Made by a program: the position numbers and the translations under genes
Notes under the pieces: generated by a model
Told to the model about the DNA's origin: nothing
The model's input: only the letters and a program-made list of their open reading frames with translations
Databases searched by the model: none
IMG/VR virus record: IMGVR_UViG_2516143071_000006
Source: a virus
Lineage: Duplodnaviria > Heunggongvirae > Uroviricota > Caudoviricetes
Length of the DNA stretch: 62,764 bases
Strand: one strand, 5' to 3'
Shown: piece after piece, positions 1 through 62,764 of the stretch
Layout of the letters: each line of letters opens with the position of its first letter
How positions within the stretch are numbered: the first letter of the stretch is position 1

Positions 1-2397
1 ATGAAGGCTGAAATCAGCCGTAGAAGTCTGATGAAAACCTCCGCACTTGGCAGTCTTGCGCTGGCAAGCAGTGCTTTCACTCTGCCATTTTCTCAAATGG
101 TCCGGGCGGCAGAGGCTCCGGTAGAAGAGAAAGCGGTCTGGAGTTCCTGCACCGTTAACTGCGGGAGCCGCTGTCTGTTACGTTTGCATGTGAAAGATGA
201 CACCGTGTACTGGGTGGAGTCTGATACGACAGGTGACGACGTCTACGGTAATCATCAGGTTCGCGCGTGTTTACGCGGGCGCTCTATCCGCCGACGGATG
301 AATCATCCTGATAGGTTGAAATATCCCATGAAGCGCGTCGGCAAGCGCGGTGAAGGTAAATTTGAACGGATAAGTTGGGACGAAGCCCTGGATACCATCA
401 GTGATAATCTTCGGCGGATCCTAAAAGATTACGGCAATGAGGCTGTACATGTCCTGTACGGAACAGGCGTAGATGGCGGAAACATCACCAACTCAAACGT
501 CCCGTACCGTCTGATGAACTCTTGCGGTGGTTTTCTCAGTCGCTATGGCAGCTACAGTACCGCACAGATCAGTGCCGCAATGAGTTATATGTTCGGTGCC
601 AATGATGGCAACAGCCCGGATGATATCGCCAATACGAAACTGGTCGTTATGTTCGGAAATAACCCGGCAGAAACGCGGATGAGCGGCGGTGGTGTCACTT
701 ACTACGTCGAGCAAGCCCGCGAACGTTCAAACGCACGCATGATCGTCATCGATCCACGTTATAACGACACAGCTGCCGGGCGTGAAGATGAATGGCTGCC
801 CATTCGCCCAGGCACCGATGGCGCACTGGCCTGTGCGATTGCCTGGGTACTGATTACTGAAAACATGGTCGATCAGCCATTTCTCGACAAATATTGTGTT
901 GGTTACGATGAAAAAACTCTGCCCGCCAACGCACCACGTAACGCGCATTATAAAGCCTATATTCTGGGCGAAGGGCCTGACGGCATAGCTAAAACGCCGG
1001 AATGGGCAGCAAAAATCACCAGCATCCCGGCAGAAAAAATTATCCAGTTGGCACGAGAGATCGGTTCAGCAAAACCTGCTTATATTTGTCAGGGTTGGGG
1101 GCCACAACGACATTCCAACGGCGAGCAAACGTCCCGCGCTATTGCCATGCTTTCCGTTCTCACCGGTAACGTCGGCATAAACGGCGGCAACTCAGGTGTA
1201 CGCGAAGGTAGCTGGGATCTGGGGGTAGAATGGTTCCCGATGCTTGAGAACCCTGTTAAAACGCAGATTTCCGTCTTTACATGGACAGATGCCATCGACC
1301 ATGGTAAGGAAATGACCGCGACCCGTGATGGTGTTCGTGGAAAAGAAAAACTGGATGTCCCCATCAAGTTTTTATGGTGCTACGCCAGTAACACATTGAT
1401 CAATCAACATGGCGACATCAATCACACCCATGAGGTGCTTCAGGATGACAGCAAGTGCGAGATGATTGTTGGCATTGACCACTTCATGACGGCCTCGGCT
1501 AAGTATTGCGATATCCTGTTGCCCGACCTGATGCCAACAGAGCAAGAAGACCTTATCTCTCATGAATCTGCAGGGAATATGGGCTATGTGATCCTCGCCC
1601 AACCCGCAACCTCTGCAAAATTTGAACGCAAACCCATCTACTGGATGCTGAGTGAAGTCGCCAAACGCTTAGGACCAGACGTTTATCAAACCTTTACTGA
1701 AGGTCGCAGTCAGCATGAATGGATCAAATATCTCCATGCGAAAACGAAGGAACGTAACCCTGAGATGCCCGACTACGAGGAGATGAAAACGACCGGGATC
1801 TTTAAGAAAAAATGCCCGGAAGAACACTACGTCGCTTTCCGCGCATTCCGTGAAGATCCCCAGGCAAACCCGTTGAAAACACCTTCGGGGAAAATCGAAA
1901 TTTATTCTGAACGACTGGCGAAGATTGCGGATACCTGGGAATTGAAAAAAGATGAAATTATTCATCCCCTTCCAGCTTATACGCCAGGTTTTGATGGCTG
2001 GGACGATCCCCTGCGGAAAACCTATCCACTGCAGTTAACGGGCTTCCACTACAAGGCGCGTACCCACTCCAGCTACGGCAATATTGATGTGTTACAGCAG
2101 GCCTGCCCACAAGAGGTGTGGATCAACCCCATTGATGCTCAGGCTCGCGGTATCCGTCATGGCGATACCGTGCGGGTATTTAACAATAATGGAGAAATGC
2201 TGATTGCCGCAAAAGTGACTCCGCGTATTCTGCCTGGCGTTACCGCCATCGGGCAAGGTGCGTGGCTTAAAGCGGATATGTTTGGTGACCGGGTCGATCA
2301 CGGCGGCAGTATCAATATTCTGACCTCTCACCGCCCTTCACCGCTGGCAAAGGGAAACCCGTCGCACAGCAATCTTGTCCAGATCGAAAAGGTTTAA
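1..2397 (+). CDS. ynfF: DMSO-reductase-family molybdopterin oxidoreductase catalytic subunit (YnfF-like); N-terminus probably continues upstream of the window
   Basis: 798-aa ORF with twin-arginine signal (SRRSLMK), N-terminal Cys cluster (CTVNCGSRC) and molybdopterin-type domains; immediately followed by a ynfG start. Confidence 0.9.
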   Translation: MKAEISRRSLMKTSALGSLALASSAFTLPFSQMVRAAEAPVEEKAVWSSCTVNCGSRCLLRLHVKDDTVYWVESDTTGDDVYGNHQVRACLRGRSIRRRMNHPDRLKYPMKRVGKRGEGKFERISWDEALDTISDNLRRILKDYGNEAVHVLYGTGVDGGNITNSNVPYRLMNSCGGFLSRYGSYSTAQISAAMSYMFGANDGNSPDDIANTKLVVMFGNNPAETRMSGGGVTYYVEQARERSNARMIVIDPRYNDTAAGREDEWLPIRPGTDGALACAIAWVLITENMVDQPFLDKYCVGYDEKTLPANAPRNAHYKAYILGEGPDGIAKTPEWAAKITSIPAEKIIQLAREIGSAKPAYICQGWGPQRHSNGEQTSRAIAMLSVLTGNVGINGGNSGVREGSWDLGVEWFPMLENPVKTQISVFTWTDAIDHGKEMTATRDGVRGKEKLDVPIKFLWCYASNTLINQHGDINHTHEVLQDDSKCEMIVGIDHFMTASAKYCDILLPDLMPTEQEDLISHESAGNMGYVILAQPATSAKFERKPIYWMLSEVAKRLGPDVYQTFTEGRSQHEWIKYLHAKTKERNPEMPDYEEMKTTGIFKKKCPEEHYVAFRAFREDPQANPLKTPSGKIEIYSERLAKIADTWELKKDEIIHPLPAYTPGFDGWDDPLRKTYPLQLTGFHYKARTHSSYGNIDVLQQACPQEVWINPIDAQARGIRHGDTVRVFNNNGEMLIAAKVTPRILPGVTAIGQGAWLKADMFGDRVDHGGSINILTSHRPSPLAKGNPSHSNLVQIEKV

Positions 2398-2407
2398 GGA
2401 GTAGCCC

Positions 2408-2521
2408 ATGACCACACAATATGGATTTTTTATCGATTCCAGCCGCTGTACTGGCTGTAAAACCTGCGAACTGGCGTGCAAAGATTTTAAAGTTGGTTAC
2501 GTATCGTTTAAAATCAATTAG
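2408..2521 (+). pseudogene. ynfG: 5' stub of ynfG (4Fe-4S subunit) truncated after about 28 codons by prophage insertion
   Basis: MTTQYGFFIDSSRCTGCKTCELACKDFK matches the YnfG/DmsB N-terminus, then reads into unrelated sequence and stops. Confidence 0.8.
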
Positions 2522-2744
2522 ATAGCCCGTCATTTCTGCGCTCACACGTCCCAACATTGAAAAACATGCAAAGCTTTGTAAGCCGATGCAAAGCTTTGTG
2601 TGTCTCACTTTTGTCCCAATACCAATCCGAATCCACCCTTTGTCATCATTGAGAAATGGCAAGGAAGAAAAGGATGTTACTGCACGATTTGACAAATCCG
2701 CCAGAGCTATCGCATACTGACCGCACTACAACGTCAGCGGTCAA

Positions 2745-2772
2745 CCGCACCCGATAGCTTTGCGGCTTTTTT
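2745..2772 (+). terminator. Hairpin plus T-run, terminator-like element in the junction region
   Basis: ccgcacccgatagctttgcgg followed by cttttttat. Confidence 0.3.
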
Positions 2773-2928
2773 ATGCCTGTTTACAGGTATCGCCATATCA
2801 ATGGCGGGTCGAGAGAGCCTAATACAATACCCTTTCGGGAAATACGCTCCGCCGTCTGACGCGGTAGTTGAAGCCCGCCCCCCCCCACTAAGGTGGCAGT
2901 CAATACTAAAACGTCAGGAGTCATAATT

Positions 2929-3564
2929 ATGACTAATCAACTCATTCCCGTTTTCGATGGAACCATCAACAACGAACCAGTTTTACTTTGCAATGCTCGC
3001 AATCTGCACGCTTTTCTTGGTATTGGTAAAATGTTTGCTCACTGGATCAAGGACAGGCTGGGTGAATATGGATTCGTTGAAAATCAAGATTTTGTGATTG
3101 CTTGCCAAAATTGGCAAGCAAAAGGTAGAGGCGGTCACAACCGCAAGGAATACCACCTCACCCTCGACACAGCCAAAGAGCTTGCGATGGTTGAACGTAA
3201 CGAAAAAGGCCGCCAGATACGCCGCTACTTCATCGAGTGCGAAAAGAAACTTCGCAACATTCAGCCAGTACAAGCAGAACCACAGCCGCAATTCACAGCC
3301 GAGGAAATCATCCTCCTTTGCTACATGCAGCTCTGGATGGAAAAAGCCCAACAACTCAGTAAACAGCTATACCCCGTCATGAGAGAACTGAACTCTGATT
3401 ACTATGGAAAGCTGTTTGATCTGGCCTACGAAACTCGTCATATAACCAACCGGACTCGCGACACATTGCTCCGCGAAGCAGCAAAACTTGATCCCGCCAA
3501 CTATACGGTGCACAGGGCCAGAAGTATGCTGGCGCAACTAAGAGCAAGACAATTTGAATTCTGA
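2929..3564 (+). CDS. Phage antirepressor (AntA-like N-terminal domain) with a C-terminal domain shared with 43794..44465
   Basis: ATG at 2929 with AGGAG 8 nt upstream; HAFLGIGKMFAHWIKDRL...YHLTLDTAKELAMVERNEKG motif; C-terminus QPQFTAEEIILLCYMQLWMEKAQ...RARQFEF repeated in the second antirepressor. Confidence 0.7.
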   Translation: MTNQLIPVFDGTINNEPVLLCNARNLHAFLGIGKMFAHWIKDRLGEYGFVENQDFVIACQNWQAKGRGGHNRKEYHLTLDTAKELAMVERNEKGRQIRRYFIECEKKLRNIQPVQAEPQPQFTAEEIILLCYMQLWMEKAQQLSKQLYPVMRELNSDYYGKLFDLAYETRHITNRTRDTLLREAAKLDPANYTVHRARSMLAQLRARQFEF

Positions 3565-3611
3565 AACCAAAGGAGCTTCGGCTCCTTTTTTCATGCCTGA
3601 AGGAAAGGAAA

Positions 3612-3833
3612 ATGGCAGATATCATCGACAATGCCGCTGAAATCGAAGAATTGCAGCGCAATCTCTCCCTGCAAAAATACAAATCCGATAGTAATGCCCC
3701 ATCTGCTACTCATTGTTGCGAGTGTGGCGATCCGATAGATGAGCGGCGACGCCAGGCTGTTCGCGGATGCCGAACTTGCGCCAGTTGCCAGCAGGATATT
3801 GAACTTATCAACAAACAGAGAGGTGTGAAGTGA
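3612..3833 (+). CDS. TraR/DksA-family C4 zinc-finger protein
   Basis: 73 aa with CxxC...CxxC (CCECGDPIDERRRQAVRGCRTCASC). Confidence 0.7.
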   Translation: MADIIDNAAEIEELQRNLSLQKYKSDSNAPSATHCCECGDPIDERRRQAVRGCRTCASCQQDIELINKQRGVK

Positions 3834-4114
3834 GCATAGACACCACTATAACGATCGATACGGCCCTCAACACAGGTCTGGCGCTTCTTGGTTATTTTTA
3901 CATTATGTTCTGCGCCGGGCGGTGGCTATCGCTGTTGTTACTGAAAAAATGGAATAAATGCCGTAAGCAGGATCAACGCCAGAAGGCAATGAATGCGTTT
4001 TCCGAAGCCTTCGGGATTGACAGCATGGAGCCAGGAGGTCCAGCTCGCGTAATTAGCAGAGGTGACGTTGTAATTCTTGTATACCGGAGCGAAGAGAAAA
4101 ATGAGCGAGATTAA
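3830..4114 (+). CDS. Hypothetical small membrane protein (GTG start overlapping the upstream stop)
   Basis: ORF with one hydrophobic helix (LALLGYFYIMFCAGRWLSLLLL); weak support. Confidence 0.3.
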   Translation: MSIDTTITIDTALNTGLALLGYFYIMFCAGRWLSLLLLKKWNKCRKQDQRQKAMNAFSEAFGIDSMEPGGPARVISRGDVVILVYRSEEKNERD

Positions 4115-4937
4115 CTATCAGGTACTGCGTGAAAAGGCAGAAAAAGCAACGCGTGGTGAGTGGTCGCTCGAATATGGAGAGAACCGATTTGATGGTGATG
4201 ATGCACTAATTCATCGCGAGGCTGCTGGATATATTCCCATTTGCAGAATTGAAGGAGCACATCCTGAAAGCGGTTTCGATGAAGATTTCCAAATGGAACA
4301 GCAGGCCAATGCTGAATTCATCGCCGCAGCCAATCCGGCTACCGTGCTGGCACTGCTGAATGAACGGGAAAGAAACCAGCAATACATCAAACGCCGCGAC
4401 CAGGAGAACGAGGAAATTGCTCTTACGGTTGGGAAGCTGCGTGTTGAGCTTGAGGAAGTAAAACAACACGCTGAAGAATTATCCGAAACCAAGGCTGTTC
4501 GTAACCAATGGCGGCCAGATATTTGCCCAATAACCGGACGTACATTTTTCATGTGGATTGAGCATCCAACATTGGGAAATGTGCCGACATGTGGTGGCCC
4601 ATTAGATAGTTACACCATTCCAACAAAGGACGGTGACGGTGAGTTTTCATGTGAGCGTTACGATCATGATTTTGGCGGTTGGGTAGAAAGCGAATGTCTT
4701 GGGTTATATCTGATTGATGATAGAGAACAATGCAGGGTCTACGAACTGGAGGAACGCGTTAAAGAGCTGGAAACGCGGGAAGTTCATTTGCCGACTCGCT
4801 ACGGCCTTCGATATGGACATCCGATAAATGATGATGAGCGCCACGTCATGATACCTAAAGAAAATGGCAGTTGGCTTTACCTGATTGACCTAGAACACGC
4901 ATTACGCGTCGCTGGCATTCGCATCAAAGGAGAGTGA
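4101..4937 (+). CDS. Ea22-like protein
   Basis: MSEINYQ start, NERERNQQYIKRRDQENEEIALTVGKLRVELE segment and C-terminal GIRIKGE as in lambda Ea22, with a longer central region. Confidence 0.65.
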   Translation: MSEINYQVLREKAEKATRGEWSLEYGENRFDGDDALIHREAAGYIPICRIEGAHPESGFDEDFQMEQQANAEFIAAANPATVLALLNERERNQQYIKRRDQENEEIALTVGKLRVELEEVKQHAEELSETKAVRNQWRPDICPITGRTFFMWIEHPTLGNVPTCGGPLDSYTIPTKDGDGEFSCERYDHDFGGWVESECLGLYLIDDREQCRVYELEERVKELETREVHLPTRYGLRYGHPINDDERHVMIPKENGSWLYLIDLEHALRVAGIRIKGE

Positions 4938-4938
4938 T

Positions 4939-5454
4939 ATGGCATTAACACACCGCGAACTCTGTCAGATTGCGTACAAGTTCCTTAAGCGCAACGGGTT
5001 CAAGGTTTGTTTTCATGACCGCTTTATAGCTGTAACCAGTACCGGAGAACAGCCAGATGCTATGGGATTCAGAAATTCAGCATCATGCCTGATAGAGGCG
5101 AAGTGTTCTCGTGCTGACTTGTTAGCAGATAGAAAAAAGCGTTTTCGTAAAAATCCGTCTCTTGGAATGGGCGACTGGCGATTCTTTATTAGTGAGCCGG
5201 GAATTATTTCAATTGAGGATTTACCACCTGGCTGGGGATTACTTCACGTTGTTAACGGAAGAGTACGGAAAGTACATGGGTGGCCCAAGGGTAATTGCTG
5301 TTGGGGTAATCCTGACGATAAGCCATTTACTGGGAATAAGCAGGTTGAATGCGATTACATGTTATCTGCATTAAGGCGCATGGAGTTGAGAGGGCACCTT
5401 AATGAAATATATGACGGTGTGATTGTTAATAAGAAAGAAGGAAACGCGGCATGA
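4939..5454 (+). CDS. Hypothetical protein, possible PD-(D/E)XK nuclease fold
   Basis: 171-aa ORF with D...EAK motif (DAMGF...CLIEAKC); stop overlaps next start. Confidence 0.45.
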   Translation: MALTHRELCQIAYKFLKRNGFKVCFHDRFIAVTSTGEQPDAMGFRNSASCLIEAKCSRADLLADRKKRFRKNPSLGMGDWRFFISEPGIISIEDLPPGWGLLHVVNGRVRKVHGWPKGNCCWGNPDDKPFTGNKQVECDYMLSALRRMELRGHLNEIYDGVIVNKKEGNAA

Positions 5455-5954
5455 TCACTATTACCAAAGGGCGACTGCTGACAATCAAACAGTGGCGCGA
5501 AACATACGGACCTGGTAGCAACGTTGTACTGCCAGCAGAAGAAGCGGAAGAACTGGCACGAATTGCACTGGCATCGCTTGAGGCAGAGCCGGTGGCGTGG
5601 AAGGTAACCTTCACGCAAATTGACCGTGAATATAACACGTTCACTGGTATGTATCCTGACAAAGCAGAAGTCGAACGGTGGGTGCGGCTGCATAAAGCAT
5701 GTAATTTTCGGGCAGATATAACACCGCTTTATACCGCTCAGCCAGTGCCGGTAACTCCGGATGGTTGGATAAGCTGTAGTGCGCGAATGCCCGCTCAAGA
5801 TGATTGGATTTTAATTTATTCAAAGCACGGCGAGTATATGGCAGGACAGGTAAAAGGGGAATACGTGGAGTTGAGCGACGGCACTTTATCGTGGTTAGGG
5901 AATGCCTTGTTCTGGATGCCGCTACCAGAACCGCCGAAGGAGGTACGCCAATGA
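5451..5954 (+). CDS. DUF551-type phage protein
   Basis: C-terminal DGWISC...WMPLPEPPKEVRQ, paralogous to the C-terminus of 47054..47638. Confidence 0.6.
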   Translation: MITITKGRLLTIKQWRETYGPGSNVVLPAEEAEELARIALASLEAEPVAWKVTFTQIDREYNTFTGMYPDKAEVERWVRLHKACNFRADITPLYTAQPVPVTPDGWISCSARMPAQDDWILIYSKHGEYMAGQVKGEYVELSDGTLSWLGNALFWMPLPEPPKEVRQ

Positions 5955-5955
5955 C

Positions 5956-6231
5956 CTAGCCTGAAGCATTTGCAATTGTAGTGGCTGCCATTTCGATCGC
6001 ACTGATTGTTTTTGCGATTTGCCGCTGGGGGTAAAATAGTTCACCTGCATGGAGATTTGATGCCGGGGAATTGTGGGGAGCATTCAAACCTCTCCCCTTC
6101 CCGGTTAAAGACTCCATTGCTTTGCGGTCAGAGAGATACATCAGCTTCATCAGCTTAATGAAACGCATAGATCCGCCATGCTTTTTCAGCAAATACGCTG
6201 CCATTTGCGCAACTTTTTCTTCATTAAACAT
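5956..6231 (-). CDS. Hypothetical protein; N-terminus loosely resembles Panacea/SocA-like phage-associated proteins, possibly truncated
   Basis: 91-aa ORF, N-terminal MRFIKLMKLMYLSDR pattern; weak RBS. Confidence 0.25.
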   Translation of the reverse strand: MFNEEKVAQMAAYLLKKHGGSMRFIKLMKLMYLSDRKAMESLTGKGRGLNAPHNSPASNLHAGELFYPQRQIAKTISAIEMAATTIANASG

Positions 6232-6354
6232 AAATCGGCTCTCTGTCTCACATGAAATACTCTTTCTGACTATATGTTAATAGCTCCGGTTATTACAGGT
6301 TAATGTGTGTTTATTTCTTAATCAGCCCCGCACTTCCGTACGGGGCCATTTCTG

Positions 6355-9300
6355 TTAATCCACTCCCACTTTTTTGTTGTACTCGCGGTTAAACCGATCC
6401 ACGGCAACCTTCATATCCCGCTCTACCGATTTCACCATCGCCGCCTGCTGCGCCAGACTGAGAGAACTGTCGGCATAAATGGCATCGCGCTGTTTGCGCA
6501 AATCCTTCAGTCTCTTCCGGGTATCCTGCATAAGCCCGTTCATCAACAATTTTCCGTTGTTCTCGTCAATGAACGCCGTTCTTTCTGCACCGGTCAGACT
6601 CTTCAGCTCTGCGTGATACTGCGCAACCTCTGTCATCCGGTCGTACATCTTCTGCTGGTCTGCATACGGCATCACCTCACCCGAAATTTTCCCCAGGAAG
6701 GGCACCTGCTGTTCCGGTATATCAATACCATTCAGCGATTTCACCGCCGCATCCGTGGTTTTGGAAATGAAGCGCCCTGTCCCTCCGGAGATATAGTCAA
6801 TCCAGAATTTCAGCGATTCCGGTGTGATATCCACCGCGCCGGGACGATACTGGCTGCCACCTGAGAACGCATTCAGCCAGAATGCAAACGCCTTGTACGC
6901 TTCTGGCGTTGAACGTCTTCCCAGCTGGCTGTCAGGTTTTGGTGTACCAAACGGCATGTTCTCCTGGTAAATCTGCGCCCCCATGAAGTTTTCGTTCATG
7001 GCAAGATTCGCAAACGGACGCAGAATTGTCGGTGCTGCATTTTTCAGCAATGCCCCGGACAGCGTTTCCGACGTCTCACTGCCAATCGGGCTGAATGCCC
7101 CCAGGATACCACCGACAACATTACCGGCAGCACGGGACGCCGTCAGGTCACCAGCAGCCACACCTTCAGAGGTATGCCCGAGCAGGAAGAAAACGTTGTA
7201 CCCGTAAGGCAGAGGAATACTCCAGTACTCTCCGGCCCTGCCCCCGAACATCGATTTCATAATGACGAGGTTACGCTCTTTCACATGATACGGCACCTTG
7301 TCGTACCAGTTAACCCCGTCATCATCCTCACCCGCCACACTGCGGTTAAGCGAGCCAAGCAGATAACCCGCTCCCACAGCTGCAAGCGCGATTTTCTGCG
7401 GTACATTGAGATTCTTCCAGCGAAGGCGCTCCAGTAACGGCCCGTCGCCATTAAGATGTCCGAGCGTTCTCACCAGGTTTGCGGTCCCCTGAATGCTGGC
7501 GTTGGCAAACATATACAGCGAGTTCATCAGCGCTCCCTGCTCACCACGACGGTTAAAGTTCACCGTCATGTTTTTGGCAAGAGATGCCGCCTGCTGGCGT
7601 GACAAACCGGCATCACGGGCGTGTTTATAGGCAGAAAGACGCAGAGCGTTTTCAACCGCGCCGTTGGCATCCTCGACCAGGTTCAGGAACGAATGCCATG
7701 CACCGATACTCTGGCCTTTCCATCCGCCCTTCGCCAGCGACACAAGGCGATCCATTTCCTTCTGCTGGCCTTCAAGGTCACCCATGTTAAACCAGCCGGT
7801 TTTACCTCCGTCCTCAACAAACTCTTTCCACACTTTCTGCCACTGTGCGCCTTTGCCCGTGAGGGTTTTACCCCGCAGACTTGCGTATACGGCTGACATG
7901 GCGGAACGGCTGTCTTTCACCACAGCCAGCGCGGATAAGTTATCCAGCCCTTTCAGTTTGCCGTCGCTTCTTCCCTGCTCAGCCTTCAGGTTCATCACCG
8001 CAGTCTGCACGTCACGGATGAAGTTACTGACCAGAAATTCCGGGTTATACGACGTGTTCACCGTTGCCAGGAAGCGGTTAACTTTCCCCAGCGTACGGAT
8101 TACGGCGTTACTGGTTTCCGGCCCCATGTTCTTCATCGCACGCATCAGGCGCGGATCATGAAGTTTAATGTAGTAAGTTTTGCCGTCCTTTTTGGTGGTG
8201 AAGTAGCGATCCGCCATCATTGCCATCGGCACAGGGCGCTCGACAACTTCGCGAATGGTTTCACCAGTTTCCTGGTCCTTGCGCTCTGCAATCACACGCA
8301 TTGTATCCGGTCTGTCATCAGTGAATACCTGCCAGTAATCCTTGTCGGGATTATCCTGTACCAGTTTCAGGAAGGCGTTACCCACTTCATTTTTGCGATT
8401 GCGGATCAGCGATTCACTCAAATCCTGTATCGCCTGAGTGGAAGGAGACTGTGCGCGGGATGCACGCCCCATGGCCTGCTTACTTTCACGCCCGCCGATG
8501 GTGAATCCCTTGCCTGTACGTGGCTGTGACACCACACCGTCAACATCCTGCCCTTTCAGGGGGACGTAGTAACGGTAGGCTTTCTGCCAGGCATCCACCA
8601 CGCCGCTCTCTTCCAGTCCTGCCTCACGGATAATCTCACGGCGACGGGCCAGCATATCGTCAATAATCCCTGCCAGACGGTCATACTGTGCCTGTTTGCC
8701 GCTGTTACGCACACGCTGCATGATTTCCGCCGCTTCCGCGTTGGTCATCCCCGAACCGCCGTCCGGCATTTTCGGGTTGATTTTCGCAATATGCGCGTTA
8801 CGTTCCGGCGCGTGACGGGCGTAGAGGTACTCATCCAGATCGGCCTGCGCAATTTTGTAGTCCGCCAGCAATTTGGCCAGCGGCTGAACGTAGCGCTCCT
8901 TCATTACGTTCAGGTCGTTTTCCGCCTTCCCGTGGAAGAGTTCTTCAGCCATATAGGCGTTATTGCTGTCATCTATTTTTCCGCCAGTTTTACGGATATT
9001 CTCCTGCACCGCCTTCAGCACCTGGAATTTATCCTGCATCTGGCGAACAAAACGGGATGCAATTGTCTCTTCCGGCGTCAGACTGCTGGTGCGGGAGTAA
9101 TACGGCCCCTTGCGAATATCTTCAGGATAGAGTATTTTATCAACAGAGCCGCGATAAGAATGTTCCCCTTTGGGCAATTGGAGCCCTCTGTGCAGAAGGT
9201 TATCGCGGCTTAATTTTTCTCTCCGGTACAACGTTAAACCGGTCATTTCCATACTCTTCAGTTTTTTCCCGTTTTCCGTACCGTAAACAGATGCCACCTT

Positions 9301-12300
9301 GTTGATTTCCAGGCGCGACCGGACAGCCTTCATGTGTACCGCTGACACCACCGGATCACCATTTTTATCCACGGCATCAAGCAGCATCACAACCGCGTTT
9401 CTTTCTGTCGCGGAACGGTAAATTGCATCCGGATCGTGCATCAGTTCCGGTAGTCTCTCGATAACATCCATCGGCACCACATGTTTCACACCATTGGTGG
9501 CCTTACGCACAGTGTCGCGGGAGATAACCAGCGGCAAATCTGGTGCGCCAAGGTGACGCAATACCGGCGGCGTACGCCCGATGTTTACCGTTAAATCCGT
9601 TGAGCGCAGAGACTTCATCATTCTGGCAAGGTCATCACGATAACGCTCGCCCTCACCTTCCGGCACTTTGAACGGATCAGGCTTACCGCTACGGGAGTAC
9701 TGAGACGATGCGTCCGCGCCATCCTCACGCGGCGTGTAACCTTCCCGCACACGCTGGCCTAACGTGCGAATAGTTTCGCGAACAAGTCTGATATCGTTCA
9801 GTTCCGTCGGCTTCAGTAACCCCGTACGACGCAGTACCCCTTTGACCAGGGCAACAACACGCTCCCATGCCGCCACGAATTTAATCGGCTGCTTCTCTGC
9901 CATATGCGCCAGAAATTCACCCGCCTGCACTTCCGGTGATTCCTTACCATAAGACGCATCAACCTTACGCCAGACTTCACGGATGGTGGCGTTATCACTG
10001 TCACGGGTTTTCAGCACGGTCTTAATAATCGTCTGATATTCCGCTGGCGTGACTACATGCTCCATTGCATGGTGAATAATCTCGTGACGTAACTTCTCGC
10101 GAACGGTCCGCCCGTCAGGGATGTTATCCGCCACCAGGACAATTTCACGTTTATCCGGACGATAGAACGCGTGCACCTTGCCGTAACCGTCGAATGATTC
10201 ACCCGCCAGTGCTTCAGCCTCTTTCTGTGACTTCACCACGCGGACCTTCAGGTCACTGTCCTTAATGCCACTAATCACGCCACGGGCAACAGCTTCAACC
10301 TGCGGGACCGGACTGCCTTTGGCTTCCGCACTGCGGTTAACATCCGAAATCAGATTGCCTTCAGGTGTGCGGGTCACGCCCTTACGGGAATAAAACTCAA
10401 CTCCCTTGTCCGTCTCACGGGTTTTCAGTGTTCGGAACAAGTGATCGAATGCCTCACGAATACCGCCATCCAGTTCTGCATTCGTCGGATAAGCGTAGGT
10501 GTCCAGCTGTCCATGGTCATCCGCCTTACGGATATTGACCAGATAATCATTCTCCACGCCAGCCATACGCGCTTTATCCTGAACATAACGCTCAAAGGCT
10601 CGCGCCGCCATTTCAACATCCGTTGACCAGTACGGTTTTGAACGAACGCCATCCAGGCGTTCAGAACGACGCAACATGTCACTGCTGTTAATGGCTTTCA
10701 TCACGCCTTTAAACGCGTCGTAAACCTCCTGACGTACCGGATATTCCGCATCAACATACCTGCCGTCTTTAAATACGCGCCCGGCACGCTGTGCTTCCGT
10801 CATATAGTCGCCACCTGACGTGATCTTCCCGTCAGTGGAAACATCATAACGACCAAAATAATTATCCAGTGAATGGAACCATTCGTGGGCCAGCGCCCCC
10901 GGTCCGTTACCTTTTGTCAGGTTGATTGCCACCTCACCCGGCTCATAGTGTGCCGCCGCCTTACCCTTACCACGGGCACCAAAAGCAAGCCCAAGACGAC
11001 CGTTCAGAGAAAGCGCTTTTGTCGGCACGTTCAGCACGTCAGCCAGGTCATGCAGCGAGTCATAAGCCCGGTTCAAATCAGCCTGACGACGCGGACTTTC
11101 CACATAATTACCAAACTGCACACCACGAAAACCAAACGCATCACTGAACTGCTCCGGCGAAACATCCCCCTTGCGGCGTTCTGGTCCGGTACGATCGCGG
11201 TTGGTGGCGTTACGCTGCTCCTCACGCGAGACTTCACGCAGCGCCTTCACCTGATTAACCAGCTCATCACGATGTGTGCGCACATAATCATGTGCATCAC
11301 GGGCAGACTCAAAACCGCCCTTCAGTTTCTGCCTGTTTTTGCCATAACCGATAAAAATGTCGCCACTGGCCTTATGCCGGTACACGTCAAAGGTTATTCT
11401 GTCATCAGCAGAGGTTGCTGGCGTTTCCCTTTCTCTGGAGCCTTGTTCATCGAAATATGCTTTCGCCTTTTTCAGTAACTCATCCCGGCTTTCCGAGAAA
11501 AAGAGGTCGCGCCCCTTGCTATCACGAAGCGAATACATCATTTGCGGCGGATCGTAACGTTTTCCCCCGACAAACGAATAAACACCGGACCTGACACGAT
11601 AGCCGGATGCTTTATCAATCTGCAATGCAGAAAGCGTACGGAGCAGTTTCCAGGTATCCGACATGCTCCGTAACCCCGGCTTACTGTCCATCATATCAGC
11701 CAGTTTCGCTGCCGGAATTTTCCCCTCCAGCATACCGGCAGTAGCTTCGCGACCGCTTTTAACAATGCTGATCCATTTCTGCATGTTACGGCTTGTTCTG
11801 GTGGGAATTTCACTGCGATACAACGCCATCATTGCCAGCGTGTCACTATCCACACCTTCTTTTTCCAGACGGGCATAATCCGGCTTTGGAAACAGTTTGC
11901 TCAGTGGTTGTGTCGCGTACTCCCCATCCTCCAGCGTTTTACCCATAGCTTCAGCAAGCTGCGCATAACGGTGTTTTGCCGCGCCCTTAATCTCCTCGCC
12001 AAAGTCTTCAATTTTCGCACCACGCACCTGCTGGTGAGTGCTCGGTTTATCTACCGGCACCGGCACCTCAGTATCCGGAACATCGGTTATGGTCTGGCGA
12101 TTATCCCCGGTCTGTCTGCGTGCTTCTGCCTGCTGTGCCAGTTCCGGAAGGGAGTCACGAACCATACGAGGGAGTGATTCAGGCTGTGGCATATCAACCC
12201 CACGCTGACTTTCAGGTGCAGGAAGTCCTTCACGCACTGGTGCTGTGGCGTTCTGCTCATCCGGTGACGGCAGACCACGACGAACTGTTTCGCCCTCCAG

Positions 12301-14706
12301 TATTTCCCCCTGGCGACCAGCGGCATTTTCCGGTGCCTGCTCACGTCCTTTCTGGAAACTCTGGCCCTTCACCTCACCGGTTGTGGTAAAACGACCACCA
12401 CGTCCGGCCTGATTTTCATCCGGCGTACGCGCCACTTCTCCTGGTAACGGATATCCCTGTCCGGGATGAATATCGCCGGGAGCGGGAAGGCGTGGACGCT
12501 CAGTTAACTCCTGTGCTGTCGGACCGGCATCACCTTCAGCCATCTGGGAACGCACCAGTTCTTCCGCCGTCGGCGCGTTGCCACGGGCAAGACGGGCCTG
12601 CACTTCTGTATCATCCCCCGTAAAACCACGGAATCGCGGGTCACGCATGAACGCGGGCTGTTCCATCGGATCAGCATCAGTAATACGCTCTCCGTCAGCC
12701 AGAGTGTTAATGGTCTCCGTTGCCACATCTTCAGAGAACGCAGGATTATCCATTTCAACGGCATACTGATTCTCGCCTTTCTTCACTACGGACGGTTTCA
12801 GGCCGGTGGCGCTGGCATTGCGGAAAACGTCGCTCCCCAGAGCACTTTTTTCATCCGTGAAATAACGGTTGTCCGGACGCACCTTTTCAATGCGTTCTGC
12901 TGGTCTGGACGCACCACTCTCGTTAATTTCAATACGAACTTCATCCGGATCGCGGAACCGCACCGTCGGGTAAATACTCCCGTCGCCATCATCCGCATTT
13001 TCCGGCTGTGGCTGTGCCTCCGGTCTGGCCTCCCGCTGAGGGCGAAGCACATCACGTATTGCCTGTAACTGCTGCTCTTCAGTATCAGTACGCCCTTCCT
13101 TCTGGCTGAGTTTTCGGTATTCCTCAAGCAGTTCAGGGCGCGGCTTCGCCTTCAGCTCATCCATCACCGCCTGTCGCTTCGCCTGTTCATCCAGTTCATT
13201 CAACAGCTGGCTGGCGGCTTCCCGGCGATGAACGGCAGACGTGTCTCCCTCATGTGCCATATCCGCATCAGCATACTGTTCCAGAAGCTGCTCGCGATTC
13301 ATCCCCTGCATAGATTCACGATGCTGTGCCACCGGATCAACCGGTTCGGGTTGCGGAGCCGATTCGTCCTGAGGAACGCTTTCAGCCTCACGCATGGCTG
13401 CTTCATCTGCCGCCTGACGTTTTCCACGATATCCGGCAGCCGCACCGAATGGTGCCCCCATTGCAGCACCAAGGGCTGCACCTTCGATCGTTGCGTCAGC
13501 CACGCCCTCCCACGGTGACACATCCATTCCGGCGGTCTCACGCAATGCCGTGTTTTCCTGATAGCGTGAATAGCCACCCTGCGCCGCATTAATCGTCCCC
13601 TGTTCCGTGGCATTTCTGACAATGCCGCTTTTAACGGTCTTCGCCGTGCCCCGCATCGCCAGATTAAGCAACTGAGCATCGCCCAGTTTTGCCGCCATGG
13701 CATTCACAGCCAGCAATTCAGGATCGGTTGCCAGTTGCGCACGCACCTCATCGGCAACACGCTCTTTTGCCAGGTCCATTTTCTGGCGGTCAGTAAGCTG
13801 CGCGTGCTGCGGATCTGCATCAATTGACAAAAAGGTCTGCTGAAATTTCGGTGACTTCGCCAGCTCAGAATAATCCGCGTTAAGAACAGCATCTGCCGCT
13901 GCCATTGCACTCCGCCCTTGCGCACTGACAGTGGAATGGGTGATCAGGCCTGCCTGGAAAAAATCCGGCATTTTTTTATCGACAGCTTCGGCTGCCAGTG
14001 CTGTGGCTCTTTCCGGCTGCATCCCTGCCGCGATGTATTTTTTCTCCAGCCCGGCGGTCAGCACTTTTCGCAGAGTGACATCACCCAGCTTTTTAGTCAC
14101 ACCGCCTGCAACCATATCCGGTACAAGCGCACCAATCAGGTTAACCCCTTTCGCTACCCAGACCGCTGAATCATCATATCCTTCAGTCATCGGTGTATTC
14201 AGCGCCCGCTGCGCCCCCGGCGACATCTTGCCAGTCAGCCATTCATCCGAGGCTTTAGCGCCGCCACTGACTGCCTTGCCTGTGACCTTCAGACCTTTAC
14301 CGACAGTATCAGTAACCGCATTTTTTCCATCAGGCAGAGTGTCGATGACCTCATCCGCCCCCTTGCTGCCACCGACAAAAATATCCTGAACAGTTGCTAC
14401 TCCCGGCAGCCCCATACGGCTGAACTCATTTAAAATACGTGCCCCTGTTTTTACCGGGCTCTGAATCATCGCATCACCGAGTCCACGGGCCATTTCCCCT
14501 GTCCCCCGGACGGACTGGGCGACACCTTTCCCCATAGTTGGCAATACATCGCCCAGGCTGAACGACGTGCTGTTGTCCTTCCAGCGATTGGGATCGGAGA
14601 AAAACACATCATAGCTGTCAGTCTCTCCCGGCTGCTGAATGTTCAGGCTGTTGCGGCTCTGGTTGCCAAATTGCGCTTCAGGGCGCTGTTCATCGGAATA
14701 AGCCAT
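6355..14706 (-). CDS. Giant 2783-aa phage protein with a zincin-like HEXXH motif; likely virion-associated polyvalent or ejected protein
   Basis: Uninterrupted 8.35-kb ORF at the distal end of the late gene block; ALAHEWFHSLD motif; long low-complexity acidic and Pro/Gln-rich linkers. Confidence 0.85.
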   Translation of the reverse strand: MAYSDEQRPEAQFGNQSRNSLNIQQPGETDSYDVFFSDPNRWKDNSTSFSLGDVLPTMGKGVAQSVRGTGEMARGLGDAMIQSPVKTGARILNEFSRMGLPGVATVQDIFVGGSKGADEVIDTLPDGKNAVTDTVGKGLKVTGKAVSGGAKASDEWLTGKMSPGAQRALNTPMTEGYDDSAVWVAKGVNLIGALVPDMVAGGVTKKLGDVTLRKVLTAGLEKKYIAAGMQPERATALAAEAVDKKMPDFFQAGLITHSTVSAQGRSAMAAADAVLNADYSELAKSPKFQQTFLSIDADPQHAQLTDRQKMDLAKERVADEVRAQLATDPELLAVNAMAAKLGDAQLLNLAMRGTAKTVKSGIVRNATEQGTINAAQGGYSRYQENTALRETAGMDVSPWEGVADATIEGAALGAAMGAPFGAAAGYRGKRQAADEAAMREAESVPQDESAPQPEPVDPVAQHRESMQGMNREQLLEQYADADMAHEGDTSAVHRREAASQLLNELDEQAKRQAVMDELKAKPRPELLEEYRKLSQKEGRTDTEEQQLQAIRDVLRPQREARPEAQPQPENADDGDGSIYPTVRFRDPDEVRIEINESGASRPAERIEKVRPDNRYFTDEKSALGSDVFRNASATGLKPSVVKKGENQYAVEMDNPAFSEDVATETINTLADGERITDADPMEQPAFMRDPRFRGFTGDDTEVQARLARGNAPTAEELVRSQMAEGDAGPTAQELTERPRLPAPGDIHPGQGYPLPGEVARTPDENQAGRGGRFTTTGEVKGQSFQKGREQAPENAAGRQGEILEGETVRRGLPSPDEQNATAPVREGLPAPESQRGVDMPQPESLPRMVRDSLPELAQQAEARRQTGDNRQTITDVPDTEVPVPVDKPSTHQQVRGAKIEDFGEEIKGAAKHRYAQLAEAMGKTLEDGEYATQPLSKLFPKPDYARLEKEGVDSDTLAMMALYRSEIPTRTSRNMQKWISIVKSGREATAGMLEGKIPAAKLADMMDSKPGLRSMSDTWKLLRTLSALQIDKASGYRVRSGVYSFVGGKRYDPPQMMYSLRDSKGRDLFFSESRDELLKKAKAYFDEQGSRERETPATSADDRITFDVYRHKASGDIFIGYGKNRQKLKGGFESARDAHDYVRTHRDELVNQVKALREVSREEQRNATNRDRTGPERRKGDVSPEQFSDAFGFRGVQFGNYVESPRRQADLNRAYDSLHDLADVLNVPTKALSLNGRLGLAFGARGKGKAAAHYEPGEVAINLTKGNGPGALAHEWFHSLDNYFGRYDVSTDGKITSGGDYMTEAQRAGRVFKDGRYVDAEYPVRQEVYDAFKGVMKAINSSDMLRRSERLDGVRSKPYWSTDVEMAARAFERYVQDKARMAGVENDYLVNIRKADDHGQLDTYAYPTNAELDGGIREAFDHLFRTLKTRETDKGVEFYSRKGVTRTPEGNLISDVNRSAEAKGSPVPQVEAVARGVISGIKDSDLKVRVVKSQKEAEALAGESFDGYGKVHAFYRPDKREIVLVADNIPDGRTVREKLRHEIIHHAMEHVVTPAEYQTIIKTVLKTRDSDNATIREVWRKVDASYGKESPEVQAGEFLAHMAEKQPIKFVAAWERVVALVKGVLRRTGLLKPTELNDIRLVRETIRTLGQRVREGYTPREDGADASSQYSRSGKPDPFKVPEGEGERYRDDLARMMKSLRSTDLTVNIGRTPPVLRHLGAPDLPLVISRDTVRKATNGVKHVVPMDVIERLPELMHDPDAIYRSATERNAVVMLLDAVDKNGDPVVSAVHMKAVRSRLEINKVASVYGTENGKKLKSMEMTGLTLYRREKLSRDNLLHRGLQLPKGEHSYRGSVDKILYPEDIRKGPYYSRTSSLTPEETIASRFVRQMQDKFQVLKAVQENIRKTGGKIDDSNNAYMAEELFHGKAENDLNVMKERYVQPLAKLLADYKIAQADLDEYLYARHAPERNAHIAKINPKMPDGGSGMTNAEAAEIMQRVRNSGKQAQYDRLAGIIDDMLARRREIIREAGLEESGVVDAWQKAYRYYVPLKGQDVDGVVSQPRTGKGFTIGGRESKQAMGRASRAQSPSTQAIQDLSESLIRNRKNEVGNAFLKLVQDNPDKDYWQVFTDDRPDTMRVIAERKDQETGETIREVVERPVPMAMMADRYFTTKKDGKTYYIKLHDPRLMRAMKNMGPETSNAVIRTLGKVNRFLATVNTSYNPEFLVSNFIRDVQTAVMNLKAEQGRSDGKLKGLDNLSALAVVKDSRSAMSAVYASLRGKTLTGKGAQWQKVWKEFVEDGGKTGWFNMGDLEGQQKEMDRLVSLAKGGWKGQSIGAWHSFLNLVEDANGAVENALRLSAYKHARDAGLSRQQAASLAKNMTVNFNRRGEQGALMNSLYMFANASIQGTANLVRTLGHLNGDGPLLERLRWKNLNVPQKIALAAVGAGYLLGSLNRSVAGEDDDGVNWYDKVPYHVKERNLVIMKSMFGGRAGEYWSIPLPYGYNVFFLLGHTSEGVAAGDLTASRAAGNVVGGILGAFSPIGSETSETLSGALLKNAAPTILRPFANLAMNENFMGAQIYQENMPFGTPKPDSQLGRRSTPEAYKAFAFWLNAFSGGSQYRPGAVDITPESLKFWIDYISGGTGRFISKTTDAAVKSLNGIDIPEQQVPFLGKISGEVMPYADQQKMYDRMTEVAQYHAELKSLTGAERTAFIDENNGKLLMNGLMQDTRKRLKDLRKQRDAIYADSSLSLAQQAAMVKSVERDMKVAVDRFNREYNKKVGVD

Positions 14707-14774
14707 ACAGACTCCATAAAAAAACCCGGCACAATGACCGGGTATCAGGAAATAGTATTAACGGGAATGGTGAA

Positions 14775-16040
14775 TTACTGCGCGTAATTCTGTTTCAGAC
14801 CACGGATAAACTCAGATGCAGAGGCCGCGCTATCATCCCTGGCCTGTTCCCCCCTGGCCTTTTGAATACGGAGAAAATTCGCATACCCGTGTTCCAGCAA
14901 TTTCTGATTCTGAGGCTCCAGCATTTCTGGCTGACGGGAGGCCACTTCTCTGGCAAATGCCTGCTTATCCGGATCATCACCCGCCCAACTGGTAATCCCT
15001 TGTTGAATTTTTTGCTGCTGAATTTGCTGCTGATACTGCGGCAGTCCCATCGAAGCATAATATTGCGTCACTGCTCCCTGCGCATCACCGCCGTCCTGTG
15101 CAACCTTTATCGCTACCTGGCTGGCTCCTTTCTGAAGTTGATCCGCAGAAAGTCCCTGCTGCTTCGGCGTGAAATAGCCGAAATTTTTCGAAATTTCCGC
15201 GAATTTACTGCGATCCCTGACAAGCTCAACAGCCTTATCAACAGGCACCGCCAGCACGGTTTGATCATCAGGATGTGCACTGCCGTATTCCGTAACGGGT
15301 TTATGTGCTGTAGAGCCATCACTGTATGTGAGATCAAGGCCGATAAGTATGTACCCTTCCTGCTGTGCCGGTACTATACTGCCAATCCTGGCCTCTTTTA
15401 TCGTCTTTTTCCCGGTTGAATCGGGCATGCCAATACGCTGTTGCAGTTCCGGGCCAAACACCCCGGAAAGGACATCAAGATTCTCCGGCGTATTAAGTGA
15501 AGCGATAGCCCTGTCTGGCTTGTCATCAAAGATTTTTTGCAGGTTGTTCACGGCCTGACCCGCTTTCGCTACATAGCCATCATTCGCCATCAGCCTCAGC
15601 GGATTACCCTCTGACAACTGGCCGTAAAGACGCATTGCTGCATCCCGATCGCCAGCATCCACAGCCTTTCCAAGCGCCGCCATCACAGGCTGATCGCGCG
15701 CCAGCATATCGTTATACTCAAGCCGTCGCTGGTTGTATTTCTGCATCCGGAGTCGCTGCTGCTCCATACCCAGCGACGCATTCCGGTAATTCTGGTTGGC
15801 GTTAAACTCCCTTTCCTGCAGTGCATAATTACGGTCGTCGACTTTGGCTCTGTAATCAAAGTTCCGCTGATCAACGTCTTTATTATGTTCAAACTGCGAC
15901 TGTGCAAATTCAAAATCGCGCTCGTTATTTTTCTGTTGTTGAGCAAGCTGTGCTTCTCGCAAACCAAGTTCCTTACGACGGGTCATTGCCTGGTCAACCG
16001 TGCTGAATCCGGCAAGTAAACCCTGTGCAAATCCGCTCAT
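14775..16040 (-). CDS. Hypothetical coiled-coil protein (possible internal virion or ejection protein)
   Basis: 421-aa ORF, Gln/Glu/Arg-rich helical N-terminus; immediately upstream of the giant ORF. Confidence 0.55.
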   Translation of the reverse strand: MSGFAQGLLAGFSTVDQAMTRRKELGLREAQLAQQQKNNERDFEFAQSQFEHNKDVDQRNFDYRAKVDDRNYALQEREFNANQNYRNASLGMEQQRLRMQKYNQRRLEYNDMLARDQPVMAALGKAVDAGDRDAAMRLYGQLSEGNPLRLMANDGYVAKAGQAVNNLQKIFDDKPDRAIASLNTPENLDVLSGVFGPELQQRIGMPDSTGKKTIKEARIGSIVPAQQEGYILIGLDLTYSDGSTAHKPVTEYGSAHPDDQTVLAVPVDKAVELVRDRSKFAEISKNFGYFTPKQQGLSADQLQKGASQVAIKVAQDGGDAQGAVTQYYASMGLPQYQQQIQQQKIQQGITSWAGDDPDKQAFAREVASRQPEMLEPQNQKLLEHGYANFLRIQKARGEQARDDSAASASEFIRGLKQNYAQ

Positions 16041-16050
16041 TCACCACTCC

Positions 16051-16302
16051 TTAAAACAAAGAACCAGCAATACCACCTATGACAGCACCAATAGCCGCAC
16101 CGGGGAGACCACCAACAGCAGCGCCCATAGCTGCACCCGTACCAATTCCCGTGCCGATATTCTGTTTGTTCTGTGCTTTCTGTTGCGCCGCCATCATCTT
16201 GTTTGACGCCTCAATTTCTTCACGTCGTCTGTCTGCATCACTTATTCCCTGTAATGCCTCACGCCGTGACTGATTCGCAATATCCAGTAAACCGTATCCC
16301 AT
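16051..16302 (-). CDS. Small glycine-zipper membrane protein
   Basis: C-terminal GTGIGTGAAMGAAVGGLPGAAIGAVIGGIAGSLF. Confidence 0.5.
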   Translation of the reverse strand: MGYGLLDIANQSRREALQGISDADRRREEIEASNKMMAAQQKAQNKQNIGTGIGTGAAMGAAVGGLPGAAIGAVIGGIAGSLF

Positions 16303-16311
16303 ATTTCCTCC

Positions 16312-16764
16312 TTAAGCTGACACCAGTTGTCCGCCAACACTCAGTTGCTGTCTTGCAGGTGCAGAAGCCCCCGTCAGTATGTTCATCTGACGATCCTGCT
16401 CTGCTTCACGGATACCATTTTTCGCGCCAGCAATTGCCAGGGCATTACGTAACCCCAGCGTATTACTGTTGGGATTATCAGGTCGGTTAACGCCATATCG
16501 TGCCATCTGGTTATCCTGCGCCATCTGCGCTGTACGGAGACTGGAAGTGGCAAGGCCGCCCACCCGGGCAAGCTGCGCATTCATCAGGCTGTTGTTCTCG
16601 CCAAGGTCAGCCAGCCTTGCCACGCGGGGCAAATATCTGGTTCGCCAGTCGTCGTATTGTTGGCGTGTCAGCGCTGCTGACGTCTGCCAGTCACCCTGTG
16701 GGCGGGCTGCTCCTGAATAACCAGCCCTTGCGAGAGTTTCGTATTTACCGTACTCCATAATCAC
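16312..16764 (-). CDS. Hypothetical phage protein
   Basis: 150-aa ORF in tight series with its neighbours. Confidence 0.5.
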   Translation of the reverse strand: MIMEYGKYETLARAGYSGAARPQGDWQTSAALTRQQYDDWRTRYLPRVARLADLGENNSLMNAQLARVGGLATSSLRTAQMAQDNQMARYGVNRPDNPNSNTLGLRNALAIAGAKNGIREAEQDRQMNILTGASAPARQQLSVGGQLVSA

Positions 16765-17417
16765 AGTCTCCAGTTCTGAGCCTGATGCTGAATGGCATTA
16801 GCGCCGGTGCCAGGTGTTTTAGCACCGCCACTTCCTCCGCTACCGCCAGCCTTATGCATCGCATATGCACCAACCGCACCCAGACCAGCGCCAACAAGAG
16901 AGGCTCGCCCCTGCTGTTTCGTAAACGCAGCCTGTGCGTCCGATTTAGCTTTTGCCAGACTGCTGTCTGCCAGCGAGTTAAAACTCTGTAACGCATCCGC
17001 CTTTTGACCAGAACCGAGAGCAGCAACATCCTGTAGCCCGGCAACATACTTATCTGCCTGCGATACCTGCCCCCGTGTGGTTGTGTCAATCTGCCCGGTT
17101 ACCTGATCACTCTGGTTCGCATTCATTACCGCGTTAAAGCGACCACTGGACGGGTCAACACCGGACTGAGTAAGATTACCCGCCAGCTCCTTCCGTGCTT
17201 CGCCAAACTGTTTCTGATACCCCAGATTTGTGGTGCCAGCAATATTGTCGTACTGCTGCTCACTGTTAAGGTTATCGACCTTTTCCATGAAGTTATCTTC
17301 AGCCGGGCGGAGGATTTTTTGATAATCCTGCCACCCTTTCCAGGCCACTTCTTCCTGTGCTATTTGCGCTGCTGTTGGTTTTACTTTGGTATCACCACCG
17401 CCTTTTTTTCCGCCCAT
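16761..17417 (-). CDS. Hypothetical phage protein (Gly/Ser-rich termini)
   Basis: 218-aa ORF; start follows an RBS just downstream of a terminator hairpin; stop overlaps next start. Confidence 0.5.
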   Translation of the reverse strand: MGGKKGGGDTKVKPTAAQIAQEEVAWKGWQDYQKILRPAEDNFMEKVDNLNSEQQYDNIAGTTNLGYQKQFGEARKELAGNLTQSGVDPSSGRFNAVMNANQSDQVTGQIDTTTRGQVSQADKYVAGLQDVAALGSGQKADALQSFNSLADSSLAKAKSDAQAAFTKQQGRASLVGAGLGAVGAYAMHKAGGSGGSGGAKTPGTGANAIQHQAQNWRL

Positions 17418-17432
17418 TATGGCTCCTCAGAT

Positions 17433-17459
17433 AACAAAAAACCCTGCCGGGGCAGGGTC
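17433..17459 (-). terminator. Intrinsic terminator candidate
   Basis: Minus-strand hairpin accctgccccggcagggt followed by a U-run. Confidence 0.45.
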
Positions 17460-17508
17460 AGAATGTGAATTGCAATTGGTTTACACACGATAATGAATAC
17501 AGTGGCAG

Positions 17509-17910
17509 TCAGACCGCTATCCTGAACACCATGAAGCCATCCTCATCATCCGGCATTCGCTCAAAGCCCAGACGTTTTCCCAGCCGGATAAATCCCCGCC
17601 TTGCCGTGTGGAATTCAGCCCAGCGTCCGCCAGCCAGACGGGTTAATGTCTTCACCTCCGGCAGATAACGCTCAACACCGGCACTCCCCGTACACACACC
17701 CAGCAACACCAGAACATAAGGGATACCGTCGTCACTGAGCACAGAACGCAGCACCAGAAAACCATCCGGTGCCTCAAAGCAAAACGCCTGCTTTTTAAGG
17801 CAGGCGTCTTTAACTTCATTCATAAATTCAGGGTTGCGGGAATTTCTCACAACACGCTGCATATACCGGAGAATTTTGTCGTCCATTCTCTCACCAGAAA
17901 CGAGTGCCAT
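17509..17910 (-). CDS. Hypothetical protein (moron-like, between two terminators)
   Basis: 133-aa ORF. Confidence 0.45.
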   Translation of the reverse strand: MALVSGERMDDKILRYMQRVVRNSRNPEFMNEVKDACLKKQAFCFEAPDGFLVLRSVLSDDGIPYVLVLLGVCTGSAGVERYLPEVKTLTRLAGGRWAEFHTARRGFIRLGKRLGFERMPDDEDGFMVFRIAV

Positions 17911-17966
17911 ATCGGCTGAACCTCAGCAACCAGTTGACGGGAACTTTCGTCCCCGTCGCGGTTTTC

Positions 17967-18107
17967 CTACTGCTTACACTGTAAGAACGCCGCAAACTCC
18001 GCCCCCCACAAATTCAGCCGGAGCTCACACAGCGAACCGTGTAACATCCAGATGGTGAAGATTACCGTCATACAAATTGTGACGGTGATGAGCGATTTTT
18101 GCGACAT
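17967..18107 (-). CDS. Hok/Gef-family-like small membrane toxin (46 aa), not in the ORF track
   Basis: MSQKSLITVTICMTVIFTIWMLHGSLCELRLNLWGAEFAAFLQCKQ: one TM helix then SLCEL...EFAAFL as in Hok-family proteins; AGGAGG 8 nt upstream of the ATG. Confidence 0.45.
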   Translation of the reverse strand: MSQKSLITVTICMTVIFTIWMLHGSLCELRLNLWGAEFAAFLQCKQ

Positions 18108-18291
18108 AGCGCTTGCCTCCTGAGTGGAGAGGCGCTAACCTTCTACTTGCTTAAGGTATGATGGTTAGGGCCTCGGGTTAAACAAAATGTTTGACTCGGG
18201 GCCTTTCCCCACATCAGGCCTTCAGGTTCACCTTCCAGCCATCAGCCGAAAGGCACCCGCGCATAATCTACGATTTTTGCCCTGCACGGGC

Positions 18292-18319
18292 AACAAAAAA
18301 CCCGCCATCACAGCGGGTT
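18292..18319 (-). terminator. Intrinsic terminator downstream of lom
   Basis: Minus-strand hairpin acccgctgtgatggcgggt followed by uuuuuug. Confidence 0.5.
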
Positions 18320-18341
18320 ATGACATGTTGTCGGGTATTAC

Positions 18342-19079
18342 TCAGAATTTCAGGCCAATGCCTGCAAATAAACCATCAGTTTTCCAGTCGCCAGAGCCTG
18401 AGCTTTCATAAGTGACGTCCATAGTAACACTTTCATTGAAGTTAAATTGCGCGCCGACAGACCATGCAATAGACGTTTTTTTGGTGCTGTTACTTTCAGA
18501 AAAACTACCGGCACCATGATTAAGATTGTCGTTAATTTTCAAGTCAGTGGTGACTTTTGCAACCCCCATACCAGCCATTGCATACACACTGAGGTATTCG
18601 TTAAACCGCCACGAAGGACCGGATAGTAGACTCCAGTAATTAGCCCTGATATCAGTTCTCGCTGAAGCTGCCGGGTTTTTTACCTCTCGTGATGGAGCGG
18701 AAGGCTTAACATCAATAAATGCCTGCGCATTAGTCATGGAGCGCGCCCATGTAAAAGAGGCTATAACACCCAGTTCATCAGTTATCTCGTAACGATACCT
18801 GATGCTCATCCCCAGGGGGCTTTTGGCTGTGCCGTCATGCCCCCGGGCAATAGCATTTTCGTATTCACCTGATGAATTAAAATGGTTTACGTTTACAACA
18901 TTCCTGAACGTATCCCGGTTATAAACACCCGCGTCTCTAACAAAATCCTTCAGCCCGGGGAAGCGTATGTGTGCAAACCCGAGAGATACCGTACTATCGC
19001 CTGATGCTGCATTTACCTGTGCAGTTAAGCAACTCATCACCAGAACTGCACACGCAAAAAATTTCATGATACTTTTCAT
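18342..19079 (-). CDS. lom: Lom/Ail/OmpX-family outer-membrane beta-barrel protein
   Basis: Signal peptide (MKSIMKFFACAVLVMSCLTAQVNA), alternating beta-strand pattern, C-terminal aromatic residue. Confidence 0.8.
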   Translation of the reverse strand: MKSIMKFFACAVLVMSCLTAQVNAASGDSTVSLGFAHIRFPGLKDFVRDAGVYNRDTFRNVVNVNHFNSSGEYENAIARGHDGTAKSPLGMSIRYRYEITDELGVIASFTWARSMTNAQAFIDVKPSAPSREVKNPAASARTDIRANYWSLLSGPSWRFNEYLSVYAMAGMGVAKVTTDLKINDNLNHGAGSFSESNSTKKTSIAWSVGAQFNFNESVTMDVTYESSGSGDWKTDGLFAGIGLKF

Positions 19080-19158
19080 TTTAAGTATTTCTCTGAATTA
19101 AAGGATGCGATGTCTGAAAGGAACGCTTTCGTTTTACACTATTAAAGTTTTTCTTACG

Positions 19159-19776
19159 CTAATCATATATTGAGGAACTAATAACCAGAACTTTATCTAT
19201 ATACGGCTTTCGGATATCCCATGTTGCACCACCGGAATAATGCTCACAGGAATATATTTTATTTCCTGTAGCACCAGTAGATGTGGTGTAAATCGGTCGG
19301 TCATAAGGTGTTCGTTTCCAGTTATAATATCCAACCAGTGCAGGCATAATTGCGCATGGATATCCAAGATCCTTCTCAAACTTGATATCAACTGGTATTA
19401 ACTTCGCGTCAAGCAGCATCATTTCGCCATGGTAAATCATCTCACCCGACGGGTTATACATGGCGATACCATACTCAGAAGGTTGAGTAACCATATTCGC
19501 AAAAGCATAAACAGTCGTAACACCGGGATTCGTTCCCCTGACAATTTGATGAAGCCTTAAGGCATGATATCCATCAATCTGTTCATGCGTGTACATGACA
19601 TCGGCCTTCTTCTCTGTTCTGATAAAGAAAAAACAACTTTTTCCTGACGGAATTGACGTTTTAAAAAAAGCCTTCTCAGTCGCCGGAATAGTTCCCTTAT
19701 TGATCAGACACTGAGGCGTAAACCCCGGGCTTATCCACAAGCTGCCATCTGGTTTCGTAATGCTTAAACCATACAT
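19159..19776 (-). CDS. Hypothetical phage protein
   Basis: ORF 19159..19785 with an internal ATG at 19776 preceded by an RBS. Confidence 0.45.
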   Translation of the reverse strand: MYGLSITKPDGSLWISPGFTPQCLINKGTIPATEKAFFKTSIPSGKSCFFFIRTEKKADVMYTHEQIDGYHALRLHQIVRGTNPGVTTVYAFANMVTQPSEYGIAMYNPSGEMIYHGEMMLLDAKLIPVDIKFEKDLGYPCAIMPALVGYYNWKRTPYDRPIYTTSTGATGNKIYSCEHYSGGATWDIRKPYIDKVLVISSSIYD

Positions 19777-19781
19777 ACAAC

Positions 19782-20060
19782 TCACCCCCAGAATGTATAA
19801 ATATATGACCCCATCCCCTGCTCAAGATTTGACCACGTCACCGTATTGCCATTAATGGTTATCTTCGGTACTTTCCGGTCCTTAAATACATTATTCCACG
19901 GAAATAATGAACAGACTGCCTGCAATGTTTTCCCTTCTGGTTTATTCGTATACGTTTTTGATCCCGACTCCGCCGTAAACCTGTCCAGGAAAAATATGGG
20001 AGTAAGCACGCCCGTAACATTAACGTTATTTCTGTTATAAATGGCAAAACCGTATTCCAA
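19782..20060 (-). CDS. Hypothetical phage protein
   Basis: 92-aa ORF directly downstream of the tail fibre gene. Confidence 0.4.
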   Translation of the reverse strand: MEYGFAIYNRNNVNVTGVLTPIFFLDRFTAESGSKTYTNKPEGKTLQAVCSLFPWNNVFKDRKVPKITINGNTVTWSNLEQGMGSYIYTFWG

Positions 20061-20074
20061 TACTCACCTCCTGA

Positions 20075-21343
20075 TCAGCGTAATCTGCCTATGCGAACAG
20101 CCAGTCGTCCATTCTGATCATAAACCTCAATTTTATCATTGCGGATCACCAGTCCTACATTCTGATTAGAGTAACGAATTGTCAGTTGCCCTTGTGACGT
20201 AACACTGAAAAGGCCTCCAATATTCAGGTTACCCTGAGAATCAACCTGAAAGTTTCCGTTCTGAATAACGGCACTCCGGATAACTGGCGAAGTGATACTT
20301 ACCCCAGCTTTTACCTCATCCGCCACAACCTTCCGCGACACCAGTGTTTCAATCACCGCGTCATAAATCATCGCTTTCGGGATCACTACCTTGCCACCTG
20401 ATACCGCAAACGGATAGGCTGTGTTATCCGGATTATTCGGGTCAAAGACAAACAACTGCGACGCAGAAATTGCAACCTGACTTACAGGCCTGCCTTCACT
20501 GTCTTTTCCGGCGACAATCCCGATCCCCGCAGTGATACCATCAACTCCCGCTTTTTTTGACCACATCGCAAGGAAGGCCTCACCGCCTTCTTTATCCAGT
20601 TTAGTGATGCGCTTGTCGACCTCATTAAGCGATTCACTGGTTGACGAATCCAGTGTGCTAATCCGGGTTTCAATACCAACAACCATTCTTGTCGTTTCTT
20701 CCCTGAGAGTCCCTACAACTTCGGTTGTCTTAATTGCAGCATCCTTTACAGCCTGCCCCTGCGCGTTTTTTATTTCTTTACGCAGCTCGGACACAACCGG
20801 CGACTTTGCAGCCTCATCGCGGATCTGGTCAATGATGGCCTTCACGCCGATCTGTGTTTGTGCCTGAGTGCCTTTTTCAGCATTCCATGGACCTTTCACT
20901 CCTGCCGCGTTAACAAAACGTATCCAGTAAAATCCCGACCAGCCAGGGTCAACCGGATCGCCGTAAACCTGCCCCGGCGTCGTGGCAACCAGCACTGCAT
21001 CAGCAAGGTCATCCTCCGTACCCCGCCAGATTTCAGTCAGTGAATGTCCGCGATAATTAGGCATATCCCATTCAAGAAGAACCGAGCCAAATCCACCTGT
21101 CGCCTTAAAATTCAGCGGTTTTGTGGGAAAATCAACAGTCATTAAAGTACTGTCAATCTCAATACCCGGATTCAGTGCATATGAGGCACCACCCTGTGTA
21201 CGACGTCGGGCAAGTTTAAGGCCAACCAGCTCTTCACGGGTCACAAAAGCATGACGACCGTCGCCACGCTGCCCGGTGCCAATTTCCATATTTTCCACAA
21301 CAGCGGATAAATCCTTCCCCGCCCGCCACGGTTTTTTGCTCAT
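20075..21343 (-). CDS. Tail fibre or host-specificity protein with an FN3-like segment
   Basis: GFGSVLLEWDMP...EIWRGTEDDLADAVLVATTPGQVYGDPV...GFYWIRFVNAAG pattern typical of J-type host-specificity proteins; start overlaps upstream stop (ATGA). Confidence 0.55.
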   Translation of the reverse strand: MSKKPWRAGKDLSAVVENMEIGTGQRGDGRHAFVTREELVGLKLARRRTQGGASYALNPGIEIDSTLMTVDFPTKPLNFKATGGFGSVLLEWDMPNYRGHSLTEIWRGTEDDLADAVLVATTPGQVYGDPVDPGWSGFYWIRFVNAAGVKGPWNAEKGTQAQTQIGVKAIIDQIRDEAAKSPVVSELRKEIKNAQGQAVKDAAIKTTEVVGTLREETTRMVVGIETRISTLDSSTSESLNEVDKRITKLDKEGGEAFLAMWSKKAGVDGITAGIGIVAGKDSEGRPVSQVAISASQLFVFDPNNPDNTAYPFAVSGGKVVIPKAMIYDAVIETLVSRKVVADEVKAGVSITSPVIRSAVIQNGNFQVDSQGNLNIGGLFSVTSQGQLTIRYSNQNVGLVIRNDKIEVYDQNGRLAVRIGRLR

Positions 21344-22965
21344 ATCGGTAACTCCGACATCGATGTACTCAGGGTTATTCGTTCCACCTGCCCAAATCCG
21401 GATACCATCACCTGCCAGTTTTGCCCGGTTGCTGCCGGAAGTCTCACCACACTTCCCTTAAACGTACCCGGCGCAAAATGAATAACAGGAACATCATCAA
21501 CCATAACGGTGATCCCCACCCGCTCAGGTGCTGGAGATTTCACCCTGATACAGGAAAAAGAGGTTCTTTCAGGCAATGAAAAAATTTTTGAATGCCACCT
21601 TATCGTGGACGGCAGAGAGCCCCCGGCAAGCACTGACATTTTGTCTCCTGTCACCACGCGCATCATATCTTTTGCGAGATCAACCCATGCGCAGTCAAAC
21701 GGTGTACTGAGATAGCGGATATCCATGTTCACCGGGTTGAAGACAAACACATCCTGCTTACCATCAGGTTTCGTGTAACAGGCAATGTACTCACCACGCC
21801 ATGAGTAAGCCACAATGGACGACGGATTAAACTGACTCTGCCACTGTTCTGGTGAAATGATTTTTTCCGTTACCACGGCTGTACTGCCGCCTGCATCAAC
21901 CGATACCAGGCCATTTGTTCCTGCATACAGCACGAATCCCTCCATCGCCACCATACTTCTTCGGCTCAGGCATGCCTGCATGGAAGGGATTTTGGAACCA
22001 GAAATTGTGGACGGTGATACCCCACTGAACAAATAAGGCTCCCCCTTTGTCGCCACCACCAGTGACGTTCCCAGCGGACAGATAGCTACAATATCTTCTG
22101 CCGTCGTGTGACGATTCACTTCCGGCCATGCATACGGCAGATACGCTTCCGAAAACATCACTTCATTACCGGCAAACCCGGCGGCAATACCGTTAGCCAT
22201 CAGGCAAAGGCCTGTCATATTCTCTGGCGGCGGCAGGTAATCCCATGTCGCCAGGGAAGGCCCAAGGTTTTTCGCCGGTATTTTGTCCGTGTAACTGAGC
22301 ACGGATGCATCCAGTTCAGCCACAAGTAAAAAATCCGACTCCCCTCCACCTGATGCAGAGCGATAAATCCGGCGACGTTTAATACTGGCATTCTGCAATG
22401 GCACCGGAGCCAGCGCCAGTTGTACCGCAGTTCCCGGAGTACGGAGTGTTACCTCCAGAGACGCCGGACCTGGCGGACCTTCTTCACCATAATCTGAGAC
22501 AAAGGTTTCCGTATAAAACCGGGTTTCATCATCATTCGGGTTATCGTCAGAAACATCACCGCCCTGCTGGACAGTACAGACAGGAGCTGTCGTCGGCGCG
22601 GGGATCCCAAGACGATACGATGATGTCGGGTGATTCCCGTCCCCTTTTGTGGCAATAGTCGCATCCGTCACTTTAGGAAAACGCCCGTCAGTGTAGTAAA
22701 TACGCCCGTGGGGGTCCTGAGCGATCGGACTGCGGATCACATCCACCACATCCGGCCATGCAAACCAGAAATCGTCACGGTAATGAAAAATTGTTTTTGG
22801 CTTAATTGTGAATGTTTTCTCAACCCCGGATATCTGACGTTCTGGTGTAATAACACCAAACCGGAAATGGCAGTCCTCCGCCAGTACAGCGGAATGCTCG
22901 GACAGCATGGATGTCACAACGCGCGGCATCATCCCACGCATCGTGGTGATATCGATATAGGGCAT
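21340..22965 (-). CDS. Tail-associated protein (hypothetical); may extend to a GTG at 23043
   Basis: Long ORF translationally coupled to the downstream fibre gene; ATG at 22965 has an AAGGA RBS. Confidence 0.5.
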   Translation of the reverse strand: MPYIDITTMRGMMPRVVTSMLSEHSAVLAEDCHFRFGVITPERQISGVEKTFTIKPKTIFHYRDDFWFAWPDVVDVIRSPIAQDPHGRIYYTDGRFPKVTDATIATKGDGNHPTSSYRLGIPAPTTAPVCTVQQGGDVSDDNPNDDETRFYTETFVSDYGEEGPPGPASLEVTLRTPGTAVQLALAPVPLQNASIKRRRIYRSASGGGESDFLLVAELDASVLSYTDKIPAKNLGPSLATWDYLPPPENMTGLCLMANGIAAGFAGNEVMFSEAYLPYAWPEVNRHTTAEDIVAICPLGTSLVVATKGEPYLFSGVSPSTISGSKIPSMQACLSRRSMVAMEGFVLYAGTNGLVSVDAGGSTAVVTEKIISPEQWQSQFNPSSIVAYSWRGEYIACYTKPDGKQDVFVFNPVNMDIRYLSTPFDCAWVDLAKDMMRVVTGDKMSVLAGGSLPSTIRWHSKIFSLPERTSFSCIRVKSPAPERVGITVMVDDVPVIHFAPGTFKGSVVRLPAATGQNWQVMVSGFGQVERITLSTSMSELPI

Positions 22966-23305
22966 AGAAATTCCTTTGACTGCTTCAGGCTTAAAAATCA
23001 GGGGATTTATGATGGAATTCGCTAAAATCGCGATCGGTATCACTGCAACAGAGTGTTGCTATGATATTCTGGGCAAGACGTAACAACTCACTAATTGTTA
23101 TCAAACTTCTTTCTTCTGGTCGGGGAGCATGTTGCTCCCCTTTTTATTGCATCATTACGGCAGCCACTGCACAGAGCGTTACCACTGCACCCAGCCACAC
23201 AAAAATCTCCTGCTGTGTAGTGCTTCTTTACGTATTTCAGATTTGCCTGTTTCATGACAATTTATCAATTAGCATTAGCTAAACATTTTATACATAGTAT
23301 ACGAT

Positions 23306-23533
23306 TTACATTATTTGAGAGCAGGTTGTGCTGTCAAATGCTCCAGCTCCAACCCAACGCCAGTTGTAGTGATGCCCTGCATGATACAATTTATACTTCC
23401 CGCTTTTCTTAATCCCATAAATTGGCATTATAGTTTCTTCCCCACCTAAATATGCTTTACCATGGCAAAGCGGAGTTGGCAAAGATTTGCAACCAGATAA
23501 TAATATCAATACAGCTAAAACACATTTGTACAT
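23306..23533 (-). CDS. Small lipoprotein
   Basis: MYKCVLAVLILLSGC lipobox; AAGGAG RBS. Confidence 0.5.
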   Translation of the reverse strand: MYKCVLAVLILLSGCKSLPTPLCHGKAYLGGEETIMPIYGIKKSGKYKLYHAGHHYNWRWVGAGAFDSTTCSQIM

Positions 23534-23545
23534 TATCAACTCCTT

Positions 23546-24091
23546 CTAAACCTTATAAACAGATATAGTTTTTCCGTTTTGATTAAAGAGCCAGTTTTTA
23601 GAAACTATTGCACTATAATGCCGAGTATTGTTTGCAAATGATAATGGTGTGAATGAGATATTGGTTCCATCAAATGATAGAGTAAAGTTTTGATTAGGCC
23701 CGTTCGTTAAGCCCAGATACATCTTGGTAGAGTCTTGCGTTTGAGAAAGATGCGTAATTGAACAACCTAACAACGAACCATTTATTGAACCAGCCGGATT
23801 TTGTGTTTGCACACGGCTGGAAACGGCAGAGCCAGCACCTGTCGTTGTTGAGTTATTAGAATACCCTCCATAGTTATTGTTTACAGGAACAATTTGTATA
23901 TTTGTTGCCTGAACTAAAACAACAAAATTTGAACGACCTACAGTGATAGAAAAGTCCTGTACACTTTTCCCAACCATTTGCGACATATAAAACGGTGTAC
24001 TTAGCTTAAGTTTGGCACCTGCCGATTTCATTGACCTTTCACCAGTTACACTAACGGCAGAGGAGCCAACCCATCCGGAAGCAACCCCCAT
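23546..24091 (-). CDS. Hypothetical virion protein
   Basis: 181-aa Ser/Thr/Asn-rich ORF next to the tail fibre gene. Confidence 0.45.
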   Translation of the reverse strand: MGVASGWVGSSAVSVTGERSMKSAGAKLKLSTPFYMSQMVGKSVQDFSITVGRSNFVVLVQATNIQIVPVNNNYGGYSNNSTTTGAGSAVSSRVQTQNPAGSINGSLLGCSITHLSQTQDSTKMYLGLTNGPNQNFTLSFDGTNISFTPLSFANNTRHYSAIVSKNWLFNQNGKTISVYKV

Positions 24092-24173
24092 TTAACATCC
24101 TCCTGTCATTCGGACGATAACACCAACCATCTTCTGCCTCAGACTAATGGTTCTCTGTTCTCTGATTGTTTTA

Positions 24174-26081
24174 TTATTTCTCTTTAAGGTCGCTAATCTC
24201 TTTACGCAGATTTTTTATTCCTTCAACTAACAGCGCAATAACACCATTATAATTTAATCGAAATCTCTCTTCACCAGATATGATATCTGTATCAGATGTA
24301 ACTAACTCTGGTTGAGCCTTTAACGCATCCTGTGCAAATAATCCCACAGATTGTTGCCAACTGCCATCAGCATTCTGTATTTCATACAAATAACCCGTTA
24401 GCAAGTCAAGCTTCTCCAGACAATTATCTATTCGTATTGCATTTCGCTTGTTGCGTTTATCCGAACGGATCTGAACATCGTTAAATGAGCCGTTTCCGGT
24501 CACCGTCAAATTGCCATTAATACCACCATTAAAAGTTTGTGCCTGAGTCCATGTATTGGCAGTAGTAAGCAGTTCTGTTCCTTGCCCGGGGGCTCCTGTG
24601 TCTCCCTTCGGTCCCTGTGGCCCTGCCGGACCTGCTGGTCCAGCCACCCCCGGATCGCCTTTGTCACCTTTTGGCCCCTGTGCGCCTGCCGGGCCTGCGG
24701 CTCCCGTATCCCCTTTCGGTCCCTGTGGGCCTGCCGGACCCGTATCGCCCTTGTCTCCCTTCGGGCCGGGAACGCCACCACCTGCAGCAACCTCTTCTGC
24801 CTTCTGTCTCGCCGCCTTGGCCTCATCCATTGCCGCCTTCACAGCCTTCGACGTGGCAGCCTTTGTTTCGTCATTACTGGCAGTATCACTACTTAGCTGC
24901 ACAATTCCCTTCTGTGCCGTCGTCGCGTCCACCACATTTGCTGCGCTGCCCGCCGGACCAGGCTCCCCGCGGGGGCCCTGAGGCCCAGCTTCGCCTCGTT
25001 CACCTTTCGGACCTGCCGGACCTGTCGCACCGGCATCTCCTTTCGGTCCCTGCGGCCCCGCCGGGCCTCTCTCTCCTGCAGGTCCGCGTAGCCCCTGCTC
25101 TCCCTGAGGCCCTCGTTCTCCCGGCTCACCTTTTTCACCTGCGGGACCGGCTGGTCCGGTGTCACCTTTAGGTCCTGCATCACCTTTCGGCCCGGGTGGT
25201 CCCCCCGGGTCTCCGGGGGCTCCTTTTTCACCTCTGGCCCCGGTTTCACCTCGTGGACCAGCAGGCCCCTGAATCCCCCGCTCTCCTTGCGGCCCCACCG
25301 GTCCTGTTTCACCGCGTGGTCCTTGTGCGCCTTGTGGACCTGTTTCTCCACGAGGGCCTGCATCACCTTTCGGTCCGGTATCACCTTTAGGGCCTCTGGC
25401 ATTCTCTGCCATACGCCTGGCCTCTTCAGCACTAACCGTAGCAGCCTCAGCACGTTTAAGAACGTCTCCGGCGGCCTCATGAGCCACTCTGGCGGTTTCA
25501 GCATGTTGTCTGGCATCATTCGCGTCTGCTGCCGCGGCCTTTTCAGACTCGCATGCCCGGGTCGCCGCTTCTGCAGCTTCACTGGCTTTTTGTCCGGCTT
25601 CAGCCGCCCTGCTGGTTGCCGTCTTTGCACTGTCAGATGCACTCTTCGCACTGGCTGCTGCACTGTCTTTTGACTGTGTGGCCTGAGTGTTTTTTGTCGC
25701 CGTGTCTTCATTCAGGCGACGAATAGTGGCAAGGTCATCAGCCACATTATTCTGTATCTGCCGGAAATCTGTCAGCAGTTCTCCGGGTATGCTCACCTCA
25801 ACAAGACTGCGGCGTAACAGCATATTGAGCGTCACCGTACTTTCGGTCCCCTCAATACGCACACGTCCGTAGACAGCAGTCTTCCCTTTCACCGTCACCG
25901 AAACCGCATACTCCCCCGGATCCATCGTCATTCCGTAATATCCACCTTCACGGGTCACTGCCGACGCACTGGTGCCGCTGAGCGCATCCGGTGAAACTGT
26001 CAGCGCCGTCAGGGTAATATTTGCGCCTGATATCGCCTCACCATCAGGAGATTTCAGCGTCCCCGAAACAACAACACTCAC
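24174..26081 (-). CDS. Collagen-like tail fibre protein with a C-terminal intramolecular-chaperone (S74-type) domain
   Basis: Two long runs of G-X-Y triplets ([11 protein letters not shown]...), Ala-rich coiled-coil N-terminus, C-terminal chaperone-like segment. Confidence 0.8.
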
Positions 26082-26728
26082 ATTCCACCTCCGTTAAACA
26101 CCTTCTTGCGGGCAGACAATGCACTGTCTGCACCCTGTTTAATCCCGAGCTGCTCAACAAAACTCTGATAATGTTGTGCTGCCAGTCCTGACTCTGCACC
26201 ACCGGCTGCATCCTTGCTGAATGCACGAAACAACATCCAGTCAACCAGCGGGTTAACATAAGCCTCTTCCAGCGGTACTGGCGTATCATCGTCCTGCGTC
26301 AGAACATACACTGCCTCCGGAATGCGGCTGACCACTGCATCAATACTCACAGCCTCGTCCGGTGCAGGAAACAGCCAGAACACGCGCGGGGCAAGGTCGC
26401 TGCTGATAAAACATTCAGGTTTCCCCTTCAGTATGGGCCAGTCAGGATACTGTGCATCAAGCACCTCACGGGATTGTGGTTTGATAGCACTACCGTCACT
26501 GAGGCATATCACGTCAAGAAGTTGTATTACACCATCGGGCAAAGTCTGACGTGCACCAGGAACACAACTCAGTGTCTCCAGACTTGCGCCTGCATCCGGC
26601 CTTGCCAGAATCACCGCCCGCACAGCATCATTGTAATAATCACACAGCTCAGCCAGAGGCCAGCGCACCATCATCGGGTCAACCAGTTGCGTGTTCACTC
26701 GTCCGATGATTTCAGTAATCGTCGTCAT
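26078..26728 (-). CDS. Hypothetical virion protein
   Basis: 216-aa ORF coupled to neighbours. Confidence 0.5.
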
Positions 26729-27291
26729 CAGTAAAACCTTTGTCTGCGGACAGGATTGCGGTATGAGGAGTACGGACTTGTCGCCAGTGTGTCGCGATAT
26801 GCCCGACGGATACCCTCAGAAAACAGCACAGAGAAATACTGTGCGCGCGACGGGTCTGACCATGAAACCCCGGTCTGCATGAACAACCGTTCAAGCGCCC
26901 CCGCAGCCACTTCTTCAGACCATGTCCGCAGTTCATCCTGTATCTGGCTGCTTCCGGCTTTCGGAGCAACGGCATAAAGCACGCTCACCTCTCCGGGAGA
27001 ACAGGCAAAATGCATGGCCCGTCCGGAGCGGATATCCACATCACGACCGGCAAAAAGCTCATGACTATCGTCAAGGATACGAATAATATGAACGCACTCT
27101 TCATTCTCTGCGTCATATGGCAGCACACAGTCCTCTCCGGCTGACGGTGACAGCGTGGCTTCACGGCGGCACAACAGGGACTGACGGCAGAATGCCACTG
27201 CCGACATGGATAACGCATCCGTCATCATAATGTTCAGCGGACCACTGATATGGCGACGGACATACGGTAAAAAATCAGTCAGTTCCGCCAT
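26728..27291 (-). CDS. Hypothetical virion protein
   Basis: ORF 26728..27351 with an internal ATG at 27291. Confidence 0.45.
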   Translation of the reverse strand: MAELTDFLPYVRRHISGPLNIMMTDALSMSAVAFCRQSLLCRREATLSPSAGEDCVLPYDAENEECVHIIRILDDSHELFAGRDVDIRSGRAMHFACSPGEVSVLYAVAPKAGSSQIQDELRTWSEEVAAGALERLFMQTGVSWSDPSRAQYFSVLFSEGIRRAYRDTLATSPYSSYRNPVRRQRFY

Positions 27292-27736
27292 GCTGTTCAG
27301 TCTCCGCAACACGACGGCGAAATGCCTCACGCACACGGACACGAAATGCATCAGCCGTTTCTTTCGGGTCTTTGTGAATATTCAGCTCTTCTGCCTCACA
27401 CAACGTTGCCAGCCGTGCGGACGTGAGTTTGCTCAAATCCACATCCTGACCACCAACGCTAACCACAAAACTGTTCTCCGCTTCTGCAAGAGCAAGCTGT
27501 TCTCTTTCCTGCGCCTGCTGTGCCTGCCGCAACTGCTCATCCTGTTGTTGCTTTTTGAGCACACCATCAAGCTCTTCATGACGAACCCAGACATCCGGAA
27601 AGGCCAGCAGCTGCCAGGCAATCGCACTGTCAACATGCACCGGCTCAAGACGCGGGAACAGTGTGCGGCTCCCGGTAATGGTATCCTTTTTCACGGGTTT
27701 GGGGCCGATATAGACAACGGCAATTTTCTCACTCAT
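27275..27736 (-). CDS. Hypothetical virion protein
   Basis: 153-aa ORF downstream of the capsid gene. Confidence 0.45.
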   Translation of the reverse strand: MSEKIAVVYIGPKPVKKDTITGSRTLFPRLEPVHVDSAIAWQLLAFPDVWVRHEELDGVLKKQQQDEQLRQAQQAQEREQLALAEAENSFVVSVGGQDVDLSKLTSARLATLCEAEELNIHKDPKETADAFRVRVREAFRRRVAETEQHGGTD

Positions 27737-28230
27737 ATAATTCCCCGGATAAAAAAGCCGGCAGACGCGGGGCGGGAGGGTTTATTCAGTTTCCCACCAA
27801 CGGTTTACCGCGCCAGACATTCCAGGTGCCCGGTCCCACGGGCGTTCTAATTGTGACACTTAACCAGCCCCCCTTACCGCGGGGTGGGGTCCGGCCCACT
27901 GGCAAATAACCTGGAAAATTTTGCAGAAAAACTTCCCTTGTTTCGATGGGAACCAGCTCCCCGGGCCTAAATCTGAAGGTTGCCGTTCCCAGAACACCCG
28001 GTGGAAACAGTTGGAGTGAGGTTGAAAGGATGACCACCTGGAGTGGAAGAAAGAGAATTAAAACGTCCCGCTTCGCAACCTTCACCTGAAATCACACTTT
28101 TTCCAACCACCTAATTACGGTGCTAACCGGAAAAACTCCTCCCACTCATTGCGGGGGAAAGAATGTCCTTTCCATAATTTAAGGACCCCGAAAAAGCCGG
28201 GGGAAAAACCCGGATTGGGAAAGGAAAAAA

Positions 28231-29445
28231 TCAGAGCTTCACTGCGGTATCAACGGCAATAACGCCGTGATCCTGCATCTTGCCGCTCTTCTCGGGGAAA
28301 CGGATTTTTTTCAGACCGTTGATCCAGCTGATTGCTATCTCAGTACGGTTATCCATATCCGTTTTCTTCTCAACCATGTTGAAGTGGCCGCCGCCCTTCT
28401 GGCCGTACGCATTCGCCAGCGCCTGAGCCCCCAGCAGCATGGCACGGTCGATGTTGGTCTTGGCCTGCTTCTCCTCTGTGGTTGCTGCCATATCGTTTTT
28501 CGATACAAGGACCTTTGAGTCCTTATAGAAACGGATCGGCATCCCCGCATACTTACGGACCAGAATATTGCGCCACATCGCACATTCGCCTTTGAACAGC
28601 GGATGGTTAAACCCTTTTGAGCGGTTTACGGCACGCGTCATCATCTGGTTCCAGTCCTTGCCGGACGTGGAGGTGTACCAGTCATTCCACTGACGCGGCG
28701 TGACGTAGAGGACGTAATACGGATCTTCGCCATACAGCTCATCACCGGACAGGCGTACCGGTTGTAACGGATGAGCCATCTCGTCAATAAACAACGAGAG
28801 ATTATCGACCAGCGCAAGGGTGAACAGGTCAGACTGGTCAATACCTTCAAAACTCGTCGCATCCCCACCGAAAAAATGACGATCATGCGTCGGCGGCAGT
28901 ACGTCGTTGATCATGATTTTTTTGAATTCAGGGTGATCTGCCGTTGGCAGAATGGTGTCATCAGCAACAAAATCACCGCGGGCACCGGCAAGATGCACTA
29001 TCGCACACTGGTCCTGCAGGTCGTTAAAGTACGTACCCAGCAGCGTTCTGGCAGAGGATGCCAGGTTGAACTTCGTACGCTGCTGGCTCATACGTCCGCC
29101 CGCATCCACCAGGTGACGGCCCTGATTAATTTTCAGGGAAAAATCAGCATGGCTGAGGTCTTCACCACGGCCTTCAACGCGCTCATCCCCCATCGTCGGA
29201 CGTTTAGAGAGTTTGTGCATGATGCTGAACGTCACTTCATCACCGGCCTGTTTGTTGAGGTCCGTGATTCGCACAACCGGTGCACCGGCACTGGTCTGCT
29301 TCGTGCTTTTCTTGTCAGGCGAAACTGCTTTTGGTGCATCCTGCTGTTCAGTGAGTATATTCACCATTGAGCGGTTGCGGTTGGCAGCCGTGAAAAGCGC
29401 CACCTGATACAGCTTATTCGCCTGGGCTGTTGTTACTGTGGTCAT
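28231..29445 (-). CDS. Major capsid protein (putative)
   Basis: 404-aa ORF directly downstream of the scaffold-like gene. Confidence 0.6.
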   Translation of the reverse strand: MTTVTTAQANKLYQVALFTAANRNRSMVNILTEQQDAPKAVSPDKKSTKQTSAGAPVVRITDLNKQAGDEVTFSIMHKLSKRPTMGDERVEGRGEDLSHADFSLKINQGRHLVDAGGRMSQQRTKFNLASSARTLLGTYFNDLQDQCAIVHLAGARGDFVADDTILPTADHPEFKKIMINDVLPPTHDRHFFGGDATSFEGIDQSDLFTLALVDNLSLFIDEMAHPLQPVRLSGDELYGEDPYYVLYVTPRQWNDWYTSTSGKDWNQMMTRAVNRSKGFNHPLFKGECAMWRNILVRKYAGMPIRFYKDSKVLVSKNDMAATTEEKQAKTNIDRAMLLGAQALANAYGQKGGGHFNMVEKKTDMDNRTEIAISWINGLKKIRFPEKSGKMQDHGVIAVDTAVKL

Positions 29446-29467
29446 TACGTCAGTACTCCTTCAGTGG

Positions 29468-30475
29468 TTACCCGAGTTTTTCCAGAATCGCGTCAATTTC
29501 AGCGTCCGTCATGCCTCGCATGGCTGCTTCAATTTCGGTATGGGAAGCACCAAGTAACCGTTCAAAATTATCACCGGTTCCGACGGAAGCCGTGTTGCCA
29601 AGCTCTGACGGGGAAGCAGGCACTGCCATCTCCCGTTCAGCGGCTTTCACTTTTTCTTCCGCAGTTTTCCGGATATCCGTGTTGTCTGCCTTGTCATCAG
29701 AAGGCGGCTCACTGGCTTCACCGAAAGCAAGCTGCGTACGGCGGGCCACTTCGGCGAAACGTTCAGTGAGCGGTTTGTCTTTCCATGCGGGGTCATTCTG
29801 GAGCTTCCCGTCGATGGATACGGCAACCGAGAAGCGATCCGGATCGGAGTTCTGCCACGTTTTCAGCACCGGCACGGCATTCATCGCATCAAGAACCGGT
29901 GATAAATCCTCACCACCATGACCTTCTGCCTGCTGTGCTGATTGCTGAACACGGGACTGGAGATAGTTATTTTTACGGATGAGCGAAGCCACCGCGTCAC
30001 CAATTTCCGGATACATCTCCCTGATACGGGCAATCTTCTCATCAGAGATTTTTTCGTTTTCCGGTAACGGTGCGGGTTTCATACCGGCCTGGTGGATCTG
30101 AGACGTCAGCAGTTCAACCAGGCGTTTTTCTTCGGCTATCTGTCCCCGAAGAAGTGCGGCTTCCTGTTCGGCCCGCTGCTTACCGGAACGTTCAGCCTCA
30201 AGGACTTCATAGGGAATGACGTGTTTACCATCGCGGGTGAGCACACCCTTCGCCTCCGGCTCCTTCACGTCCTGCGTCTGCTCAGCACTGGCATCCGGCG
30301 TCGGTGCCGCAGTGTTATCGCCCGTCTGTGTCTGTGCTGCCTCATCCGCATGATTTTCTGTGGCGGCCTCTGTCACGCCGTCCTGTTCGTGACCGTCAAT
30401 ATCCACATCCCCAAGCCCTTCCAGCATTTTTTCCAGTTGTTCCGGGGTTTCTTCACCCGTAAATTCAAAATCCAT
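29468..30475 (-). CDS. Scaffolding protein (putative)
   Basis: 335-aa acidic helical protein between portal and capsid. Confidence 0.5.
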   Translation of the reverse strand: MDFEFTGEETPEQLEKMLEGLGDVDIDGHEQDGVTEAATENHADEAAQTQTGDNTAAPTPDASAEQTQDVKEPEAKGVLTRDGKHVIPYEVLEAERSGKQRAEQEAALLRGQIAEEKRLVELLTSQIHQAGMKPAPLPENEKISDEKIARIREMYPEIGDAVASLIRKNNYLQSRVQQSAQQAEGHGGEDLSPVLDAMNAVPVLKTWQNSDPDRFSVAVSIDGKLQNDPAWKDKPLTERFAEVARRTQLAFGEASEPPSDDKADNTDIRKTAEEKVKAAEREMAVPASPSELGNTASVGTGDNFERLLGASHTEIEAAMRGMTDAEIDAILEKLG

Positions 30476-30632
30476 AAATAACTCCGCATGGTCTGTTTAT
30501 CGGACAGATCCGAATGGTTGAGTAAATAAGGCTTATCGCTGCCCCCGCGAATAAGCGCACCGCTCCCGGAACGCTTATCTCCGGAAACAAAAAACCCCGT
30601 ACGATGACGGGGTTCCGTTAAGTTCAGGATTT

Positions 30633-32777
30633 TCAGAGCGGCATTTCATGCATCCGCTGTTGTAGTGTATGCAGCATCTGTTGCTGAAGAACTTCCTGCT
30701 CCTGTTCCATATTCTGTATGCCGGTAATGATTTCTGCCGTATGCGCCTGGTTGAGCGCATCCACATAACGCTGTCCCTGTGCCGCGGCGACATCCCGTTG
30801 TGCGCCAGCATTATCCCGTTGCGCAGCTGCCTGTGCCCTGGCAGCTTCTGCTTCCAGTTTAGCCACCCGGCCTGCCATCTCGCGCATCTGGAGTTCTTCC
30901 TGTTGTTGCTCCAGGGCCTGTTGTTGTGCCGCTACTTGCTGTTCTTCCGGGGTCATTTCATCCGGTGATTTTGGCGTCCCCAGCGCCGCACGAATACGTT
31001 CGACAAACTCCTGTTTCTGCGGCACATCCAGAAGGTTAACCCACAGGTCGAGCACGACGGCCTGCACCTGAGGTGGCAGCCCCTGAATAACCTCTGACAT
31101 TCGCTGTGCAAGCTGTGCCTTAAACGCCGGTGTCTGCTGAACAGGAGCCAGCGCAATATGTGTATTTAACCTTGAAATATCATTGGTCAGTTCACCATTA
31201 TCACCTTCAGCATTGAGAACAATGGTCTGGCGACGCTGGCGATCATCACGATTAATCACCACCGCATGATTACGCCGCTTTTTCAGGCCATCGAGAAGAT
31301 AAGCGAGCAACAGCCTTCCCACCTGCTGGCAGGCAAACTGGTAGTTATCGTTGATTTCGGCAAGGGTTGTGGCTCCCTGCTCCACCAGGTTGCTGATCGC
31401 CACGCCGGACGATGCATTTGAATCCTGCCCGAGAAATGCGGAATAAACCCCCATCGTGTCCTGGATAAGTTTTTCCGACTCCTGCATGACCTGAAACTGC
31501 TGGCTGGCAACCTGAAAATCCTGTTCAACCCGGAAAACATCAGCAACGCTTTTCTGATTTTTTCGGGCCGGATTCAGTTTAATAATGCCATCCGGACGCT
31601 CGATCTGCTCCATCAGCTCGTTGTCTGACAACTGGGTGGCATCCTCGTCCATAATCACGCGTTTGGCCTGAAGCAACCACGTCAGTTTTATACGACGAAA
31701 ATTCACCTCATCCTGTGCCGGAATGGCCCGGGAAATCAGCCCGTAAGGCTCCCCGGTTTTATCCTTCCGGTATCCCCAGAAGGGAACCAGCGGGAACATC
31801 CCCTGCGGCGCACTGCAGGGGCGATCCACAATAAAGTGCGGTCCCACAAACCAGGCTTCACGAATACGACTTACCCGCCCGACTCTCACCTGCACCCGCC
31901 CGGATGCCACAGCCACCGCATGCATCAGATTATTTTTATCAAAGGCCACCACCCGTCCATTACTGAGTTCAATCACCGGAAGACGCTCGAATGTACGGTA
32001 ATAAACCACCTGAAGCAGCACACGACGGCGTTCACGCTGAAGCCATTCGTTCTCCTTACGATCCCATGACTGATACTCTTCCCATGCACTCATCAACGGA
32101 CTGGGCTGGCCTTCAGTAACCGTGGTATCGACAAAACCACGCCAGTCATCAATGGCATAATCGATAACCTGAGCCATTCCCGGGAATGTGGCTTTTGCCT
32201 CATCGGTATCCATCCAGCGGCGGCGCATCAGCCAGCGGCAGTCACTTAAATCAGCTTCCCGGCTGAGCCAGTCCCAGAACACTTCTTTCCGGCTGACAGT
32301 AGACACCTTAAACTCAGGCCCGAACGGATCGCTGTTCCGTCTGACCTCCACCCAGCTGAGCCCCGCCTTGATTTGTTCCGCATAGGCATCAGAGCGGGCT
32401 TTATTCATATTGCCAAGGCGGCATGCATCGGCAAATTCAGCATTAATAGCTTCAGCCAGTTTTTCAGTTTCATCATCTGGTTCGTCTGACATCACCACCA
32501 GATCAGTCCGTGTTTTGGCCTCCATTCCCAGAACACCATCAACGGTAGGCGCGATGAGGTTATGGATAGTCATCGGCTGACCGCGATCTTTCAGTACCTG
32601 AAGAACTTCTGGTGGCAACTGGTCACCATCGTAATACGCACAGGCCTTGTTTGCGGCATCGCGCCATTTAGGCTGACTGTCAATATCAGAACAAAGCGCC
32701 TGTAACTGGCGCTGAGAAAAACGCGGCGTGGCTCCGTTGTCGTTTTTCGTCGCCATGGTATTAGTTTCATTTTTCAT
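30633..32777 (-). CDS. Portal protein
   Basis: 714-aa ORF immediately downstream of TerL with overlapping stop and start. Confidence 0.7.
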   Translation of the reverse strand: MKNETNTMATKNDNGATPRFSQRQLQALCSDIDSQPKWRDAANKACAYYDGDQLPPEVLQVLKDRGQPMTIHNLIAPTVDGVLGMEAKTRTDLVVMSDEPDDETEKLAEAINAEFADACRLGNMNKARSDAYAEQIKAGLSWVEVRRNSDPFGPEFKVSTVSRKEVFWDWLSREADLSDCRWLMRRRWMDTDEAKATFPGMAQVIDYAIDDWRGFVDTTVTEGQPSPLMSAWEEYQSWDRKENEWLQRERRRVLLQVVYYRTFERLPVIELSNGRVVAFDKNNLMHAVAVASGRVQVRVGRVSRIREAWFVGPHFIVDRPCSAPQGMFPLVPFWGYRKDKTGEPYGLISRAIPAQDEVNFRRIKLTWLLQAKRVIMDEDATQLSDNELMEQIERPDGIIKLNPARKNQKSVADVFRVEQDFQVASQQFQVMQESEKLIQDTMGVYSAFLGQDSNASSGVAISNLVEQGATTLAEINDNYQFACQQVGRLLLAYLLDGLKKRRNHAVVINRDDRQRRQTIVLNAEGDNGELTNDISRLNTHIALAPVQQTPAFKAQLAQRMSEVIQGLPPQVQAVVLDLWVNLLDVPQKQEFVERIRAALGTPKSPDEMTPEEQQVAAQQQALEQQQEELQMREMAGRVAKLEAEAARAQAAAQRDNAGAQRDVAAAQGQRYVDALNQAHTAEIITGIQNMEQEQEVLQQQMLHTLQQRMHEMPL

Positions 32778-34483
32778 CAGTGAGCCATCCAGTGTGTGGT
32801 TCTGCGTTTATCCGTTTTCTGTCTTACCCTCACCGGCATTCTGGCGCGCATCTCCTGGGCAATCATGTAGCTCATAAGCTGATCATCAAAACAGCCTTCC
32901 TGTGCATTCATGGAGCCTTTCGCGTCATAAACGTAGGTGTTCATTTCTGATAATGTGCCCGTCCAGCGGATCCCCGACAGGCCGTTATTCAGCAGCGTTT
33001 TCATTCCCTCAGTCAGGACCGGTTTACTCTGGCGGGTTGTCAGCCAGCCAAGACGGGGCGTATCGTCGTCATATGCCTGGTCAAGGTGCTGTTCGTTGTA
33101 GATATAACGCGTCGGATAGAGTTCCCGGAGTTTCAGGATAACGGCATGTCCGTGATTGTTACGCTCCGGCCCCACAAACGCGTTGTTGTACATACGGCAG
33201 ACCTGCGCAATGAGATGAGCGAAAAGCTCCGCATCGAGATGACCAAACCAGTGAGCTACCTGCTCACCATTACTGCGTTTGATAATATCCAGCGATGAGC
33301 GGTCTCCGTGCTCCAGCCCCTCAGCGGTATCCGCTCCGCATACATACTCTTCATCCGGATCCGGTAGCTCCCAGACCAGCAGATAATTCATCAGCGTCCG
33401 GTGCTGTTCGGCTTTATTCCCGTCACGCAGAGACTGCGCTTTGGTCTTCGTTCCTGTAACCGGTTCAATGTCATAAACAATCAGCGGTGGCGAACAGAAT
33501 GACTCTGCCTGCAGCGTGCTTTCCGCACTGAACACCCGTCGTCCGGACGTCAGAAACGCCTCCTGTGGTGTTGAGGGAAACTCCTGCTTCATTTCCTCAC
33601 GCTGTTCAGTTTCCTTGCAGATGTACCAGTGTTTCTGCTCATCGGTAAGCGTGATGTTCATTGCTTTTTCAACCGCAGAAAAATACGCTGTTTTTTCCCG
33701 TGACAGCTTAAGTCCGCTTTCCGGCACTCTGGCGCTGTATTTGAGATCCTGCCACCAGGCGTAAAAATGGAATTTATAATCCTGTGGCGTCAGCGCCAGC
33801 CCTGATGCAGTGATTTCCTGTGCCCGGTTACTCATCTCGTAAAAATCGCCACCCACACCTTCAGCAGTGGACTCATCAAAAATAATGCACTCATCAGAGA
33901 CGGCATTAAGTGTACCGGTTCGCAGCTCTTTCGCCTTAGCCGGATATTTTGCGCAAATTTTGCCGTGCTCTGAGATATGCAGGCGCTGCACCGTACCTGA
34001 ACGGAATGAGGTTGCCACCTGGATACTCGAGCCGTGCCCAAACAGGATATAGCCACCGCTGGCTCCGCTACGACGTTCAACGATGGTGAATGAGGCTCTC
34101 AGCCAGTCAGGAAGATGATCAAACGGTACAGCAATTTTGGTGCGGAAAATTTCACTGGCAGCCTGTTTATCCTGAGCGACAATCCCGCATTTGAGATGCG
34201 GTATGAATAATGCCTGGTCGAGAAGATAAATATCAATGGCCGTGGAAAACCCCAGCTGGCGTGCTTTCAGGATAATATTTTTATTGTGCATGCTCCGGAA
34301 CAACTGGCGCTGCGCCGGTCGCATTCTGAAGGTGACCAGCTCACCTTTTTCGTTCTGTATCTTGTAGAGATGATTGAGCCGCCACCAGGGATTGCTCAGT
34401 TTAGTCATGATGAACAGACGTTGTTCGGCCTCTGTCATTTCTGACGGTTCATCACATCGCGGTTCATTCTTCCGGAATGTCAT
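32777..34483 (-). CDS. Terminase large subunit
   Basis: 568 aa; Walker-type ATPase N-terminus and C-terminal nuclease-like region; overlaps TerS end. Confidence 0.8.
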   Translation of the reverse strand: MTFRKNEPRCDEPSEMTEAEQRLFIMTKLSNPWWRLNHLYKIQNEKGELVTFRMRPAQRQLFRSMHNKNIILKARQLGFSTAIDIYLLDQALFIPHLKCGIVAQDKQAASEIFRTKIAVPFDHLPDWLRASFTIVERRSGASGGYILFGHGSSIQVATSFRSGTVQRLHISEHGKICAKYPAKAKELRTGTLNAVSDECIIFDESTAEGVGGDFYEMSNRAQEITASGLALTPQDYKFHFYAWWQDLKYSARVPESGLKLSREKTAYFSAVEKAMNITLTDEQKHWYICKETEQREEMKQEFPSTPQEAFLTSGRRVFSAESTLQAESFCSPPLIVYDIEPVTGTKTKAQSLRDGNKAEQHRTLMNYLLVWELPDPDEEYVCGADTAEGLEHGDRSSLDIIKRSNGEQVAHWFGHLDAELFAHLIAQVCRMYNNAFVGPERNNHGHAVILKLRELYPTRYIYNEQHLDQAYDDDTPRLGWLTTRQSKPVLTEGMKTLLNNGLSGIRWTGTLSEMNTYVYDAKGSMNAQEGCFDDQLMSYMIAQEMRARMPVRVRQKTDKRRTTHWMAH

Positions 34484-35270
34484 CCAGTCTCCCCGAATTA
34501 CTCATTTCATGCAGCGATGACACGATGTCACTGACAGGCGTAACAACGCCCCGACGCTGGCTGGTCAGAATATCGGTTTCCGCTCTGAGTTTATCTCTGG
34601 CAGCGTTGGTTCTTTCCCGGTCAGCACGAAGTTTTGGTGCTGTTTCAGCCAGAACGTCCAGCGTCAGCAATGAGCGTTCAATTGACTCGATACGGGCAAT
34701 ATTCCGGTCAAGGGCCTGTTCAGCTTTGAGTATTTTGTCGTAAAGAGCAACGCGGGTTTCCACGTCAGTTGCCTCTTCCAGGTCGGCGAACATCCCTTTA
34801 AGTGCCTTAGTTACTGAAAGTGCGCGGGCCCGGGTGAACACCAGTTCATCGAACAGCACCATGTCGGACGCATCATCCATGAGGTTATCTGCCTCAAGAT
34901 ACTTCGCATATCCACGGTGTCTTACGGCGTGGGTGTTTCGCTGAGAAAAAGCGTTTGAAGGTGGTAAAAGTCGGGAACCACGAATCCGTTTCGTTTCTGC
35001 CGAATTTGCGCAGTTTTTTTCAGAGTTTTTTGCGCATTTTTCATCGCCGGAACCCGCGTCATTGCAGGGTTCTTCATCTGAGATGTCATGATCGATTTCA
35101 TGATCGGTTTTATGATCAATTTCATGATCGATTTTGCCCATTTTTATACGGGTTCTGGCGGTGTTGTAATTAATCTTTTTCTTCCGGCACCAGTCCAGTA
35201 ATGTTATTCCCGTTTCGGCATGTTCGCGTCGGAATGCCTGCTCCAGCTTTTTCCAGTCCAGCTTTGCCAT
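34464..35270 (-). CDS. Terminase small subunit (putative)
   Basis: 268-aa ORF upstream of TerL; HTH-like N-terminus; contains a DHEIDH tandem repeat. Confidence 0.55.
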   Translation of the reverse strand: MAKLDWKKLEQAFRREHAETGITLLDWCRKKKINYNTARTRIKMGKIDHEIDHKTDHEIDHDISDEEPCNDAGSGDEKCAKNSEKNCANSAETKRIRGSRLLPPSNAFSQRNTHAVRHRGYAKYLEADNLMDDASDMVLFDELVFTRARALSVTKALKGMFADLEEATDVETRVALYDKILKAEQALDRNIARIESIERSLLTLDVLAETAPKLRADRERTNAARDKLRAETDILTSQRRGVVTPVSDIVSSLHEMSNSGRLDDIPEE

Positions 35271-35562
35271 GTCACTTTCTGACGTCCTGTGTTAAAAACT
35301 GATGCATAATGACCGCTGTGATTTTTCAGATTTCACACAGCAGCACCATATTTGATCGATATTTGCACAATGCGGTTGTTTTATCCGGTTTCTTCCACCA
35401 CCGCACCGGACAGGCGGCTTCGCGGGAAATCGCTCCCATCTCGTGAAAAATGAGAAAACCCGGTGTGCATCGTTTTTGATTATCCCCGCACACTCACGCA
35501 GATAAGGTGGCTGCAGTCTCTGTTAATGCGGGAATACGGCGACGATACGGCGCATGGCTATG

Positions 35563-36114
35563 TCAGGCTGAAATGCCTTTATCAAATCCGGGTAACGCAA
35601 TCTGCCCCTGCTGCTCCAGCCTGTCCAGCCTTGCCAGCAACTGAGGCTTCTTCACCCTGCCCCAGCGATTGAGCAAACGACCTGACATACTGGCGACATC
35701 TTTCTCTTTCATGTACTCCAGCATTACAGCGTTGCGCTCCGCCTCCAGATTCGCCAGACCTTGCTGAATAAGCTCAGCCATCCAGTTGAAAGCCTGAATG
35801 TACGCTTCCTTAAAGGTCATAGCAGCCTTCCCCGTAAAACCAAATACCAACATCGTCCAACCGTCTTTTGTCATTCGATATATGGGCTGGGGTTTACCGT
35901 TCTGTAACTCATTGTTTTCATAGCAAAGCGCAAAATTGCGCTCTGCAAATTCTTTTGAGCATTGTTGAACAACGGCTCTTGTTTTCCGCAATACATCTTT
36001 GTGTTCTTTGCCAAATGCTACGGCAACCTTTCGGGTATCCGTCACCGGCTCGTTGCCTGTCACAAAAACAAGATCTCGAAAATCGATGCCGTTAACGATA
36101 GTTGGATAATTCAT
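35563..36114 (-). CDS. Rha-family phage regulatory protein
   Basis: MNYPTIVNGIDFRDLVFVTGNEPVTDTRKVAVAFGKEHKDVLR N-terminus. Confidence 0.65.
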   Translation of the reverse strand: MNYPTIVNGIDFRDLVFVTGNEPVTDTRKVAVAFGKEHKDVLRKTRAVVQQCSKEFAERNFALCYENNELQNGKPQPIYRMTKDGWTMLVFGFTGKAAMTFKEAYIQAFNWMAELIQQGLANLEAERNAVMLEYMKEKDVASMSGRLLNRWGRVKKPQLLARLDRLEQQGQIALPGFDKGISA

Positions 36115-36316
36115 CAGTGCACACCTTTTAGTGATGAACCTTGTCACACAGGATTCCGGCCCACAGAAAGGCACCGATCACCAAACCGGCATCCTCAAGG
36201 GTCATCCTGAAAGGTTCTGTGTTCATAAGTCGCGCGTGTGAAGCGCGTTTACTGCGGACATAAAAAAGCCCCGTATCGCGAGGCTCATTAAATTGACTTT
36301 GTGATTTGCAAAAAAA

Positions 36317-36745
36317 TTATTTCAGGCATTGCGTCCTGATGTATTCCTGCAGGTAGTTAACCTGCGCAGTTATCTTGTCGATTCCACTTCTGAGACGGTA
36401 ATAATTGAGTTCAGCATCTGCTGTAAGTCCTGGGCTTTCTCCATCGCCCATGCTGCTGGCTCCGGTCGTTGACTTTGCACAGGTGGCGGCGACTTGCAGG
36501 CGCTTACGCCCAGCAGAAACATCAGCACGGAGACTTTCGATAGTCGCATTAGCATCAGCAAGCTCCTTTGTGTATCTGGCGTCAAGTTCTGCTACATCAC
36601 GTTGCCGCTTCTGCATATCTGCGATGATGGATGTGGCTTTATCGCGCTGCTCTTTGTAAGCGATGGCGTTATCACGGTAATGATTCAGCCCCAGACTAAG
36701 CGCACCACAGACCACCAGCAGAATAACGGTAAACGCGGAAAGCAT
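36317..36745 (-). CDS. Rz: Rz i-spanin
   Basis: N-terminal TM helix then NHYRDNAIAYKEQRDK...YTKELADA, closely resembling lambda Rz; start could be the upstream GTG. Confidence 0.75.
   Translation of the reverse strand: MLSAFTVILLVVCGALSLGLNHYRDNAIAYKEQRDKATSIIADMQKRQRDVAELDARYTKELADANATIESLRADVSAGRKRLQVAATCAKSTTGASSMGDGESPGLTADAELNYYRLRSGIDKITAQVNYLQEYIRTQCLK
36370..36555 (-). CDS. Rz1: Rz1 o-spanin lipoprotein, embedded in Rz in another frame
   Basis: Signal plus lipobox (LLGVSAC) followed by a Pro-rich stretch (KSPPPVQSQRPEPAAW). Confidence 0.55.
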   Translation of the reverse strand: MLMRLSKVSVLMFLLGVSACKSPPPVQSQRPEPAAWAMEKAQDLQQMLNSIITVSEVESTR

Positions 36746-36905
36746 TCGGTTTATGCTCACCCCACCAGCCCTGCCGAAGTCAACGCCATCCAGTTTATGG
36801 AAAGAAAAAGAACAACCAGCATTAGTGAAAATGAAATACCGACGATTACACAAAGGCCCTTCGCCAGCGTTATGAGTTTATCCGATATCATTAGCCACCA
36901 CTCCA

Positions 36906-37475
36906 TCAATCCGCCTTTGTTATTTTCCCTTTGCCTGTATCAGCCAGGACAAAATCAATCAGCAGATTCGCTTCGTTTATCAATGTGCGGATTTTTGATA
37001 CATGCGCGGCTTTAACCTGTTTCCACTCATTCAGCCCGGTAGCAAACACACTGGCAATGTTTTTATCCCGTTTCATGTCAGCGCAGGCCTGATTGAGTTC
37101 TTCCATCACACTCATTCGACGGGGATTAACGACACCCCCCTTCGTCCAGTATTCATAGAGAACATCGTCGCACTCTTCCTGATACTGGATTACCTTGTCG
37201 CGGATTTCGGGTTTTACTTTGTTGGGATTGATGGTTTGTAACCAGCCTGCAAGTTTTCGAAGTGGCAGGGACACCATATTGCGTCGTTTCCCATCCTCAG
37301 CAACCATAACGATTTCCGTTATAGTTGACGCAAAACGCTGTCTTAACTTAGCCAACTGTGATTGCCAGGCCAGCCCCATCCCCGCAACGACAGGTTTCAT
37401 GGGAACGTATGGCTCACCGTTATGGTTAACCACATAAAGAGAATCGCCGTGAAACGGCACGGTCATCATATTCAT
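36906..37475 (-). CDS. Phage antirepressor-like protein (P22 antirepressor N-terminal type)
   Basis: MTVPFHGDSLYVVNHNGEPYVPMKPVVAGMGLAWQSQ motif; sits between R and Rz. Confidence 0.55.
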   Translation of the reverse strand: MNMMTVPFHGDSLYVVNHNGEPYVPMKPVVAGMGLAWQSQLAKLRQRFASTITEIVMVAEDGKRRNMVSLPLRKLAGWLQTINPNKVKPEIRDKVIQYQEECDDVLYEYWTKGGVVNPRRMSVMEELNQACADMKRDKNIASVFATGLNEWKQVKAAHVSKIRTLINEANLLIDFVLADTGKGKITKAD

Positions 37476-37748
37476 CGGTTATTTCCTTTTAGTGATGAAC
37501 CCTGCGCACAGGAATAACCAGCCCAAAGAGGGTTAACCAGACCACTGCCGGTTATCCACCAGGGCTCATCCTGAAAGGTTCTTTGGTTTATTTACGCTTG
37601 TGCGAAGCGCAGAAATGACAAAGACACCATTACGGTGCCTCAGCGTGAAACAATCTTCCTGACTTTATTCACTTGCATTTTGCCAGTTCGCAGGATTTCG
37701 TGTTATCCGTCCGCGTGAGCAAACGTCATTTTTCAGCAAAATATTCTG

Positions 37749-38282
37749 CTACCTGTCGATACCCCAGCATGCCAGCGCACTCTCCTGGTCGCGACGGGAT
37801 ACCTGACCGTAGCAATTATTTGAGCGGATACGGCAGTCTCTGCCACCGTCCTTAATCCACCAGCGAATCGCTTCACACGCTCCCCTGCGATCGCCTGCAT
37901 TAATTCGTTTATAAAACGTCGACGGGAAACACTTACCGGGGCCAATGTTGTAAGGACAGAATGACGCGATCCCCGCTTTCTGAGGTTCGGTCAGTGGCAC
38001 TCTGATGTTTTTCGCCACCCATGCCAGCGCCTTATCACGTTCAATGGCGTTAACCTGGTCGCATTTTTCCTTCGACAACTTCATGCCGGGGACGACAAGC
38101 TTACCATCCACCTGGGTGGCACCACGGCAGATGGTCCAGATACCCACACCATCACGGTATGCCGTGGTGTGGTTGCCTTCCTTTTCATCCAGAAACTGGT
38201 CGAGGATTTCAGGCGCAGAAGCACCTGCGGCAATCAGCGCCAGAACGGCAGCCGATAAACCATAGCGGAGTTTCCTGCTCAT
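37749..38282 (-). CDS. R: Endolysin R, lysozyme with an N-terminal signal-anchor-release helix
   Basis: Hydrophobic N-terminus (LSAAVLALIAAGASA) then lysozyme core (EGNHTTAYRDGVGIWTICRG). Confidence 0.8.
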   Translation of the reverse strand: MSRKLRYGLSAAVLALIAAGASAPEILDQFLDEKEGNHTTAYRDGVGIWTICRGATQVDGKLVVPGMKLSKEKCDQVNAIERDKALAWVAKNIRVPLTEPQKAGIASFCPYNIGPGKCFPSTFYKRINAGDRRGACEAIRWWIKDGGRDCRIRSNNCYGQVSRRDQESALACWGIDR

Positions 38283-38286
38283 CAGC

Positions 38287-38502
38287 TTACTCTCCCCGTG
38301 CCGCCTTACGCCTGTCCTCTCTGATTTTGAAATACAGGTTCGTCAGGTACGTCAGCAGACCAAACAGCAGACTCCCCAGCACGCCTATTGCCGCCCACTG
38401 AGACGGGGAAACCCTGTCCAGCAACTGCAGGAACCAGTAGCCCGTTCCCACCGCTGACGTGGTGTATGACACACCTGTTGTGATTTTTTCCATCTGGTAC
38501 AT
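38287..38502 (-). CDS. S: Holin S (class II, dual-start)
   Basis: MYQMEK dual-start motif, two TM helices, charged C-terminus [13 protein letters not shown]. Confidence 0.75.
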
Positions 38503-38578
38503 ACCCCGTCTCCCGCAATCCGGAAGCTCACAACAATATAAAGACCACCGGCACACACCGATGGTCCCTTGCGCATGC

Positions 38579-38824
38579 TTACATCATCATGTCGCTGTCA
38601 GGTGTAGGTTCACCGCCATCTGAAGCACTCCCGTCACCCGCGATACCTTCCGGCTCAGGAACCGCTGGTACGCCCAGCAGCTCATCCAGAATGGCATCCA
38701 CTTCTGCATCAAGACGCGACTCAAGGTTCTGGCGAAGTTTCTGTTTCAGTGCGCTCCGGACTTCTTCAGAGCGCAGGACTTCCTTCACTGCCTCTGCAGT
38801 GACCAGGGATGTGATTTCTGACAT
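38579..38824 (-). CDS. Hypothetical small acidic protein
   Basis: ORF 38579..38986 with an internal ATG at 38824 ([16 protein letters not shown]...). Confidence 0.35.
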
Positions 38825-38849
38825 GGGATTTTCTCGCTGAAAGGGGTTG

Positions 38850-39032
38850 TTAAGGAGTAACGGGCTCTTCGGGTTTGCTTCCGGCTGACTGACTGGCGCT
38901 GATTTTCTCAGCGGCCCTTTTATCAATCTGCCTGCACCAGAAATCGCGCACAGCCCTGTACCCACCCGAAAGAAGATACAGCACACAGACCGCCGTACAG
39001 AAGTACAGCATCACCTGATGAATAAATGTCAT
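38850..39032 (-). CDS. Hypothetical small membrane protein
   Basis: 60-aa ORF with one TM helix. Confidence 0.3.
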   Translation of the reverse strand: MTFIHQVMLYFCTAVCVLYLLSGGYRAVRDFWCRQIDKRAAEKISASQSAGSKPEEPVTP

Positions 39033-39170
39033 AATTTCTTACCGTTATGGTTGACAATGAGAATTGTTTTCATTTAAAAACCAATGTACGAAAGCATCTT
39101 TTCTTTACATTCTCCATTGGGATTACCTCCGCCAGCTTCCATTCCTGCCGCTGGCGGCTTTTTTTAGCAA

Positions 39171-41081
39171 TTATGCGGCTGCTCCAGCTTTGTTTGCTTT
39201 AACTTCCACCGTATCAATAAGTACAGGGTAGGTTTCTGCACTACCTGTAATATCCGTAATGACAAACCTGTTGAGTCCATTAGCAGTATTGGCCCATTTC
39301 ACCAGGTCAAACGCCTGTCCATCCACACCATCGAGCACCGGAGTAACATTAATGCTGTTACTGCCCTTAAATTTAAATGCAAGCGTATGCCAGTCATGGT
39401 CGAATGCGCCAAACGTGCCAAGTTCTTTTTGTTGATTAACTGTATGATGGTATGCAACATTAATACTGGCTTTATCTGTCTGGACAAAGAAAGAACTCAG
39501 ATGGCCTTCACCACCCTCACCCGGCCATTCCGCTATTCGCCAGTACAAACCAAAGGCATACTTGTTTCTGGTTGTCTCAAGATTGACGTTTTCGGGGATT
39601 TTAAACCGGACAGCAATTTCCCCGCCTTTTTCCAGTAAAAGTTTTGCCTTGTCTGCAGCAATATCACAGTACATTGACCAGGATTTCGCGCTGTTATTTT
39701 TCTCAATTCGCAGAGCTTTATTGCCGCTGTCATCAACCAGTGTGCGCCTGCCATACACACCGTCCCAGCCATAGGGTTTCAGCTGATTGTCTGTAGCTTT
39801 TTTGGCATCGTAAAAAATTACAGACTCTGAGGTGGTAACCGGTCTGTCTGGAACAACCACCCCGGCAGTACCATTAACAAACGCAGAAGACTTACCCGCG
39901 CAGCTCAGAATCGCAGTTGCCAGACGGTCGGAAATAATCCCACGGCGAGCCCATGAACTGAAATGGCTCGCCCTGTCCTGTGACGTCCAGGTGGCTGAGC
40001 TGTCACGCCATTTCGAACCGTAATAACCGATACCCGGAATGTCCGGGTCTTCTTCCGGTTTGTTCGTCGGCACATTCACCCCGTTCTCATCGGTCATGAA
40101 CGGTACGAAATGGATATTCTTTTCCGTTTTATTTTTATAGCTGCCGTACACCGTCTGGTACGTGGATTCGTTCTTCTGCTTCCAGAAATACGTCGTGTCC
40201 CCGCATATCCAGGGAACACCGCCAGCAGAGCCACCGACGCACTGGCCTGCCATATCCGCCAGGTCTGCACGGAATTTATCAACCAGCGCACCAAACTGTG
40301 CGGCATGATTTGCCGGCGTACCGCCAAAATCAAATTCCCCCTGCATCCACACCACGGCAAACAGCACATTTTTCGGGTTCTTCTCCAGTGCCGCTTTTGT
40401 TCGACCGATAAGGTCCTTATACAGCGGCTTGTCCACACCCCAGCGGGTTGAATTCTCCGAGGCGCCACTCGCGTCACTGTATGTGCCATCAGCTCCGGTG
40501 GTGAACGCTGAACCACCACGACAGCACGGAACCAGCAGAATGCCCGCATTCGCCGGTATAAACGGCAGCAGTTTTTTGGCGATATGCAGCCCCTGCCCCA
40601 CGGTTCCGTACTGCCCCTTTGACAGGTCCGCTTTCGGATGGTTAAGACGGCTCATGTCCTGCACATCATGCAGACAATGGTCCGCCGGAATGATGTCGTT
40701 ATATTTGCATGCTGCACCGCCCGGTGTCACCGTACTGCGACGCGCTAACTGTTTAATACGTGGATCAGGGCTGTCGAATGTATCCGGTAATGGCAGTCCC
40801 TCACCGTATGACATACCATTGGACTGACCAGCAAGCGCGATCACATAGTAATATTCTGGCGCAACAGAAGGCGCTGAGGTCGTCGGACGGTTGCCTGGCT
40901 CCTCTGGTGATGAGATGCTCCCCTCACTCACAACTGGCTGGATGAACTCCGCACCATAACCAGCTGTCGAAATCAGCGCACTACCATAAGGCTGCCACCC
41001 TTCCTTCAGTTTTTGAGTTATTCGTTTCGCAAGGTCTGACGGCGACGCCGCCCTGACAACATCATAGTGTTTAAATGCCAT
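39171..41081 (-). CDS. nanS: NanS-p-type sialate O-acetylesterase (DUF1737 N-terminal domain plus SGNH esterase)
   Basis: MAFKHYDVVRAASPSDLAKRITQKLKEGWQPYG N-terminus and GQSNGMSYG esterase motif; located between Q and S. Confidence 0.8.
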   Translation of the reverse strand: MAFKHYDVVRAASPSDLAKRITQKLKEGWQPYGSALISTAGYGAEFIQPVVSEGSISSPEEPGNRPTTSAPSVAPEYYYVIALAGQSNGMSYGEGLPLPDTFDSPDPRIKQLARRSTVTPGGAACKYNDIIPADHCLHDVQDMSRLNHPKADLSKGQYGTVGQGLHIAKKLLPFIPANAGILLVPCCRGGSAFTTGADGTYSDASGASENSTRWGVDKPLYKDLIGRTKAALEKNPKNVLFAVVWMQGEFDFGGTPANHAAQFGALVDKFRADLADMAGQCVGGSAGGVPWICGDTTYFWKQKNESTYQTVYGSYKNKTEKNIHFVPFMTDENGVNVPTNKPEEDPDIPGIGYYGSKWRDSSATWTSQDRASHFSSWARRGIISDRLATAILSCAGKSSAFVNGTAGVVVPDRPVTTSESVIFYDAKKATDNQLKPYGWDGVYGRRTLVDDSGNKALRIEKNNSAKSWSMYCDIAADKAKLLLEKGGEIAVRFKIPENVNLETTRNKYAFGLYWRIAEWPGEGGEGHLSSFFVQTDKASINVAYHHTVNQQKELGTFGAFDHDWHTLAFKFKGSNSINVTPVLDGVDGQAFDLVKWANTANGLNRFVITDITGSAETYPVLIDTVEVKANKAGAAA

Positions 41082-41274
41082 GAATCCTCCCGGCCGGGAT
41101 AATATTGTGAGTAAAATAAGGAGCGGGCTGAAGTCCGGAAGTTACAGGACAATGGCAGAAGGGAGACTACAGCCCGCAATTCGAAAAAGGTCGCGCAGTT
41201 GCGCAGAGTGATTACTATGGGGTATTATTCGCCAGCTGAAATATTACTTCACGTTTCATTGTTCATTCCTTGCC

Positions 41275-41304
41275 GCCCGCGTCTCCCAGCGCGGGCTTTT
41301 TTGT
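41275..41304 (+). terminator. Hairpin plus T-run in the Q-nanS gap, followed by a second hairpin at 41315..41332
   Basis: cccgcgtctcccagcgcggg then cttttttg. Confidence 0.35.
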
Positions 41305-41565
41305 CCATAAGAAAGCCCCTCCGGAGAGGGGCTGGAGAGTGGCGCTATGTGCCATTGCATGGTGCCGGGTGCCTCCCGGTGAGTTCAGCCCGGTGCCACT
41401 AAACCCGCGTCATTCTCGTTTTGATAATCAGAGATTATACCGTCACCAGTCGCCCCTCCGCTCAGGGGGATTCACCATGCAGTTTTTTCTAACAAATTCT
41501 CATCCGGGCAGACAACATTCAACTGACTTAATTGTGAGGTATGTAACATTCCCGTTGAACGGATA

Positions 41566-41597
41566 CAAAAAAAGCCAGCCACCAGGGGAGGCTGGCA
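41566..41597 (-). terminator. Late-operon terminator candidate (tR'-like)
   Basis: Minus-strand gccagcctcccctggtggctggc followed by uuuuuuug. Confidence 0.45.
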
Positions 41598-41775
41598 AAC
41601 TCGTAGAGCAAAATGCTGTTACGCAAACTTCGTTACAGGGTTATCCTGCAATACTTAAAATATACAATATTTAGAAAACTAATAGTGCCATATGAGATTT
41701 TTAAGATTTTGTTATTAATTGCGGTCGTACCTTCCTTTCTGTGTACTTTCCGTATAGCTCACAGGATTCTGGGTA

Positions 41776-41800
41776 CAAAAAAACCCGCGCATCGGCGGGT
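41776..41800 (-). terminator. Second intrinsic terminator candidate about 50 nt downstream of the Q stop
   Basis: Minus-strand cccgccgatgcgcggg followed by uuuuuuu. Confidence 0.4.
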
Positions 41801-41846
41801 TCGGCTGCGTGGCAATGTAACCACTCTTATCATGATATGCAGATTT

Positions 41847-42380
41847 TTACGATCGTAAACTATTTTTTCGCTGATAAAATACAGAGCTTCTCCCTCCCGG
41901 CAATTCACGCTCAACATACCGATCCATCTCAAGCCTCACTCCCAGCATCATCAGCATGCCTTCAACAATCCCCTCCGCTTTGTGAAGGCGTTTACCTATA
42001 CAGGTGTCAGAGCACCCATGTTTCCGTGCCAGCGCCATGAACGTCTCCCCCAACACGTAGTAATCAACCAGCAAGTCATGCAGATCGCGATTGTTCCGGT
42101 AAAGGCGGGCTATGCACCCGCATATCACCATCGCATCATCGTCACAGCACTGTGGACGTGATTTTACTTTTTCGGGGATCAGTCCCTTAAATCCGGCAGC
42201 AATGGGCGACCATGTAACATCCTCATAGTTATTTACCGCCCATGCCCCCCAGCGCTCAAGAACCTGCCGGATATCACGCATCAGTATCTTTACCCCATCC
42301 GCGATGAACCATAAGGACGCCATTGACGACGGCGTGCTTTTTCGCATCTTTATCATCAATGTATTTTCTGACTGTAGCAC
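41847..42380 (-). CDS. Q: Late antiterminator Q (non-lambda type); true start probably an internal Met near 42281
   Basis: Position after the nin genes and before the late terminators and lysis genes; Cys-rich region; overlaps ninH end. Confidence 0.65.
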
Positions 42381-42471
42381 GATTGCAGTTCAGTATTCTG
42401 GCGACTTCTGTCTGATTTCCCCTGGTGCAGATCAGTAATTCAGGTATCGTTTGAATTTTAGCATTCATCAA
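42274..42471 (-). CDS. ninH: NinH
   Basis: [38 protein letters not shown]...VLMVHRGW resembles lambda NinH. Confidence 0.8.
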
Positions 42472-42830
42472 ATGTTCTCCAGTTCGGTGATTTTTATCCC
42501 CACTCTACCGCCAGGCACTTTCACGCCGCGAATTACGCGAATGTCATCGAATTGCTCGTCGTCGTCCGCAAATCCGGCGTGGATAAGAGAGTCGAGTAAA
42601 CCTTTCAGGATGTTATCGAGGTCGCGACGGCGGGAATCTGGTGGTTCAGCAATAATTGTGATGCGAAGTCGTGATTTAGTGAAAATGTCTAATCTGAGTT
42701 GCCGGATGATTTGCTGTACGTCTTTTCGGTATTTCTGGCCTTTATCGCTGATGTAGTACTGGCTTCCCCGTCTTCGCCAGTAGGTATTCACCGTCGGCGG
42801 CCAGGGAAGCACAAACTCATATTCATTCAT
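42468..42830 (-). CDS. rusA: RusA Holliday-junction resolvase
   Basis: LPWPP...RRRDLDN motifs. Confidence 0.85.
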   Translation of the reverse strand: MNEYEFVLPWPPTVNTYWRRRGSQYYISDKGQKYRKDVQQIIRQLRLDIFTKSRLRITIIAEPPDSRRRDLDNILKGLLDSLIHAGFADDDEQFDDIRVIRGVKVPGGRVGIKITELENI

Positions 42831-43120
42831 GACTTAATCTTCCCCTCCTTCAGCAATATCGCCTGCGTCCTGATCACGCCTTCCAGGTGGTAAAGTCTGG
42901 CGTCGTTGTTGTCGAGAATTCGGGTGCGTCGGTCGATCTCCGCGTGGCAGTCACTACAAGCCCATGCACCGATCAGGTCGTCAGGCTTCATTCCCGTTCC
43001 GCAAATTCCAGCCATCCGGTAATGTGCCAGAACTGTCGTTTCAGGATTGCCATTGCATACGCCGTAAATCCGTACCTGGCATTCTCTGCCGCGCGCTTCT
43101 TTGCGTAGGTTTGCCATCAT
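42827..43120 (-). CDS. YbcO-like (DUF1364) nin-region protein
   Basis: RGRECQVRIYGVCNGNPETTVLAHYR...CSDCHAEIDRR. Confidence 0.7.
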   Translation of the reverse strand: MMANLRKEARGRECQVRIYGVCNGNPETTVLAHYRMAGICGTGMKPDDLIGAWACSDCHAEIDRRTRILDNNDARLYHLEGVIRTQAILLKEGKIKS

Positions 43121-43328
43121 CTTATTCCTCGTACATTGAACTATCCGGAGTGACTATTAAATCTTGCACGACGTCTGAGCCACCGGACATCCCACAGGTG
43201 AGACGTATAATTGAAGGTTTTTACATCAGATTCGTTGGGGATTGGCCTGGGTTTATTTCGGGAGCGTTTCGTTGGAAGGTAATTGCAGTTTTCACAGACT
43301 ATATCGGTAATGCTTCGTCGCTGTCGTC

Positions 43329-43739
43329 TCATTCATACCTCCTGTCGGTAAATCTGACACCCTGCTCCACAGCCCAGGAAGTTGTGTACTCAATCAGGCT
43401 TGCCATACGCTTCACGCTCATCTGCGCACTGCTTTCGCGGATATTGACGTATTCACCTTCAAGACCTGGCAAAACATCAGCTTCCTGTTTTGTAGCCACG
43501 GCATGACCGCTGATTAACAAAACTTTCCACTGTTCTGGTTTTAGCCATCTGCCGCACCACTGAACCTGTCGGGAGATATCAGCGACCATCGCGTGAAATT
43601 TGGCATTTTGATCGAGATTCCGCTTGTAATCGGTGATGCGGATCGTAACGGGTTTGTCTTTATCGAGAGTTGTTGCAAGGATGGCGTTAATGGCGAATTG
43701 TTGCTGCTGCTTACTTCGGAGGAAGATAGTCTGGTTCAT
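43329..43739 (-). CDS. ninB: NinB recombination protein
   Basis: [25 protein letters not shown] resembles lambda NinB. Confidence 0.8.
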
Positions 43740-43793
43740 TATTCCCTCTCACTGGATTTTCCCAACAAAAAAGGAGCCGAAGCTCCTTTAGTT

Positions 43794-44465
43794 TCAGAAT
43801 TCAAATTGTCTTGCCCGCAGGCTTTTCAGCATTGGCATGGCCCGCTGGATAATGGAACTTGACATGTCGAGACGTGTTACCTCCCTTAGTAGCGCGTCTC
43901 TGTTCTTCGTCACCATGTAGATGGTCTCAAACGCAATGTCATACAGCTTGTTCGTGTATGAGGAGTTCAGCTCTTTCATAATGGGATACAGGTGTTTGCT
44001 GAGGTCCTGGGCTTTTTCCATCCAGAGCTGCATGTAGCAAAGGAGGATGATTTCTTCGGCTGTGAATTGTGGCTGAATCTGCGGCTGCTGTTCGGTTGGT
44101 GCTGTTTTTCCCTGGCTGAAATAGCAGTCTTCCAGTTTTTCGAATACCTCCCACGCCTGATCAGTTTCGAGCATTTTTGCGTGACGGGCTGCGCCGCGTT
44201 CTGTCCATAGGATGAGGGAGCGAACGTTACGGGCAATTTTCACAGAGTAGTTAAAAGCTACTCTGTGCTTGAACTCACGTAAAGTTTCACCTTCAAGTTT
44301 GAAGAAGTGTTTTTCCTCAATGAAACGACCTTTGTTTTCGTGGTGATTCTGGCGAATACGAATAGCTTCTGTGCCGTAAAGGTGCGCCAAAAGTTCGGTA
44401 GTGATAACGGGGATCTGCTTGTAAGTAATCGTGGAGAGTGTTTCAACAGAAACTTGAGTTGTCAT
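43794..44465 (-). CDS. Phage antirepressor (ORF6N/KilA-N-type N-terminus), C-terminus shared with 2929..3564
   Basis: ITYKQIPVITTELLAHLYGTEAIRIRQNHHENKGRF motif; shared QPQFTAEEIILLCYMQLWMEKAQ...RARQFEF tail. Confidence 0.7.
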   Translation of the reverse strand: MTTQVSVETLSTITYKQIPVITTELLAHLYGTEAIRIRQNHHENKGRFIEEKHFFKLEGETLREFKHRVAFNYSVKIARNVRSLILWTERGAARHAKMLETDQAWEVFEKLEDCYFSQGKTAPTEQQPQIQPQFTAEEIILLCYMQLWMEKAQDLSKHLYPIMKELNSSYTNKLYDIAFETIYMVTKNRDALLREVTRLDMSSSIIQRAMPMLKSLRARQFEF

Positions 44466-44809
44466 AATGACGCCCTCGAGTGGTTTCTAAACTATCACCA
44501 CCGTCAGGTTCCTAATCATCGGGTGGCGAGACGTACAGGGTTAGGAACTACCGGGAAACCAACCGGCGAGCTTTTCAGCTCCCCTATACGCCCCACCATA
44601 ATTCAGATGTGCGTGTGCATACGACAATAAAAAACACGCTCGCGGCGTGTCTCTGTCGCGGTTTCTATCCGGGGTTCCTAATCCCGACGCCAGATTTTGC
44701 TGGCGTGCGATGAATATAATCCCGGATACGCGACGTTGTCAAACTGATGGCATTGCAGATCCCTACGCAATGTAACACTATGTGTTATACATTAATAACG
44801 GAACAAAAA

Positions 44810-45117
44810 ATGCGCATTTTTAAAAACGCCTGGTTTGAGCGACTTGCACGCAAAACAAAATATCCGACCAATCACTGCGCGAAATTGTTAAACAGGCTGA
44901 TAACGGGCTTATCTCAGCAAACCTGGGTAACGGCGTTATCAAGCAACGTCTGCCACGAGTCGGTGGCGGCAAATCTGGCGGTTATCGCACAATCATTTTC
45001 TATCGCGTCGGCACAAGGGCCTTTTTCGTATATGCATACGCAAAAAATGAACGTGAAAATATAACCGCTACTGAGGAAAGTGCATTTCGGAAGGGGCTCC
45101 TCACGTACTCAATCTAA
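44810..45117 (+). pseudogene. RelE/ParE/HigB-like toxin interrupted by a +1 frameshift in an A-run
   Basis: Frame 1 reads MRIFKNAWFERLARK; frame 3 continues QNKISDQSLREIVKQADNGLISANLGNGVIKQRLPRVGGGKSGGYRTIIFYRVGTRAFFVYAYAKNERENI...; junction at aaaa 44852..44855. Confidence 0.6.
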
Positions 45118-45171
45118 CAGATGAACAACTGGCACAACTGATTCTACAGGGTCAGTTTACGGAGGTACCCA

Positions 45172-45489
45172 ATGAGTAAAAATTACCGCAGTGATGCGCT
45201 TGCATCCGTACATGAAATGATGGAATCGCTTCATGATATCGGCGCAGTAACGAAACAGACTATGCGAGAATTCGATGAAACTTGTCTCCAGCCAGCGCCG
45301 GTAATGTCTCCGGAAAGGATCCGTGCACTGCGCGAACGAGAGCATCTGTCTCAACCTGTTTTTGCCAGATACCTCAACGTCAGTAAAAACCTGATATCAG
45401 ACTGGGAACGTGGTGTAAAACGGCCGGGAGGTGCCGCTCTTCGCCTTCTTTCAGTCGTAGAGAAAAACGGAATCCAGGTAATATCATGA
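45172..45489 (+). CDS. HTH (XRE-type) antitoxin-like protein, HigA-like partner of the upstream toxin
   Basis: 105 aa, C-terminal HTH (LSQPVFARYLNVSKNLISDWERG); immediately downstream of the toxin reading frame. Confidence 0.65.
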   Translation: MSKNYRSDALASVHEMMESLHDIGAVTKQTMREFDETCLQPAPVMSPERIRALREREHLSQPVFARYLNVSKNLISDWERGVKRPGGAALRLLSVVEKNGIQVIS

Positions 45490-45499
45490 TACTCCAATA

Positions 45500-45530
45500 C
45501 AACAAAACCCGCCGAAGCGGGTTTTCATTA
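45500..45530. terminator. Bidirectional terminator between convergent genes
   Basis: acccgccgaagcgggt hairpin flanked by A-run and T-run. Confidence 0.5.
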
Positions 45531-45539
45531 GAAGCACCT

Positions 45540-46025
45540 TTAGTTTTGCTGTTCTATTTTAAGCTTGATAGTTTCATACAAAACAATAGTTGCGCCTGTT
45601 TTACATAATTCCCGGCTGTCATACGCACGAGACCAATAACACAACCAGTTCTCGAGATCTTCTCGAGTATAGGTTTTGCAGGCCAGTCCCTCTGCCATTT
45701 CCACGATTTCATCGCCTGGTGCTGTTAACTCATAGCCATTCAACAACAAGAAGACATAACCAGCCATCATAGCTGTTCGTTTGTTTGCATTAGCAAATGG
45801 ATGATTCTGAATCAGACTTTCAATCAATACTGATGCCAGTACAAACATGTCATTAGTCTGTTCATACCATCGAACCATGCTGGGACGAGACTGAGAAGAA
45901 CTTAAATTATCAACACTCAGCACACTAACAGGTTCATCTGGTGTTTGAAGCTCAATTAAAAGGCGATTAATTTCGGTAAGATCATCAAACGAAAGGTAGT
46001 GCACTCCTTCAACAATCTCAGCCAT
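45540..46025 (-). CDS. doc: Fic/Doc-family toxin
   Basis: HPFANANKRTA motif (HPFxxGNKR type). Confidence 0.7.
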   Translation of the reverse strand: MAEIVEGVHYLSFDDLTEINRLLIELQTPDEPVSVLSVDNLSSSQSRPSMVRWYEQTNDMFVLASVLIESLIQNHPFANANKRTAMMAGYVFLLLNGYELTAPGDEIVEMAEGLACKTYTREDLENWLCYWSRAYDSRELCKTGATIVLYETIKLKIEQQN

Positions 46026-46043
46026 AGAGCACAATACCCATCA

Positions 46044-46268
46044 TTACACTTTTGAAAGTTCTTCCATTGCCTTCTCGTAACGAGAAAAACCGAAATCGAA
46101 AGCATTTTTCACCTGCTCACGATGAGTGCAATTTTCATCGATAGCCGGGCGCGGAGCTGCCACAACGCTTTTATCGCGAGGGGGAATAGTCAATCGCGGG
46201 TGTTTTTTTAGTGCGTAGCTCATTGGGTGTACCCTTACTTCTCCGTCCTGTTCTTTAACAAAAATCAA
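46044..46268 (-). CDS. Putative antitoxin for the Doc-like toxin
   Basis: Small ORF 10 nt upstream of the toxin on the same strand; no family assigned. Confidence 0.4.
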   Translation of the reverse strand: MIFVKEQDGEVRVHPMSYALKKHPRLTIPPRDKSVVAAPRPAIDENCTHREQVKNAFDFGFSRYEKAMEELSKV

Positions 46269-46341
46269 GTCAATACAAAATTAGTCAGGCTAATGTTGTT
46301 AGCATAGCCTAATACCAATCGTATTCACAACCACAGTAAGT

Positions 46342-46364
46342 GAAAAAACCCGCCGAAGCGGGTT
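46342..46364 (-). terminator. Intrinsic terminator downstream of hok
   Basis: Minus-strand acccgcttcggcgggt followed by uuuuuuc. Confidence 0.5.
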
Positions 46365-46432
46365 AAGTGCGGGTGCGTTGAGGATGCCTGACACATCAGA
46401 GGTGGCGAGGGATTTCTCCCTCGCCGGGTCTC

Positions 46433-46588
46433 TTACTCCTCAGGTTCGTAAGCTGTGAAGACAGCAACCTCCGTCTGACCGGTTCGGATTCGTACCTCGC
46501 AGAGGTCTTTCCTCGTTACCAGTGCCGTCACTACGACGGTAATACAGATGACGATCAGGGCGACTAACATCGCCTTTTGCTGCTTCAT
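46433..46588 (-). CDS. hok: Hok-family type I toxin (HokD/RelF-like); an in-frame upstream extension to 46645 is mok-like
   Basis: MKQQKAMLVALIVICITVVVTALVTRKDLCEVRIRTGQTEVAVFTAYEPEE is near-identical to HokD/RelF as remembered. Confidence 0.8.
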   Translation of the reverse strand: MKQQKAMLVALIVICITVVVTALVTRKDLCEVRIRTGQTEVAVFTAYEPEE

Positions 46589-46833
46589 AGCCTGCTTCTC
46601 CTTGCCTTTCGGCGCGTAAGAGGCTAACCTACATGTGTCTAGCATGAAATTGGCCTCAGATTAATGTTAGGCGTCTTGCAGGACGCGTAATGTTAACTGG
46701 GGTTTTTCTCTGTCTGCCTTACGGTGGCATGCCCGAGGCAGACAGCCTCAAGCACCCGCAGCAATTCTACTTAACTCTCGCTTTACCGCAAACCGTTTTT
46801 ACCCGATATGGGAATTCCCATATCGTAATGAAT

Positions 46834-46938
46834 TCAGTTCCCTAGTCGATCCATCAAAAACACAACCAGGCAGTAAACGCCCACAACAGCAATAACAGCC
46901 AGCGCACCTTCCATTGCCAGTGATATATCATCCGACAT
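46834..46938 (-). CDS. Small hydrophobic peptide (34 aa), not in the ORF track
   Basis: MSDDISLAMEGALAVIAVVGVYCLVVFLMDRLGN with AGGAGG 6 nt upstream of the ATG. Confidence 0.35.
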   Translation of the reverse strand: MSDDISLAMEGALAVIAVVGVYCLVVFLMDRLGN

Positions 46939-46973
46939 ATTCCCTCCTTTGGTGTTAATCCCGGCGAACGTTT

Positions 46974-47057
46974 TTACCCCCACCGACAAATAACATATAC
47001 TAAAAAAGTGATAGCCATAGCAACGCCTGTAATTGCAAATGCTTCAGGCCAGTTCAT
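46974..47057 (-). CDS. Small hydrophobic peptide (27 aa), translationally coupled to the DUF551 gene
   Basis: MNWPEAFAITGVAMAITFLVYVICRWG; ATG overlaps the DUF551 stop (ATGA); a stop-disrupted copy lies at 5951..6035. Confidence 0.35.
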   Translation of the reverse strand: MNWPEAFAITGVAMAITFLVYVICRWG

Positions 47058-47638
47058 TGGCGCACCTCCTGCGGCGGTTCTGGTAGCGGCATCCAGTCGG
47101 TTACATTGCGGCTCTGTGTTTCGAAAAATTCATCACCATCACGGACTACATCAAAAAACTCACCGTCTCGATATTGCGCATAAAGAACGAATGCGCCATC
47201 ACATAAAATAATTACGTGCTGACCGTCATCCGGCATTCGCTCACTACAGCTTATCCAACCATCCAGAGTTACCGGATGGTTGGTTGACGTTTCCGAGATT
47301 TCCCGAAAATTATTGGTTGACGAACCCTTCTTTTCCCGAAAGTTTCCAGCCTGAAGCATGGCGGCGCTGTCTGGCGGGGCAGCATATAGCGGCACGTATA
47401 TTTCCGGTTCCTTATCAGCACCGGGTTGCTCTTCCAGTGAGAATGTCTTTCCGGTAAATCGATTCATATAAAGCACGGGCTCTGCTTCCAGCGAAGCCTG
47501 AGCAACAAGGGCCAGTGCTAAATCCAACTCAATTGCCTCGAGAGAATTTTTGAATGCTGTCTGTTTTACTGCAAATTTCATCGCCTTTACATTTTCACTA
47601 ACATGACTGATTAACTGCTCTTTTGTAAAAGTGGTCAT
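47054..47638 (-). CDS. DUF551-type phage protein
   Basis: C-terminal DGWISCSERMP...WMPLPEPPQEVRQ; ATG at 47638 has an AAGGAG RBS. Confidence 0.6.
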   Translation of the reverse strand: MTTFTKEQLISHVSENVKAMKFAVKQTAFKNSLEAIELDLALALVAQASLEAEPVLYMNRFTGKTFSLEEQPGADKEPEIYVPLYAAPPDSAAMLQAGNFREKKGSSTNNFREISETSTNHPVTLDGWISCSERMPDDGQHVIILCDGAFVLYAQYRDGEFFDVVRDGDEFFETQSRNVTDWMPLPEPPQEVRQ

Positions 47639-47694
47639 CTCATTCTCCTTTGATGCGAATGCCAGCGACAATTGAAGCCTGATAGCTAATTTAC

Positions 47695-48105
47695 TCACAG
47701 TACCGCCTCCTGAAAATTCCCCTGATAGAAAGCCAGCACGCGCTGCATAACTTCACTATTCCGGCACTCGCGACAGATTATGTTCAGGCGTCTATCGTAG
47801 CGGCGAATTTCTCCGTCTGGTAACTTTCGAATCAATGTCTGGTCAGTTGTTTTCTCCGGTGTCTTACGCCATACGCGATACACCTGTTCTGATGCAAAAA
47901 CACCGTATTTACCGGACATGTATAAATCGCCACAAGCCAGTACATCCACAAGGCAACGTCTGACTGAATGCCAGCCTGCTCCCGTCGCTCTCTCCAGTTG
48001 CGATATCGTCATGCGTTCATTTTTGCGTACCAATCCGATAATTCGTGCCTTCAGTTCTTCCCGCTGTTCGTGTGTAAAAGGTTTCGCCATAAGCGCCTCC
48101 GGCAA
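47695..48105 (-). CDS. Hypothetical protein
   Basis: 136-aa ORF between replication and DUF551 genes. Confidence 0.45.
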   Translation of the reverse strand: MPEALMAKPFTHEQREELKARIIGLVRKNERMTISQLERATGAGWHSVRRCLVDVLACGDLYMSGKYGVFASEQVYRVWRKTPEKTTDQTLIRKLPDGEIRRYDRRLNIICRECRNSEVMQRVLAFYQGNFQEAVL

Positions 48106-48876
48106 TCACTTTTCCGACACAATACGACCGGATGAATCGACAATCTGTCGAACAATATCCCGGTGCTTGTTCAGCTCCCGCAGCGCGGCGCAGACTCGCT
48201 CCCACTTCTGGACCTGTTTTTTGGCGCGACGAAGTTCTCGACTGGCAGCATGCAGCGATGGAAGCATCACCGAACTGGCAGATTTTTCGGTGAATGATGG
48301 AACTTCTCGGATAAACTCATCTGTACTGGCCTTTGCCGTGCTCTCTGATGCCAACGGAAAACGATTCATTTCATCGCCTGCCGCGCTGTTTTCTGCGTCA
48401 TGGTGTGATTGCTTATTCTGCGATGATAAGGCGCTCAAATCGCCGTTTTCGACATCAGGCATTTTGTAACGGAATTTTCCGTTGCTGATCTCGCGTACCA
48501 GGCGTCTCGTTGCTGTTACCACCGCCAACGTGGAAGCAACCTTACGAGTGCTGACACCGAACTTCCCCGCCAGTTCCTCACAGGTTTTAGCCCCCTCCTG
48601 AGAGATAAACTCAATCATCATGTCAGCGCTAACTTTTGGAGCGACCTCTTCGGTCAGCATATCCTGTGTTTCAGATTTTACTGGCCGCTCTTCGGTTACC
48701 CCGGCTTCACCTTCGACAGCCAGAAACCAGGTGTGACCCGTTTTATCAACAACGCCATTTTTTTTGAGCTCCCACAGTTCGTTGAGAACTTCTTCACGGC
48801 TGATATCAAGCCGCGCCGCCAGTTCAACAGAATTGGCTTTTCCCATCGCTTTCAGTGCATGCAATACGGTTTCCAT
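48106..48876 (-). CDS. Hypothetical phage protein with a winged-helix-like N-terminus
   Basis: 256-aa ORF directly downstream of the DnaC-like gene. Confidence 0.5.
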   Translation of the reverse strand: METVLHALKAMGKANSVELAARLDISREEVLNELWELKKNGVVDKTGHTWFLAVEGEAGVTEERPVKSETQDMLTEEVAPKVSADMMIEFISQEGAKTCEELAGKFGVSTRKVASTLAVVTATRRLVREISNGKFRYKMPDVENGDLSALSSQNKQSHHDAENSAAGDEMNRFPLASESTAKASTDEFIREVPSFTEKSASSVMLPSLHAASRELRRAKKQVQKWERVCAALRELNKHRDIVRQIVDSSGRIVSEK

Positions 48877-48901
48877 CGAAAATTTACCTCGTCAAAAATT
48901 C

Positions 48902-49642
48902 TCACATACCCTGACGTCCAACGTTTGACCGCCAGCTCTCCCAGTTAAAATTCACCCAACGACCACCGTTCATGGTCATCCGGTCCATAATCCTCTCACC
49001 AAGAAGCGTGCTCATTGCGGCATGATTCAGGTTTGTCAGCATCCCGACACTGCGCAGTGATGCCGTCCGGCGGTCAACAATCTGGTGCAGTACCACCTGC
49101 TCGTTTTTCGTCTCACGCTGGATGCCAATTTCGTCAAGAACCAGGAGGTCCACTTCGCACAGTTCACGCAAAAATTTTTCCCCTGACAGTCCGTCGTCAT
49201 AGCTGGCATGTAACGCGCTCATCACATCCGCCACGGTGACCACTATCACGGATTTACCGGCCTTCAGCAGACGATTACCCACAGCCGCCGCCAGATGATT
49301 TTTTCCGGTTCCCGGATTCCCGCTGAACACGAAGTTTGTATAACTGGTCATCAATTCATCGACAATGGATTTCGCCTGGCTCAGAGCATGGCGCTGACCG
49401 TCGTTCTGCACCCGGTAGTTCCCGAATGAGCACTTCCTGTGAAGCGGCTGGATGCCCGCACGGTTCAGGATTTTTTCAACCCGCGCCTGATGATTCAGGC
49501 GGTTAATTTCCTCGCTGCGCTTACGGCCCTCAGCCAGTTGCCATTCCCGCCATTCGTCGGTCGTCCGGAACGGTGCTGCCACGTGCGGTGGTGCCAGACG
49601 GCGCACCCGTTCAAGAATCCCTCCAGTCGAAATGTTTTTCAT
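48902..49642 (-). CDS. DnaC/IstB-like helicase loader (replication protein P analogue)
   Basis: Walker A GNPGTGKNHLAAAVG, Walker B DLLVLDEIG. Confidence 0.8.
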   Translation of the reverse strand: MKNISTGGILERVRRLAPPHVAAPFRTTDEWREWQLAEGRKRSEEINRLNHQARVEKILNRAGIQPLHRKCSFGNYRVQNDGQRHALSQAKSIVDELMTSYTNFVFSGNPGTGKNHLAAAVGNRLLKAGKSVIVVTVADVMSALHASYDDGLSGEKFLRELCEVDLLVLDEIGIQRETKNEQVVLHQIVDRRTASLRSVGMLTNLNHAAMSTLLGERIMDRMTMNGGRWVNFNWESWRSNVGRQGM

Positions 49643-49648
49643 GGCTGA

Positions 49649-50731
49649 TTACCCCCTGAAACCCGGCGGAATTTCGGTGTCCGGTTCAGAAATGTGATTC
49701 ACGCAACGCAGGCTGACTGCGCCAGCCTTCGGCAGCGACCACGGATTTTCGAAATTCCTGTTCGGGCCAAAAAACGTCGATGCCTGCTGAACAAATTCAG
49801 TTCCCGCTTTCCCGGTAGCCTCCAGGTATCTTGCGTAACGCCTCACGCCATCCAGCACGACATCCGGTGACACCCCTTCGCGTAATCTGGCCCTCCAGGC
49901 ATTGAACGCGGATTTCTTCGGGTTTGACCCTGCCCGATGCGGATATTCACGCCAGACCCGTTCGAACACGTCAGGATAATCAACTCGTCCCGCAGACGGT
50001 CCCGGCATCTCCCGGGTTAACCCAATCGGCTTCCCGCTCATCGCGGAATCGGCATCAGGCTGCTGCGGTTGGTGCTGTTGCTCCGGTTCGACGATCAGCA
50101 CCTGCTGCACACAACGCCCGGAATCTGCTTCCGGTGTCGTGCCAGTTGGTCCTGGACGCTCAGTCAGAACGGGGCAAGAATCCCCCTGTGGGTCCGTGGC
50201 GATTTTTTCGCCATGGACCAGAAGGGTTTTATCTCTTTCCTGTTCCTGTTCCTGTTCTTGTTCTTGGCTTGAAAGGGGCTCTGAAGGGGCTTCAATTTTC
50301 CGACATGATTCACGTCTGACATCCAGGTGGAAATCATCCTTATATCTATCATAAAAGGATGATAAAAAAGGATTTTCCAGCAACGCGGAATATTCATTTC
50401 TTACCCCAGCACAACGGTTATCGCCAGGTTTCAGCGATTCACCAACCTGCCATGCTGCCATTTCATGCACCCATACAACCTCAGAATCATGGTCATAGCT
50501 GCAAAAACCAGCCTCGCAAGCCATTTGAAGCCCCTTAGAAGCCCCTTCAGGATCAAGTCCGGTTTCGTGAGCAATGTACAAAACAGGCAGGTAATAAAGG
50601 CCCAGCATATTGGAATGAGGCGAGGTCATCATATACAACGCCACTACCATACATTCCGGACCAGACTTCCTTAGTTTTCTCCCTGTTTCGCCTAACCAGA
50701 ACTGAGGTGAAATTGTTGCGTAATTACGCAT
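49649..50731 (-). CDS. O: Replication initiator (O-like)
   Basis: Position between cII and the DnaC-like gene; internal EQ and QQPQ repeats overlying repeated DNA. Confidence 0.65.
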   Translation of the reverse strand: MRNYATISPQFWLGETGRKLRKSGPECMVVALYMMTSPHSNMLGLYYLPVLYIAHETGLDPEGASKGLQMACEAGFCSYDHDSEVVWVHEMAAWQVGESLKPGDNRCAGVRNEYSALLENPFLSSFYDRYKDDFHLDVRRESCRKIEAPSEPLSSQEQEQEQEQERDKTLLVHGEKIATDPQGDSCPVLTERPGPTGTTPEADSGRCVQQVLIVEPEQQHQPQQPDADSAMSGKPIGLTREMPGPSAGRVDYPDVFERVWREYPHRAGSNPKKSAFNAWRARLREGVSPDVVLDGVRRYARYLEATGKAGTEFVQQASTFFGPNRNFENPWSLPKAGAVSLRCVNHISEPDTEIPPGFRG

Positions 50732-50762
50732 AGTCCCCTCGCATACAAGATTTACTCCATAC

Positions 50763-50935
50763 CGCAGACGGTCCCGGTATCTCCCGGGTTAACCCAATCG
50801 GCTTCAGGCTGCTGCGGTTGGTGTGACTGCACATTGGTGTGACTGCACATCTTCACAGACGGTCCCGGTATCTCCGGGTTAACCCAATCGGCTTCAGGCT
50901 GCTGCGGTTGGTGTTGTTGCTGGCGAAATTCTTCC
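50763..50935. repeat. Two tandem copies of a roughly 60-bp segment also present inside the O gene (around 49990..50090), plus a 16-bp doublet
   Basis: cgcagacggtcccggtatctcccgggttaacccaatcggcttcaggctgctgcggttggtg occurs twice here and once within O; contains the gggttaaccc palindrome. Confidence 0.6.
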
Positions 50936-50984
50936 AGATGTGGCAGAATTATTCCCGTGTATTGCTCCATGCCCTGCCTGAATA

Positions 50985-51281
50985 TCAGATATTCATCAGG
51001 ATTTGCTCAGAACGTCCGGCCCCAACCGGACGTTTTTTATTTGCATGAACGTTAATGGCATGCTGGAAAGCCCGGCTGATCGGACTGATATCAGATGCCA
51101 TCTGAAACGCGCATAAAATCGCCGCGATGTATCGCCAGTCGGTACGACTGACCTTCGATTCATGACAGCCAATCATCTTCGCCAGTCCCCTTTGCGTCAG
51201 AGCTGACAGGTTGATAAGTAAATCCGTTTCAGCGCGATCGATATCGCGCTGTGATAGTTTGCTGTAACTTGTTTGTTCCAT
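50985..51281 (-). CDS. cII: CII-like transcriptional activator
   Basis: 98 aa with an HTH and C-terminal NKKRP...RSEQI motif like lambda CII; position after cro and nutR. Confidence 0.7.
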   Translation of the reverse strand: MEQTSYSKLSQRDIDRAETDLLINLSALTQRGLAKMIGCHESKVSRTDWRYIAAILCAFQMASDISPISRAFQHAINVHANKKRPVGAGRSEQILMNI

Positions 51282-51366
51282 TTCTTAAGATTTCCAATAG
51301 TGAATAGTTAGTTGAAAGGTATGCGTGGAAACGCATATGGCCTTAGTTGGTCAGATATATTGGGAC

Positions 51367-51412
51367 TCGCTTTGTCAGCGACGTAGGACGAATGTCCATT
51401 GTGAAAAGAGCG
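51367..51412 (-). promoter_or_regulatory. nutR candidate: boxA-like cgctctttt plus boxB hairpin
   Basis: Minus strand, just downstream of cro; boxB stem-loop ucgcugacaaagcga. Confidence 0.45.
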
Positions 51413-51419
51413 GTGTTAC

Positions 51420-51620
51420 TTATGCAGTTGTTTTTTTGTTACTTGGGAAGGGCTTTATTTCTTCCGCATAAACGCTTCCATCAGCGTTTATAGTTAAAAA
51501 AATCTTTCGGCCTGCATGAATGGCCTTGTTAATCGCGCTTTGATATACGCCGAGATCTTTAGCCGTCTTGGTTTGCCCAAAGCGTATTGCATAATCTTTC
51601 AGGGTTATGCGTTGTTCCAT
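51420..51620 (-). CDS. cro: Cro repressor, lambda-type
   Basis: [66 protein letters not shown], near-identical to lambda Cro as remembered. Confidence 0.9.
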
Positions 51621-51635
51621 ACAACCTCCTTAGTA

Positions 51636-51710
51636 CATGCAACCATTATCACCGCTAGAGGTAAAATAGTCAACACGCACGGTGTTAGATATTTATCCCT
51701 TGCGGTGATA
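51636..51710. promoter_or_regulatory. OR operator region with pR and pRM: OR1 51647..51663, OR2 51671..51687, OR3 51694..51710
   Basis: Matches the lambda OR1-OR2-OR3 layout and pR -35/-10 except for one base in OR1. Confidence 0.8.
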
Positions 51711-51717
51711 GATTTAA

Positions 51718-52434
<717 letters not shown>

Positions 52435-52480
52435 CAAGAAGCACAGGTATTAACAATAGCTTTCATGGTGATACGAATCA

Positions 52481-53023
52481 GTGGCTAAAAAAGGCGACTT
52501 TAAGCCTACCCAGAAAGAGGTTGACCAAGCTATTACTCGCTTGAAAAAAGTAACTTTTAGCGGAGTTACATGGACCGGAAGTGAGGGACGAACCCCAATC
52601 TGGTTTAAATTGGATCTCAAAGCTTTTGATGAAATTGGCAACCCAATCACAGGCATAAGATTTATGCTTCACTGGCGTCCTCCTATCGTTGAAGGGGTGG
52701 ATATAGTGAAGATTTCATTTGTGATGTTTCTTCATGACAGGCGCATTTACGCGCTTGATCCGTACCCTGCGGATAACAAGCCACACCGTAATAAATCTAT
52801 AGTGAACCATCCAGATTTTGTTGAGGTGGCTCGAGGTCCTCACTATCACATGTACTTCGAATCAGCTGGGGAAGAAATTGCACTTAAGCTTGAAACGAAC
52901 ATCAAGCCAGATGATTTTTTTGGCTACTGGAATTATTTTTGCGAGGCGCTTAATATCATATATGAAGGCAGCCCACCTTTACCTAATCAAGATAAATCAG
53001 GTCAGTTATCATGGGAAATGTAA
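52481..53023 (+). CDS. Unknown protein, first gene of a two-gene module in the rexA/rexB position
   Basis: 180-aa ORF 46 nt downstream of cI, co-oriented; AT-rich; no recognisable family. Confidence 0.6.
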   Translation: MAKKGDFKPTQKEVDQAITRLKKVTFSGVTWTGSEGRTPIWFKLDLKAFDEIGNPITGIRFMLHWRPPIVEGVDIVKISFVMFLHDRRIYALDPYPADNKPHRNKSIVNHPDFVEVARGPHYHMYFESAGEEIALKLETNIKPDDFFGYWNYFCEALNIIYEGSPPLPNQDKSGQLSWEM

Positions 53024-53787
53024 CGTGTTCAACAGTCATATCTAAGCTCGGGTTTGAATGCCACCCAATGAGCGACACGTTGCTGCGCGTTATTAGTCCA
53101 TTCACATACTACGATGATTGTGAGCAGATAAGTGTATTCGTTCAAGAGATGAGTGGTCAGTATAGGGTTACAGACTACTGCGATACATTGATGAATATTG
53201 AATCACGCGGCATCCACCTGACTAAAAAGAAAATTGATCTGATCAGGTCATCACTCGCTTCGCAAGGAATTTCATTAAATGACTCTGGAGAGATATCTGC
53301 GTGGGCAGATGAGTCGTCCGTTGGACAGGTAACTGCAAATGTTATTCGTGGTGGGATTCTTGCATCCGCCCAAACTGCTGATTGGTATGCTGAGGTCAAA
53401 GACGATAAGTTCGAAAAATGTGTAATCAGTTACTTAAAATCAGCAGGGCTTGGGAAGCGACTAGCCTTAAAGGAAAAAGTGAAAGGTATTAGTGGGCATA
53501 ACATTACTGTTCCGTTAACGCTAAGGAATGAGTCTCGACTAATACCACCAAAACGCGGGTTTACGGTAAGCCTTGCCAGCAGTAAGGGATGGAATACTGC
53601 CCACTCAACAGTTGGGAAGATTGTTGACTTAAGTCAGGTCGTTCCTGACATAAACAATAGATTTGTAATAGTTGACAGCGATGGGTTAACACCTGAGCTA
53701 CAGCAACTATCACTACTATTTAATGATACCGCACGAGTGTTGCCATTCCATACCAGAGACTCTTGGATTGAGTCTCTGGTAGCCTAG
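53011..53787 (+). CDS. Unknown protein, second gene of the module in the rexA/rexB position
   Basis: 258-aa ORF overlapping the upstream gene by 13 nt; ends about 180 bp before OL/pL. Confidence 0.6.
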   Translation: MGNVTCSTVISKLGFECHPMSDTLLRVISPFTYYDDCEQISVFVQEMSGQYRVTDYCDTLMNIESRGIHLTKKKIDLIRSSLASQGISLNDSGEISAWADESSVGQVTANVIRGGILASAQTADWYAEVKDDKFEKCVISYLKSAGLGKRLALKEKVKGISGHNITVPLTLRNESRLIPPKRGFTVSLASSKGWNTAHSTVGKIVDLSQVVPDINNRFVIVDSDGLTPELQQLSLLFNDTARVLPFHTRDSWIESLVA

Positions 53788-53970
53788 AAAAACCCGGCCT
53801 CAGCGCCGGGTTTTCTTTGCCTCACCCCCCCACCTAAAGACACATAACCAAATGTATTTATTGAAAAATAAATAGATACAACTCACTAAACATCGCAATT
53901 CAGATCTCTCGATCACCTCCCAAGCCACTCAACCCTGCAAAAAATAAATCCATATAAAAAACATACAGAT

Positions 53971-54039
53971 AACCATCTGCGGTGATAAATTATCTCTGGC
54001 GGTGTTGACATAAATACCACTGGCGGTGATACTAAACAC
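53971..54039 (+). promoter_or_regulatory. OL operator with pL promoter, lambda-type (OL3, OL2, OL1; -35 TTGACA, -10 GATACT)
   Basis: accatctgcggtgataaattatctctggcggtgttgacataaataccactggcggtgatact matches lambda OL/pL as remembered. Confidence 0.85.
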
Positions 54040-54101
54040 ATCAGCAGGACGCACTACTCACCAGGGCGGTGAATATACAACGATTCAAATATGAATCTAC
54101 G

Positions 54102-54116
54102 GCGCTGACAAAGCGC
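54102..54116 (+). promoter_or_regulatory. nutL boxB candidate, P22-type
   Basis: gcgctgacaaagcgc stem-loop between pL and N. Confidence 0.45.
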
Positions 54117-54281
54117 AATAACCAAAGTGAACTTTGGGGTGTGGTGAAGGGTTCATGGACGGGAATATGTCGCACGTAAAGCGGCGGGGCCTGCGGGACT
54201 ATTGCCGAATTGAAGTAGGCCGAAACAGGTCGAAATGGGTCTCCCACCTACCACACCACCAAAGTTCATCAGGAGGTCTAT

Positions 54282-54665
54282 ATGACACGCAGAACTCAGT
54301 TCAAAGGCAATTCACGCTCTCATCGTCGTGAGCGTTTAAAGGCAAAGGCATTAGCTAACGGCGTGCTGGCCCGCGAAGAAGCAATAAGTTCAGAAGTATT
54401 ACACCGCCCTACTCTAAGCAGAGCGCAGATTCAGGCTAAAGGTACTCACGAAACGCCTGAGCGCATAGAAGACGCTAAGCCAATTAAGTTCATGGCACAG
54501 GACGTGATCTGGCAACAGAAAGAATACAGACGCAATCTGGAGCGAGCAGCCATTGTGTACGCGAATGAGTTTGGACATAAGCAACCAGAAACTGGTGTAT
54601 GTCTTCCAAACGTAGCCATTTACGCGGCAGGCTACCGGAAATCAAAACAACTGACGGCGAGGTGA
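54282..54665 (+). CDS. N: N antiterminator (P22 gene 24-like, not lambda N)
   Basis: Arg-rich motif NSRSHRRERLKAKA; C-terminus VAIYAAGYRKSKQLTAR; first gene after pL. Confidence 0.75.
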   Translation: MTRRTQFKGNSRSHRRERLKAKALANGVLAREEAISSEVLHRPTLSRAQIQAKGTHETPERIEDAKPIKFMAQDVIWQQKEYRRNLERAAIVYANEFGHKQPETGVCLPNVAIYAAGYRKSKQLTAR

Positions 54666-55382
54666 TTGATGACCACGCCTTCAGTTTTGCCGCAAAAATT
54701 ATGGCGTCCGCTTGCAGAGATTAAAAACTTCGTTGAAAAAATGCCTGATGGAGTTCGCCTTACGGAAGTTACTAAAAAAGTTAAGACATTTGCCGAACTG
54801 TCAGGAAAGGAGAGAAACCAGCTCATAGATTTTATCGATAAACGGGAAAGCATCATTGTATTTAAGGTCAGAAAAGAAGGTTCTGGTAACGGAGTAACCT
54901 TTTTCCGCCACAAAAAATATGGATATCCCAAACGGGAAGGAAACGTCACAATCATTAAGGACCTTCAATCAAAATTATGTACCAGATGCGGGCAGACAAA
55001 ATCAGTCAATGATTTTTATTCAGATGCCAGCAAGCGTGACGGGAGAGCCATTTATTGCAAGAAGTGCGAATCTGCAATGAAACGCTCACGCAGAGAATGC
55101 AACAAATTAATTCTGCAACAACAGGAACCTGAAATGAATAACCTCAAAGCAGTTTCACCTTCACCAGAAATACTCAGAAAACAGGCTGAAGAATTGCTGA
55201 AAGCCGCCGAAATTGCGGAGAAAAAACGCCAGGAAGATGATGCATTCAACAAAAAACTTGCGCCCTTAAAACTTGAAATTCTTCAGGCCGCCGGAAAAAT
55301 GCAGCTTAAACTGGACGAATTCATCGACTGTATGGATGAAATGAATAAAGCAGTTCAGAAGCTTAAAGAGCTGACCGCCTGA
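54666..55382 (+). CDS. Hypothetical protein with a zinc-ribbon motif and coiled-coil C-terminus
   Basis: 238-aa AT-rich ORF directly after N; CTRCG...CKKCES. Confidence 0.5.
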   Translation: MMTTPSVLPQKLWRPLAEIKNFVEKMPDGVRLTEVTKKVKTFAELSGKERNQLIDFIDKRESIIVFKVRKEGSGNGVTFFRHKKYGYPKREGNVTIIKDLQSKLCTRCGQTKSVNDFYSDASKRDGRAIYCKKCESAMKRSRRECNKLILQQQEPEMNNLKAVSPSPEILRKQAEELLKAAEIAEKKRQEDDAFNKKLAPLKLEILQAAGKMQLKLDEFIDCMDEMNKAVQKLKELTA

Positions 55383-55413
55383 TATTAATAAATTGCAACT
55401 ACCGGAGTTAACT

Positions 55414-55773
55414 ATGAATGAAACAGAACTGAAGCACATTATCGCCCTGCTTCTGGAAGATGCCAGACAGGTTTATCGACTTAGCCCAAATTCCGCAACG
55501 CTGACACGCATCCAGATGGCAGAAAAAGCACTGAAACAGGACAATGGAAACGGCATATCCAAATTTAGCGCCGCCAGTGAAAATGAAGTAATAGAAATAA
55601 ACAGCAATATCAGCGACAGTTGCGTCGCTTACAGCCACCAAATAATTCGTGTAAGTGCAAGAATAATGGAAGTGATGGCAAGTGAGCTTGAAAAGAACAA
55701 CATCAAACCCACTGATTGTTGTTTAAGAACCGTAATGAACGTTATTTATTACTCGATGTTCCGAAGTCGCTAA
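55414..55773 (+). CDS. Hypothetical protein
   Basis: ORF 55393..55773 with a probable ATG at 55414. Confidence 0.4.
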   Translation: MNETELKHIIALLLEDARQVYRLSPNSATLTRIQMAEKALKQDNGNGISKFSAASENEVIEINSNISDSCVAYSHQIIRVSARIMEVMASELEKNNIKPTDCCLRTVMNVIYYSMFRSR

Positions 55774-55951
55774 CAGCGTCGAGTTTTTCATCAAAAAATG
55801 ATTCAAATGCATCGTAAAATACGGCAATAGCACCGCCCTTATCTACCGCGGCAGGAACTGCCTTTTGAGGTATATCTTTCTCCCTGAATTGTGTGTTGTA
55901 GGTATCGACAGCCAGCCGCATCAGAAACATCACTTTTTCTTCTTGTGTCAT
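55742..55951 (-). CDS. Hypothetical small protein, antisense to the pL operon
   Basis: 69-aa ORF convergent with the upstream gene. Confidence 0.3.
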   Translation of the reverse strand: MTQEEKVMFLMRLAVDTYNTQFREKDIPQKAVPAAVDKGGAIAVFYDAFESFFDEKLDAVSDFGTSSNK

Positions 55952-56190
55952 AAATTCACTCTCCTTACGGGGTTTGTAGTTGAGGAGTTCTCCACGGGTG
56001 AGGTGGAGATCGTGCGCCGGACACGGGTGAGTTCCGGCACTCTCAGTTTACTGAACAGACATTACCCTGAAAGCCAGGGTACAACACGAAAGTGCACGGC
56101 GAAGACTCTTACCCATTGAAGGCTTGTCGTTAGATTTCTTCGACCGTGCGCTTCCGGTTGTGAATAACAACATTGCTGTGTGTAGCCCTT

Positions 56191-56232
56191 GGCGGACATC
56201 GGTTTGCCGATTGCTGATGTCCGCCCTTTTTA
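56191..56232 (+). terminator. Intrinsic terminator inside the pL operon (tL-like)
   Basis: ggcggacatc...gatgtccgcc stem followed by ctttttaaag. Confidence 0.5.
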
Positions 56233-56389
56233 AAGTGAATTTTGTGATGCGGTGAATGCGGCTATGCGCACGCGGAACAGTTAAACCGACAGGATGTCAC
56301 GGAAAGTCATCGTCCCCTGACCCGGCGTTAGTTGTTAACTGGTTAACGTCACCCGGAGGCACCAGGCACCGCATCAACAAAGTTCATTT

Positions 56390-56629
56390 GTGAAAATGGA
56401 GATAATTATGATTGCTCATCACTTCGGAACTGATGAAATACCACGTCAGTGCGTGACGCCTGGCGATTATGTTCTTCATGAAGGTCGGACATATATCGCT
56501 TCAGCAAACAATATTGAAAAGAGAAAACTCTATATTCGTAACTTCACAACAAAAACATGCATTACCGACTGCATGATTAAAGTTTTCATCGGGCGCGATG
56601 GCTTACCCGTAAAAGCAGCGTCGTTGTGA
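56390..56629 (+). CDS. Hypothetical small protein
   Basis: 79-aa ORF; start may be the internal Met at 56408. Confidence 0.4.
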
Positions 56630-56712
56630 CGAGTAATAAAATACACCTTCCATATCTGTAACAGACAAGCCGAAATAAAACCGCATTAATTATCAATCAC
56701 GGAAAAATCAAA

Positions 56713-57099
56713 ATGAAAGAACTTGCGCAAAATGAAATATTTTCCAAAACCAGTCCTGATGCAATAAATGAACTCAAAGAAATTGCAGAACGCATCAGTA
56801 AAATATGCAAAGAATACAAAATCGACTTTGTATTTTCTTTTTCAGTGCTTACAGAAGTTGGAAATAACGAATATAAGGACAGTCGTTTTGTTTTATGTGG
56901 GTTAAATGGCAAAACACCAAGCCCATATATTCATGCTGCACGTGAAGTTGTCAGAAGCAACATTGGAGTACAACAAATCCATACACTTGCACAGGCTCTT
57001 GAGTTTGCAAGAGAAAATTCTGAGTGCGACTGCCCTGAATGCCAGCACGAAAAGGGAAAAACAACTCACAAAACAGCAAACCAGGCAACCTTCCACTGA
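56713..57099 (+). CDS. Hypothetical protein with a C-terminal Cys/His cluster
   Basis: 128 aa; ECDCPECQHEKGK. Confidence 0.45.
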   Translation: MKELAQNEIFSKTSPDAINELKEIAERISKICKEYKIDFVFSFSVLTEVGNNEYKDSRFVLCGLNGKTPSPYIHAAREVVRSNIGVQQIHTLAQALEFARENSECDCPECQHEKGKTTHKTANQATFH

Positions 57100-57206
57100 A
57101 ATAAAAATCCGGCAGCGCAGGCTACCGGATTTCTCCCTGCGTCACCGTATTCGGAGAAATCAGACAAAGGGCCGCTAATTCTAATCCAGCCAGAGGTTTA
57201 AATACA

Positions 57207-59279
57207 ATGAGCGCTGATAAACAGACTTTTGCACTACACTGCGAAGCAAAAAACGATAAAGTCAGAAAACGCCTTGGCATCAAAGGCGGTTTTTTCTGGA
57301 CCGAGGCCAGAAAACTTTCTGTCGCAGTTTCCCGCTGCATTGCAGCCATGGACGATGCAGGCTACGACGAGGATGATTTCAAAAAACCCGTTCGCGTAAA
57401 TTTCCCCGTCGTGAATGACCTTCCACCGGAAGGCGTGTTTGATACTGAATTCTGCAACCGCTATGAAAAAGGCGGTAACGATGGCATCACCATGATGGCT
57501 ATCCCCTTCGATGACAACATCAACGGTGAAGATGCCACAACTGCTGGCGATGACAACGATAACCTGGACGGAACTATTCCGGATGATGTGGAGAAAAGCG
57601 AATCCCCGGACAGCGACGATGACTGTTCTGAGTGTGAAATTCCCGTCGCCACTCTGAGCCTTACTCATCGCTTCCTTCACCTCTTCTTATTCAGCAAAGA
57701 TGAAGATGGAAAATACCGGCATCATGCCACACCAGAACAACGCAATAACGTGATCCGTATGGAGATGGACACAGAGGACAGTTACCTTCAGAGCCTGCTT
57801 ACTGCTGTGCGCGCCGCGCATCATGAACTGGATAAACTGACGAACTATCACCTTAGTCGCCTGGCTGAATCTGTAGGGAAAGCATTCCCCCACTCTGCAA
57901 ATCATCGCATCAGCCCGGCTGAATTCGACAAGTTCATTTCCACCTGGATGAAAACTGACTACCTTGATCAGGGCCTGCTGACAAAAGAATGGCAGAACGG
58001 AAATTATGTTTCAGGCATTACCCGTACGCCTTCCGGTGCTAACGCTGGCGGCGGAAATATTACCGATCGTGGTGAAGGATTCAAACATGATAAGACATCA
58101 CTCGCACGAGATGTAGCCACCGGCGTTCTGGCCCGTTCAATGGATGTGGATATTTATAACCTGCACCCAGCACACGCAAAACGCGTTGAAGAAATCGTGT
58201 CAGAGAATAAGCCGCCCTTTTCTGTTTTTCGCGACAAATTTATCGCCATGCCCGGTGGGCTGGATTATTCCCGCGCCATTGTGGTGGCTTCCGTGAAAGA
58301 AGCACCAATCGGCATTGAGGCCATCCCGGCACGCGTGACTGAATATCTCAACAAAGTGTTGACCGAAACCGATCACACTAACCCGGATCCGGAAATCGTG
58401 GAAATTGCCTGCGGTCGCTCATCAGCACCGATGCCGCAGCGCGGAACAGCAGAAGGAAAACATGGCGATGAAGAAAAGCAACAAGCATCGGACACAATGG
58501 CTAATGAACAGGCAGCGCCTGAATCAGTGGAAGAAATTCCAGTTAAACATAATGAGGACACGCAATCACTGGAAAATGTCTCATCTGTAGAAACGAAATA
58601 CCAGGAACTGAGGGAGGAACTCAATAAAGCCAGGGAAAACATCCCCCCAAAAAATCCAGTCGATGCCGACAAATTACTGGCTGCCTCGCGTGGAGAATTC
58701 GTTGAAGGCATCAGTAACCCTGCTGATCCGAAGTGGGTTAAGGGGATCCAGACTCGCGACACTGAGGACCAGAATCAGTCCAAAGTGGAACAAATTGCCC
58801 CAGAAGCGGGACAAAACAGCCCGGATACGCAACAAAACGGGCCAGAAGAGCAACAGCCAGGGCCAGTAATGCAACAGGAAGTGGAAAAGGTTTGCACCAC
58901 ATGCAGTCAGAACGGTGGCGGCCATTGCCCTGACTGTGGTCCAGTAATGGGAGATGAAACTTACGCTGAAACTTTTGGAGAAAATGACGCCGCTGATGGA
59001 GAAGACTCAGCACAAACTGAGGAGAAGATCATTCAGGAAAACGCTGTTGATGCCGCTCAGGAGGGCGAAACCGTTGTTCAGAACGAGCCAGGCAGTGATA
59101 CGTCCGGCGATGACGCCAATTCTGAGCCAGTAACTCTCGACTGGAAAAGACAGCTCGTGATTGCCGCCGTCTATGGTTTGTGCGCCAACCCCGCATGTAT
59201 AGCCACAGCGCCAGCAATCCCTGATATCGCCATCATGATTGCCAACAGGCTTGAAAATTTCGGAGGTGATAAATCATGA
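57207..59279 (+). CDS. Large acidic hypothetical protein (690 aa) immediately upstream of gam
   Basis: Long ORF with Asp/Glu-rich tracts and a [16 protein letters not shown] motif; stop overlaps the gam start (ATGA). Confidence 0.6.
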
Positions 59280-59572
59280 ATGCCTGGCTTATCCCCGATC
59301 GCATTGAAGAGCAGTCATGGGCACGACACTACCAGCAAATTGCCCGTGAAGAAACTGAAGCTGAGCTGGCAGACGACCTGGAAAAAGGTCTGCCCCAACA
59401 CCTGTTTGAATCGCTATGCATCGATAATCTGCAACGTCACGGGGCCAGCAAAAAAGCTATTTCCCGTGCATTTGATGACGATGTCGATTTTCAGGAACGC
59501 ATGGCAGAACACATCCGCTACATGGCTGAAACCATCGCCCGTCACCAAATTAATATTGATTCAGAGGTATAA
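59276..59572 (+). CDS. gam: Gam (RecBCD inhibitor), lambda-type
   Basis: [22 protein letters not shown]...[13 protein letters not shown]...[14 protein letters not shown]...[11 protein letters not shown] resembles lambda Gam. Confidence 0.9.
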
Positions 59573-59577
59573 AACGG

Positions 59578-60363
59578 ATGAGTACAGCACTCGCAACGCT
59601 GGCAGGGAAGCTGGCTGAACGTGTCGGCATGGATTCTGTCGACCCACAGGAACTAATCACCACTCTTCGCCAGACGGCATTTAAAGGTGATGCCAGCGAT
59701 GCGCAATTTATCGCATTGTTGATCGTCGCCAACCAGTACGGCCTTAATCCCTGGACGAAAGAAATTTACGCCTTCCCTGACAAGCAGAACGGCATCGTTC
59801 CGGTGGTTGGCGTTGATGGCTGGTCCCGCATTATCAATGAAAACCAGCAGTTTGATGGCATGGACTTTGAGCAGGACAATGAGTCCTGTACATGCCGGAT
59901 TTACCGCAAAGATCGCAATCACCCGATCTGCGTTACCGAGTGGATGGATGAATGTCGCCGCGCACCATTCAAAACCCGCGAAGGCAGAGAAATCACCGGA
60001 CCGTGGCAGTCGCATCCCAAACGGATGTTACGGCACAAAGCCATGATTCAGTGTGCTCGCCTGGCCTTCGGATTTGCTGGCATCTATGACAAGGATGAAG
60101 CCGAGCGTATTGTCGAAAATACTGCATATACTACAGAACGTCAGCCGGAACGCGACATCACCCCGGTTAACGAAGAAACCATGTCGGAAATTAACGCCCT
60201 TCTTACTTCCATGGAAAAAACGTGGGATGACGACCTGTTGCCGCTCTGTTCCCAGATTTTTCGCCGCAACATTTACACATCTTCAGAACTAACACAGGCT
60301 GAAGCTGTGAAGGTTCTTGGATTCCTGAAACAGAAAGTCACAGAGCAGAAGGTAGCAGCATGA
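59578..60363 (+). CDS. bet: Bet (Red-beta single-strand annealing protein), lambda-type
   Basis: [66 protein letters not shown]... near-identical to lambda Bet as remembered. Confidence 0.95.
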
Positions 60364-61040
60364 CACCGGACATTATCCTGCAACGTACAGGGATCGACGT
60401 GAGAGCTGTCGAACAGGGGGATGATGCGTGGCACAAATTACGGCTCGGCGTCATCACCGCTTCAGAAGTTCACAACGTGATAGCAAAACCCCGCTCAGGA
60501 AAGAAATGGCCTGACATGAAAATGTCCTACTTCCACACCCTGCTTGCTGAGGTTTGCACCGGTGTGGCTCCGGAAGTTAATGCCAAAGCACTGGCCTGGG
60601 GAAAACAATACGAGAACGACGCCAGAGTCCTGTTTGAGTTCACCTCCGGCGTGAATGTTACTGAATCCCCGATTATCTATCGCGACGAAAGTATGCGTAC
60701 AGCCTGCTCTCCCGACGGTTTATGCAGTGACGGCAACGGCCTTGAGCTGAAATGTCCGTTTACCTCCCGGGATTTCATGAAATTCCGGCTCGGTGGTTTC
60801 GAGGCCATAAAATCAGCTTACATGGCCCAGGTGCAATTCAGCATGTGGGTGACTCGAAAAGATGCCTGGTACTTTGCCAACTATGACCCGCGCATGAAGC
60901 GTGAAGGCCTGCATTATGTCGTGGTCGAGCGGGATGAAAAATACATGGCTGGTTTTGACGAGATGGTGCCGGAGTTCATCGAAAAAATGGACGAAGCACT
61001 GGCTGAAATTAGTTTTGTATTTGGGGAGCAATGGCGATAG
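60360..61040 (+). CDS. exo: Exo (Red-alpha 5'-3' exonuclease), lambda-type
   Basis: [50 protein letters not shown]... near-identical to lambda Exo as remembered. Confidence 0.95.
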
Positions 61041-61087
61041 CCGTAGCAACGAGGTGAAAATGATATGACAGTTAAGGAATTCTACCG

Positions 61088-61339
61088 GTGTTCGTCCTGA
61101 TCCAGCGCGGGCAATCTTTCGTCGATGCCAACAACTATCCGGTGGAAATCTGCAAGGTAACTCTTACTCAGGTGATCTACCGAAGACTCGACGGCAGAAC
61201 CCGAGCCACTTCAATTGGTGCATTTAATGAAGAATTTGAGCGAGTCGACCACAACGAACTACACATGATTAAAGCGGAAATTGAGAAGGAAATGCATATT
61301 GCCAGCCTTCGAAAAATGCGACGTACATCAATCAACTGA
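61088..61339 (+). CDS. Hypothetical small protein between exo and xis
   Basis: 83-aa ORF. Confidence 0.35.
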   Translation: MFVLIQRGQSFVDANNYPVEICKVTLTQVIYRRLDGRTRATSIGAFNEEFERVDHNELHMIKAEIEKEMHIASLRKMRRTSIN

Positions 61340-61373
61340 CAACCGCCTTCGGGCGGTTTTTAATGGCAAAAAT

Positions 61374-61745
61374 ATGGATTCACACAGTATCACCCTCAAA
61401 GAGGCCTGTAAGTTTCTCAAGATATCAAGGCCAACAGCTGTTAACTGGATACGAACGGGCCGACTACAGGCAACCCGAAAAAATTCTTCCGGTAAAAGAT
61501 CACCTTATCTCACAACCCGGCAAGCCTGCATTGCAGCACTTCATTCACCGCTGCATACTGTCCAGGTGAGCGCGGGTGATGGCATAACAGAGGAAAGAAA
61601 ATGTCACTCTTCCGCAGAGGTGAAATATGGTACGCCTCGTACTCGCTCCCGGGCGGGAAGCGAATTAAGGAGTCTCTTGGCACAAAGGACAAGCGGCAAG
61701 CTCAGGAGTTGCACGACAAGCGAAAAGCAGAACTCTGGCGAGTAG
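61374..61745 (+). CDS. xis: Excisionase-like HTH protein; reading frame runs 145 nt into int
   Basis: [32 protein letters not shown] resembles excisionase-family DNA-binding proteins; no stop until 61745. Confidence 0.5.
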
Positions 61746-62764
61746 ACAGACTGGGGGATATGCCAGATGTCACTTTCGAAGAAGCCTGCCTGAGATGGCT
61801 TGAGGAAAAAGCCGACAAGAAATCCATCGATTCCGATAAATCCAGAATCGCATTCTGGATTGAGCATTTCGAGGGAATAAGGATTAAGGATATATCGGAG
61901 GCAATGATCTACTCAGTTATCAGCAAAGCGTATAACCGAAAAACAAAGGAGAGATGGAAGTTGCAGGTGGAGGCTGCATTAAGAAAAGGGAAAGAACCAC
62001 CAGCCTATATACCTAAATCGGTGAGCACGCAAACAAAAGCAACACACCTGGCAATGATCAAGGCTATTCTGCGCGCCGCAGAGCGAGACTGGAAATGGCT
62101 TGAAAAAGCACCTGTAATCAAAATACCTGCCGTAAAAAACAAACGCGTGAGATGGCTGGAAAAAGAAGAAGCCAGGAGACTCATTGATGCATGTTCTGAT
62201 CCCCTGAAATCTGTAGTTAAATTTGCACTGGCAACTGGCCTGAGGAGATCAAACATTATTAATCTGGAGTGGCAACAAATCGATATGCAGCGACGTGTTG
62301 CCTGGGTAAACCCTGAAGACAGTAAGTCAAACCGCGCTATTGGGGTCGCACTGAATGACACTGCCTGCAAGGTGTTGCGTGATCAAATAGGCAAACATCA
62401 CCGCTGGGTGTTTGTTTATACCACTGCTGCCAGAAGGCCTGACGGGACAATGACACCAAGCATCAGAAAGATGCGCCTGGACTATAACACATCGTGGTTA
62501 ACAGCATGTCGTCGGGCAGGAATTGAAAATTTCCGTTTTCATGACCTCCGCCATACCTGGGCCAGTTGGTTAATTCAGTCAGGTGTACCACTGTCAGTAC
62601 TTCAGGAAATGGGCGGCTGGGAGTCTATCGAAATGGTGCGTAGGTACGCACACCTTGCACCTAATCATTTGACAGAGCACGCGAGGAAAATTGACGACAT
62701 ATTGGGTGACGATGTCCCAAATTTGTCCCACCCTGAGGTTTTTGAGGATGCAAAGAAAGCATAA
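61601..62764 (+). CDS. int: Tyrosine integrase
   Basis: 387 aa; catalytic R...HDLRHTWAS...VRRYAHL motifs; stop is the last codon of the window. Confidence 0.9.

Follow-up and report, generated by a model that had tools for sequence, protein, structure and literature searches.

What does a 2783-aa protein do at the end of the late operon of a short-tailed prophage? The window (the whole stretch of DNA that we analyzed, 62,764 nucleotides) is a 933W-like short-tailed prophage without stx, inserted in ynfG of E. coli O104:H4. Its early region contains pseudogenes, and the prophage may be defective. Shiga toxin genes are spread among E. coli by short-tailed Stx phages, in which the giant gene is essential and makes up about 13% of the genome. 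An earlier note on this DNA, made from the sequence alone, described the gene as a single 8.35-kb ORF with a zincin-like motif, and likened its product to multi-domain polyvalent or ejected virion proteins of short-tailed, Stx-type phages.

The giant ORF is a genuine gene, and neither a chance frame nor an assembly artefact. The reading frame is unbroken (2783 codons, with an ATG start and a single terminal stop) and lies on the minus strand, which the note did not give. GGAG is found 7 nt 5' of the ATG. That the ORF is genuine follows from its annotation as one RefSeq coding sequence and from its presence elsewhere: it is covered at 80% or more in 186 phage records (Stx-type phages, at 90-96% DNA identity) and in 423 of 5426 complete E. 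coli genomes. The note had raised the possibility of a frameshift, but the ORF is intact in these hundreds of genomes.

The giant ORF is the last large gene of the late operon, downstream of genes for the terminase, the portal, the N4-type major capsid protein (N4-gp56 family), and the tail fibre. Immediately upstream is the run of small coupled genes that the note had described (218, 148, 83, and 421 aa). The note placed the ORF at the end of the late operon, which is essentially right: the sole ORF between it and the convergent plus-strand early genes encodes just 91 aa (5956-6231, minus strand).

The protein itself was already known. At 91-96% identity, the giant ORF is a close allele of Sp5 ORF80 (ECs1242, 2793 aa) and phi24B gp47 (2811 aa). 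For instance, the protein is 91% identical to the 2793-aa orthologue from O157:H7 (86-24) and 96% identical to phage 86 gp35. As the note proposed, we compared it with the giants of Stx-type podophages. The 933W-type orthologues share its Pfam domains, its neighbours, its lack of cysteine, and its position at the end of the late operon, downstream of the 421-aa gene. What differs is the length and the setting: the copy studied here has 2783 aa and is in a stx-negative prophage in ynfG of O104:H4. The greatest divergence from the O157 allele is at aa 840-1140 (38-83% identity per 60-aa window), and among the Stx-phage alleles, the helical domain and LPD5 (Table 1) are the most divergent part.

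Three things were known beforehand: the essentiality of the orthologue (2016), its presence in virions (2026 preprint), and the "polyvalent" annotation from LPD5/LPD38. New here are a detailed domain map, a link between the N-domain and phage N4, a chassis layout, a cysteine pattern, and corrections to two statements in the literature (the suggestion of an ATPase and the attribution of metallopeptidase activity to MuF-C). Deletion of Sp5 ORF80 gives non-infectious particles, and the gene is essential for plaques in a permissive laboratory host; the heads are DNA-filled and normal-looking, and they are not labelled by anti-tail-fibre antibody (Mondal et al. 2016, PMC5155283). In phi24B, gp47 was detected in virions by mass spectrometry and is missing from the cryo-EM model; the authors proposed that it is an ejection protein (preprint, bioRxiv 10.64898/2026.04.10.717836). 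Cryo-EM of this orthologue phage also shows diffuse density in the lumen that disappears upon ejection. This virion evidence stems from phi24B, which is a different phage from the prophage in the window.

With a probability of roughly 70%, we propose that the giant protein is a polyvalent virion protein of 933W/Sp5/phi24B-type phages that acts as a large, last-ejected "third ejection protein." Mondal et al. (2016) offered another explanation: a tail-assembly factor or tail component, possibly ATP-driven, instead of an ejected protein. This would fit the DNA-filled heads without anti-tail-fibre labelling, the location of the gene within the tail gene region, and a match in 2016 to COG1483, an AAA+ ATPase (PMC5155283). 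However, the 2783 aa contain no Walker A motif ([AG]xxxxGK[ST]), and neither Pfam nor NCBIfam reports an ATPase, so we rejected the AAA+ ATPase assignment. The tail of phi24B is complete by cryo-EM with the portal, two adaptors, the nozzle, lateral fibres, and the needle, and does not need the giant protein. Also, cysteine avoidance and homology to the N4 protein's N-terminal domain (both discussed below) indicate an internal, ejected protein. Since an internal protein may also be required for tail completion, the Sp5 phenotype does not discriminate between these explanations, and we consider a dedicated tail factor unlikely. The Sp5 deletion phenotype does suggest a role in tail assembly or retention, which would not be required of a pure ejection protein.

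The layout of the protein and of the genes beside it is given in Table 1. Four Pfam domains are above the cut-off (LPD5, LPD1, MuF_C, and LPD38), and we made two AlphaFold models, one of which covers the central 981 aa. Together these bear out the note's description of several globular regions. The domains are distinct, and self-BLAST found no internal repeats in the 2783 aa; the protein is not a set of structural repeats, which was the note's other concern. Between the globular regions, the note described long acidic and Pro/Gln-rich linkers. There are indeed three stretches of low hydrophobicity (aa 413-468, 531-578, and 740-830), but their composition agrees only in part with that description, as the bias is moderate (D+E 14-23%, P+Q 20-23%).

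Table 1. Features of the giant gene and its surroundings. Positions are those of the window.
Feature	Residues (aa)	Window positions	Strand	Remarks
Giant ORF	1-2783	6355-14706	minus	2783 aa (307 kDa), 0 Cys; RefSeq WP_000331660.1, "LPD38 domain-containing protein"
Terminator-like GC-rich hairpin, then T7		14724-14743	minus	adjoins the ribosome-binding site of the giant ORF, on its 5' side
Four tightly spaced upstream ORFs (421, 83, 148, 218 aa)		14775-17417	minus	all cysteine-free
N-terminal domain	45-422	13441-14574	minus	homologous, by profile comparison, to the lipid-binding domain at the N-terminus of N4-like virion RNA polymerases
Linkers and lineage-specific segments	423-898	12013-13440	minus	without distant homologues
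Helical domain	899-1036	11599-12012	minus	confident AlphaFold model
LPD5 (PF18799)	1047-1190	11137-11568	minus	Pfam E 4.5e-43; alpha/beta in model
Zincin-like metallopeptidase domain 1 (MPTase-1), predicted	1191-1439	10390-11136	minus	
HEWFHSLD (HEXXH..D active-site motif)	1274-1281	10864-10887	minus	
Probable zincin-like domain 2 (MPTase-2, HEXXXH type)	1475-1655	9742-10284	minus	
MuF_C (PF18819)	1740-1829	9220-9489	minus	Pfam E 1.4e-17
C-terminal module	1836-2783	6358-9201	minus	conserved, almost all-alpha, 948 aa
LPD38 (inside C-terminal module)	2466-2671	6694-7311	minus	Pfam

A search of PDB sequences with the whole protein gave no match at E of 1 or below, and the model of the central 981 aa had no significant match in the PDB. 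The weak statistics of the latter search are probably due to the multi-domain nature of the model. MuF_C is poorly modelled by AlphaFold (pLDDT below 50) because the alignment is shallow in that region.

This combination of domains is typical of the polyvalent proteins described by Iyer et al. (2017, PMC5512222). Like them, the giant protein is a large multi-domain protein encoded in a virion gene neighbourhood, and it has LPD5, LPD1, LPD38, MuF-C/PBECR, and a phage-type zincin metallopeptidase. Nothing that we found contradicts its membership in this class, and like other members it would be delivered to the recipient cell along with the DNA; the indirect signs of this are the orthologue in virions and the avoidance of cysteine. 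The note's reading of a polyvalent or ejected virion protein of a Stx-type phage thus agrees with the 933W-like prophage and with this domain content, as well as with the mass spectrometry of the phi24B orthologue, the N4 homology of the N-domain, and the avoidance of cysteine across the family. The note also suggested anti-defence or host manipulation, and the giant protein might have such activities.

The ALAHEWFHSLD that the note pointed out is present, and it marks the first zincin-like domain. We examined the conservation of this domain in 61 homologues that are at most 60% identical. All of them retain the HEXXH motif, and the invariant residues are H1253, E1255, H1274, E1275, H1278, D1281, D1352, Y1359, E1365, and R1369; E1372 is 98% conserved. 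In the AlphaFold model, HEXXH lies on a helix (aa 1272-1288), and the two candidates for the third zinc ligand, E1365 and E1372, are both on another (aa 1363-1381). The predicted order of strands and helices is consistent with a zincin core. HEXXH is the signature of the zincins, and zincin 1 is a predicted metallopeptidase. Pfam's "LPD1" (aa 1351-1430) is the C-terminal half of this domain. Zincin 1 also agrees with the phage-type MPTase clade of Iyer et al., in which a His before HEXXH and an Asp after it are conserved (PMC5512222).

The best PDB matches of zincin 1 are to anthrax lethal factor, and they are not significant (profile-sequence comparison to 2l0r, E 0.31; Foldseek to 5d1t, E 0.35). 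The leading Foldseek hits were lethal factor and selecase, at E 0.35-3. Lethal factor also has HEXXHxxD and, after it, a helix that bears a Glu, and in the profile comparison, HEFGHAVDDY of 2l0r is aligned to HEWFHALDNY. Because these matches are not significant, they are not evidence of specific relatedness or of a common substrate.

A second motif, HEIIHHAMEH, begins at aa 1541 (HEIIHH, aa 1541-1546). Across 82 non-redundant copies, H1541 is conserved in 94%, E1542 in 100%, the second His in 90%, and E1597 in 98%. This region has a weak match to the HExxH region of C1 in the N4 virion RNA polymerase (hhalign E 1e-4, Prob 57). It had no significant match in Pfam or PDB (the best Pfam family was Peptidase_M76, E 0.068). 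Based on the conserved motif and the weak profile match, aa 1475-1655 are probably a second zincin-like domain. The profiles of the two zincins match with E of 0.03 and are aligned at the strand-strand-HExxH register only, which does not demonstrate common descent.

The phi24B preprint attributes peptidase activity to the MuF-C domain (bioRxiv 10.64898/2026.04.10.717836), and it proposes that the main job of the protein is to digest peptidoglycan with a metallopeptidase and so open a trans-periplasmic conduit to the inner membrane. A podophage does need to breach the cell wall, the protein is borne by the virion and has HEXXH domains, and relatives from Burkholderia carry a lytic transglycosylase as cargo. 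However, MuF_C is PBECR, which has a predicted RNase fold and no peptidase role (Iyer et al. 2017, PMC5512222), and the HEXXH motifs are elsewhere, at aa 1274 and 1541. We therefore rejected MuF-C as the peptidase. (Only MuF_C was found by Pfam, and not the N-terminal Phage_Mu_F domain of MuF / SPP1 gp7 head-morphogenesis proteins.) No M15, M23, SLT, or lysozyme family of Pfam matched at E of 1 or below, and zincin 1 is nearer, if anything, to endopeptidases of the lethal-factor type. Also, the zincins of polyvalent proteins accompany cargo that acts in the cytoplasm, and they are predicted to process the polyprotein (PMC5512222). Peptidoglycan digestion as the main job seems quite improbable to us.

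At the N-terminus of the protein, we found a link to the virion RNA polymerase of phage N4 (gp50). The N-domain (aa 45-422) aligns with aa 109-441 of gp50 over 319 columns (hhalign Prob 98.9, E 2.9e-17); controls had E of at least 0.09, and 12 shuffled controls had E of at least 0.22. An HMM of the N-domain matches all 20 of 20 N4-like virion RNA polymerases. From these profile comparisons, we conclude that the N-domain and the lipid-binding domain at the N-terminus of the N4 polymerase are homologues. Iyer et al. (2017, PMC5512222) did not tie this region of the N4 protein to other proteins. The N4 domain can insert into nanodiscs, and it has been proposed to make up the complex at the inner membrane (PMC13434306). 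The only hydrophobic peak of the giant protein (aa 181-199) is in the N-domain, and it aligns adjoining, or at the edge of, the predicted membrane-spanning helices of N4. We did not find a convincing transmembrane helix in the giant protein (the top Kyte-Doolittle peak is 1.38).

N4 gp50 and gp71 of Pseudomonas phage DEV are the third ejection protein of Schitoviridae, and the giant protein has much in common with them: the homologous N-domain followed by a low-complexity linker, the absence of cysteine, an HExxH zincin-like domain, and a C-terminal part of about 1000 aa that is mostly alpha-helical and lacks structural relatives. In each case the gene follows smaller cysteine-free genes, the phage has an N4-type capsid protein, and the protein is not seen in reconstructions of the virion. 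In contrast to gp50 and gp71, the giant protein lacks the RNA polymerase module, and its cargo is protease/RNase-like. (No T7-like single-subunit RNA polymerase family is among its Pfam, NCBIfam, or PHROG matches.) This places it outside the N4-type virion RNA polymerases. Similarity to C1/C2 of the N4 protein is limited to a weak match to the short HExxH region. The C-terminal module showed no similarity to the C-terminal domain of the single N4 sequence, and the comparison with a C2/CTD profile of 20 sequences gave E of 0.46. By analogy, the giant protein probably works like an N4-type virion RNA polymerase as an ejection protein; its sequence puts it in the functional class of the injected polymerase of N4.

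The cysteine content points the same way, as suppression of cysteine is a signature of ejection operons and proteins (PMC11445570). Given the 0.95% cysteine in the other late proteins of the prophage, the probability of finding none in 2783 aa is 3e-12. Most relatives (49/54) are cysteine-free, and so are gp50, gp51, and gp52 of N4. We regard the products of the four upstream ORFs as candidate ejection proteins and partners of the giant protein. The 421-aa ORF occupies the place of Sp5 ORF79, which is essential (PMC5155283). BLASTP comparison of the 421-aa and 148-aa proteins to N4 gp51 and gp52 found nothing. We suggest that runs of cysteine-free genes may be a marker for ejection operons outside Schitoviridae.

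If the giant protein is the third ejection protein, then its action might be as follows. The T=9 head would contain a few copies, in each of which the domains, joined by low-complexity linkers, would form a loosely folded chain. When a cell is infected, this chain would thread its way through the tail and then the periplasm, a passage that would explain the absence of cysteines. Anchoring it where the ejection conduit ends at the inner membrane would be the job of the N-domain, with the four upstream proteins as putative partners in that conduit. This would make the protein an analogue of the N4 virion RNA polymerase in ejection, with different cargo: LPD5, two zincins (the first clear, the second probable), and the RNase-like MuF-C/PBECR domain. 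Most likely, once delivered, the zincins would cleave the polyprotein (or a host protein) and so free the other domains. The C-module would be the other conserved half of the chassis, and it would probably act in encapsidation or in completion of the portal and tail. Such a role could explain why knocking out the Sp5 gene gives an essential "tail" phenotype; it is a guess, because we detected no similarity of the C-module to the C-terminal domain of the N4 polymerase or to solved structures.

The division into a conserved chassis and exchangeable cargo is visible among the relatives. The N-domain forms the N-terminus of proteins of 2-4.7 kaa, and half of the relatives that share it (27/54, at least 1500 aa) end with the C-module, which always stops within 15 aa of the C-terminus. 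What lies between varies and includes helicase, methylase, ddrB-ParB, and LPD39 domains. A relative of 1977 aa contains little besides the N- and C-modules. The C-module is found in ~60-kb podophages of Vibrio, Ralstonia, Burkholderia, and Bacillus. Based on these alignments, the N- and C-modules are a chassis around variable cargo, in proteins of 2-4.7 kaa from ~60-kb podophages. Our analysis thus separates the conserved chassis from the cargo and locates the actual protease motifs within the latter.

Among these relatives are the "DarB-like" giant virion proteins of Burkholderia and Ralstonia (GP4-like) podophages (Bcep22 gp75, JC1 gp69, and DC1), which share the C-module (27% identity over 80-85% of its length, tblastn). 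Their phages resemble 933W in genome size (~60 kb) and in having related portal, capsid, and head-closure proteins. The giant gene also ends the morphogenesis module, where it follows the gene of a virion protein of ~500 aa. Mass spectrometry showed JC1 gp69 to be associated with the virion (PMC9144972). These giants differ from ours in length (4.5-4.6 kaa) and in cargo (lytic transglycosylase, helicase, methylase).

Another possible reading is that the giant protein is dispensable anti-defence or host-takeover cargo, like DarB of P1, and plays no structural part in either the particle or the conduit. PHROG gives a weak match to "DarB-like antirestriction" giants, some relatives carry a methylase or helicase, and the concept of polyvalent proteins chiefly involves conflict functions. 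But the PHROG match is limited to the shared C-module (aa 2344-2671), and the N- and C-modules are kept regardless of the cargo, even in the 1977-aa relative. Furthermore, as discussed above, the orthologue is essential in a permissive laboratory host. We consider dispensable cargo to be very unlikely.

More broadly, and tentatively, the N4 virion RNA polymerase might share one ancestral "delivery chassis" with the giants of 933W-, GP4-, and Bcep22-type podophages and of others related to them (~60 kb, T=9). The lipid-binding N-domain of this chassis would dock at the ejectosome, the large alpha-helical C-module would see to packaging, and arbitrary enzymatic cargo would be inserted in the middle. 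For Stx-type phages, this would mean a self-processing pair of proteases that frees the RNase-like PBECR domain and an LPD5 effector in the E. coli cytoplasm within the first seconds after infection. We view this combined scenario as possible and, as a whole, doubtful. In the literature that we searched, we found no report of the N4-chassis link or of such release of Stx-type cargo. The C-module also occurs as a stand-alone protein, P0165, which sits in an apparently decayed prophage.

The giant ORF is intact, as an earlier note had described it from the sequence, and contains the peptide ALAHEWFHSLD; the note did not say that the gene lies on the minus strand (Table). A Shine-Dalgarno sequence (GGAG) is found 7 nt 5' of the ATG. 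The note's statement that this gene ends the late operon, after a run of small genes, is essentially right: in the RefSeq annotation, four small ORFs precede it in the late region, and only a 91-aa ORF lies beyond it, followed by convergent early genes. The acidic, Pro/Gln-rich linkers were somewhat overstated. Hydrophobicity is low at aa 413-468, 531-578, and 740-830, but the bias of these three stretches is moderate (D+E 14-23%, Pro/Gln 20-23%). The protein is not composed only of structural repeats, as self-BLAST found no internal repeats and four Pfam domains score above their cut-offs. PHROGs has a family of unknown function that matches the full length.

Table. Features of the prophage and of the giant protein (Pfam domains are above cut-off)
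Feature	Window	Strand	Residues (aa)	Remark
ynfF	1-2397
Early-left genes	2929-5954	plus
Giant ORF	6355-14706	minus	1-2783	ATG start, 2783 codons, single terminal stop, no interruption
C-module	6358-9201	minus	1836-2783
HEWFHSLD	10864-10887	minus	1274-1281	inside ALAHEWFHSLD
HEIIHHAMEH		minus	from 1541	second motif
N-domain			45-422
Segment conserved in Stx phages	approx. 12013-12700		580-740
LPD5			1047-1190	Pfam
Zincin 1			1191-1439
LPD1			1351-1430	Pfam
Probable zincin 2			1475-1655
MuF_C			1740-1829	Pfam
LPD38			2466-2671	Pfam
Terminator-like element	14724-14743	minus
Four upstream ORFs	14775-17417	minus		421, 83, 148, 218 aa
Hok/Gef toxin gene	17967-18107	minus		moron
Ail/Lom outer-membrane protein gene	18342-19079	minus		moron
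Lipopolysaccharide core heptose(II)-phosphate phosphatase gene	35882-36463	plus		moron
Esterase	38760-40670
Q	41436-41870
int-exo-bet-gam end	61190-62764
int	61601-62764

Bases 1-6400 of the window are 100% identical to chromosomes of the E. coli O104:H4 outbreak lineage. According to the RefSeq annotation, this is a lambdoid prophage in ynfG, flanked by ynfF and a truncated ynfG. The late region encodes terminase, portal, an "N4-gp56 family" major capsid protein, tail fibres, Lom, a Hok/Gef toxin, the four small ORFs, and the giant protein ("LPD38 domain-containing protein", WP_000331660.1). The interval from Q to the esterase/lysis genes contains no stx and no tRNA genes. Because stx is absent there, the prophage is an stx-negative relative of the Stx phages. 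From end to end, the window is a short-tailed, 933W-like prophage, a sibling of the Stx2a phage that lacks stx.

The giant ORF is already a known gene of this well-studied group, and its novelty is low. In 186 phage records, nearly all of them Stx-converting phages of Sepvirinae, at least 80% of the ORF is covered at 90-96% DNA identity, and 423-427 of 5426 complete E. coli genomes carry it too. Its product shares 96% identity with gp35 of phage 86 and 91% with a protein of 2793 aa from O157:H7 strain 86-24, in the same gene neighbourhood. Work on orthologues has already put both the protein and the reading in the earlier note, a multi-domain polyvalent or ejected virion protein of a short-tailed phage, into the literature. 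Our domain map, a homology to phage N4, cysteine avoidance, and the orthologue literature all support that reading. What we add is the precise domain map, corrections to two published statements, the N4 homology, a wider cysteine-free signature, and an architecture of conserved ends around exchangeable cargo.

The first zincin-like domain was aligned with 61 homologues (at most 60% identical) over aa 1040-1440. Ten residues do not vary at all (H1253, E1255, H1274, E1275, H1278, D1281, D1352, Y1359, E1365, and R1369), and conservation of E1372 reaches 98%. Iyer et al. 2017 (PMC5512222), who defined polyvalent proteins and LPD domains, list as hallmarks of the phage-type metallopeptidase (MPTase) a conserved His ending strand 2, HEXXH, and an Asp three residues on; by its conserved residues, zincin 1 is predicted to be exactly this type. 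Because the downstream Glu residues fall within Pfam LPD1, LPD1 is the C-terminal half of zincin 1. An AlphaFold model of aa 860-1840 is confident at aa 899-1439 and 1462-1649 and places the strands, the HEXXH helix, and the Glu helix of zincin 1 in the expected order. No more than a suggestive likeness to solved zincins was seen, with anthrax lethal factor ranking first both by profile (E = 0.31; HEFGHAVDDY vs. HEWFHALDNY) and by Foldseek (E = 0.35).

The motif HEIIHHAMEH sits in its own domain, separate from zincin 1. Across 82 non-redundant copies, H1541 (94%), E1542 (100%), the second His (90%), E1597 (98%), and A1600 (90%) are conserved, with consensus HEXXXH. In several giants the domain is present twice, and the first His is missing from a few copies. 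The domain has no significant match in Pfam or PDB; its profile weakly matches the HExxH (C1) region of the virion RNA polymerase (vRNAP) of N4 (Prob 57, E = 1e-4). It is probably a second zincin.

This map corrects two published statements. When the Sp5 orthologue ORF80 (ECs1242, 2793 aa) was deleted, the mutant formed no plaques, and its heads were filled with DNA but failed to bind anti-tail-fibre antibody; Mondal et al. 2016 (PMC5155283) read ORF80 as a tail-formation gene and suggested an ATPase from a match to COG1483. The giant protein has no Walker A motif anywhere and no ATPase family match, and a tail-assembly ATPase, besides lacking any motif support, is at odds with the cryo-EM tail composition. 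For phi24B, a 2026 preprint (10.64898/2026.04.10.717836) used mass spectrometry to show that the orthologue gp47 (2811 aa) is present in purified virions, although the cryo-EM model does not contain it, and described diffuse density in the adaptor lumen that is gone after ejection. It proposed that gp47 is an ejection protein whose "Muf-C metallopeptidase" digests peptidoglycan. The metallopeptidase motifs lie outside MuF-C, which is PBECR, with a predicted RNase fold (PMC5512222). A peptidoglycan-digesting peptidase thus builds on a misassigned domain and lacks family support.

The two ends of the protein form a conserved chassis around variable cargo. In PHROGs, other giant proteins of phages end with a counterpart of aa 1835-2781. 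This C-module (the last 948 aa) is conserved end to end (34-58% identity, ~95% coverage), behind very different upstream Pfam domains or as stand-alone proteins of 900-990 aa. With tblastn, it was found in podophages with genomes of ~60 kb, from Vibrio, Ralstonia (GP4-like), Burkholderia (the Bcep22/DC1-like "DarB-like" giants), and Bacillus. The giant of Burkholderia phage JC1 is virion-associated by mass spectrometry, and its gene has the same position as the giant ORF (PMC9144972). At the N-terminus, a search of aa 1-860 against 1.84 billion cluster representatives found aa ~150-470 N-terminally in proteins of 2000-4665 aa. Among 54 N-domain proteins of at least 1500 aa, 27 finish with the C-module, which in every case comes to within 15 residues of the C-terminus, and zincin 1 is present in 18. 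One relative carries a Strawberry-notch-type helicase; another carries a methyltransferase, ddrB-ParB, LPD5/LPD1, and LPD39; and a 1977-aa relative has little besides the end modules. The relationship to DarB-like giants might suggest a dispensable cargo protein, but this conflicts with essentiality and with the conservation of both ends whatever the cargo.

Across 27 sequences with identities down to 34%, the C-module has about 50 invariant positions, many of them polar or charged and clustered, such as NPEF..SNF.RD.QTA (aa ~2221-2236), VENA.RLSAY (~2351-2359), TVNFNR.GE (~2381-2389), and DDDG..WYDKVP (~2461-2472). Such a pattern would fit an active site or a tight interface better than a simple helical scaffold.

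The N-domain is homologous to the N-terminal domain (NTD) of N4 vRNAP (gp50). Aligning profiles of the N-domain family (65 sequences) and of 20 N4-like vRNAP NTDs from IMG/VR loci with hhalign gave a probability of 98.9 and E = 2.9e-17; the 319 aligned columns match aa 45-422 to gp50 aa 109-441. Controls gave E of 0.22 or more in 12/12 column-shuffled alignments and 0.091 for the reversed alignment, and the N-domain HMM matches 20/20 N4-like vRNAPs. Motifs common to both include L..SP(F/Y)QQ and E...E..Q.....Q...N, after which comes a Gly-rich segment. Hydrophobicity peaks only once in the giant protein, at aa 181-199, and this peak aligns with gp50 residues ~223-238, which adjoin or edge its predicted membrane-spanning helices (224-278). 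In N4, the NTD inserts into nanodiscs and precedes a low-complexity linker of 100 residues; it is the proposed inner-membrane end of the ejectosome (PMC13434306). Likewise, the C-terminal domain of N4 vRNAP has a HExxH subdomain and then a ~110-kDa alpha-helical part without structural relatives, to which we detected no homology of the C-module.

This homology is apparently unreported: the phi24B preprint does not mention it, the literature we searched held no paper combining vRNAP with 933W, and Iyer et al. (PMC5512222) retrieved nothing outside N4-like phages with the N4 N-terminal region. The E..E..Q...Q..N...GV..G block of the N-domain matches three successive places in the vRNAP NTD (N4 gp50 ~440-580, 671-770, and 914-1000), which suggests an internal triplication in N4-like vRNAPs that is absent from the giant protein.

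The giant protein and two close orthologues contain no cysteine. Neither do 49 of 54 distant relatives (the other five hold one or two) or 58 of 65 C-module proteins. Unlike most other late proteins, the four ORFs directly upstream are cysteine-free as well. The late proteins tallied, these four included, average 0.95% Cys, which gives P = 3e-12 for none in 2783 residues. N4 gp50, gp51, and gp52, its three proven ejection proteins, also have none, while N4 replication proteins have 0.75-1.4%. Conserved suppression of cysteine has been described for the ejection operon of Schitoviridae and attributed to the oxidising periplasm that its proteins cross (PMC11445570). Cysteine avoidance is therefore independent, compositional support for ejection of the giant protein and probably of the four upstream proteins. 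It suggests a five-gene ejection operon and extends the signature to 933W-like phages. A Gly-zipper is present in the 83-aa ORF, which some records annotate as "bacteriocin".

To the domain content, homologies, and composition established here, and the virion presence and essentiality reported for orthologues (10.64898/2026.04.10.717836; PMC5155283), we add an inferred mechanism. A few copies would be packed in the head and, on infection, threaded through the tail as a chain of beads on a string. The N-domain would anchor at the inner-membrane end of a conduit made with the small cysteine-free proteins, and the cargo would refold in the cytoplasm. The zincins would then cut the chain, freeing LPD5 and the PBECR domain, or a host target; zincin-like MPTases, the commonest domain of polyvalent proteins, are predicted to process the polyprotein (PMC5512222). 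The main difficulty for ejection is that Sp5 mutant heads without tail-fibre labelling imply a role in assembly, which is explained only by assumption: a role of the C-module in encapsidation or in portal/tail completion would account for this phenotype.

The same O104:H4 chromosome (NZ_CP027394.1) has a second match to the giant gene, presumably in the Stx2a prophage, and some E. coli genomes have up to 5 copies. Recombination between copies could produce the mosaic divergence at aa 840-1140. Residues 580-740 are 95-100% conserved among Stx-phage alleles, without distant homologues or a family assignment; located between two linkers, they may form a small domain specific to this lineage.

The early-left genes (Ant, TraR/DksA, DUF4752, a fragmented ead/Ea22, and DUF551) converge on the giant ORF and lie at the prophage end opposite int-exo-bet-gam; therefore, attP splits the pL operon. 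Because several genes in these early regions are pseudogenes or frameshifted, the prophage may be defective. Morons are found inside the late region: the phosphatase gene, between the lysis and terminase genes, is on the opposite strand to the late genes, and the other two separate the tail genes from the cysteine-free run. Finally, a terminator-like element (a 7-bp GC-rich hairpin, then TTTTTTT) lies between the 421-aa ORF and the Shine-Dalgarno sequence of the giant ORF. If Q antitermination does not read through this element, the giant protein could be expressed at a lower level than its neighbours.

What the first reader, a model, noticed from the sequence alone, without database searches (positions are those of the whole stretch)
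17967..18107. Second, unannotated Hok-like toxin gene inside the late region next to lom
A 46-aa ORF below the ORF-track cutoff encodes one TM helix followed by SLCELRLNLWGAEFAAFL, the Hok/Gef signature, with AGGAGG 8 nt upstream of its ATG. It sits with a 133-aa ORF between two intrinsic terminators, which is moron-like architecture.
Basis: partly seen in the sequence, partly recalled or inferred. Interest (0 to 1): 0.5.

Follow-up and report, generated by a model that had tools for sequence, protein, structure and literature searches.

The report
Second hok/sok toxin cassette, already catalogued
The 46-codon gene next to lom in this Shiga-toxin phage is a real second Hok membrane-toxin gene with its own predicted antisense-RNA antidote, but public annotation and a recent Hok survey already list it, so it is a correct but mostly ordinary find.

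Summary
Window 18107..17967 (- strand) encodes a 46-aa peptide that passes Pfam HOK_GEF (35.2 bits, cut-off 22) and PHROG 251 (E 8e-24). AGGAGG lies 8 nt upstream of the ATG, and intrinsic terminators sit on both sides.

The window is the Stx2a prophage of E. coli O104:H4 (100% identity). RefSeq already calls this gene "Hok/Gef family protein". The exact peptide is sequence #1593, whose near neighbours belong to cluster 72, in a 2025-26 Hok survey. A variant differing by one residue was cloned for that survey's toxicity test, and no cluster-72 member is among the three non-toxic ones.

The locus is a complete hok/sok-type cassette. It has its own promoter and a predicted ~62-nt antisense Sok RNA whose promoter hexamers match those I infer for sokW. 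It also has a 5'-3' tac/fbi fold-back helix supported by covariation in 21 loci. The peptide is under purifying selection (dN/dS about 0.2).

It departs from the R1 paradigm in three ways: no mok leader ORF in the subfamily, no terminator directly after fbi in Stx phages, and a sub-threshold Rfam match.

The neighbouring "133-aa" ORF is probably 125 aa, has a predicted GNAT fold, and contains a strikingly invariant 31-nt hairpin.

The parts
18299..18319 (-). Intrinsic terminator after lom; upstream boundary of the cassette
   Evidence: 9-bp stem plus T tract; dG -15.5 kcal/mol.
18265..18293 (-). Predicted hok2 promoter: TTGCCC (18293..18288), 17 nt, TAGATT (18270..18265)
   Evidence: Read. The -10 aligns with TAGAAT, TATAAT and TAGGAT upstream of hokW, hokC and hokB (A1). 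TTGCC(C/G)-17-TAGATT is conserved in the P2-like phage copies. The consensus scan did not flag it.
18242..18258 (-). hok2 mRNA 5' end and tac element (GGGUGCC, then UU, then UCGGCUGA)
   Evidence: GCGGGTGC is invariant in hok2, hokW, hokC and hokB. It pairs with fbi in RNAalifold, in the single-sequence fold and in the pair counts.
18113..18141 (+). Predicted sok2 promoter: TTGCCT (18113..18118), 17 nt, TAACCT (18136..18141)
   Evidence: It aligns hexamer for hexamer with the sequence upstream of the annotated sokC and sokB starts of K-12, and with an identical TTGCCT-17-TAACCT at the hokW/sokW locus of this window. The -10 complement AGGTTA is near-invariant in 21 loci.
18148..18209 (+). Predicted Sok2 antisense RNA (~62 nt): single-stranded 5' tail, 18-bp hairpin, UUUCC tail
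   Evidence: dG -30.1, z -5.5, same shape as the annotated SokC and SokB; compensatory changes at two stem pairs, and G.U pairs in 19-21 of 21 loci that would be mismatches on the sense strand.
18109..18135 (-). Anti-SD/SD hairpin GCGCCUCUCC...AGGAGG...GCGC enclosing the hok2 Shine-Dalgarno (18121..18116)
   Evidence: SD mean unpaired probability 0.18. GCGCCTCTCC is near-invariant in 21 loci.
17967..18107 (-). hok2 coding sequence, 46 aa
   Evidence: C27 and C44 invariant; dN/dS about 0.2. The exact peptide is #1593 in the Hok catalogue.
17936..17957 (-). Stem-loop just after the stop codon (GACGGGGAC GAAA GUUCCCGUC)
   Evidence: 9-bp helix with compensatory changes at 5 pairs. An equivalent hairpin is present in hokW, hokC and hokB.
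17902..17919 (-). fbi element (UCAGCCGA, then UAU, then GGCACUC), the 3' partner of tac; contains the ATG (17910) of the annotated 133-aa ORF
   Evidence: 97% of cells paired against 27-45% when slid; 40 double-change cells against 0-7. One search gives 7+8 bp in this window. One G.U pair arises from GGCACCC becoming GGCACTC.
17509..17886 (-). Downstream ORF, probably 125 aa (annotated as 133 aa from 17910), with a predicted GNAT acetyltransferase fold; not part of the hok cassette
   Evidence: the PHROG 610 profile starts at residue 9; most homologues outside E. coli are 121-125 aa; pLDDT 83; the hits are overwhelmingly GNAT acetyltransferases, best E 1.8e-4, TM about 0.45-0.65.
17776..17806 (-). 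31-nt terminator-like hairpin inside the GNAT-like ORF, invariant at nucleotide level across genera
   Evidence: dG -19.4; 11 of 11 third codon positions invariant against 10 of 111 elsewhere, P about 3e-12.
17440..17459 (-). Intrinsic terminator after the GNAT-like ORF
   Evidence: dG -14.6.

Best explanation
This is an intact hok/sok-type type I toxin-antitoxin cassette of about 390 bp (18293..17902, - strand). It was inserted as a moron between lom and a resident late-region gene of the Stx2a prophage. The steps below are inferred from anatomy and from the R1 and hokW paradigms unless marked as shown.

1. A sigma-70-type promoter (TTGCCC-17-TAGATT) makes an mRNA that starts near 18258.
2. 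The mRNA is closed by a long-range helix between its 5' tac element and the 3' fbi element. The helix itself is shown computationally by covariation. The hok2 Shine-Dalgarno sits in a local anti-SD hairpin and the AUG is paired with downstream codons, so the transcript is translationally silent.
3. A ~62-nt Sok2 RNA is made from the opposite strand (TTGCCT-17-TAACCT). Its single-stranded 5' tail pairs with the leader about 40-100 nt upstream of the AUG, and the duplex is destroyed, presumably by RNase III.
4. When the Sok2 supply falls (prophage loss, transcription shut-off, or induction, as reported for sokW), the stable mRNA is activated. The 46-aa Hok2 then inserts into the inner membrane and collapses the membrane potential. 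Toxicity on overexpression is reported for the peptide differing by one residue.
5. Unlike R1 hok, there is no mok leader ORF, so translation must start directly at hok2's own AGGAGG.

The biological role is probably prophage retention and/or help with lysis after induction.
For: Family membership of the peptide: Pfam 35.2 bits, PHROG 251 E 8e-24, 33% identity to HokW, and a 34-sequence alignment with invariant C27 and C44. Purifying selection: median dN/dS 0.23.

Leader homology: aligns with hokW, hokC and hokB, including the invariant GCGGGTGC 5' end. Sub-threshold Rfam sok hit covering the full model, E 3.6e-6 in a 1-kb search.

Sok2: the promoter aligns hexamer for hexamer with the sequence upstream of the annotated sokB and sokC starts and with the hokW/sokW locus of this window. 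The fold has the same shape as SokB and SokC, z -5.5. The hairpin has compensatory changes and antisense-specific G.U pairs.

tac/fbi helix: predicted by RNAalifold on 21 loci and by the single-sequence fold. Pair counts give 97% paired against 27-45% when slid, and 40 double changes against 0-7.

Mobility: the same cassette, bounded by promoter and fbi, occurs in P2-like phages next to ogr and at other prophage ends in Salmonella, E. albertii and Citrobacter.

Literature: the exact peptide is #1593 in the survey's files. Cluster-72 members 72_1589 and 72_1621 were cloned for the toxicity assay and are not among the 3 non-toxic constructs of 45 (bioRxiv 10.1101/2025.08.07.668861). hokW/sokW function is described in PMC8621323.
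Against: No transcript, RNA-end or toxicity data exist for this exact copy. Toxicity of the cluster-72 constructs is deduced from the survey's list of non-toxic exceptions, because the figure itself is not held.

The Sok2 -10 matches only 3 of 6 consensus positions, and the promoter scan flagged neither promoter. The Rfam match is below the gathering score (35.6 against 59).

The mok start codon that R1 hok needs for translation (PMC9841398) is absent. No substitute ORF reaches the SD.

My folds show the SD masked both with and without fbi, so the activation step is not explained.

In Stx phages there is no terminator just after fbi, so canonical 3' trimming would have to pass about 100-460 nt of extra RNA.

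The compensatory changes in tac/fbi may trace to only one or two evolutionary events (two clades).
Confidence: 0.82

Rival explanations
1. Decayed relic. The cassette is a hok/sok descendant that is no longer translated, because it has lost mok and (in Stx phages) its terminator. It is carried passively.
For: There is no mok-like ORF, and R1 hok needs mok translation. fbi carries a C-to-T change in this window. Real decay is seen in relatives: the EH2011 phage copy has an 8-nt deletion that truncates hok to 24 codons, and Sal_L017 has lost the tac 5' end. Many chromosomal hok loci are known to be degenerate (PMC2887945).
Against: The mok-less state is shared by all 21 loci at up to about 40% peptide divergence. 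Across those loci the 46-aa frame, C27/C44, the SD, both promoters and tac/fbi all stay intact, with dN/dS about 0.2. The fbi change keeps pairing as G.U. A strong SD at optimal spacing is conserved.
Confidence: 0.1
2. Late-expressed lysis helper rather than an addiction module. Hok2 is made mainly from the Q-antiterminated late transcript that reads through lom, and it acts like an auxiliary holin to speed host lysis, as reported for HokW.
For: hok2 is co-directional with the late operon, which runs on the - strand from about 44 kb to 6 kb, and lies just downstream of lom. For hokW/sokW of Sp5, mitomycin C lowers sokW, raises HokW, and halves phage release when the locus is deleted (PMC8621323). 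Sp5 also carries hok2 at 91% identity, so it could account for residual effects.
Against: The same cassette sits in unrelated positions in P2-like and other prophages, and as tandem copies in chromosomes. This argues for a self-contained selfish or stabilising module. There are no expression data. In a read-through transcript tac is internal, and its effect on folding is unknown.
Confidence: 0.3
3. Chance small hydrophobic ORF with no relation to Hok.
For: Short ORFs abound: 59 ORFs of at least 25 aa overlap the 4.5 kb around it.
Against: Significant profile matches, conserved homologues, and a homologous regulatory leader and antisense gene.
Confidence: 0.01

Closest known systems
Hok survey of Escalera-Maurer et al. 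(bioRxiv 10.1101/2025.08.07.668861): cluster-72 peptides
   Same: The exact 46-aa peptide is sequence #1593 in the survey's Files S1 and S3. Its closest neighbours there are cluster-72 members. 72_1589 (L29F, the Sp5 variant) and 72_1621 (the P2-like phage variant) were cloned for the arabinose toxicity assay and are not among the three non-toxic constructs.
   Different: I did not see a cluster label attached to #1593 itself. The survey deals with peptides only and explicitly did not analyse mok, Sok or mRNA structure. It does not describe the position next to lom, or the junction with the GNAT-like gene.
hokW/sokW of Stx2 phage Sp5/933W (present in this window at 46433..46757)
   Same: A type I hok/sok locus in the same phage. 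Both loci carry an identical TTGCCT-17-TAACCT at the position of the sok promoter, and they share the invariant mRNA 5' end GCGGGTGC and the same overall layout.
   Different: Only 33% peptide identity; 51 aa against 46 aa. hokW has a mok ORF and its own terminator and reaches the Rfam gathering score (110 bits against 35.6). The Sok RNAs look orthogonal: cognate 5'-tail duplex about -42 to -45 kcal/mol against -15 to -19 for the non-cognate pairs. hokW lies upstream of the late region and hok2 lies inside it.
hok/sok (parB) of plasmid R1, the paradigm
   Same: A small single-helix membrane toxin with the L-C-E motif; an antisense RNA encoded 5' of the ORF; tac/fbi 5'-3' fold-back; a masked SD.
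   Different: No mok leader ORF, although R1 hok needs mok translation. 46 aa against 52 aa. In Stx phages there is no terminator after fbi. The setting is a prophage late region rather than a plasmid.
Chromosomal hokB/sokB and hokC/sokC of E. coli K-12
   Same: The leader and the sok promoter and hairpin align position by position.
   Different: Both have annotated mok genes. In hok2 the equivalent ATG is ATA, followed by an in-frame TAA.

Membership tests
Hok/Gef toxin family (Pfam PF01848) | Profile match above the curated cut-off | tested here: met
   35.2 bits against a cut-off of 22, E 9.1e-9, covering profile positions 6-42 of 42. PHROG 251 E 8.1e-24.
Hok/Gef toxin family (Pfam PF01848) | About 50 aa, an N-terminal transmembrane helix, then a polar tail with the conserved L-C-E motif | tested here: met
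   Hydrophobic L6-L22, then S25-L26-C27-E28. C27 is invariant and L26/E28 are at least 90% conserved in 34 homologues. These correspond to L30, C31 and E32 of the survey's logo.
Hok/Gef toxin family (Pfam PF01848) | Toxic to E. coli when expressed | not testable with these tools
   Literature only. The one-residue variant 72_1589 and 72_1621 were cloned for the toxicity assay and are not among the 3 non-toxic constructs of 45.
[quoted passage not shown] | cis-encoded antisense Sok RNA with its own promoter, lying 5' of the hok ORF | tested here: met
   Prediction only. The promoter aligns with the sequence upstream of the annotated sokB and sokC starts and with the hokW/sokW locus. The fold matches SokB and SokC. 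Covariation and antisense-specific G.U pairs are seen in 21 loci. No transcript data.
[quoted passage not shown] | tac/fbi long-range pairing of the mRNA 5' and 3' ends | tested here: met
   11 pairs, 97% of cells paired, and 4 pairs with 9-12 compensatory double changes each.
[quoted passage not shown] | mok leader ORF that overlaps hok and is needed for hok translation | tested here: not met
   The mok ATG of hokW, hokC and hokB is ATA here. No ORF with any near-cognate start reaches the SD in 9 of 21 loci, and none is conserved.
[quoted passage not shown] | Transcription terminator shortly after fbi, so that 3' trimming can remove fbi | tested here: not met
   In this window the first terminator-like hairpin is about 100 nt downstream, inside the next ORF (17806..17776), and the next is at 17459..17440. 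The feature is met in Salmonella, E. albertii and Citrobacter copies, where a terminator follows fbi within a few tens of nt.
Rfam RF01794 (sok / hok leader model) | Covariance-model score at or above the gathering score of 59 bits | tested here: not met
   No hit at the gathering threshold. 35.6 bits over the full model 1-157, E 3.6e-6 in a 1-kb search.
GNAT acetyltransferase superfamily (for the neighbouring ORF only) | GNAT fold and an acetyl-CoA binding motif | tested here: inconclusive
   No Pfam hit and no PDB sequence hit. The AlphaFold model has pLDDT 83. The Foldseek PDB hits are overwhelmingly GNAT acetyltransferases, but at modest scores (best E 1.8e-4, TM about 0.45-0.65). Cofactor-binding residues were not examined.

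The most novel reading that the evidence does not exclude
The 46-aa Hok group around cluster 72 is a naturally mok-independent branch of hok/sok, in which translation starts directly at hok's own strong SD. In Stx phages the cassette has also lost its terminator, so its fbi element abuts (and, in the annotated frame, contains the start codon of) a resident GNAT-like late gene. The toxin mRNA would then be a longer, possibly bicistronic transcript whose 3' maturation and activation differ from the R1 model.
Probability: 0.4. Interest if true: 0.4.

Novelty: already known. Interest (0 to 1): 0.22.

Why it matters
Stx2 phages of major outbreak strains (O104:H4, and O157:H7 Sakai Sp5) carry two hok/sok loci that look orthogonal, not one. 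The only functional study (hokW/sokW, PMC8621323) deleted one of them, so hok2 may mask or add to the reported effect on lysis and phage release. The subfamily also offers a natural test of whether hok can be regulated without mok. The gene itself is neither new nor surprising: E. coli O157 Sakai was already known to carry 14 Hok/Gef genes (PMC2887945).

Tried and rejected
- Rfam at gathering thresholds found only the hokW/sokW locus, not this one.
- The sigma-70 consensus scan flagged neither the hok2 nor the sok2 promoter. Both were placed by homology instead.
- The genome-contig scan gave only 7 loci. Three of them are in non-enteric assemblies (Xanthomonas, Planococcaceae, Vagococcus) and are probably contamination.
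- I looked for any mok substitute, using all near-cognate starts in all frames. None is conserved.
- I folded the full-length and fbi-less mRNA to find an activation switch. The SD stayed masked in both, so this was uninformative.
- Literature searches for transcript or TSS evidence at this locus, and for papers linking hok to lom or 933W, found nothing specific.
- The T1TAdb paper has no supplementary files held as text, so I could not check whether the database lists this locus.
- For the 133-aa ORF, Pfam and a PDB sequence search gave nothing. Only the fold search was informative.

Full report
**Observation**

On the - strand, ATG 18107 opens a 46-codon ORF that ends at 17967. It encodes MSQKSLITVTICMTVIFTIWMLHGSLCELRLNLWGAEFAAFLQCKQ. 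AGGAGG is at 18121..18116, exactly 8 nt before the ATG. Terminator-like hairpins on the - strand lie at 18319..18299 (after the 245-aa Ail/Lom gene 19079..18342) and at 17459..17440 (after the ORF 17910..17509). A third lies inside that ORF.

**Is it a Hok?**

Yes.
- Pfam HOK_GEF scores 35.2 bits (cut-off 22, E 9.1e-9), covering nearly the whole profile.
- PHROG 251 'MokW-like host killing' gives E 8.1e-24.
- A protein search returns 60 relatives, mostly 46 aa. Those with a source name are called 'Hok/Gef family protein'. They come from E. coli, Shigella and Salmonella.
- In a 34-sequence alignment, C27 and C44 are invariant and G24-S25-L26-C27-E28 is at least 90% conserved, while the membrane helix varies but stays hydrophobic.
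- Median pairwise dN/dS is 0.23, so the peptide is under purifying selection.
- Identity to HokW, encoded in the same window, is 33%.

**Where the window comes from, and whether the gene is unannotated**

The region is 100% identical to the Stx2a prophage of E. coli O104:H4 outbreak genomes. It is 91-98% identical to many Stx phages, including VT2-Sakai/Sp5. In all, 1523 of 5426 complete E. coli genomes have a match to the 946-bp query.

RefSeq annotates the ORF as 'Hok/Gef family protein' WP_000078908.1. NC_049917 calls it 'MokW-like host killing'. Older or unannotated records, such as NC_000902, skip it.

A 2025-26 preprint that catalogues 1264 Hok peptides lists this exact sequence as #1593. 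Its closest neighbours in those files are cluster-72 members. The authors cloned 72_1589 (L29F, the Sp5 variant) and 72_1621 for toxicity tests. They report 42 of 45 constructs toxic, and the three exceptions are in other clusters. Toxicity of the cluster-72 constructs is therefore deduced from that list, since the figure itself is not held. Fozo et al. already counted 14 Hok/Gef genes in O157 Sakai. The gene is therefore already known. What the literature I could search does not cover is its regulatory anatomy.

**Anatomy of the cassette**

*Leader.* Aligned with hokW (this window) and with K-12 hokC and hokB, the leader is clearly homologous. It shares the invariant 5' GCGGGTGC, an AAGGCCCC box and an AGGCAAG box. 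The Rfam sok model, which models this leader strand, matches end to end at 35.6 bits. That is E 3.6e-6 in a 1-kb search but below the gathering score of 59.

*hok2 promoter.* A promoter TTGCCC-17-TAGATT (18293..18265) sits where hokW, hokC and hokB have TAGAAT, TATAAT and TAGGAT. It is conserved in distant copies.

*Sok2.* On the + strand, TTGCCT (18113) - 17 nt - TAACCT (18141) aligns hexamer for hexamer with the sequence upstream of the annotated sokB and sokC starts. It is identical to the hexamers at the equivalent position of the hokW/sokW locus. The predicted RNA (~18148..18209) folds into a single-stranded 5' tail plus an 18-bp hairpin and a U-rich tail. Its dG is -30.1 and z is -5.5, and it has the same shape as SokB and SokC. 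Across 21 loci the hairpin base keeps pairing through compensatory changes (GC to AU in 4 loci, CG to UA in 1). It also contains G.U pairs in 19-21 of 21 loci that would be C.A mismatches on the sense strand, so the constraint is on the antisense RNA.

*Orthogonality.* Sok2 and SokW look orthogonal. The cognate 5'-tail duplexes are about -42 to -45 kcal/mol, against -15 to -19 for the non-cognate pairs.

**mRNA fold**

RNAalifold on 21 loci predicts the hallmark 5'-3' fold-back. GGGUGCC (18258..18252) pairs with GGCACYC (17908..17902), extended by four pairs that switch coordinately between clades. Counting that helix gives:
- 97% of cells paired, against 27-45% when the partner is slid by 1-3 columns;
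- 40 double-change cells, against 0-7;
- no shuffle reaching the observed covariation score.

The changes may reflect few evolutionary events. In this window the helix is 7+8 bp, with one G.U pair because fbi reads GGCACTC. The SD lies in a conserved anti-SD hairpin (GCGCCUCUCC/AGGAGG), and the AUG pairs with the AEFAAF codons.

**Departures from the paradigm**

1. *No mok.* The ATG that starts mokW, mokC and mokB is ATA here, followed by an in-frame TAA. In 9 of 21 loci, no ORF with any near-cognate start reaches the SD, and the sporadic ones elsewhere are not conserved. R1 hok needs mok translation up to the hok SD (PMC9841398). This subfamily must therefore initiate directly at its own SD. 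The Hok survey's Table S2 lists GGAGG as the SD of 72_1589.
2. *No terminator after fbi in Stx phages.* In Salmonella, E. albertii and Citrobacter copies, fbi is followed within a few tens of nt by a strong terminator. In Stx phages, homology to those copies stops at fbi and the sequence runs straight into the next ORF.
3. *Sub-threshold Rfam score.*

**The neighbouring ORF**

The annotated 133-aa frame starts at an ATG that lies inside the fbi helix. That ATG is created by a single A-to-T difference from the P2-like copies (GATAAGG against GATATGG). The PHROG 610 profile begins at residue 9, and most homologues outside E. coli are 121-125 aa. The real start is therefore probably ATG 17886, giving 125 aa.

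The protein has no Pfam or PDB sequence match. An AlphaFold model (pLDDT 83, pTM 0.72) does match solved structures, and the hits are overwhelmingly GNAT acetyltransferases. They include Naa50, Naa10 and the toxins TacT, AtaT and GmvT, at modest scores (best E 1.8e-4, TM about 0.45-0.65).

Synteny shows this is a resident gene of this podovirus late region. Yersinia, Brenneria and Pectobacterium prophages have it after the tail genes with no hok. A Salmonella relative has a different, canonical hok at the same spot: 50 aa, with mok and its own terminator. hok cassettes have thus been inserted there independently. This fits the 'moron' idea, but the moron is the hok cassette alone.

**Distribution of the cassette**

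The same promoter-to-fbi unit occurs in several settings:
- next to ogr in P2-like phages;
- at other prophage ends;
- near chromosomal genes;
- as tandem pairs.

Decayed copies exist: an 8-nt deletion in phage EH2011, and loss of tac in one Salmonella copy.

**Mechanism**

The best-supported mechanism is a standard type I toxin-antitoxin with antisense control and mRNA end-pairing, but with mok-independent initiation.
- Shown here computationally: family membership, the conserved antisense gene, the tac/fbi helix, the absence of mok, and purifying selection.
- Taken from the literature: toxicity of the near-identical peptide.
- Inferred: the promoters' activity, RNase III decay of the duplex, the activation step, and the biological role (prophage retention and/or lysis help, as for hokW; PMC8621323).

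hok2 is co-directional with the late operon, so Q-antiterminated read-through could also express it.

**Side finding**

Inside the GNAT-like ORF, CGCCTGCC(T/G)TAAAAAGCAGGCGTTTTGCTTT (17806..17776) is invariant in five genera, apart from the one T/G position shown.
- All 11 third codon positions are fixed, against 10 of 111 elsewhere (P about 3e-12).
- It forms an 11-bp hairpin followed by a U tract (dG -19.4).
- A viral-contig scan listed 40 stretches with an exact match. All lie at the same place in homologues of this gene, some only about 45% identical in protein.

**Verdict**

It is a genuine and probably active second hok/sok cassette, but it is already annotated and catalogued. The residual novelty is regulatory: the missing mok and the junction with the next gene.

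Noticed in passing
window 17776..17806 (- strand; also flagged on + at 17784..17807): A 31-nt terminator-like hairpin plus U tract lies inside the GNAT-like ORF. It is invariant at nucleotide level in E. coli, Salmonella, Yersinia, Brenneria and Pectobacterium copies: 11 of 11 third codon positions are fixed against 10 of 111 elsewhere (P about 3e-12). A viral-contig scan listed 40 stretches with an exact match, all at the same place in homologues of this gene. It may be an intragenic attenuator, insulator or bidirectional terminator.
   Followed up: partly
window 17509..17886 (- strand): The ORF annotated as a 133-aa hypothetical protein is probably 125 aa and has a predicted GNAT acetyltransferase fold (pLDDT 83). 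The Foldseek hits are overwhelmingly GNATs, including the tRNA-acetylating toxins TacT, AtaT and GmvT. It has no Pfam match. It is a conserved late-region gene of 933W-like prophages in several genera.
   Followed up: partly
L033 1560..1990 (Salmonella prophage): A different, canonical hok cassette (50 aa, with a mok ATG, fbi and its own terminator) sits at the same position, just upstream of the GNAT-like gene. This spot appears to be a repeated insertion site for hok modules.
   Followed up: partly
L009 ~1668..1810 (Stx2a phage Stx2_EH2011): This phage's copy of hok2 has an 8-nt deletion after codon 5, which truncates the ORF to 24 codons. It is a naturally inactivated copy, while the leader and fbi remain intact.
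   Followed up: no
L025 1501..2139; L030 510..1429: hok2-type cassettes occur as tandem pairs about 500-770 bp apart in Salmonella and E. coli chromosomes. In Salmonella they lie next to a YafO-toxin gene.
   Followed up: no
L010, L011, L013 (assemblies labelled Xanthomonas pisi, Planococcaceae MAG, Vagococcus sp.): Contigs carrying enterobacterial prophage-type hok2 cassettes (76-98% peptide identity) appear in non-enteric genome assemblies. Contamination of those assemblies is the most likely cause.
   Followed up: no
window 41303..41508, 44519..44706, 46583..46757 (- strand): Rfam finds STnc100, C4 antisense RNA, isrK and the sok (hokW leader) element clustered between about 41 and 47 kb on the - strand. 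None of them was followed up here.
   Followed up: no

Follow-up and report, generated by a model that had tools for sequence, protein, structure and literature searches.

Sy et al. [quoted passage not shown] StxS binds Hfq and activates rpoS, and it arose as a by-product of antitermination control (PMC7547250). A review describes stxAB as "bookended" by StxS and an sRNA dyad, and counts eight or more Sakai prophages with such a dyad between the late promoter and the lysis genes (PMC7873438).

As summarized in that review, the published dyads EcOnc27/AsxR, EcOnc06/AgvB and EcOnc42 (Tree et al. 2014, via PMC7873438) each form a convergent pair ahead of nanS-p and the lysis genes. EcOnc42 (identical with EcOnc21/08) of a Stx1 phage was confirmed by Northern blot and Hfq-CRAC, although no target is known in EHEC (PMC7873438). 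In EPEC, the homologue of EHEC EcOnc08/21/42 is E2348C_1409.E2348C_1408.IGR (coordinates in the supplement to PMC8550237). This RNA is Hfq-bound, and RIL-seq recovered cfa, dppA and tir as its targets, with 767 chimeras involving the cfa 5'UTR (PMC8550237). Its target motif is GGCAAGG (PMC8550237 supplement). The other member of the pair also has a literature: STnc100 has been placed downstream of stx2B (PMC12370729), and PasD/STnc100 upstream of an esterase gene (bioRxiv 10.64898/2026.05.13.724894).

The esterase in question is NanS-p. The five NanS-p enzymes of E. coli O104:H4 are all reported to be active esterases (PMC8065619), and nanS-p is also reported from prophages without stx (Saile et al. 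2016, 2018, cited in PMC8065619 and PMC10462455).

A 933W-like prophage without toxin or tRNA cargo

The DNA considered here, hereafter the window, is a stretch of 62,764 nucleotides from a member of the Caudoviricetes (IMG/VR record IMGVR_UViG_2516143071_000006). Its interval 41082..41846, the gap between Q and nanS-p, very probably serves as control region for the late operon of a complete 933W-like (Sepvirinae-type) prophage, one that carries neither toxin nor tRNA cargo. Sequence anatomy, homologies, breakpoints and distribution are established here. The locus is real but ordinary, being made up of a homologue of StxS, a cargo slot that is empty, and an sRNA dyad of a known kind.

The first-pass annotation, made from the sequence alone, had read a Q to nanS-p to lysis order, in a Stx-phage-like late layout with the toxin and tRNA slot empty. 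Each element is indeed where it had been placed, on the minus strand, and from Q through the second terminator (42400..41565) the identity of the window is 96% to 933W and 94% to VT1-Sakai. The gene order of 933W/Sp5 (Stx2a) and VT1-Sakai/Sp15 (Stx1a) is Q-PR'-qut-t1-tR'-[tRNA]-stxAB-dyad-nanS-p-S-R, and that of the window is the same except for the cargo. Both phages also agree with the window in having two terminators, in the geometry of StxS, and in a holin of P21 type followed by a lysozyme. The 933W-type late backbone is present in all its parts (Q933, PR', qut, two terminators, nanS-p, P21-type holin), whereas the stxA and stxB genes that a Stx-converting phage has between tR' and nanS-p and lysis are missing.

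The gap is 100% identical to DNA of E. coli O104:H4 (2011C-3493, C227-11 and others), ML35 and several other strains. Identity of the whole window with O104:H4 2011C-3493 was considered and rejected: the window is 99.3-99.6% identical to the O104:H4 prophage adjoining ynfEF, except that the segment 35018..37664 is replaced. That prophage extends from integrase to tail genes. Its capsid protein is of the N4-gp56 type and it also encodes a giant protein with LPD38, both of which we take to be typical of 933W-like podoviruses.

Within the gap of the identical O104:H4 DNA, PGAP annotates no feature. This 765-bp interval is thus without PGAP annotation though it is home to three sRNA genes whose homologues have experimental support.

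Q, PR' and the StxS homologue

The elements of the upstream half of the region are as follows.

42281..41847, minus strand: late antiterminator Q (933W type, 144 aa, 435 nt; PF06530, 170 bits)
41859..41832, minus strand: late promoter PR' (-35 TTTACG, 41859-41854; -10 TATCAT, 41837-41832; promoter scan)
41824..41567, minus strand: StxS homologue (StxS_L, PR' to tR', 258 nt; from homology and geometry)
~41818-41811, minus strand: qut box (mapped from the 933W annotation)
41802..41774, minus strand: t1, first hairpin and U-run (hairpin 41802..41781; terminator scan; about +23 to +50 of the PR' transcript)
41598..41567, minus strand: late terminator tR' (stem 41598..41579, U-run 41573..41567; terminator scan)

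The Q protein has 98.6% amino-acid identity to that of 933W, and PGAP calls the same 435-nt gene in the identical O104:H4 DNA. The PR' sequence is invariant in an alignment with 933W, VT1-Sakai, phi296 and a Stx2a phage. At the homologous bases, the GenBank records of 933W and VT1-Sakai mark pR', qut and a pair of "possible rho-independent terminators", the second of which corresponds by homology to tR' in both phages.

If a length of 258 nt is measured from the final U of tR' (41567), the probable PR' start site falls at ~41824. The whole PR'-qut-t1-tR' unit (41859..41567) is 96% identical to that of 933W, and within the StxS_L homologue 249 of the 258 nt match 933W and 243 of 258 match VT1-Sakai. 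The GU|AUU site for RNase E lies at 41653/41652, which is +173, exactly as published. The processed 3' part is accordingly predicted to be 41652..41567. From the RNase E site onward the alignment shows three differences from 933W, two of them bases in the loop of the terminator and the third an additional T in its U-run. In sequence geometry, then, the copy agrees with StxS (a predicted start at PR', an end at tR', a length of 258 nt, and GU|AUU at +173). Its predicted fold has a z-score of -2.4.

Two minus-strand intrinsic terminators had been noted after Q. Hairpins at 41802..41781 and 41598..41579, each followed by a T-run, bear this out, and because both the 258-nt/+173 geometry and the homology match, they are t1 and tR' of the StxS homologue. 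The surrounding region is rich in such elements, with seven terminator-like sites in 40800..42500 against 1.7 +/- 1.3 in shuffled sequences. Hairpin t1 looks strong yet lies inside the 258-nt StxS_L, an awkward fit with such a product. Its role is puzzling because the published StxS_L RNA ends at +258 (PMC7547250).

The placement between PR' and tR', the length of 258 nt and the GU|AUU at +173 are those of the StxS of Sy et al. (2020). Unlike published StxS, however, the window homologue resides in a prophage that has no toxin to repress, so only a trans function of the rpoS type could apply, if the likeness extends to function. A weak match of the 3' part of StxS, with its terminator, to the Rfam family Qrr (E ~0.5-0.6) was rejected.

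The empty slot

Homology to 933W, phi296 and VT1-Sakai ends after TCCGT, just past tR', and restarts at AATGTTA. Between these two points the window contains only 14 bp, and the breakpoints from blastn and from alignments delimit the following slot.

41564..41551 (14 bp), minus strand: empty moron slot, with TCCGT on its left, TCAACGGG within, and AATGTTA on its right

Other members of the group fill the same position differently.

Window: junction only, 14 bp
IMG/VR contig L017: methyltransferase remnant, 157 bp
phi296, TL-2011a and PPwrbA (stx-negative): methyltransferase remnant, pT and three tRNAs, 469 bp
VT1-Sakai: stx1AB, 1,490 bp
933W: pT, ileZ-argN-argO, terminator and stx2AB, 1,786 bp

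The left and right boundaries are identical across all five states. In Stx2 phages the slot was expected to hold tRNAs and stxAB, and 933W carries ileZ-argN-argO and stx2AB there. Its pT-ileZ-argN-argO-stx2AB cargo (1,786 bp), or the stx1AB of VT1-Sakai (1,490 bp), is replaced in the window by 14 bp.

The flanks, by contrast, are conserved. BLAST comparison with the Q-stx-nanS regions of Stx phages, which the first-pass annotation had proposed as a check, gives 90-96% flank identity up to the slot. In VT1-Sakai, the DNA that begins 41 bp after stx1B is 90% identical to 41550..41029 of the window, and in a Stx2a phage the DNA that follows stx2B is 92.6% identical to 41537..41000. The best full-length matches are the stx-negative vB_EcoP_phi296, TL-2011a and PPwrbA prophages, with 95.9% identity over 98% of the gap. 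These phi296-type phages have Q, the StxS region, the dyad and nanS-p in the same positions, and no stx; they differ in carrying the 469-bp insert (methyltransferase remnant, pT, three tRNAs) exactly where the window has its 14 bp.

The slot retains no trace of any cargo. ARAGORN detects no tRNA anywhere in the window (0 in its whole length). In tblastn searches of the window with Stx1A/B and Stx2A/B, the best match has E = 0.14 and none of the weak matches lies in the gap. Searches with blastn, using the slot DNA of 933W, VT1-Sakai and phi296, return only 15-19-nt chance matches, all outside the gap. The slot thus contains no piece of a tRNA, of pT, of the methyltransferase fragment or of stx, and the earlier impression that nothing Stx-like or tRNA-like is visible here survives these searches.

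Distribution and origin of the empty allele

A 101-bp probe that spans the junction is found in 88 of 5,426 complete E. coli genomes and in 0 of 50,697 phage records. Among the genomes that carry it are O104:H4 and ML35, as well as one O103 and one O157:H7 strain. For IMG/VR, an invariant 24-mer of the nanS-p leader served as anchor and collected 120 loci. The 5' motif of STnc100 lies 294-334 bp from the anchor in 115 of the 120, and nearly all loci that bear this motif also have the antisense terminator. Cargo was counted only where the upstream sequence reached 2.5 kb or more (79 loci), scoring content within 3 kb upstream, with the following result.

stx present: 11/79
tRNAs without stx: 50/79
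neither stx nor tRNA: 18/79

Most IMG/VR loci with the module are stx-free. The arrangement without stx and tRNA is already documented and common, and presents no anomaly. The first-pass annotation had overlooked that it is both.

The tR' loop allele CCCCTGGTGG is common to all empty-slot loci examined. This speaks for a single allele that spread horizontally, and against a series of recent deletions. The window-type spacing between tR' and STnc100 recurs exactly in ~10 IMG/VR loci.

Slot sizes of 14, 157, 469, 1,490 and 1,786 bp with identical boundaries form the basis for an exchange-site reading. The 14-bp junction could be a site of cassette exchange between tR' and the STnc100 promoter region, the empty allele being the pre-cargo state to which methyltransferase remnant, tRNAs and stx were added stepwise. 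This is offered tentatively, as a possibility to which we give well under even weight. If it were true, StxS and the sRNA dyad would be generic host-tuning modules of 933W-like prophages rather than toxin-associated regulators, and in hosts that make no toxin, for instance ML35, their effects would fall on RpoS, cfa and dppA. Contig L017, with a methylase remnant alone in its slot, hints at stepwise insertion.

The window prophage could instead be a recent derivative of a Stx-converting phage that deleted its tRNA-stx cassette, as opposed to a lineage that lacked the cargo. We consider this unlikely. A Stx-phage ancestry would account for a virion module of the Stx-phage type and for flanks that are 90-96% identical to Stx1 and Stx2 phages up to the very edge of the slot, but the supposed deletion leaves no trace: tRNA, pT, methyltransferase fragment and stx are all absent. 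The O104:H4 host lineage and its relatives also harbour a Stx2a phage; however, the same 14-bp junction and CCCCTGGTGG loop are found in 88 diverse genomes and ~10 IMG/VR contigs, and this spread points to one old, horizontally spread allele, not to a recent loss in the strain. Whether its cargo was deleted or never inserted, the locus is a clean natural empty-slot reference allele that helps delimit the stx/tRNA moron, and it offers a setting in which to study the roles of StxS and the sRNA dyad in toxin-free hosts. Beyond annotation, its importance is slight.

The sRNA dyad

Downstream of tR', the first-pass annotation had seen about 480 bp of structured non-coding DNA. The stretch measures ~484 bp (41565..41082) and holds no convincing gene for a protein, but the "paired hairpins" noted in the region had been left unnamed: they belong to three described sRNA genes, the StxS homologue, STnc100 and an EcOnc42-type antisense RNA. 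The latter two constitute the dyad.

41508..41303, minus strand: STnc100-family sRNA gene, sense partner (Rfam RF02076)
41333..41314, minus strand: STnc100 terminator
41122..41302, plus strand: antisense sRNA gene, EcOnc42/21/08 type (92.3% identity over 181 nt to an EPEC sRNA)
41075..41103, plus strand: candidate promoter of the antisense sRNA, ATGCCA-17-GATAAT (weak consensus match)
41275..41302, plus strand: antisense sRNA terminator (stem 41275..41296, U-run 41297..41302; terminator scan)

The Rfam model for STnc100 matches over positions 1-206 of 206 with 165.1 bits, against a gathering threshold of 47 (E = 3e-38). The likely start of the RNA is ~41480, where the 5' end of EPEC PasD2, GCATGGTGAATCC, aligns; the fold has a z-score of -2.9. 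Promoter scan and manual reading find only a weak consensus match for its promoter. The TATAAT that had been remarked on in this DNA is present, at 41433..41428 (minus strand), but nothing marks it out as a working promoter: it sits in a variable loop of STnc100, occurs in 14 of 42 distinct homologous sequences, and has no -35.

PasD is a relative of the STnc100 copy, and EcOnc27/sRNA103 occupies the position of this copy in Sp5. Searches with blastn for PasA, PasC and PasD2 found no match, and PasD2 and the STnc100 copy share the 5' motif only. Nor was a homologue of PasA or PasC detectable downstream of nanS-p; a plus-strand hairpin there is similar in position, but its sequence is unconvincing and it was rejected as PasA/PasC.

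The antisense sRNA gene is convergent with STnc100 and abuts it (41302/41303), and the RNA is complementary to the 5' leader of nanS-p. Over 181 nt it has 92.3% identity to E2348C_1409.E2348C_1408.IGR from the EPEC RIL-seq set. The seed CCUUGCC occupies 41268..41274, directly before the terminator. The RNA thus combines the homology, the CCUUGCC seed and the intrinsic terminator that mark the EcOnc42/21/08 type. It also has the position characteristic of AsxR and AgvB, that of an antisense dyad partner between an STnc100-type RNA and nanS-p.

The antisense partner comes in different alleles, EcOnc42 in the window and Sp15, and AsxR in 933W. In 933W, AsxR (RF02703, 88 bits) lies on the same strand at the homologous position, likewise abutting STnc100. 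The EcOnc42-type and AsxR-type alleles have their first ~85 nt in common. However, the Rfam models for AsxR (RF02703) and AgvB (RF02702) give no match at E <= 1 in 38000..44000, so the window RNA joins the common 5' half to another 3' allele, and the function of AsxR or AgvB cannot be transferred to it. Its 3' module, seed and terminator, differs from both.

Dyad and nanS-p leader of the window are 90-93% identical to those of VT1-Sakai and a Stx2a phage, whereas identity to 933W across the dyad region is 98% over the last ~200 bp and 79% over 41537..41356.

The fold of the antisense RNA is no better than that of shuffled sequences (z = -1.4), and covariation is near absent among the 31 sequences, which hold one double-sided change and are too similar to each other. 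A weak match to Rfam "anti-hemB" (E ~0.5-0.6) proved to be the plus-strand terminator and was rejected. Given its full complementarity to the nanS-p leader, the antisense RNA may also have an effect in cis on the late transcript.

A model for late transcription

Transcription, processing and targets at this locus can be modelled on the near-identical published homologues. By homology, constitutive transcription from PR' in the lysogen would halt at tR' and yield a 258-nt RNA. RNase E would trim this RNA to a stable, Hfq-binding sRNA of the StxS type, which in EHEC activates rpoS translation. Each of the two dyad RNAs would start at a weak promoter of its own and stop at its own terminator, and the CCUUGCC seed of the antisense RNA would pair with host mRNAs (cfa, dppA and tir in EPEC RIL-seq). 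Upon induction, lambdoid biology suggests that Q would load at qut. The Q-modified polymerase would then pass t1, tR', the STnc100 terminator and a small hairpin at 41205..41192, and this readthrough would express nanS-p, holin, endolysin and virion genes.

Could the hairpins instead be purely cis-acting, a terminator stack that silences nanS-p and lysis without Q, whose RNAs are by-products without trans function? We judge this quite improbable. Four sense-strand terminator-like hairpins do stand ahead of nanS-p, but a plus-strand terminator is useless to the late operon. The published origin of StxS as an antitermination by-product fits a role confined to cis, yet the StxS-rpoS interaction has been validated (PMC7547250). 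Similarly, the lack of a known EcOnc42 target in EHEC (PMC7873438) must be set against near-identical homologues that bind Hfq and form many specific mRNA chimeras (767 with the cfa 5'UTR in EPEC). Cis-acting terminators and trans-acting sRNAs are in any case not mutually exclusive.

That the gap encodes small proteins rather than RNAs, for example through an 81-aa ORF (41613..41858, plus strand) or a 134-aa ORF (41270..41674), is extremely improbable: these ORFs match phrog_17306 and phrog_28474, respectively, but both are families of unknown function, and since PHROG families are built from predicted phage proteins, ORFs called by machine could be among their members; automatic annotation of phi296 and of Stx1 phages does produce ORFs of this kind, whereas PGAP annotates no gene in the gap; the 81-aa ORF is open in five of five relatives compared, but its visible changes among them are amino-acid replacements (synonymous ones uncounted); the 134-aa ORF spans the 14-bp junction and hence cannot exist in cargo-bearing relatives; and the DNA of the gap is already accounted for by RNAs with experimental support. 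Also rejected was a mini-ORF of 14 aa at 41259..41215 (minus strand): it has a Shine-Dalgarno sequence, but its start codon is missing in VT1-Sakai and EPEC PP6.

NanS-p and the lysis genes

Under the model of sRNA-producing terminators and Q-dependent readthrough, the first genes to be reached are these.

41081..39171, minus strand: nanS-p, prophage sialate O-acetylesterase (636 aa; DUF1737, SASA and DUF6645 domains)
39032..38850, minus strand: DUF1378 gene
38824..38579, minus strand: DUF826 gene
38502..38287, minus strand: P21-type holin
38282..37749, minus strand: lysozyme

The four genes after nanS-p come from the Pfam scan and from PGAP of the near-identical O104:H4 prophage. The lysis genes had been expected downstream of a 636-aa NanS-p-type esterase, and both parts of that expectation agree with the Pfam results, which give a P21-type holin, a lysozyme, and the three-domain NanS-p architecture (N-terminal PF08410, catalytic SASA domain PF03629, carbohydrate-binding-like C-terminal PF20350).

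NanS-p matches the solved structure of NanS (3PT5) with E = 3.5e-118, and the C-terminal domain of NanS-p (6YP6) with E = 7e-42. In the alignment with 3PT5, Ser87 (part of the GQSN block) and His373 fall on its conserved Ser and His, which we take to be the catalytic Ser19 and His301 of NanS. The first-pass annotation had allowed that the catalytic SGNH residues might be missing; with Ser87 and His373 in place, NanS-p is, as far as its sequence can tell, a sialate O-acetylesterase with an intact active site. In three-domain architecture and catalytic Ser/His it resembles the NanS-p esterases of O104:H4 and EDL933, with nothing notable different. The protein is identical to that encoded at the same locus in E. 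coli O104:H4 2011C-3493, which belongs to the O104:H4 set reported as active, and only 74% identical to its counterpart in 933W and 67% to that in VT1-Sakai.

Possible cargo and seed exchange around the sRNA dyad

The tR' late terminator and the STnc100 sRNA gene bound a slot that carries tRNA or stx cargo in relatives. One locus, L017 (IMG/VR UViG_2548876698_000001), holds a 157-bp insert at this position. The insert consists of nothing but the DNA-methyltransferase-gene remnant that 933W and phi296 also have; pT, tRNAs, and stx are all absent from it. This intermediate state of the slot is consistent with cargo having been gained or lost step by step between boundaries that stay fixed.

The antisense RNA of the dyad, which converges on STnc100, was compared between the window copy (41122-41302, plus strand) and 42 distinct homologues. 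These fall into two allele classes that have the first ~85 nt in common and carry unrelated 3' seed and terminator modules:

EcOnc42 type: 181 nt, CCUUGCC seed
AsxR type: 166 nt

It looks as though sRNA seeds have been swapped as modules at a fixed locus.

The interval from the stop codon of nanS-p to the DUF1378 gene contains a hairpin resembling a terminator, CTGCCGCTGGCGG and then T7 (39145-39165, plus strand). Its position and orientation are those of the antisense sRNAs PasA and PasC (EcOnc51/52); the similarity to either is weak.

The StxS_L region

StxS_L, the PR'-to-tR' transcript, contains an early hairpin, t1 (41774-41802, minus strand), that resembles a strong intrinsic terminator and lies just 23-50 nt into the PR' transcript. 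The published end of StxS_L is at +258, beyond t1 (PMC7547250). The hairpin may be a partial terminator, or else part of the Q-loading region.

One ORF runs antisense to StxS_L:

41613-41858, plus strand: 81-aa ORF, phrog_17306 (a family without an assigned function)

It is open throughout in all five sequences (the window, 933W, VT1-Sakai, phi296, and a Stx2a phage), and the visible differences between relatives are amino-acid replacements, synonymous changes being left aside. The ORF is probably an artefact of ORF calling.

The nin region

Gathering-level Rfam matches to two RNAs stand immediately upstream of an antirepressor-like gene:

44629-44706, minus strand: isrK match (69 bits)
44519-44603, minus strand: C4 antisense RNA match (66 bits)
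43794-44465, minus strand: antirepressor-like gene with an ORF6N domain

This arrangement resembles the RNA-controlled ant modules of the P1/Gifsy type.

The nin region also holds a toxin-antitoxin cluster (45172-46757), identified from Rfam and from the PGAP annotation of near-identical O104:H4 DNA:

45172-45489, plus strand: HTH protein gene
45540-46034, minus strand: Doc-like toxin gene
46583-46757: sok RNA (Rfam, 110 bits), adjoining hokD
within 45172-46757: RelE/ParE toxin gene

Divergence from the O104:H4 prophage

The window departs from the prophage of O104:H4 2011C-3493 in a single segment, 35018-37664, and therefore comes from a strain or prophage variant that is related to that one yet distinct from it. 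Within this segment, between the endolysin and Rz genes, lies the following:

36906-37475, minus strand: 933W-like ant gene

Follow-up and report, generated by a model that had tools for sequence, protein, structure and literature searches.

Two single-nucleotide deletions split a HigB2-type toxin gene beside an intact antitoxin gene in a lambdoid prophage

The HigB2/HigA2 toxin–antitoxin (TA) system of Vibrio cholerae is located in the superintegron. Its toxin gene comes first, followed by the antitoxin gene (PDB 5JA8, 5JA9, 5JAA, 5J9I; PMC5416850), and Arg64 of the toxin is a catalytically important residue that is flipped out of the active site upon HigA2 binding (PMC5416850). Toxins of the Pfam family PF06296, which carry the names HigB2, RelE or StbE, were described in a recent survey as ribosome-dependent mRNases encoded in toxin-then-antitoxin order (PMC11980606).

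The locus described here lies in a viral record of 62,764 nucleotides (IMGVR_UViG_2516143071_000006), the whole of which is referred to as the window. It spans from ynfF-like host sequence to an integrase and represents a lambdoid, Stx-phage-like prophage with cI/cro/cII and NinB/NinE/RusA/NinH/Q, which also carries a nanS-p-type esterase, a holin, a lysozyme, a terminase, a portal protein and a 2783-aa LPD38-domain protein; no tRNA genes were found in the window. The module occupies the accessory slot of the nin region, where three toxin systems are adjacent to one another, namely the broken module itself, a Doc-family toxin and hokD/sok. We read this locus, with a probability of roughly 90%, as a type II TA module of the HigB2/HigA2 kind whose toxin gene has become a pseudogene. 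The toxin gene is made up of the following parts:

44810, plus strand: native toxin start ATG, read from the sequence.
44810-45179, plus strand: the whole broken toxin gene, from its frames and from alignment to intact alleles.
44810..44855, plus strand: toxin piece 1 in frame 0, MRIFKNAWFERLARK, the native N-terminus, with a profile match from position 1.
44852..44855, plus strand: frameshift 1, a 1-nt deletion giving AAAA against AAAAA in intact alleles, from alignments and repair translation.
44856..45117, plus strand: toxin piece 2 in the -1 frame, the core NKISDQ...GGGKSGGYRTIIFYR...KNERENITATEESAFRK, matching PF06296 positions 18-95 (E 3.7e-28).
45093..45096, plus strand: frameshift 2, a 1-nt deletion between 45094 and 45095 giving GGGG against GG[C/T]GG or AGCTG in relatives, from alignments.
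45096..45179, plus strand: toxin piece 3 in the third frame, APHVLNLTDEQLAQLILQGQFTEVPNE, ending with TAA 45177-45179 and matching PF06296 positions 97-120.

The toxin is split over three frames by two real 1-nt deletions. The first-pass annotation of this DNA had described a single-base frameshift, and its ATG at 44810, its frame-0 peptide, the AAAA run at 44852-44855 and the -1 continuation to KNERENI are right in both coordinates and peptides; the second 1-nt deletion, at 45093-45096, was overlooked. It had further proposed that an AAA run would restore the frame, and here the direction of repair has to be reversed: removal of one A leads to stops throughout, whereas the intact homologues carry AAAAA and the addition of an A restores the frame. 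Since there are two frameshifts, repair of the A-run alone would still yield a toxin without its C-terminal 27 residues.

Piece 1 is the same as the N-terminus of the intact homologues except for an F/L change. When frame 0 is translated onward it gives an 84-aa product that ends at the stop codon 45062-45064 and is native over its first 15 residues only. At this first site, intact close relatives read CGC AAAAA C AAAA T, compared with CGC AAAA C AAAA T in the window. The -1 frame after the A-run reads ...NKISDQSLREIV...GGGKSGGYRTIIFYR...KNERENI, its full reading past 44852-44855 being NKISDQSLREIVKQADNGLISANLGNGVIKQRLPRVGGGKSGGYRTIIFYRVGTRAFFVYAYAKNERENITATEESAFRK, and the ORF listing gave no ATG, GTG or TTG start in this middle frame that leaves 20 or more codons. 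The tail of piece 2 consists of seven out-of-frame codons followed by TAA 45115-45117, the premature stop of the middle frame. At the second site the window has AAGGGG, compared with AAGGCGG, AAGGCTG or AAAGCTG in intact close relatives and AAGGTGG in phage PhiR12_3, which is intact at site 2 only. Frameshift 2 puts the last 27 codons (45096-45179) into the third frame, in which piece 3 is the same as the C-terminus of the intact homologues and overlaps the antitoxin start in ATGAGTAA. Conceptual repair with one additional A and one additional C gives a 123-aa protein that differs by 2 residues from the toxin of strain 2013C-3033.

The repaired toxin matches PF06296 (PF_RelE/HigB2 type) over positions 1-120 of 120 with 155.9 bits (E 6.4e-46). 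Without repair, the pieces map onto the family in order, the frame-0 product from position 1 (its nominal span of 1-34 includes the out-of-frame part), then positions 18-95 and then 97-120. Because the repaired product scores far above the curated cut-off of 27 bits, the resemblance of the three pieces to PF06296 is, on these profile matches, not one of chance. A RelE/HigB-like toxin read across both frames as one protein family, followed by an HTH partner, was also what the first-pass annotation had proposed, and it is borne out by PF06296 for the toxin and by HTH_3 together with similarity to V. cholerae HigA-2 for the antitoxin. The toxin-then-antitoxin order with an HTH antitoxin downstream is present, the toxin stop (45177-45179) overlapping the antitoxin ATG (45172); in place of an uninterrupted ORF encoding the PF06296 domain, the window has two 1-nt deletions and a core that lacks a canonical start. 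The window toxin is classed, from these features, as a pseudogene member of PF06296. Arg60 of the repaired protein, within GGYR, aligns with position 64 of HigB-2 chain 5ja9_C, and its codon is kept, but inside the untranslatable middle piece. Among solved structures, V. cholerae HigB-2 (E 0.004) is closest to the toxin and HigA-2 (E 8e-8) to the antitoxin. NCBIfam gave no model matching the toxin, PADLOC gave no defence-system model for the toxin and generic HTH matches only for the antitoxin, and the Rfam scan found no RNA family within either gene.

Relatives of the region 44700-45560 (861 bp) were found in 270 complete Escherichia coli genomes, in all cases on the chromosome, while the phage collection gave one match to it (PhiR12_3, from ECOR13) and the plasmid collection none. 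All 861 bp recur at 100% identity in 17 complete genomes of the E. coli O104:H4 group, each assembled independently; among these are isolates of O104:H4 from 2009 and 2011 as well as reference-material strains and laboratory derivatives. Elsewhere the window is 99.3-99.6% identical to O104:H4 2011C-3493 and has a replaced 2.6-kb block (35018-37664); as it differs in this way from those O104:H4 assemblies, the double-frameshift allele exists in more than one prophage background. A literature search for O104:H4 together with this TA system found nothing. Uninterrupted 372-nt (123-aa) toxin genes are annotated both in a close lineage of about 96-99% DNA identity (2013C-3033, SCU-104, HCP4S3_I4 and JNEC-KY203) and in a distant lineage of about 77% (O145 RM9872 and E423). 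In alignments, the intact homologues have exactly one nucleotide more than the window at each of the two sites, so that the comparison with intact homologues, which the first-pass annotation had suggested as a check, reveals the loss of 1 nt at both.

Lesion states were compiled for 38 close-lineage genomes. Those of FORC_069, PhiR12_3, PS2Canimalfeces12, LZHX12, 23CRST047, 2013C-3033, SCU-104 and HCP4S3_I4 were read directly from alignments, the intact state of JNEC-KY203, which lies outside the alignment, was taken from its annotated 372-nt toxin CDS, and the states of the remaining close-lineage genomes were deduced from match lengths. Frameshift 2 was read from alignments in O104:H4 (L001) and 23CRST047, as was its absence in the FORC_069 group, PhiR12_3 and all intact alleles; in AST198, cM8a and NMBU-W12E19 it was deduced because 195 nt of the 3' half match at 100% identity. 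The states were as follows:

Toxin intact: 2013C-3033, SCU-104, HCP4S3_I4 and JNEC-KY171/177/203.
Frameshift 1 only: FORC_069/043/029, NCCP15648, NCCP 13905/13983, ML35, TOE17, PS2Canimalfeces12, LZHX12 and phage PhiR12_3.
Frameshifts 1 and 2: the 17 O104:H4-type genomes, AST198 and cM8a (the last two from match lengths).
Frameshifts 1 and 2 plus an IS66 insertion: NMBU-W12E19 (frameshifts from 100%-identical matches).
A5 intact, with frameshift 2 and a further A3-to-A2 deletion: 23CRST047 and 23CRST049.

The IS66-family insertion of NMBU-W12E19 is 2757 bp long and is accompanied by an 8-bp duplication of window positions 44936-44943. The toxin of 2014C-3097, which belongs to the 77% lineage, is split by a G4-to-G5 insertion that arose independently, and a doubled toxin annotation like that of 2014C-3097 is seen in at least five other sampled genomes. 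Altogether the toxin shows five different kinds of lesion, and the antitoxin is whole throughout the strains examined. Because 23CRST047 has frameshift 2 without frameshift 1, either the A-run would have mutated more than once or alleles would have recombined. Judged from these independent lesions in different relatives, decay of the toxin is both progressive and recurrent.

The same relatives bear on the question of whether the gene is really intact and bases were simply missed by sequencing or assembly at the A-run and G-run homopolymers. Both lesions now sit inside 4-nt homopolymers, where some platforms drop bases, but 17 complete genomes, obtained from separate isolates by different laboratories, agree at 100% over the 861 bp, and the A4 allele also turns up in unrelated strains and PhiR12_3. 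NMBU-W12E19 matches at 100% across both sites and hence has both deletions, and it carries the IS66 insertion too. Moreover, the base lost at site 2 was a C or T rather than a G from a G-run, and since this base was flanked by GG on each side, site 2 is not a homopolymer-length miscall. On these comparisons the probability of an error is negligible, and we regard this explanation as excluded. The first-pass annotation had left two alternatives, an inactivated toxin with an orphaned antitoxin or a homopolymer sequencing error; the former stands and the latter is dropped in view of the 17 identical genomes.

A second explanation takes the deletions as real and the gene as still in use, with -1 slippage producing a low level of toxin and the frameshift serving as an attenuator; in this scheme A_AAA (44857-44860) is where tRNA-Lys would shift, and G_GGG (45093-45096) where the ribosome would have to do so again. 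Both shifts are -1, and a P-site tRNA could re-pair one base back at each site, yet neither site has an X XXY YYZ heptamer (the frame-0 codons at site 1 are CGC AAA ACA AAA TAT and the middle-frame codons at site 2 are CGG AAG GGG CTC), and the window would need two independent slips. The allele with frameshift 1 only fits this idea and can be read as a sign of maintenance, since its reading frame is otherwise clean and at least 13 records (12 genomes and one phage) carry it. However, the family does not conserve the shift, as alleles that keep the frame are present among relatives of 96-99% identity and also in both distant lineages. Frameshift 2 and IS66 also pile up on frameshift-1 alleles, as neutral decay predicts. 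We consider recoding very improbable.

A related view, to which we likewise give very little credence, holds that the A4 allele is not dead but in a leaky and reversible 'off' state. Where frameshift 1 is the only lesion, a minor share of cells or ribosomes would then make full-length toxin, either because tRNA-Lys occasionally slips by -1 on A_AAA or because A4 reverts to A5 during replication, and if this were true the prophage would hold a stochastic, attenuated HigB2-type toxin. In the O104:H4 allele, this route is closed anyway by the second deletion.

The middle piece raises a further possibility, namely that an 85-aa protein starting from ATA 44860 is made and keeps some activity or antitoxin binding. 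RefSeq (PGAP) indeed lists it as an ordinary 85-aa CDS (WP_309487867.1, window 44860-45117) with no pseudogene flag, and PF06296 positions 18-95, with the conserved arginine of GGYR among them, fall within the piece; nevertheless, its product would be without the conserved N-terminal 17 and C-terminal 27 domain residues. ATA is a very poor initiator, and the preceding 15 nt (TGCACGCAAAACAAA) contain no Shine-Dalgarno motif. Besides, the PGAP start varies from allele to allele: FORC_069 and PS2Canimalfeces12 are given ATT, LZHX12 an internal ATG, and these models too lack a pseudogene flag. That PGAP picks a different odd start in each allele suggests that the RefSeq toxin models are homology-driven fits rather than real genes and starts, and we find a functional truncated toxin hard to credit.

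Unlike the toxin gene, the antitoxin gene is intact, as the first-pass annotation had it. It is presented below together with its ribosome-binding site and the neighbouring elements:

44771..44789, plus strand: imperfect palindrome TGTAACAC-TAT-GTGTTATA, 21 nt upstream of the toxin ATG, a candidate operator from conservation.
45161..45165, plus strand: GGAGG ribosome-binding site, 6 nt before the antitoxin ATG, read from the sequence.
45172..45489, plus strand: intact HigA2-like antitoxin of 105 aa with a C-terminal HTH, from HTH_3 and HigA-2 similarity.
45504..45525, no strand assigned: GC-rich hairpin AAAACCCGCCGAAGCGGGTTTT lying where the antitoxin and doc genes converge, from minus-strand detection.
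45540-46034, minus strand: Doc-family toxin, with an upstream 59-aa ORF of no known family.

The HTH_3 domain of the antitoxin covers residues 50-94 (E 1e-7), and residues 45-99 align to residues 39-93 of HigA-2 (5jaa_A; E 8e-8). Residues 1-44 gave no domain match and no alignment to HigA-2, which fits the HigA2 layout without proving it. The GGAGG in front of the gene would permit translation of the antitoxin uncoupled from the broken toxin. The antitoxin protein, WP_000042397.1, is the same in strains with intact and with broken toxins. Between lineages, dN/dS is 0.01-0.05 at a dS of up to about 1, and the antitoxin family is, by this measure, strongly constrained. Inside the broken-toxin clade there are 0-1 nucleotide differences, which gives no power to test selection after toxin loss. 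The toxins of PhiR12_3 and 2013C-3033 are 96-99% identical to that of the window, yet the dS of their antitoxins is about 0.75; toxin and antitoxin alleles have been shuffled between strains.

The palindrome block TGTAACACTATGTGTTATA (44771-44789), found by eye in the alignment and not reported by the inverted-repeat tool, is kept in the divergent O145 and E423 lineages, where its surroundings diverge. We propose that it is a putative antitoxin operator overlapping the promoter of the module. The promoter scan gave no consensus plus-strand promoter for the TA module, and for this reason both promoter and operator are put forward from conservation. What the scan did give is a divergent minus-strand promoter (44742 to 44713; TTGACA, 18 nt, TATATT), which is strong, lies 67 nt from the toxin ATG and heads an isrK / C4-antisense / ORF6N-antirepressor unit; the palindrome sits inside these 67 nt. 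On the other side of the module, the hairpin at 45504..45525, followed on the plus strand by TTTTCATT, is likely a two-way terminator.

Decay of the toxin beside an orphaned antitoxin is thus the reading that we favour. In its intact form, by homology with V. cholerae HigB2/HigA2, the module would encode a 123-aa toxin acting as a ribosome-dependent mRNA endonuclease and an antitoxin whose N-terminal segment neutralises it, with the C-terminal HTH of the antitoxin repressing the operon, probably through the conserved palindrome that directly precedes the toxin gene. The change from A5 to A4 at 44852-44855 and the loss of a C or T at 45094/45095 have broken the toxin, leaving the catalytic core without a usable start codon and the C-terminal 27 residues out of frame. 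Initiation at the native ATG would yield the 84-aa product, out of frame past residue 15, and active toxin is presumably no longer made. Because the stop of this 84-aa frame falls 107 nt before the antitoxin ATG, the original translational coupling through the ATGAGTAA overlap would be lost. The antitoxin has its own GGAGG and most likely continues to be expressed, now as an orphan HTH protein that represses itself.

The biological weight of this is small, since prophage TA modules are well known to end up as a toxin pseudogene next to an intact antitoxin. The practical consequence lies in annotation: RefSeq shows the broken gene of the O104:H4 lineage and those of its relatives as 'RelE/ParE family toxin' by way of ATA or ATT starts, and TA censuses built on such RefSeq annotations will overcount functional toxins. 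In addition, the alleles form a natural series for the order of TA decay and the fate of the orphan antitoxin, from intact through frameshift 1 and then frameshifts 1 and 2 to frameshifts 1 and 2 with IS66. By-products of the analysis are a corrected description of the locus, with two deletions and the opposite repair direction, and a pseudogene hidden by its annotation.

Compared with known systems, the locus is closest in kind to V. cholerae HigB2/HigA2, with which it shares the toxin-first order, the G-G-x-R-x-I-I-(F/Y)-Y and Y-x-K-N-E core of the toxin, an antitoxin of about 105 aa with a C-terminal HTH and, by analogy, the expected mechanism. The similarity of the toxins is distant (about 50 aligned residues at the E value given above), the E. 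coli protein adds a conserved C-terminal segment (LNLTDEQLAQLI...), and the window toxin differs from its V. cholerae counterpart in being a pseudogene with two frameshifts on a prophage. The intact E. coli alleles (WP_106894428.1 of 2013C-3033 and WP_001217944.1 of O145 RM9872) represent the same locus type in lambdoid prophages, lying between the ORF6N antirepressor/NinB side and the hokD/replication side, with the same 8-nt toxin/antitoxin overlap and the same or nearly the same antitoxin protein; they have an uninterrupted 123-aa toxin, whereas the window lacks one A and one C or T. A toxin pseudogene beside an orphaned antitoxin is an already known kind of locus and an ordinary way for TA pairs to decay. 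The repeated independent lesions of the toxin next to a whole antitoxin follow this generic course of decay in chromosomal or prophage type II TA modules, which lose the toxin first and are left with an orphan antitoxin, and nothing sets the locus apart from it except a reference annotation that carries no pseudogene flag.

The PF06296 (HigB2/RelE-type) toxin gene carries further lesions in relatives of the prophage. In E. coli NMBU-W12E19, whose toxin copy is a 100% match to the window at both frameshift sites, the gene is interrupted by an IS66-family element of 2757 bp (tnpA, tnpB and tnpC) with an 8-bp target duplication equivalent to window positions 44936-44943. In the 77%-identical lineage, a G4-to-G5 insertion in E. 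coli 2014C-3097 (toxin at 2501-2873 of locus L006) divides the toxin into annotated pieces of 40 and 85 aa, and is an independent lesion; the same doubled toxin annotation was found in at least five other genomes among those sampled.

None of the RefSeq records examined carries a pseudogene or frameshift flag on the broken toxin. PGAP, the pipeline behind them, presents it as an ordinary CDS in every allele, through an ATA or ATT start, an ATG inside the gene or an end cut short. Toxin-antitoxin counts based on annotation consequently come out too high.

PGAP CDS of the broken toxin, by RefSeq record
L001 (O104:H4), 6161-6418
L002, 3143-3481
L009, 653-991
L011, 695-991
L008, 621-935

Toxin and antitoxin alleles have been shuffled between strains. 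The toxin DNA of PhiR12_3, 2013C-3033 and SCU-104 is 96-99% identical to that of the window locus at 44810-45489, while the antitoxin genes of the same three differ from that of the window with a dS of about 0.75-0.8. This pairing of closely similar toxins with diverged antitoxins implies a recombination breakpoint close to where the two genes meet.

Immediately 5' of the toxin, and pointing away from it, lies a block on the minus strand (44519-44742) in which a promoter is followed by RNA elements; an antirepressor gene comes after the block.

Elements of the divergent block
44742->44713, minus, near-consensus promoter (TTGACA / 18 nt / TATATT) from a promoter scan
44666-44719, minus, c4-a1b1 target element (Rfam, slightly below its cut-off)
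44629-44706, minus, isrK (Rfam, 69 bits)
44519-44603, minus, C4 antisense RNA (Rfam, 66 bits)
43794-44465, ORF6N/P22AR antirepressor gene

Together, the block and the antirepressor gene look like an immI-like antirepressor control unit of the P1/P7 type. On the other side of the broken module, a Doc-family toxin gene is convergent with the antitoxin gene, and a hokD/sok system follows.

Features beyond the antitoxin gene
within 45540-46223, minus, Doc-family toxin gene with Fic motif (TIGR01550, E 1e-35)
46044-46223, minus, 59-aa ORF preceding the Doc gene (RefSeq 'hypothetical protein' WP_000119356.1)
46343-46424, isrK-like element (weaker, sub-threshold match)
46433-46757, minus, hokD toxin ORF with sok antisense RNA (sok match full-length, 110 bits)

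No model in Pfam, NCBIfam or PADLOC matched the 59-aa ORF, which may encode an uncharacterised antitoxin that takes the role of Phd as the partner of Doc. As the broken module, Doc and hokD/sok adjoin one another, three toxin systems of different types are adjacent in this nin-region slot.

Compared with its counterpart prophage in O104:H4 2011C-3493, the window shows 99.3-99.6% identity, except in a lysis/terminase-proximal block at 35018-37664, which has a 99.6% match at another prophage location in the same genomes. The source of the window is therefore a mosaic relative rather than strain 2011C-3493 itself. The architecture of the prophage is that of an Stx phage, with a Q antiterminator, a nanS-p-type SASA esterase (39171-42380 region) and an LPD38-domain protein of 2783 aa (6355-14706). 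The usual stx/tRNA cargo of such phages is absent here, since the gap between Q and the esterase gene (within 39171-42380) spans merely ~770 bp and no tRNA genes were found across the whole window.
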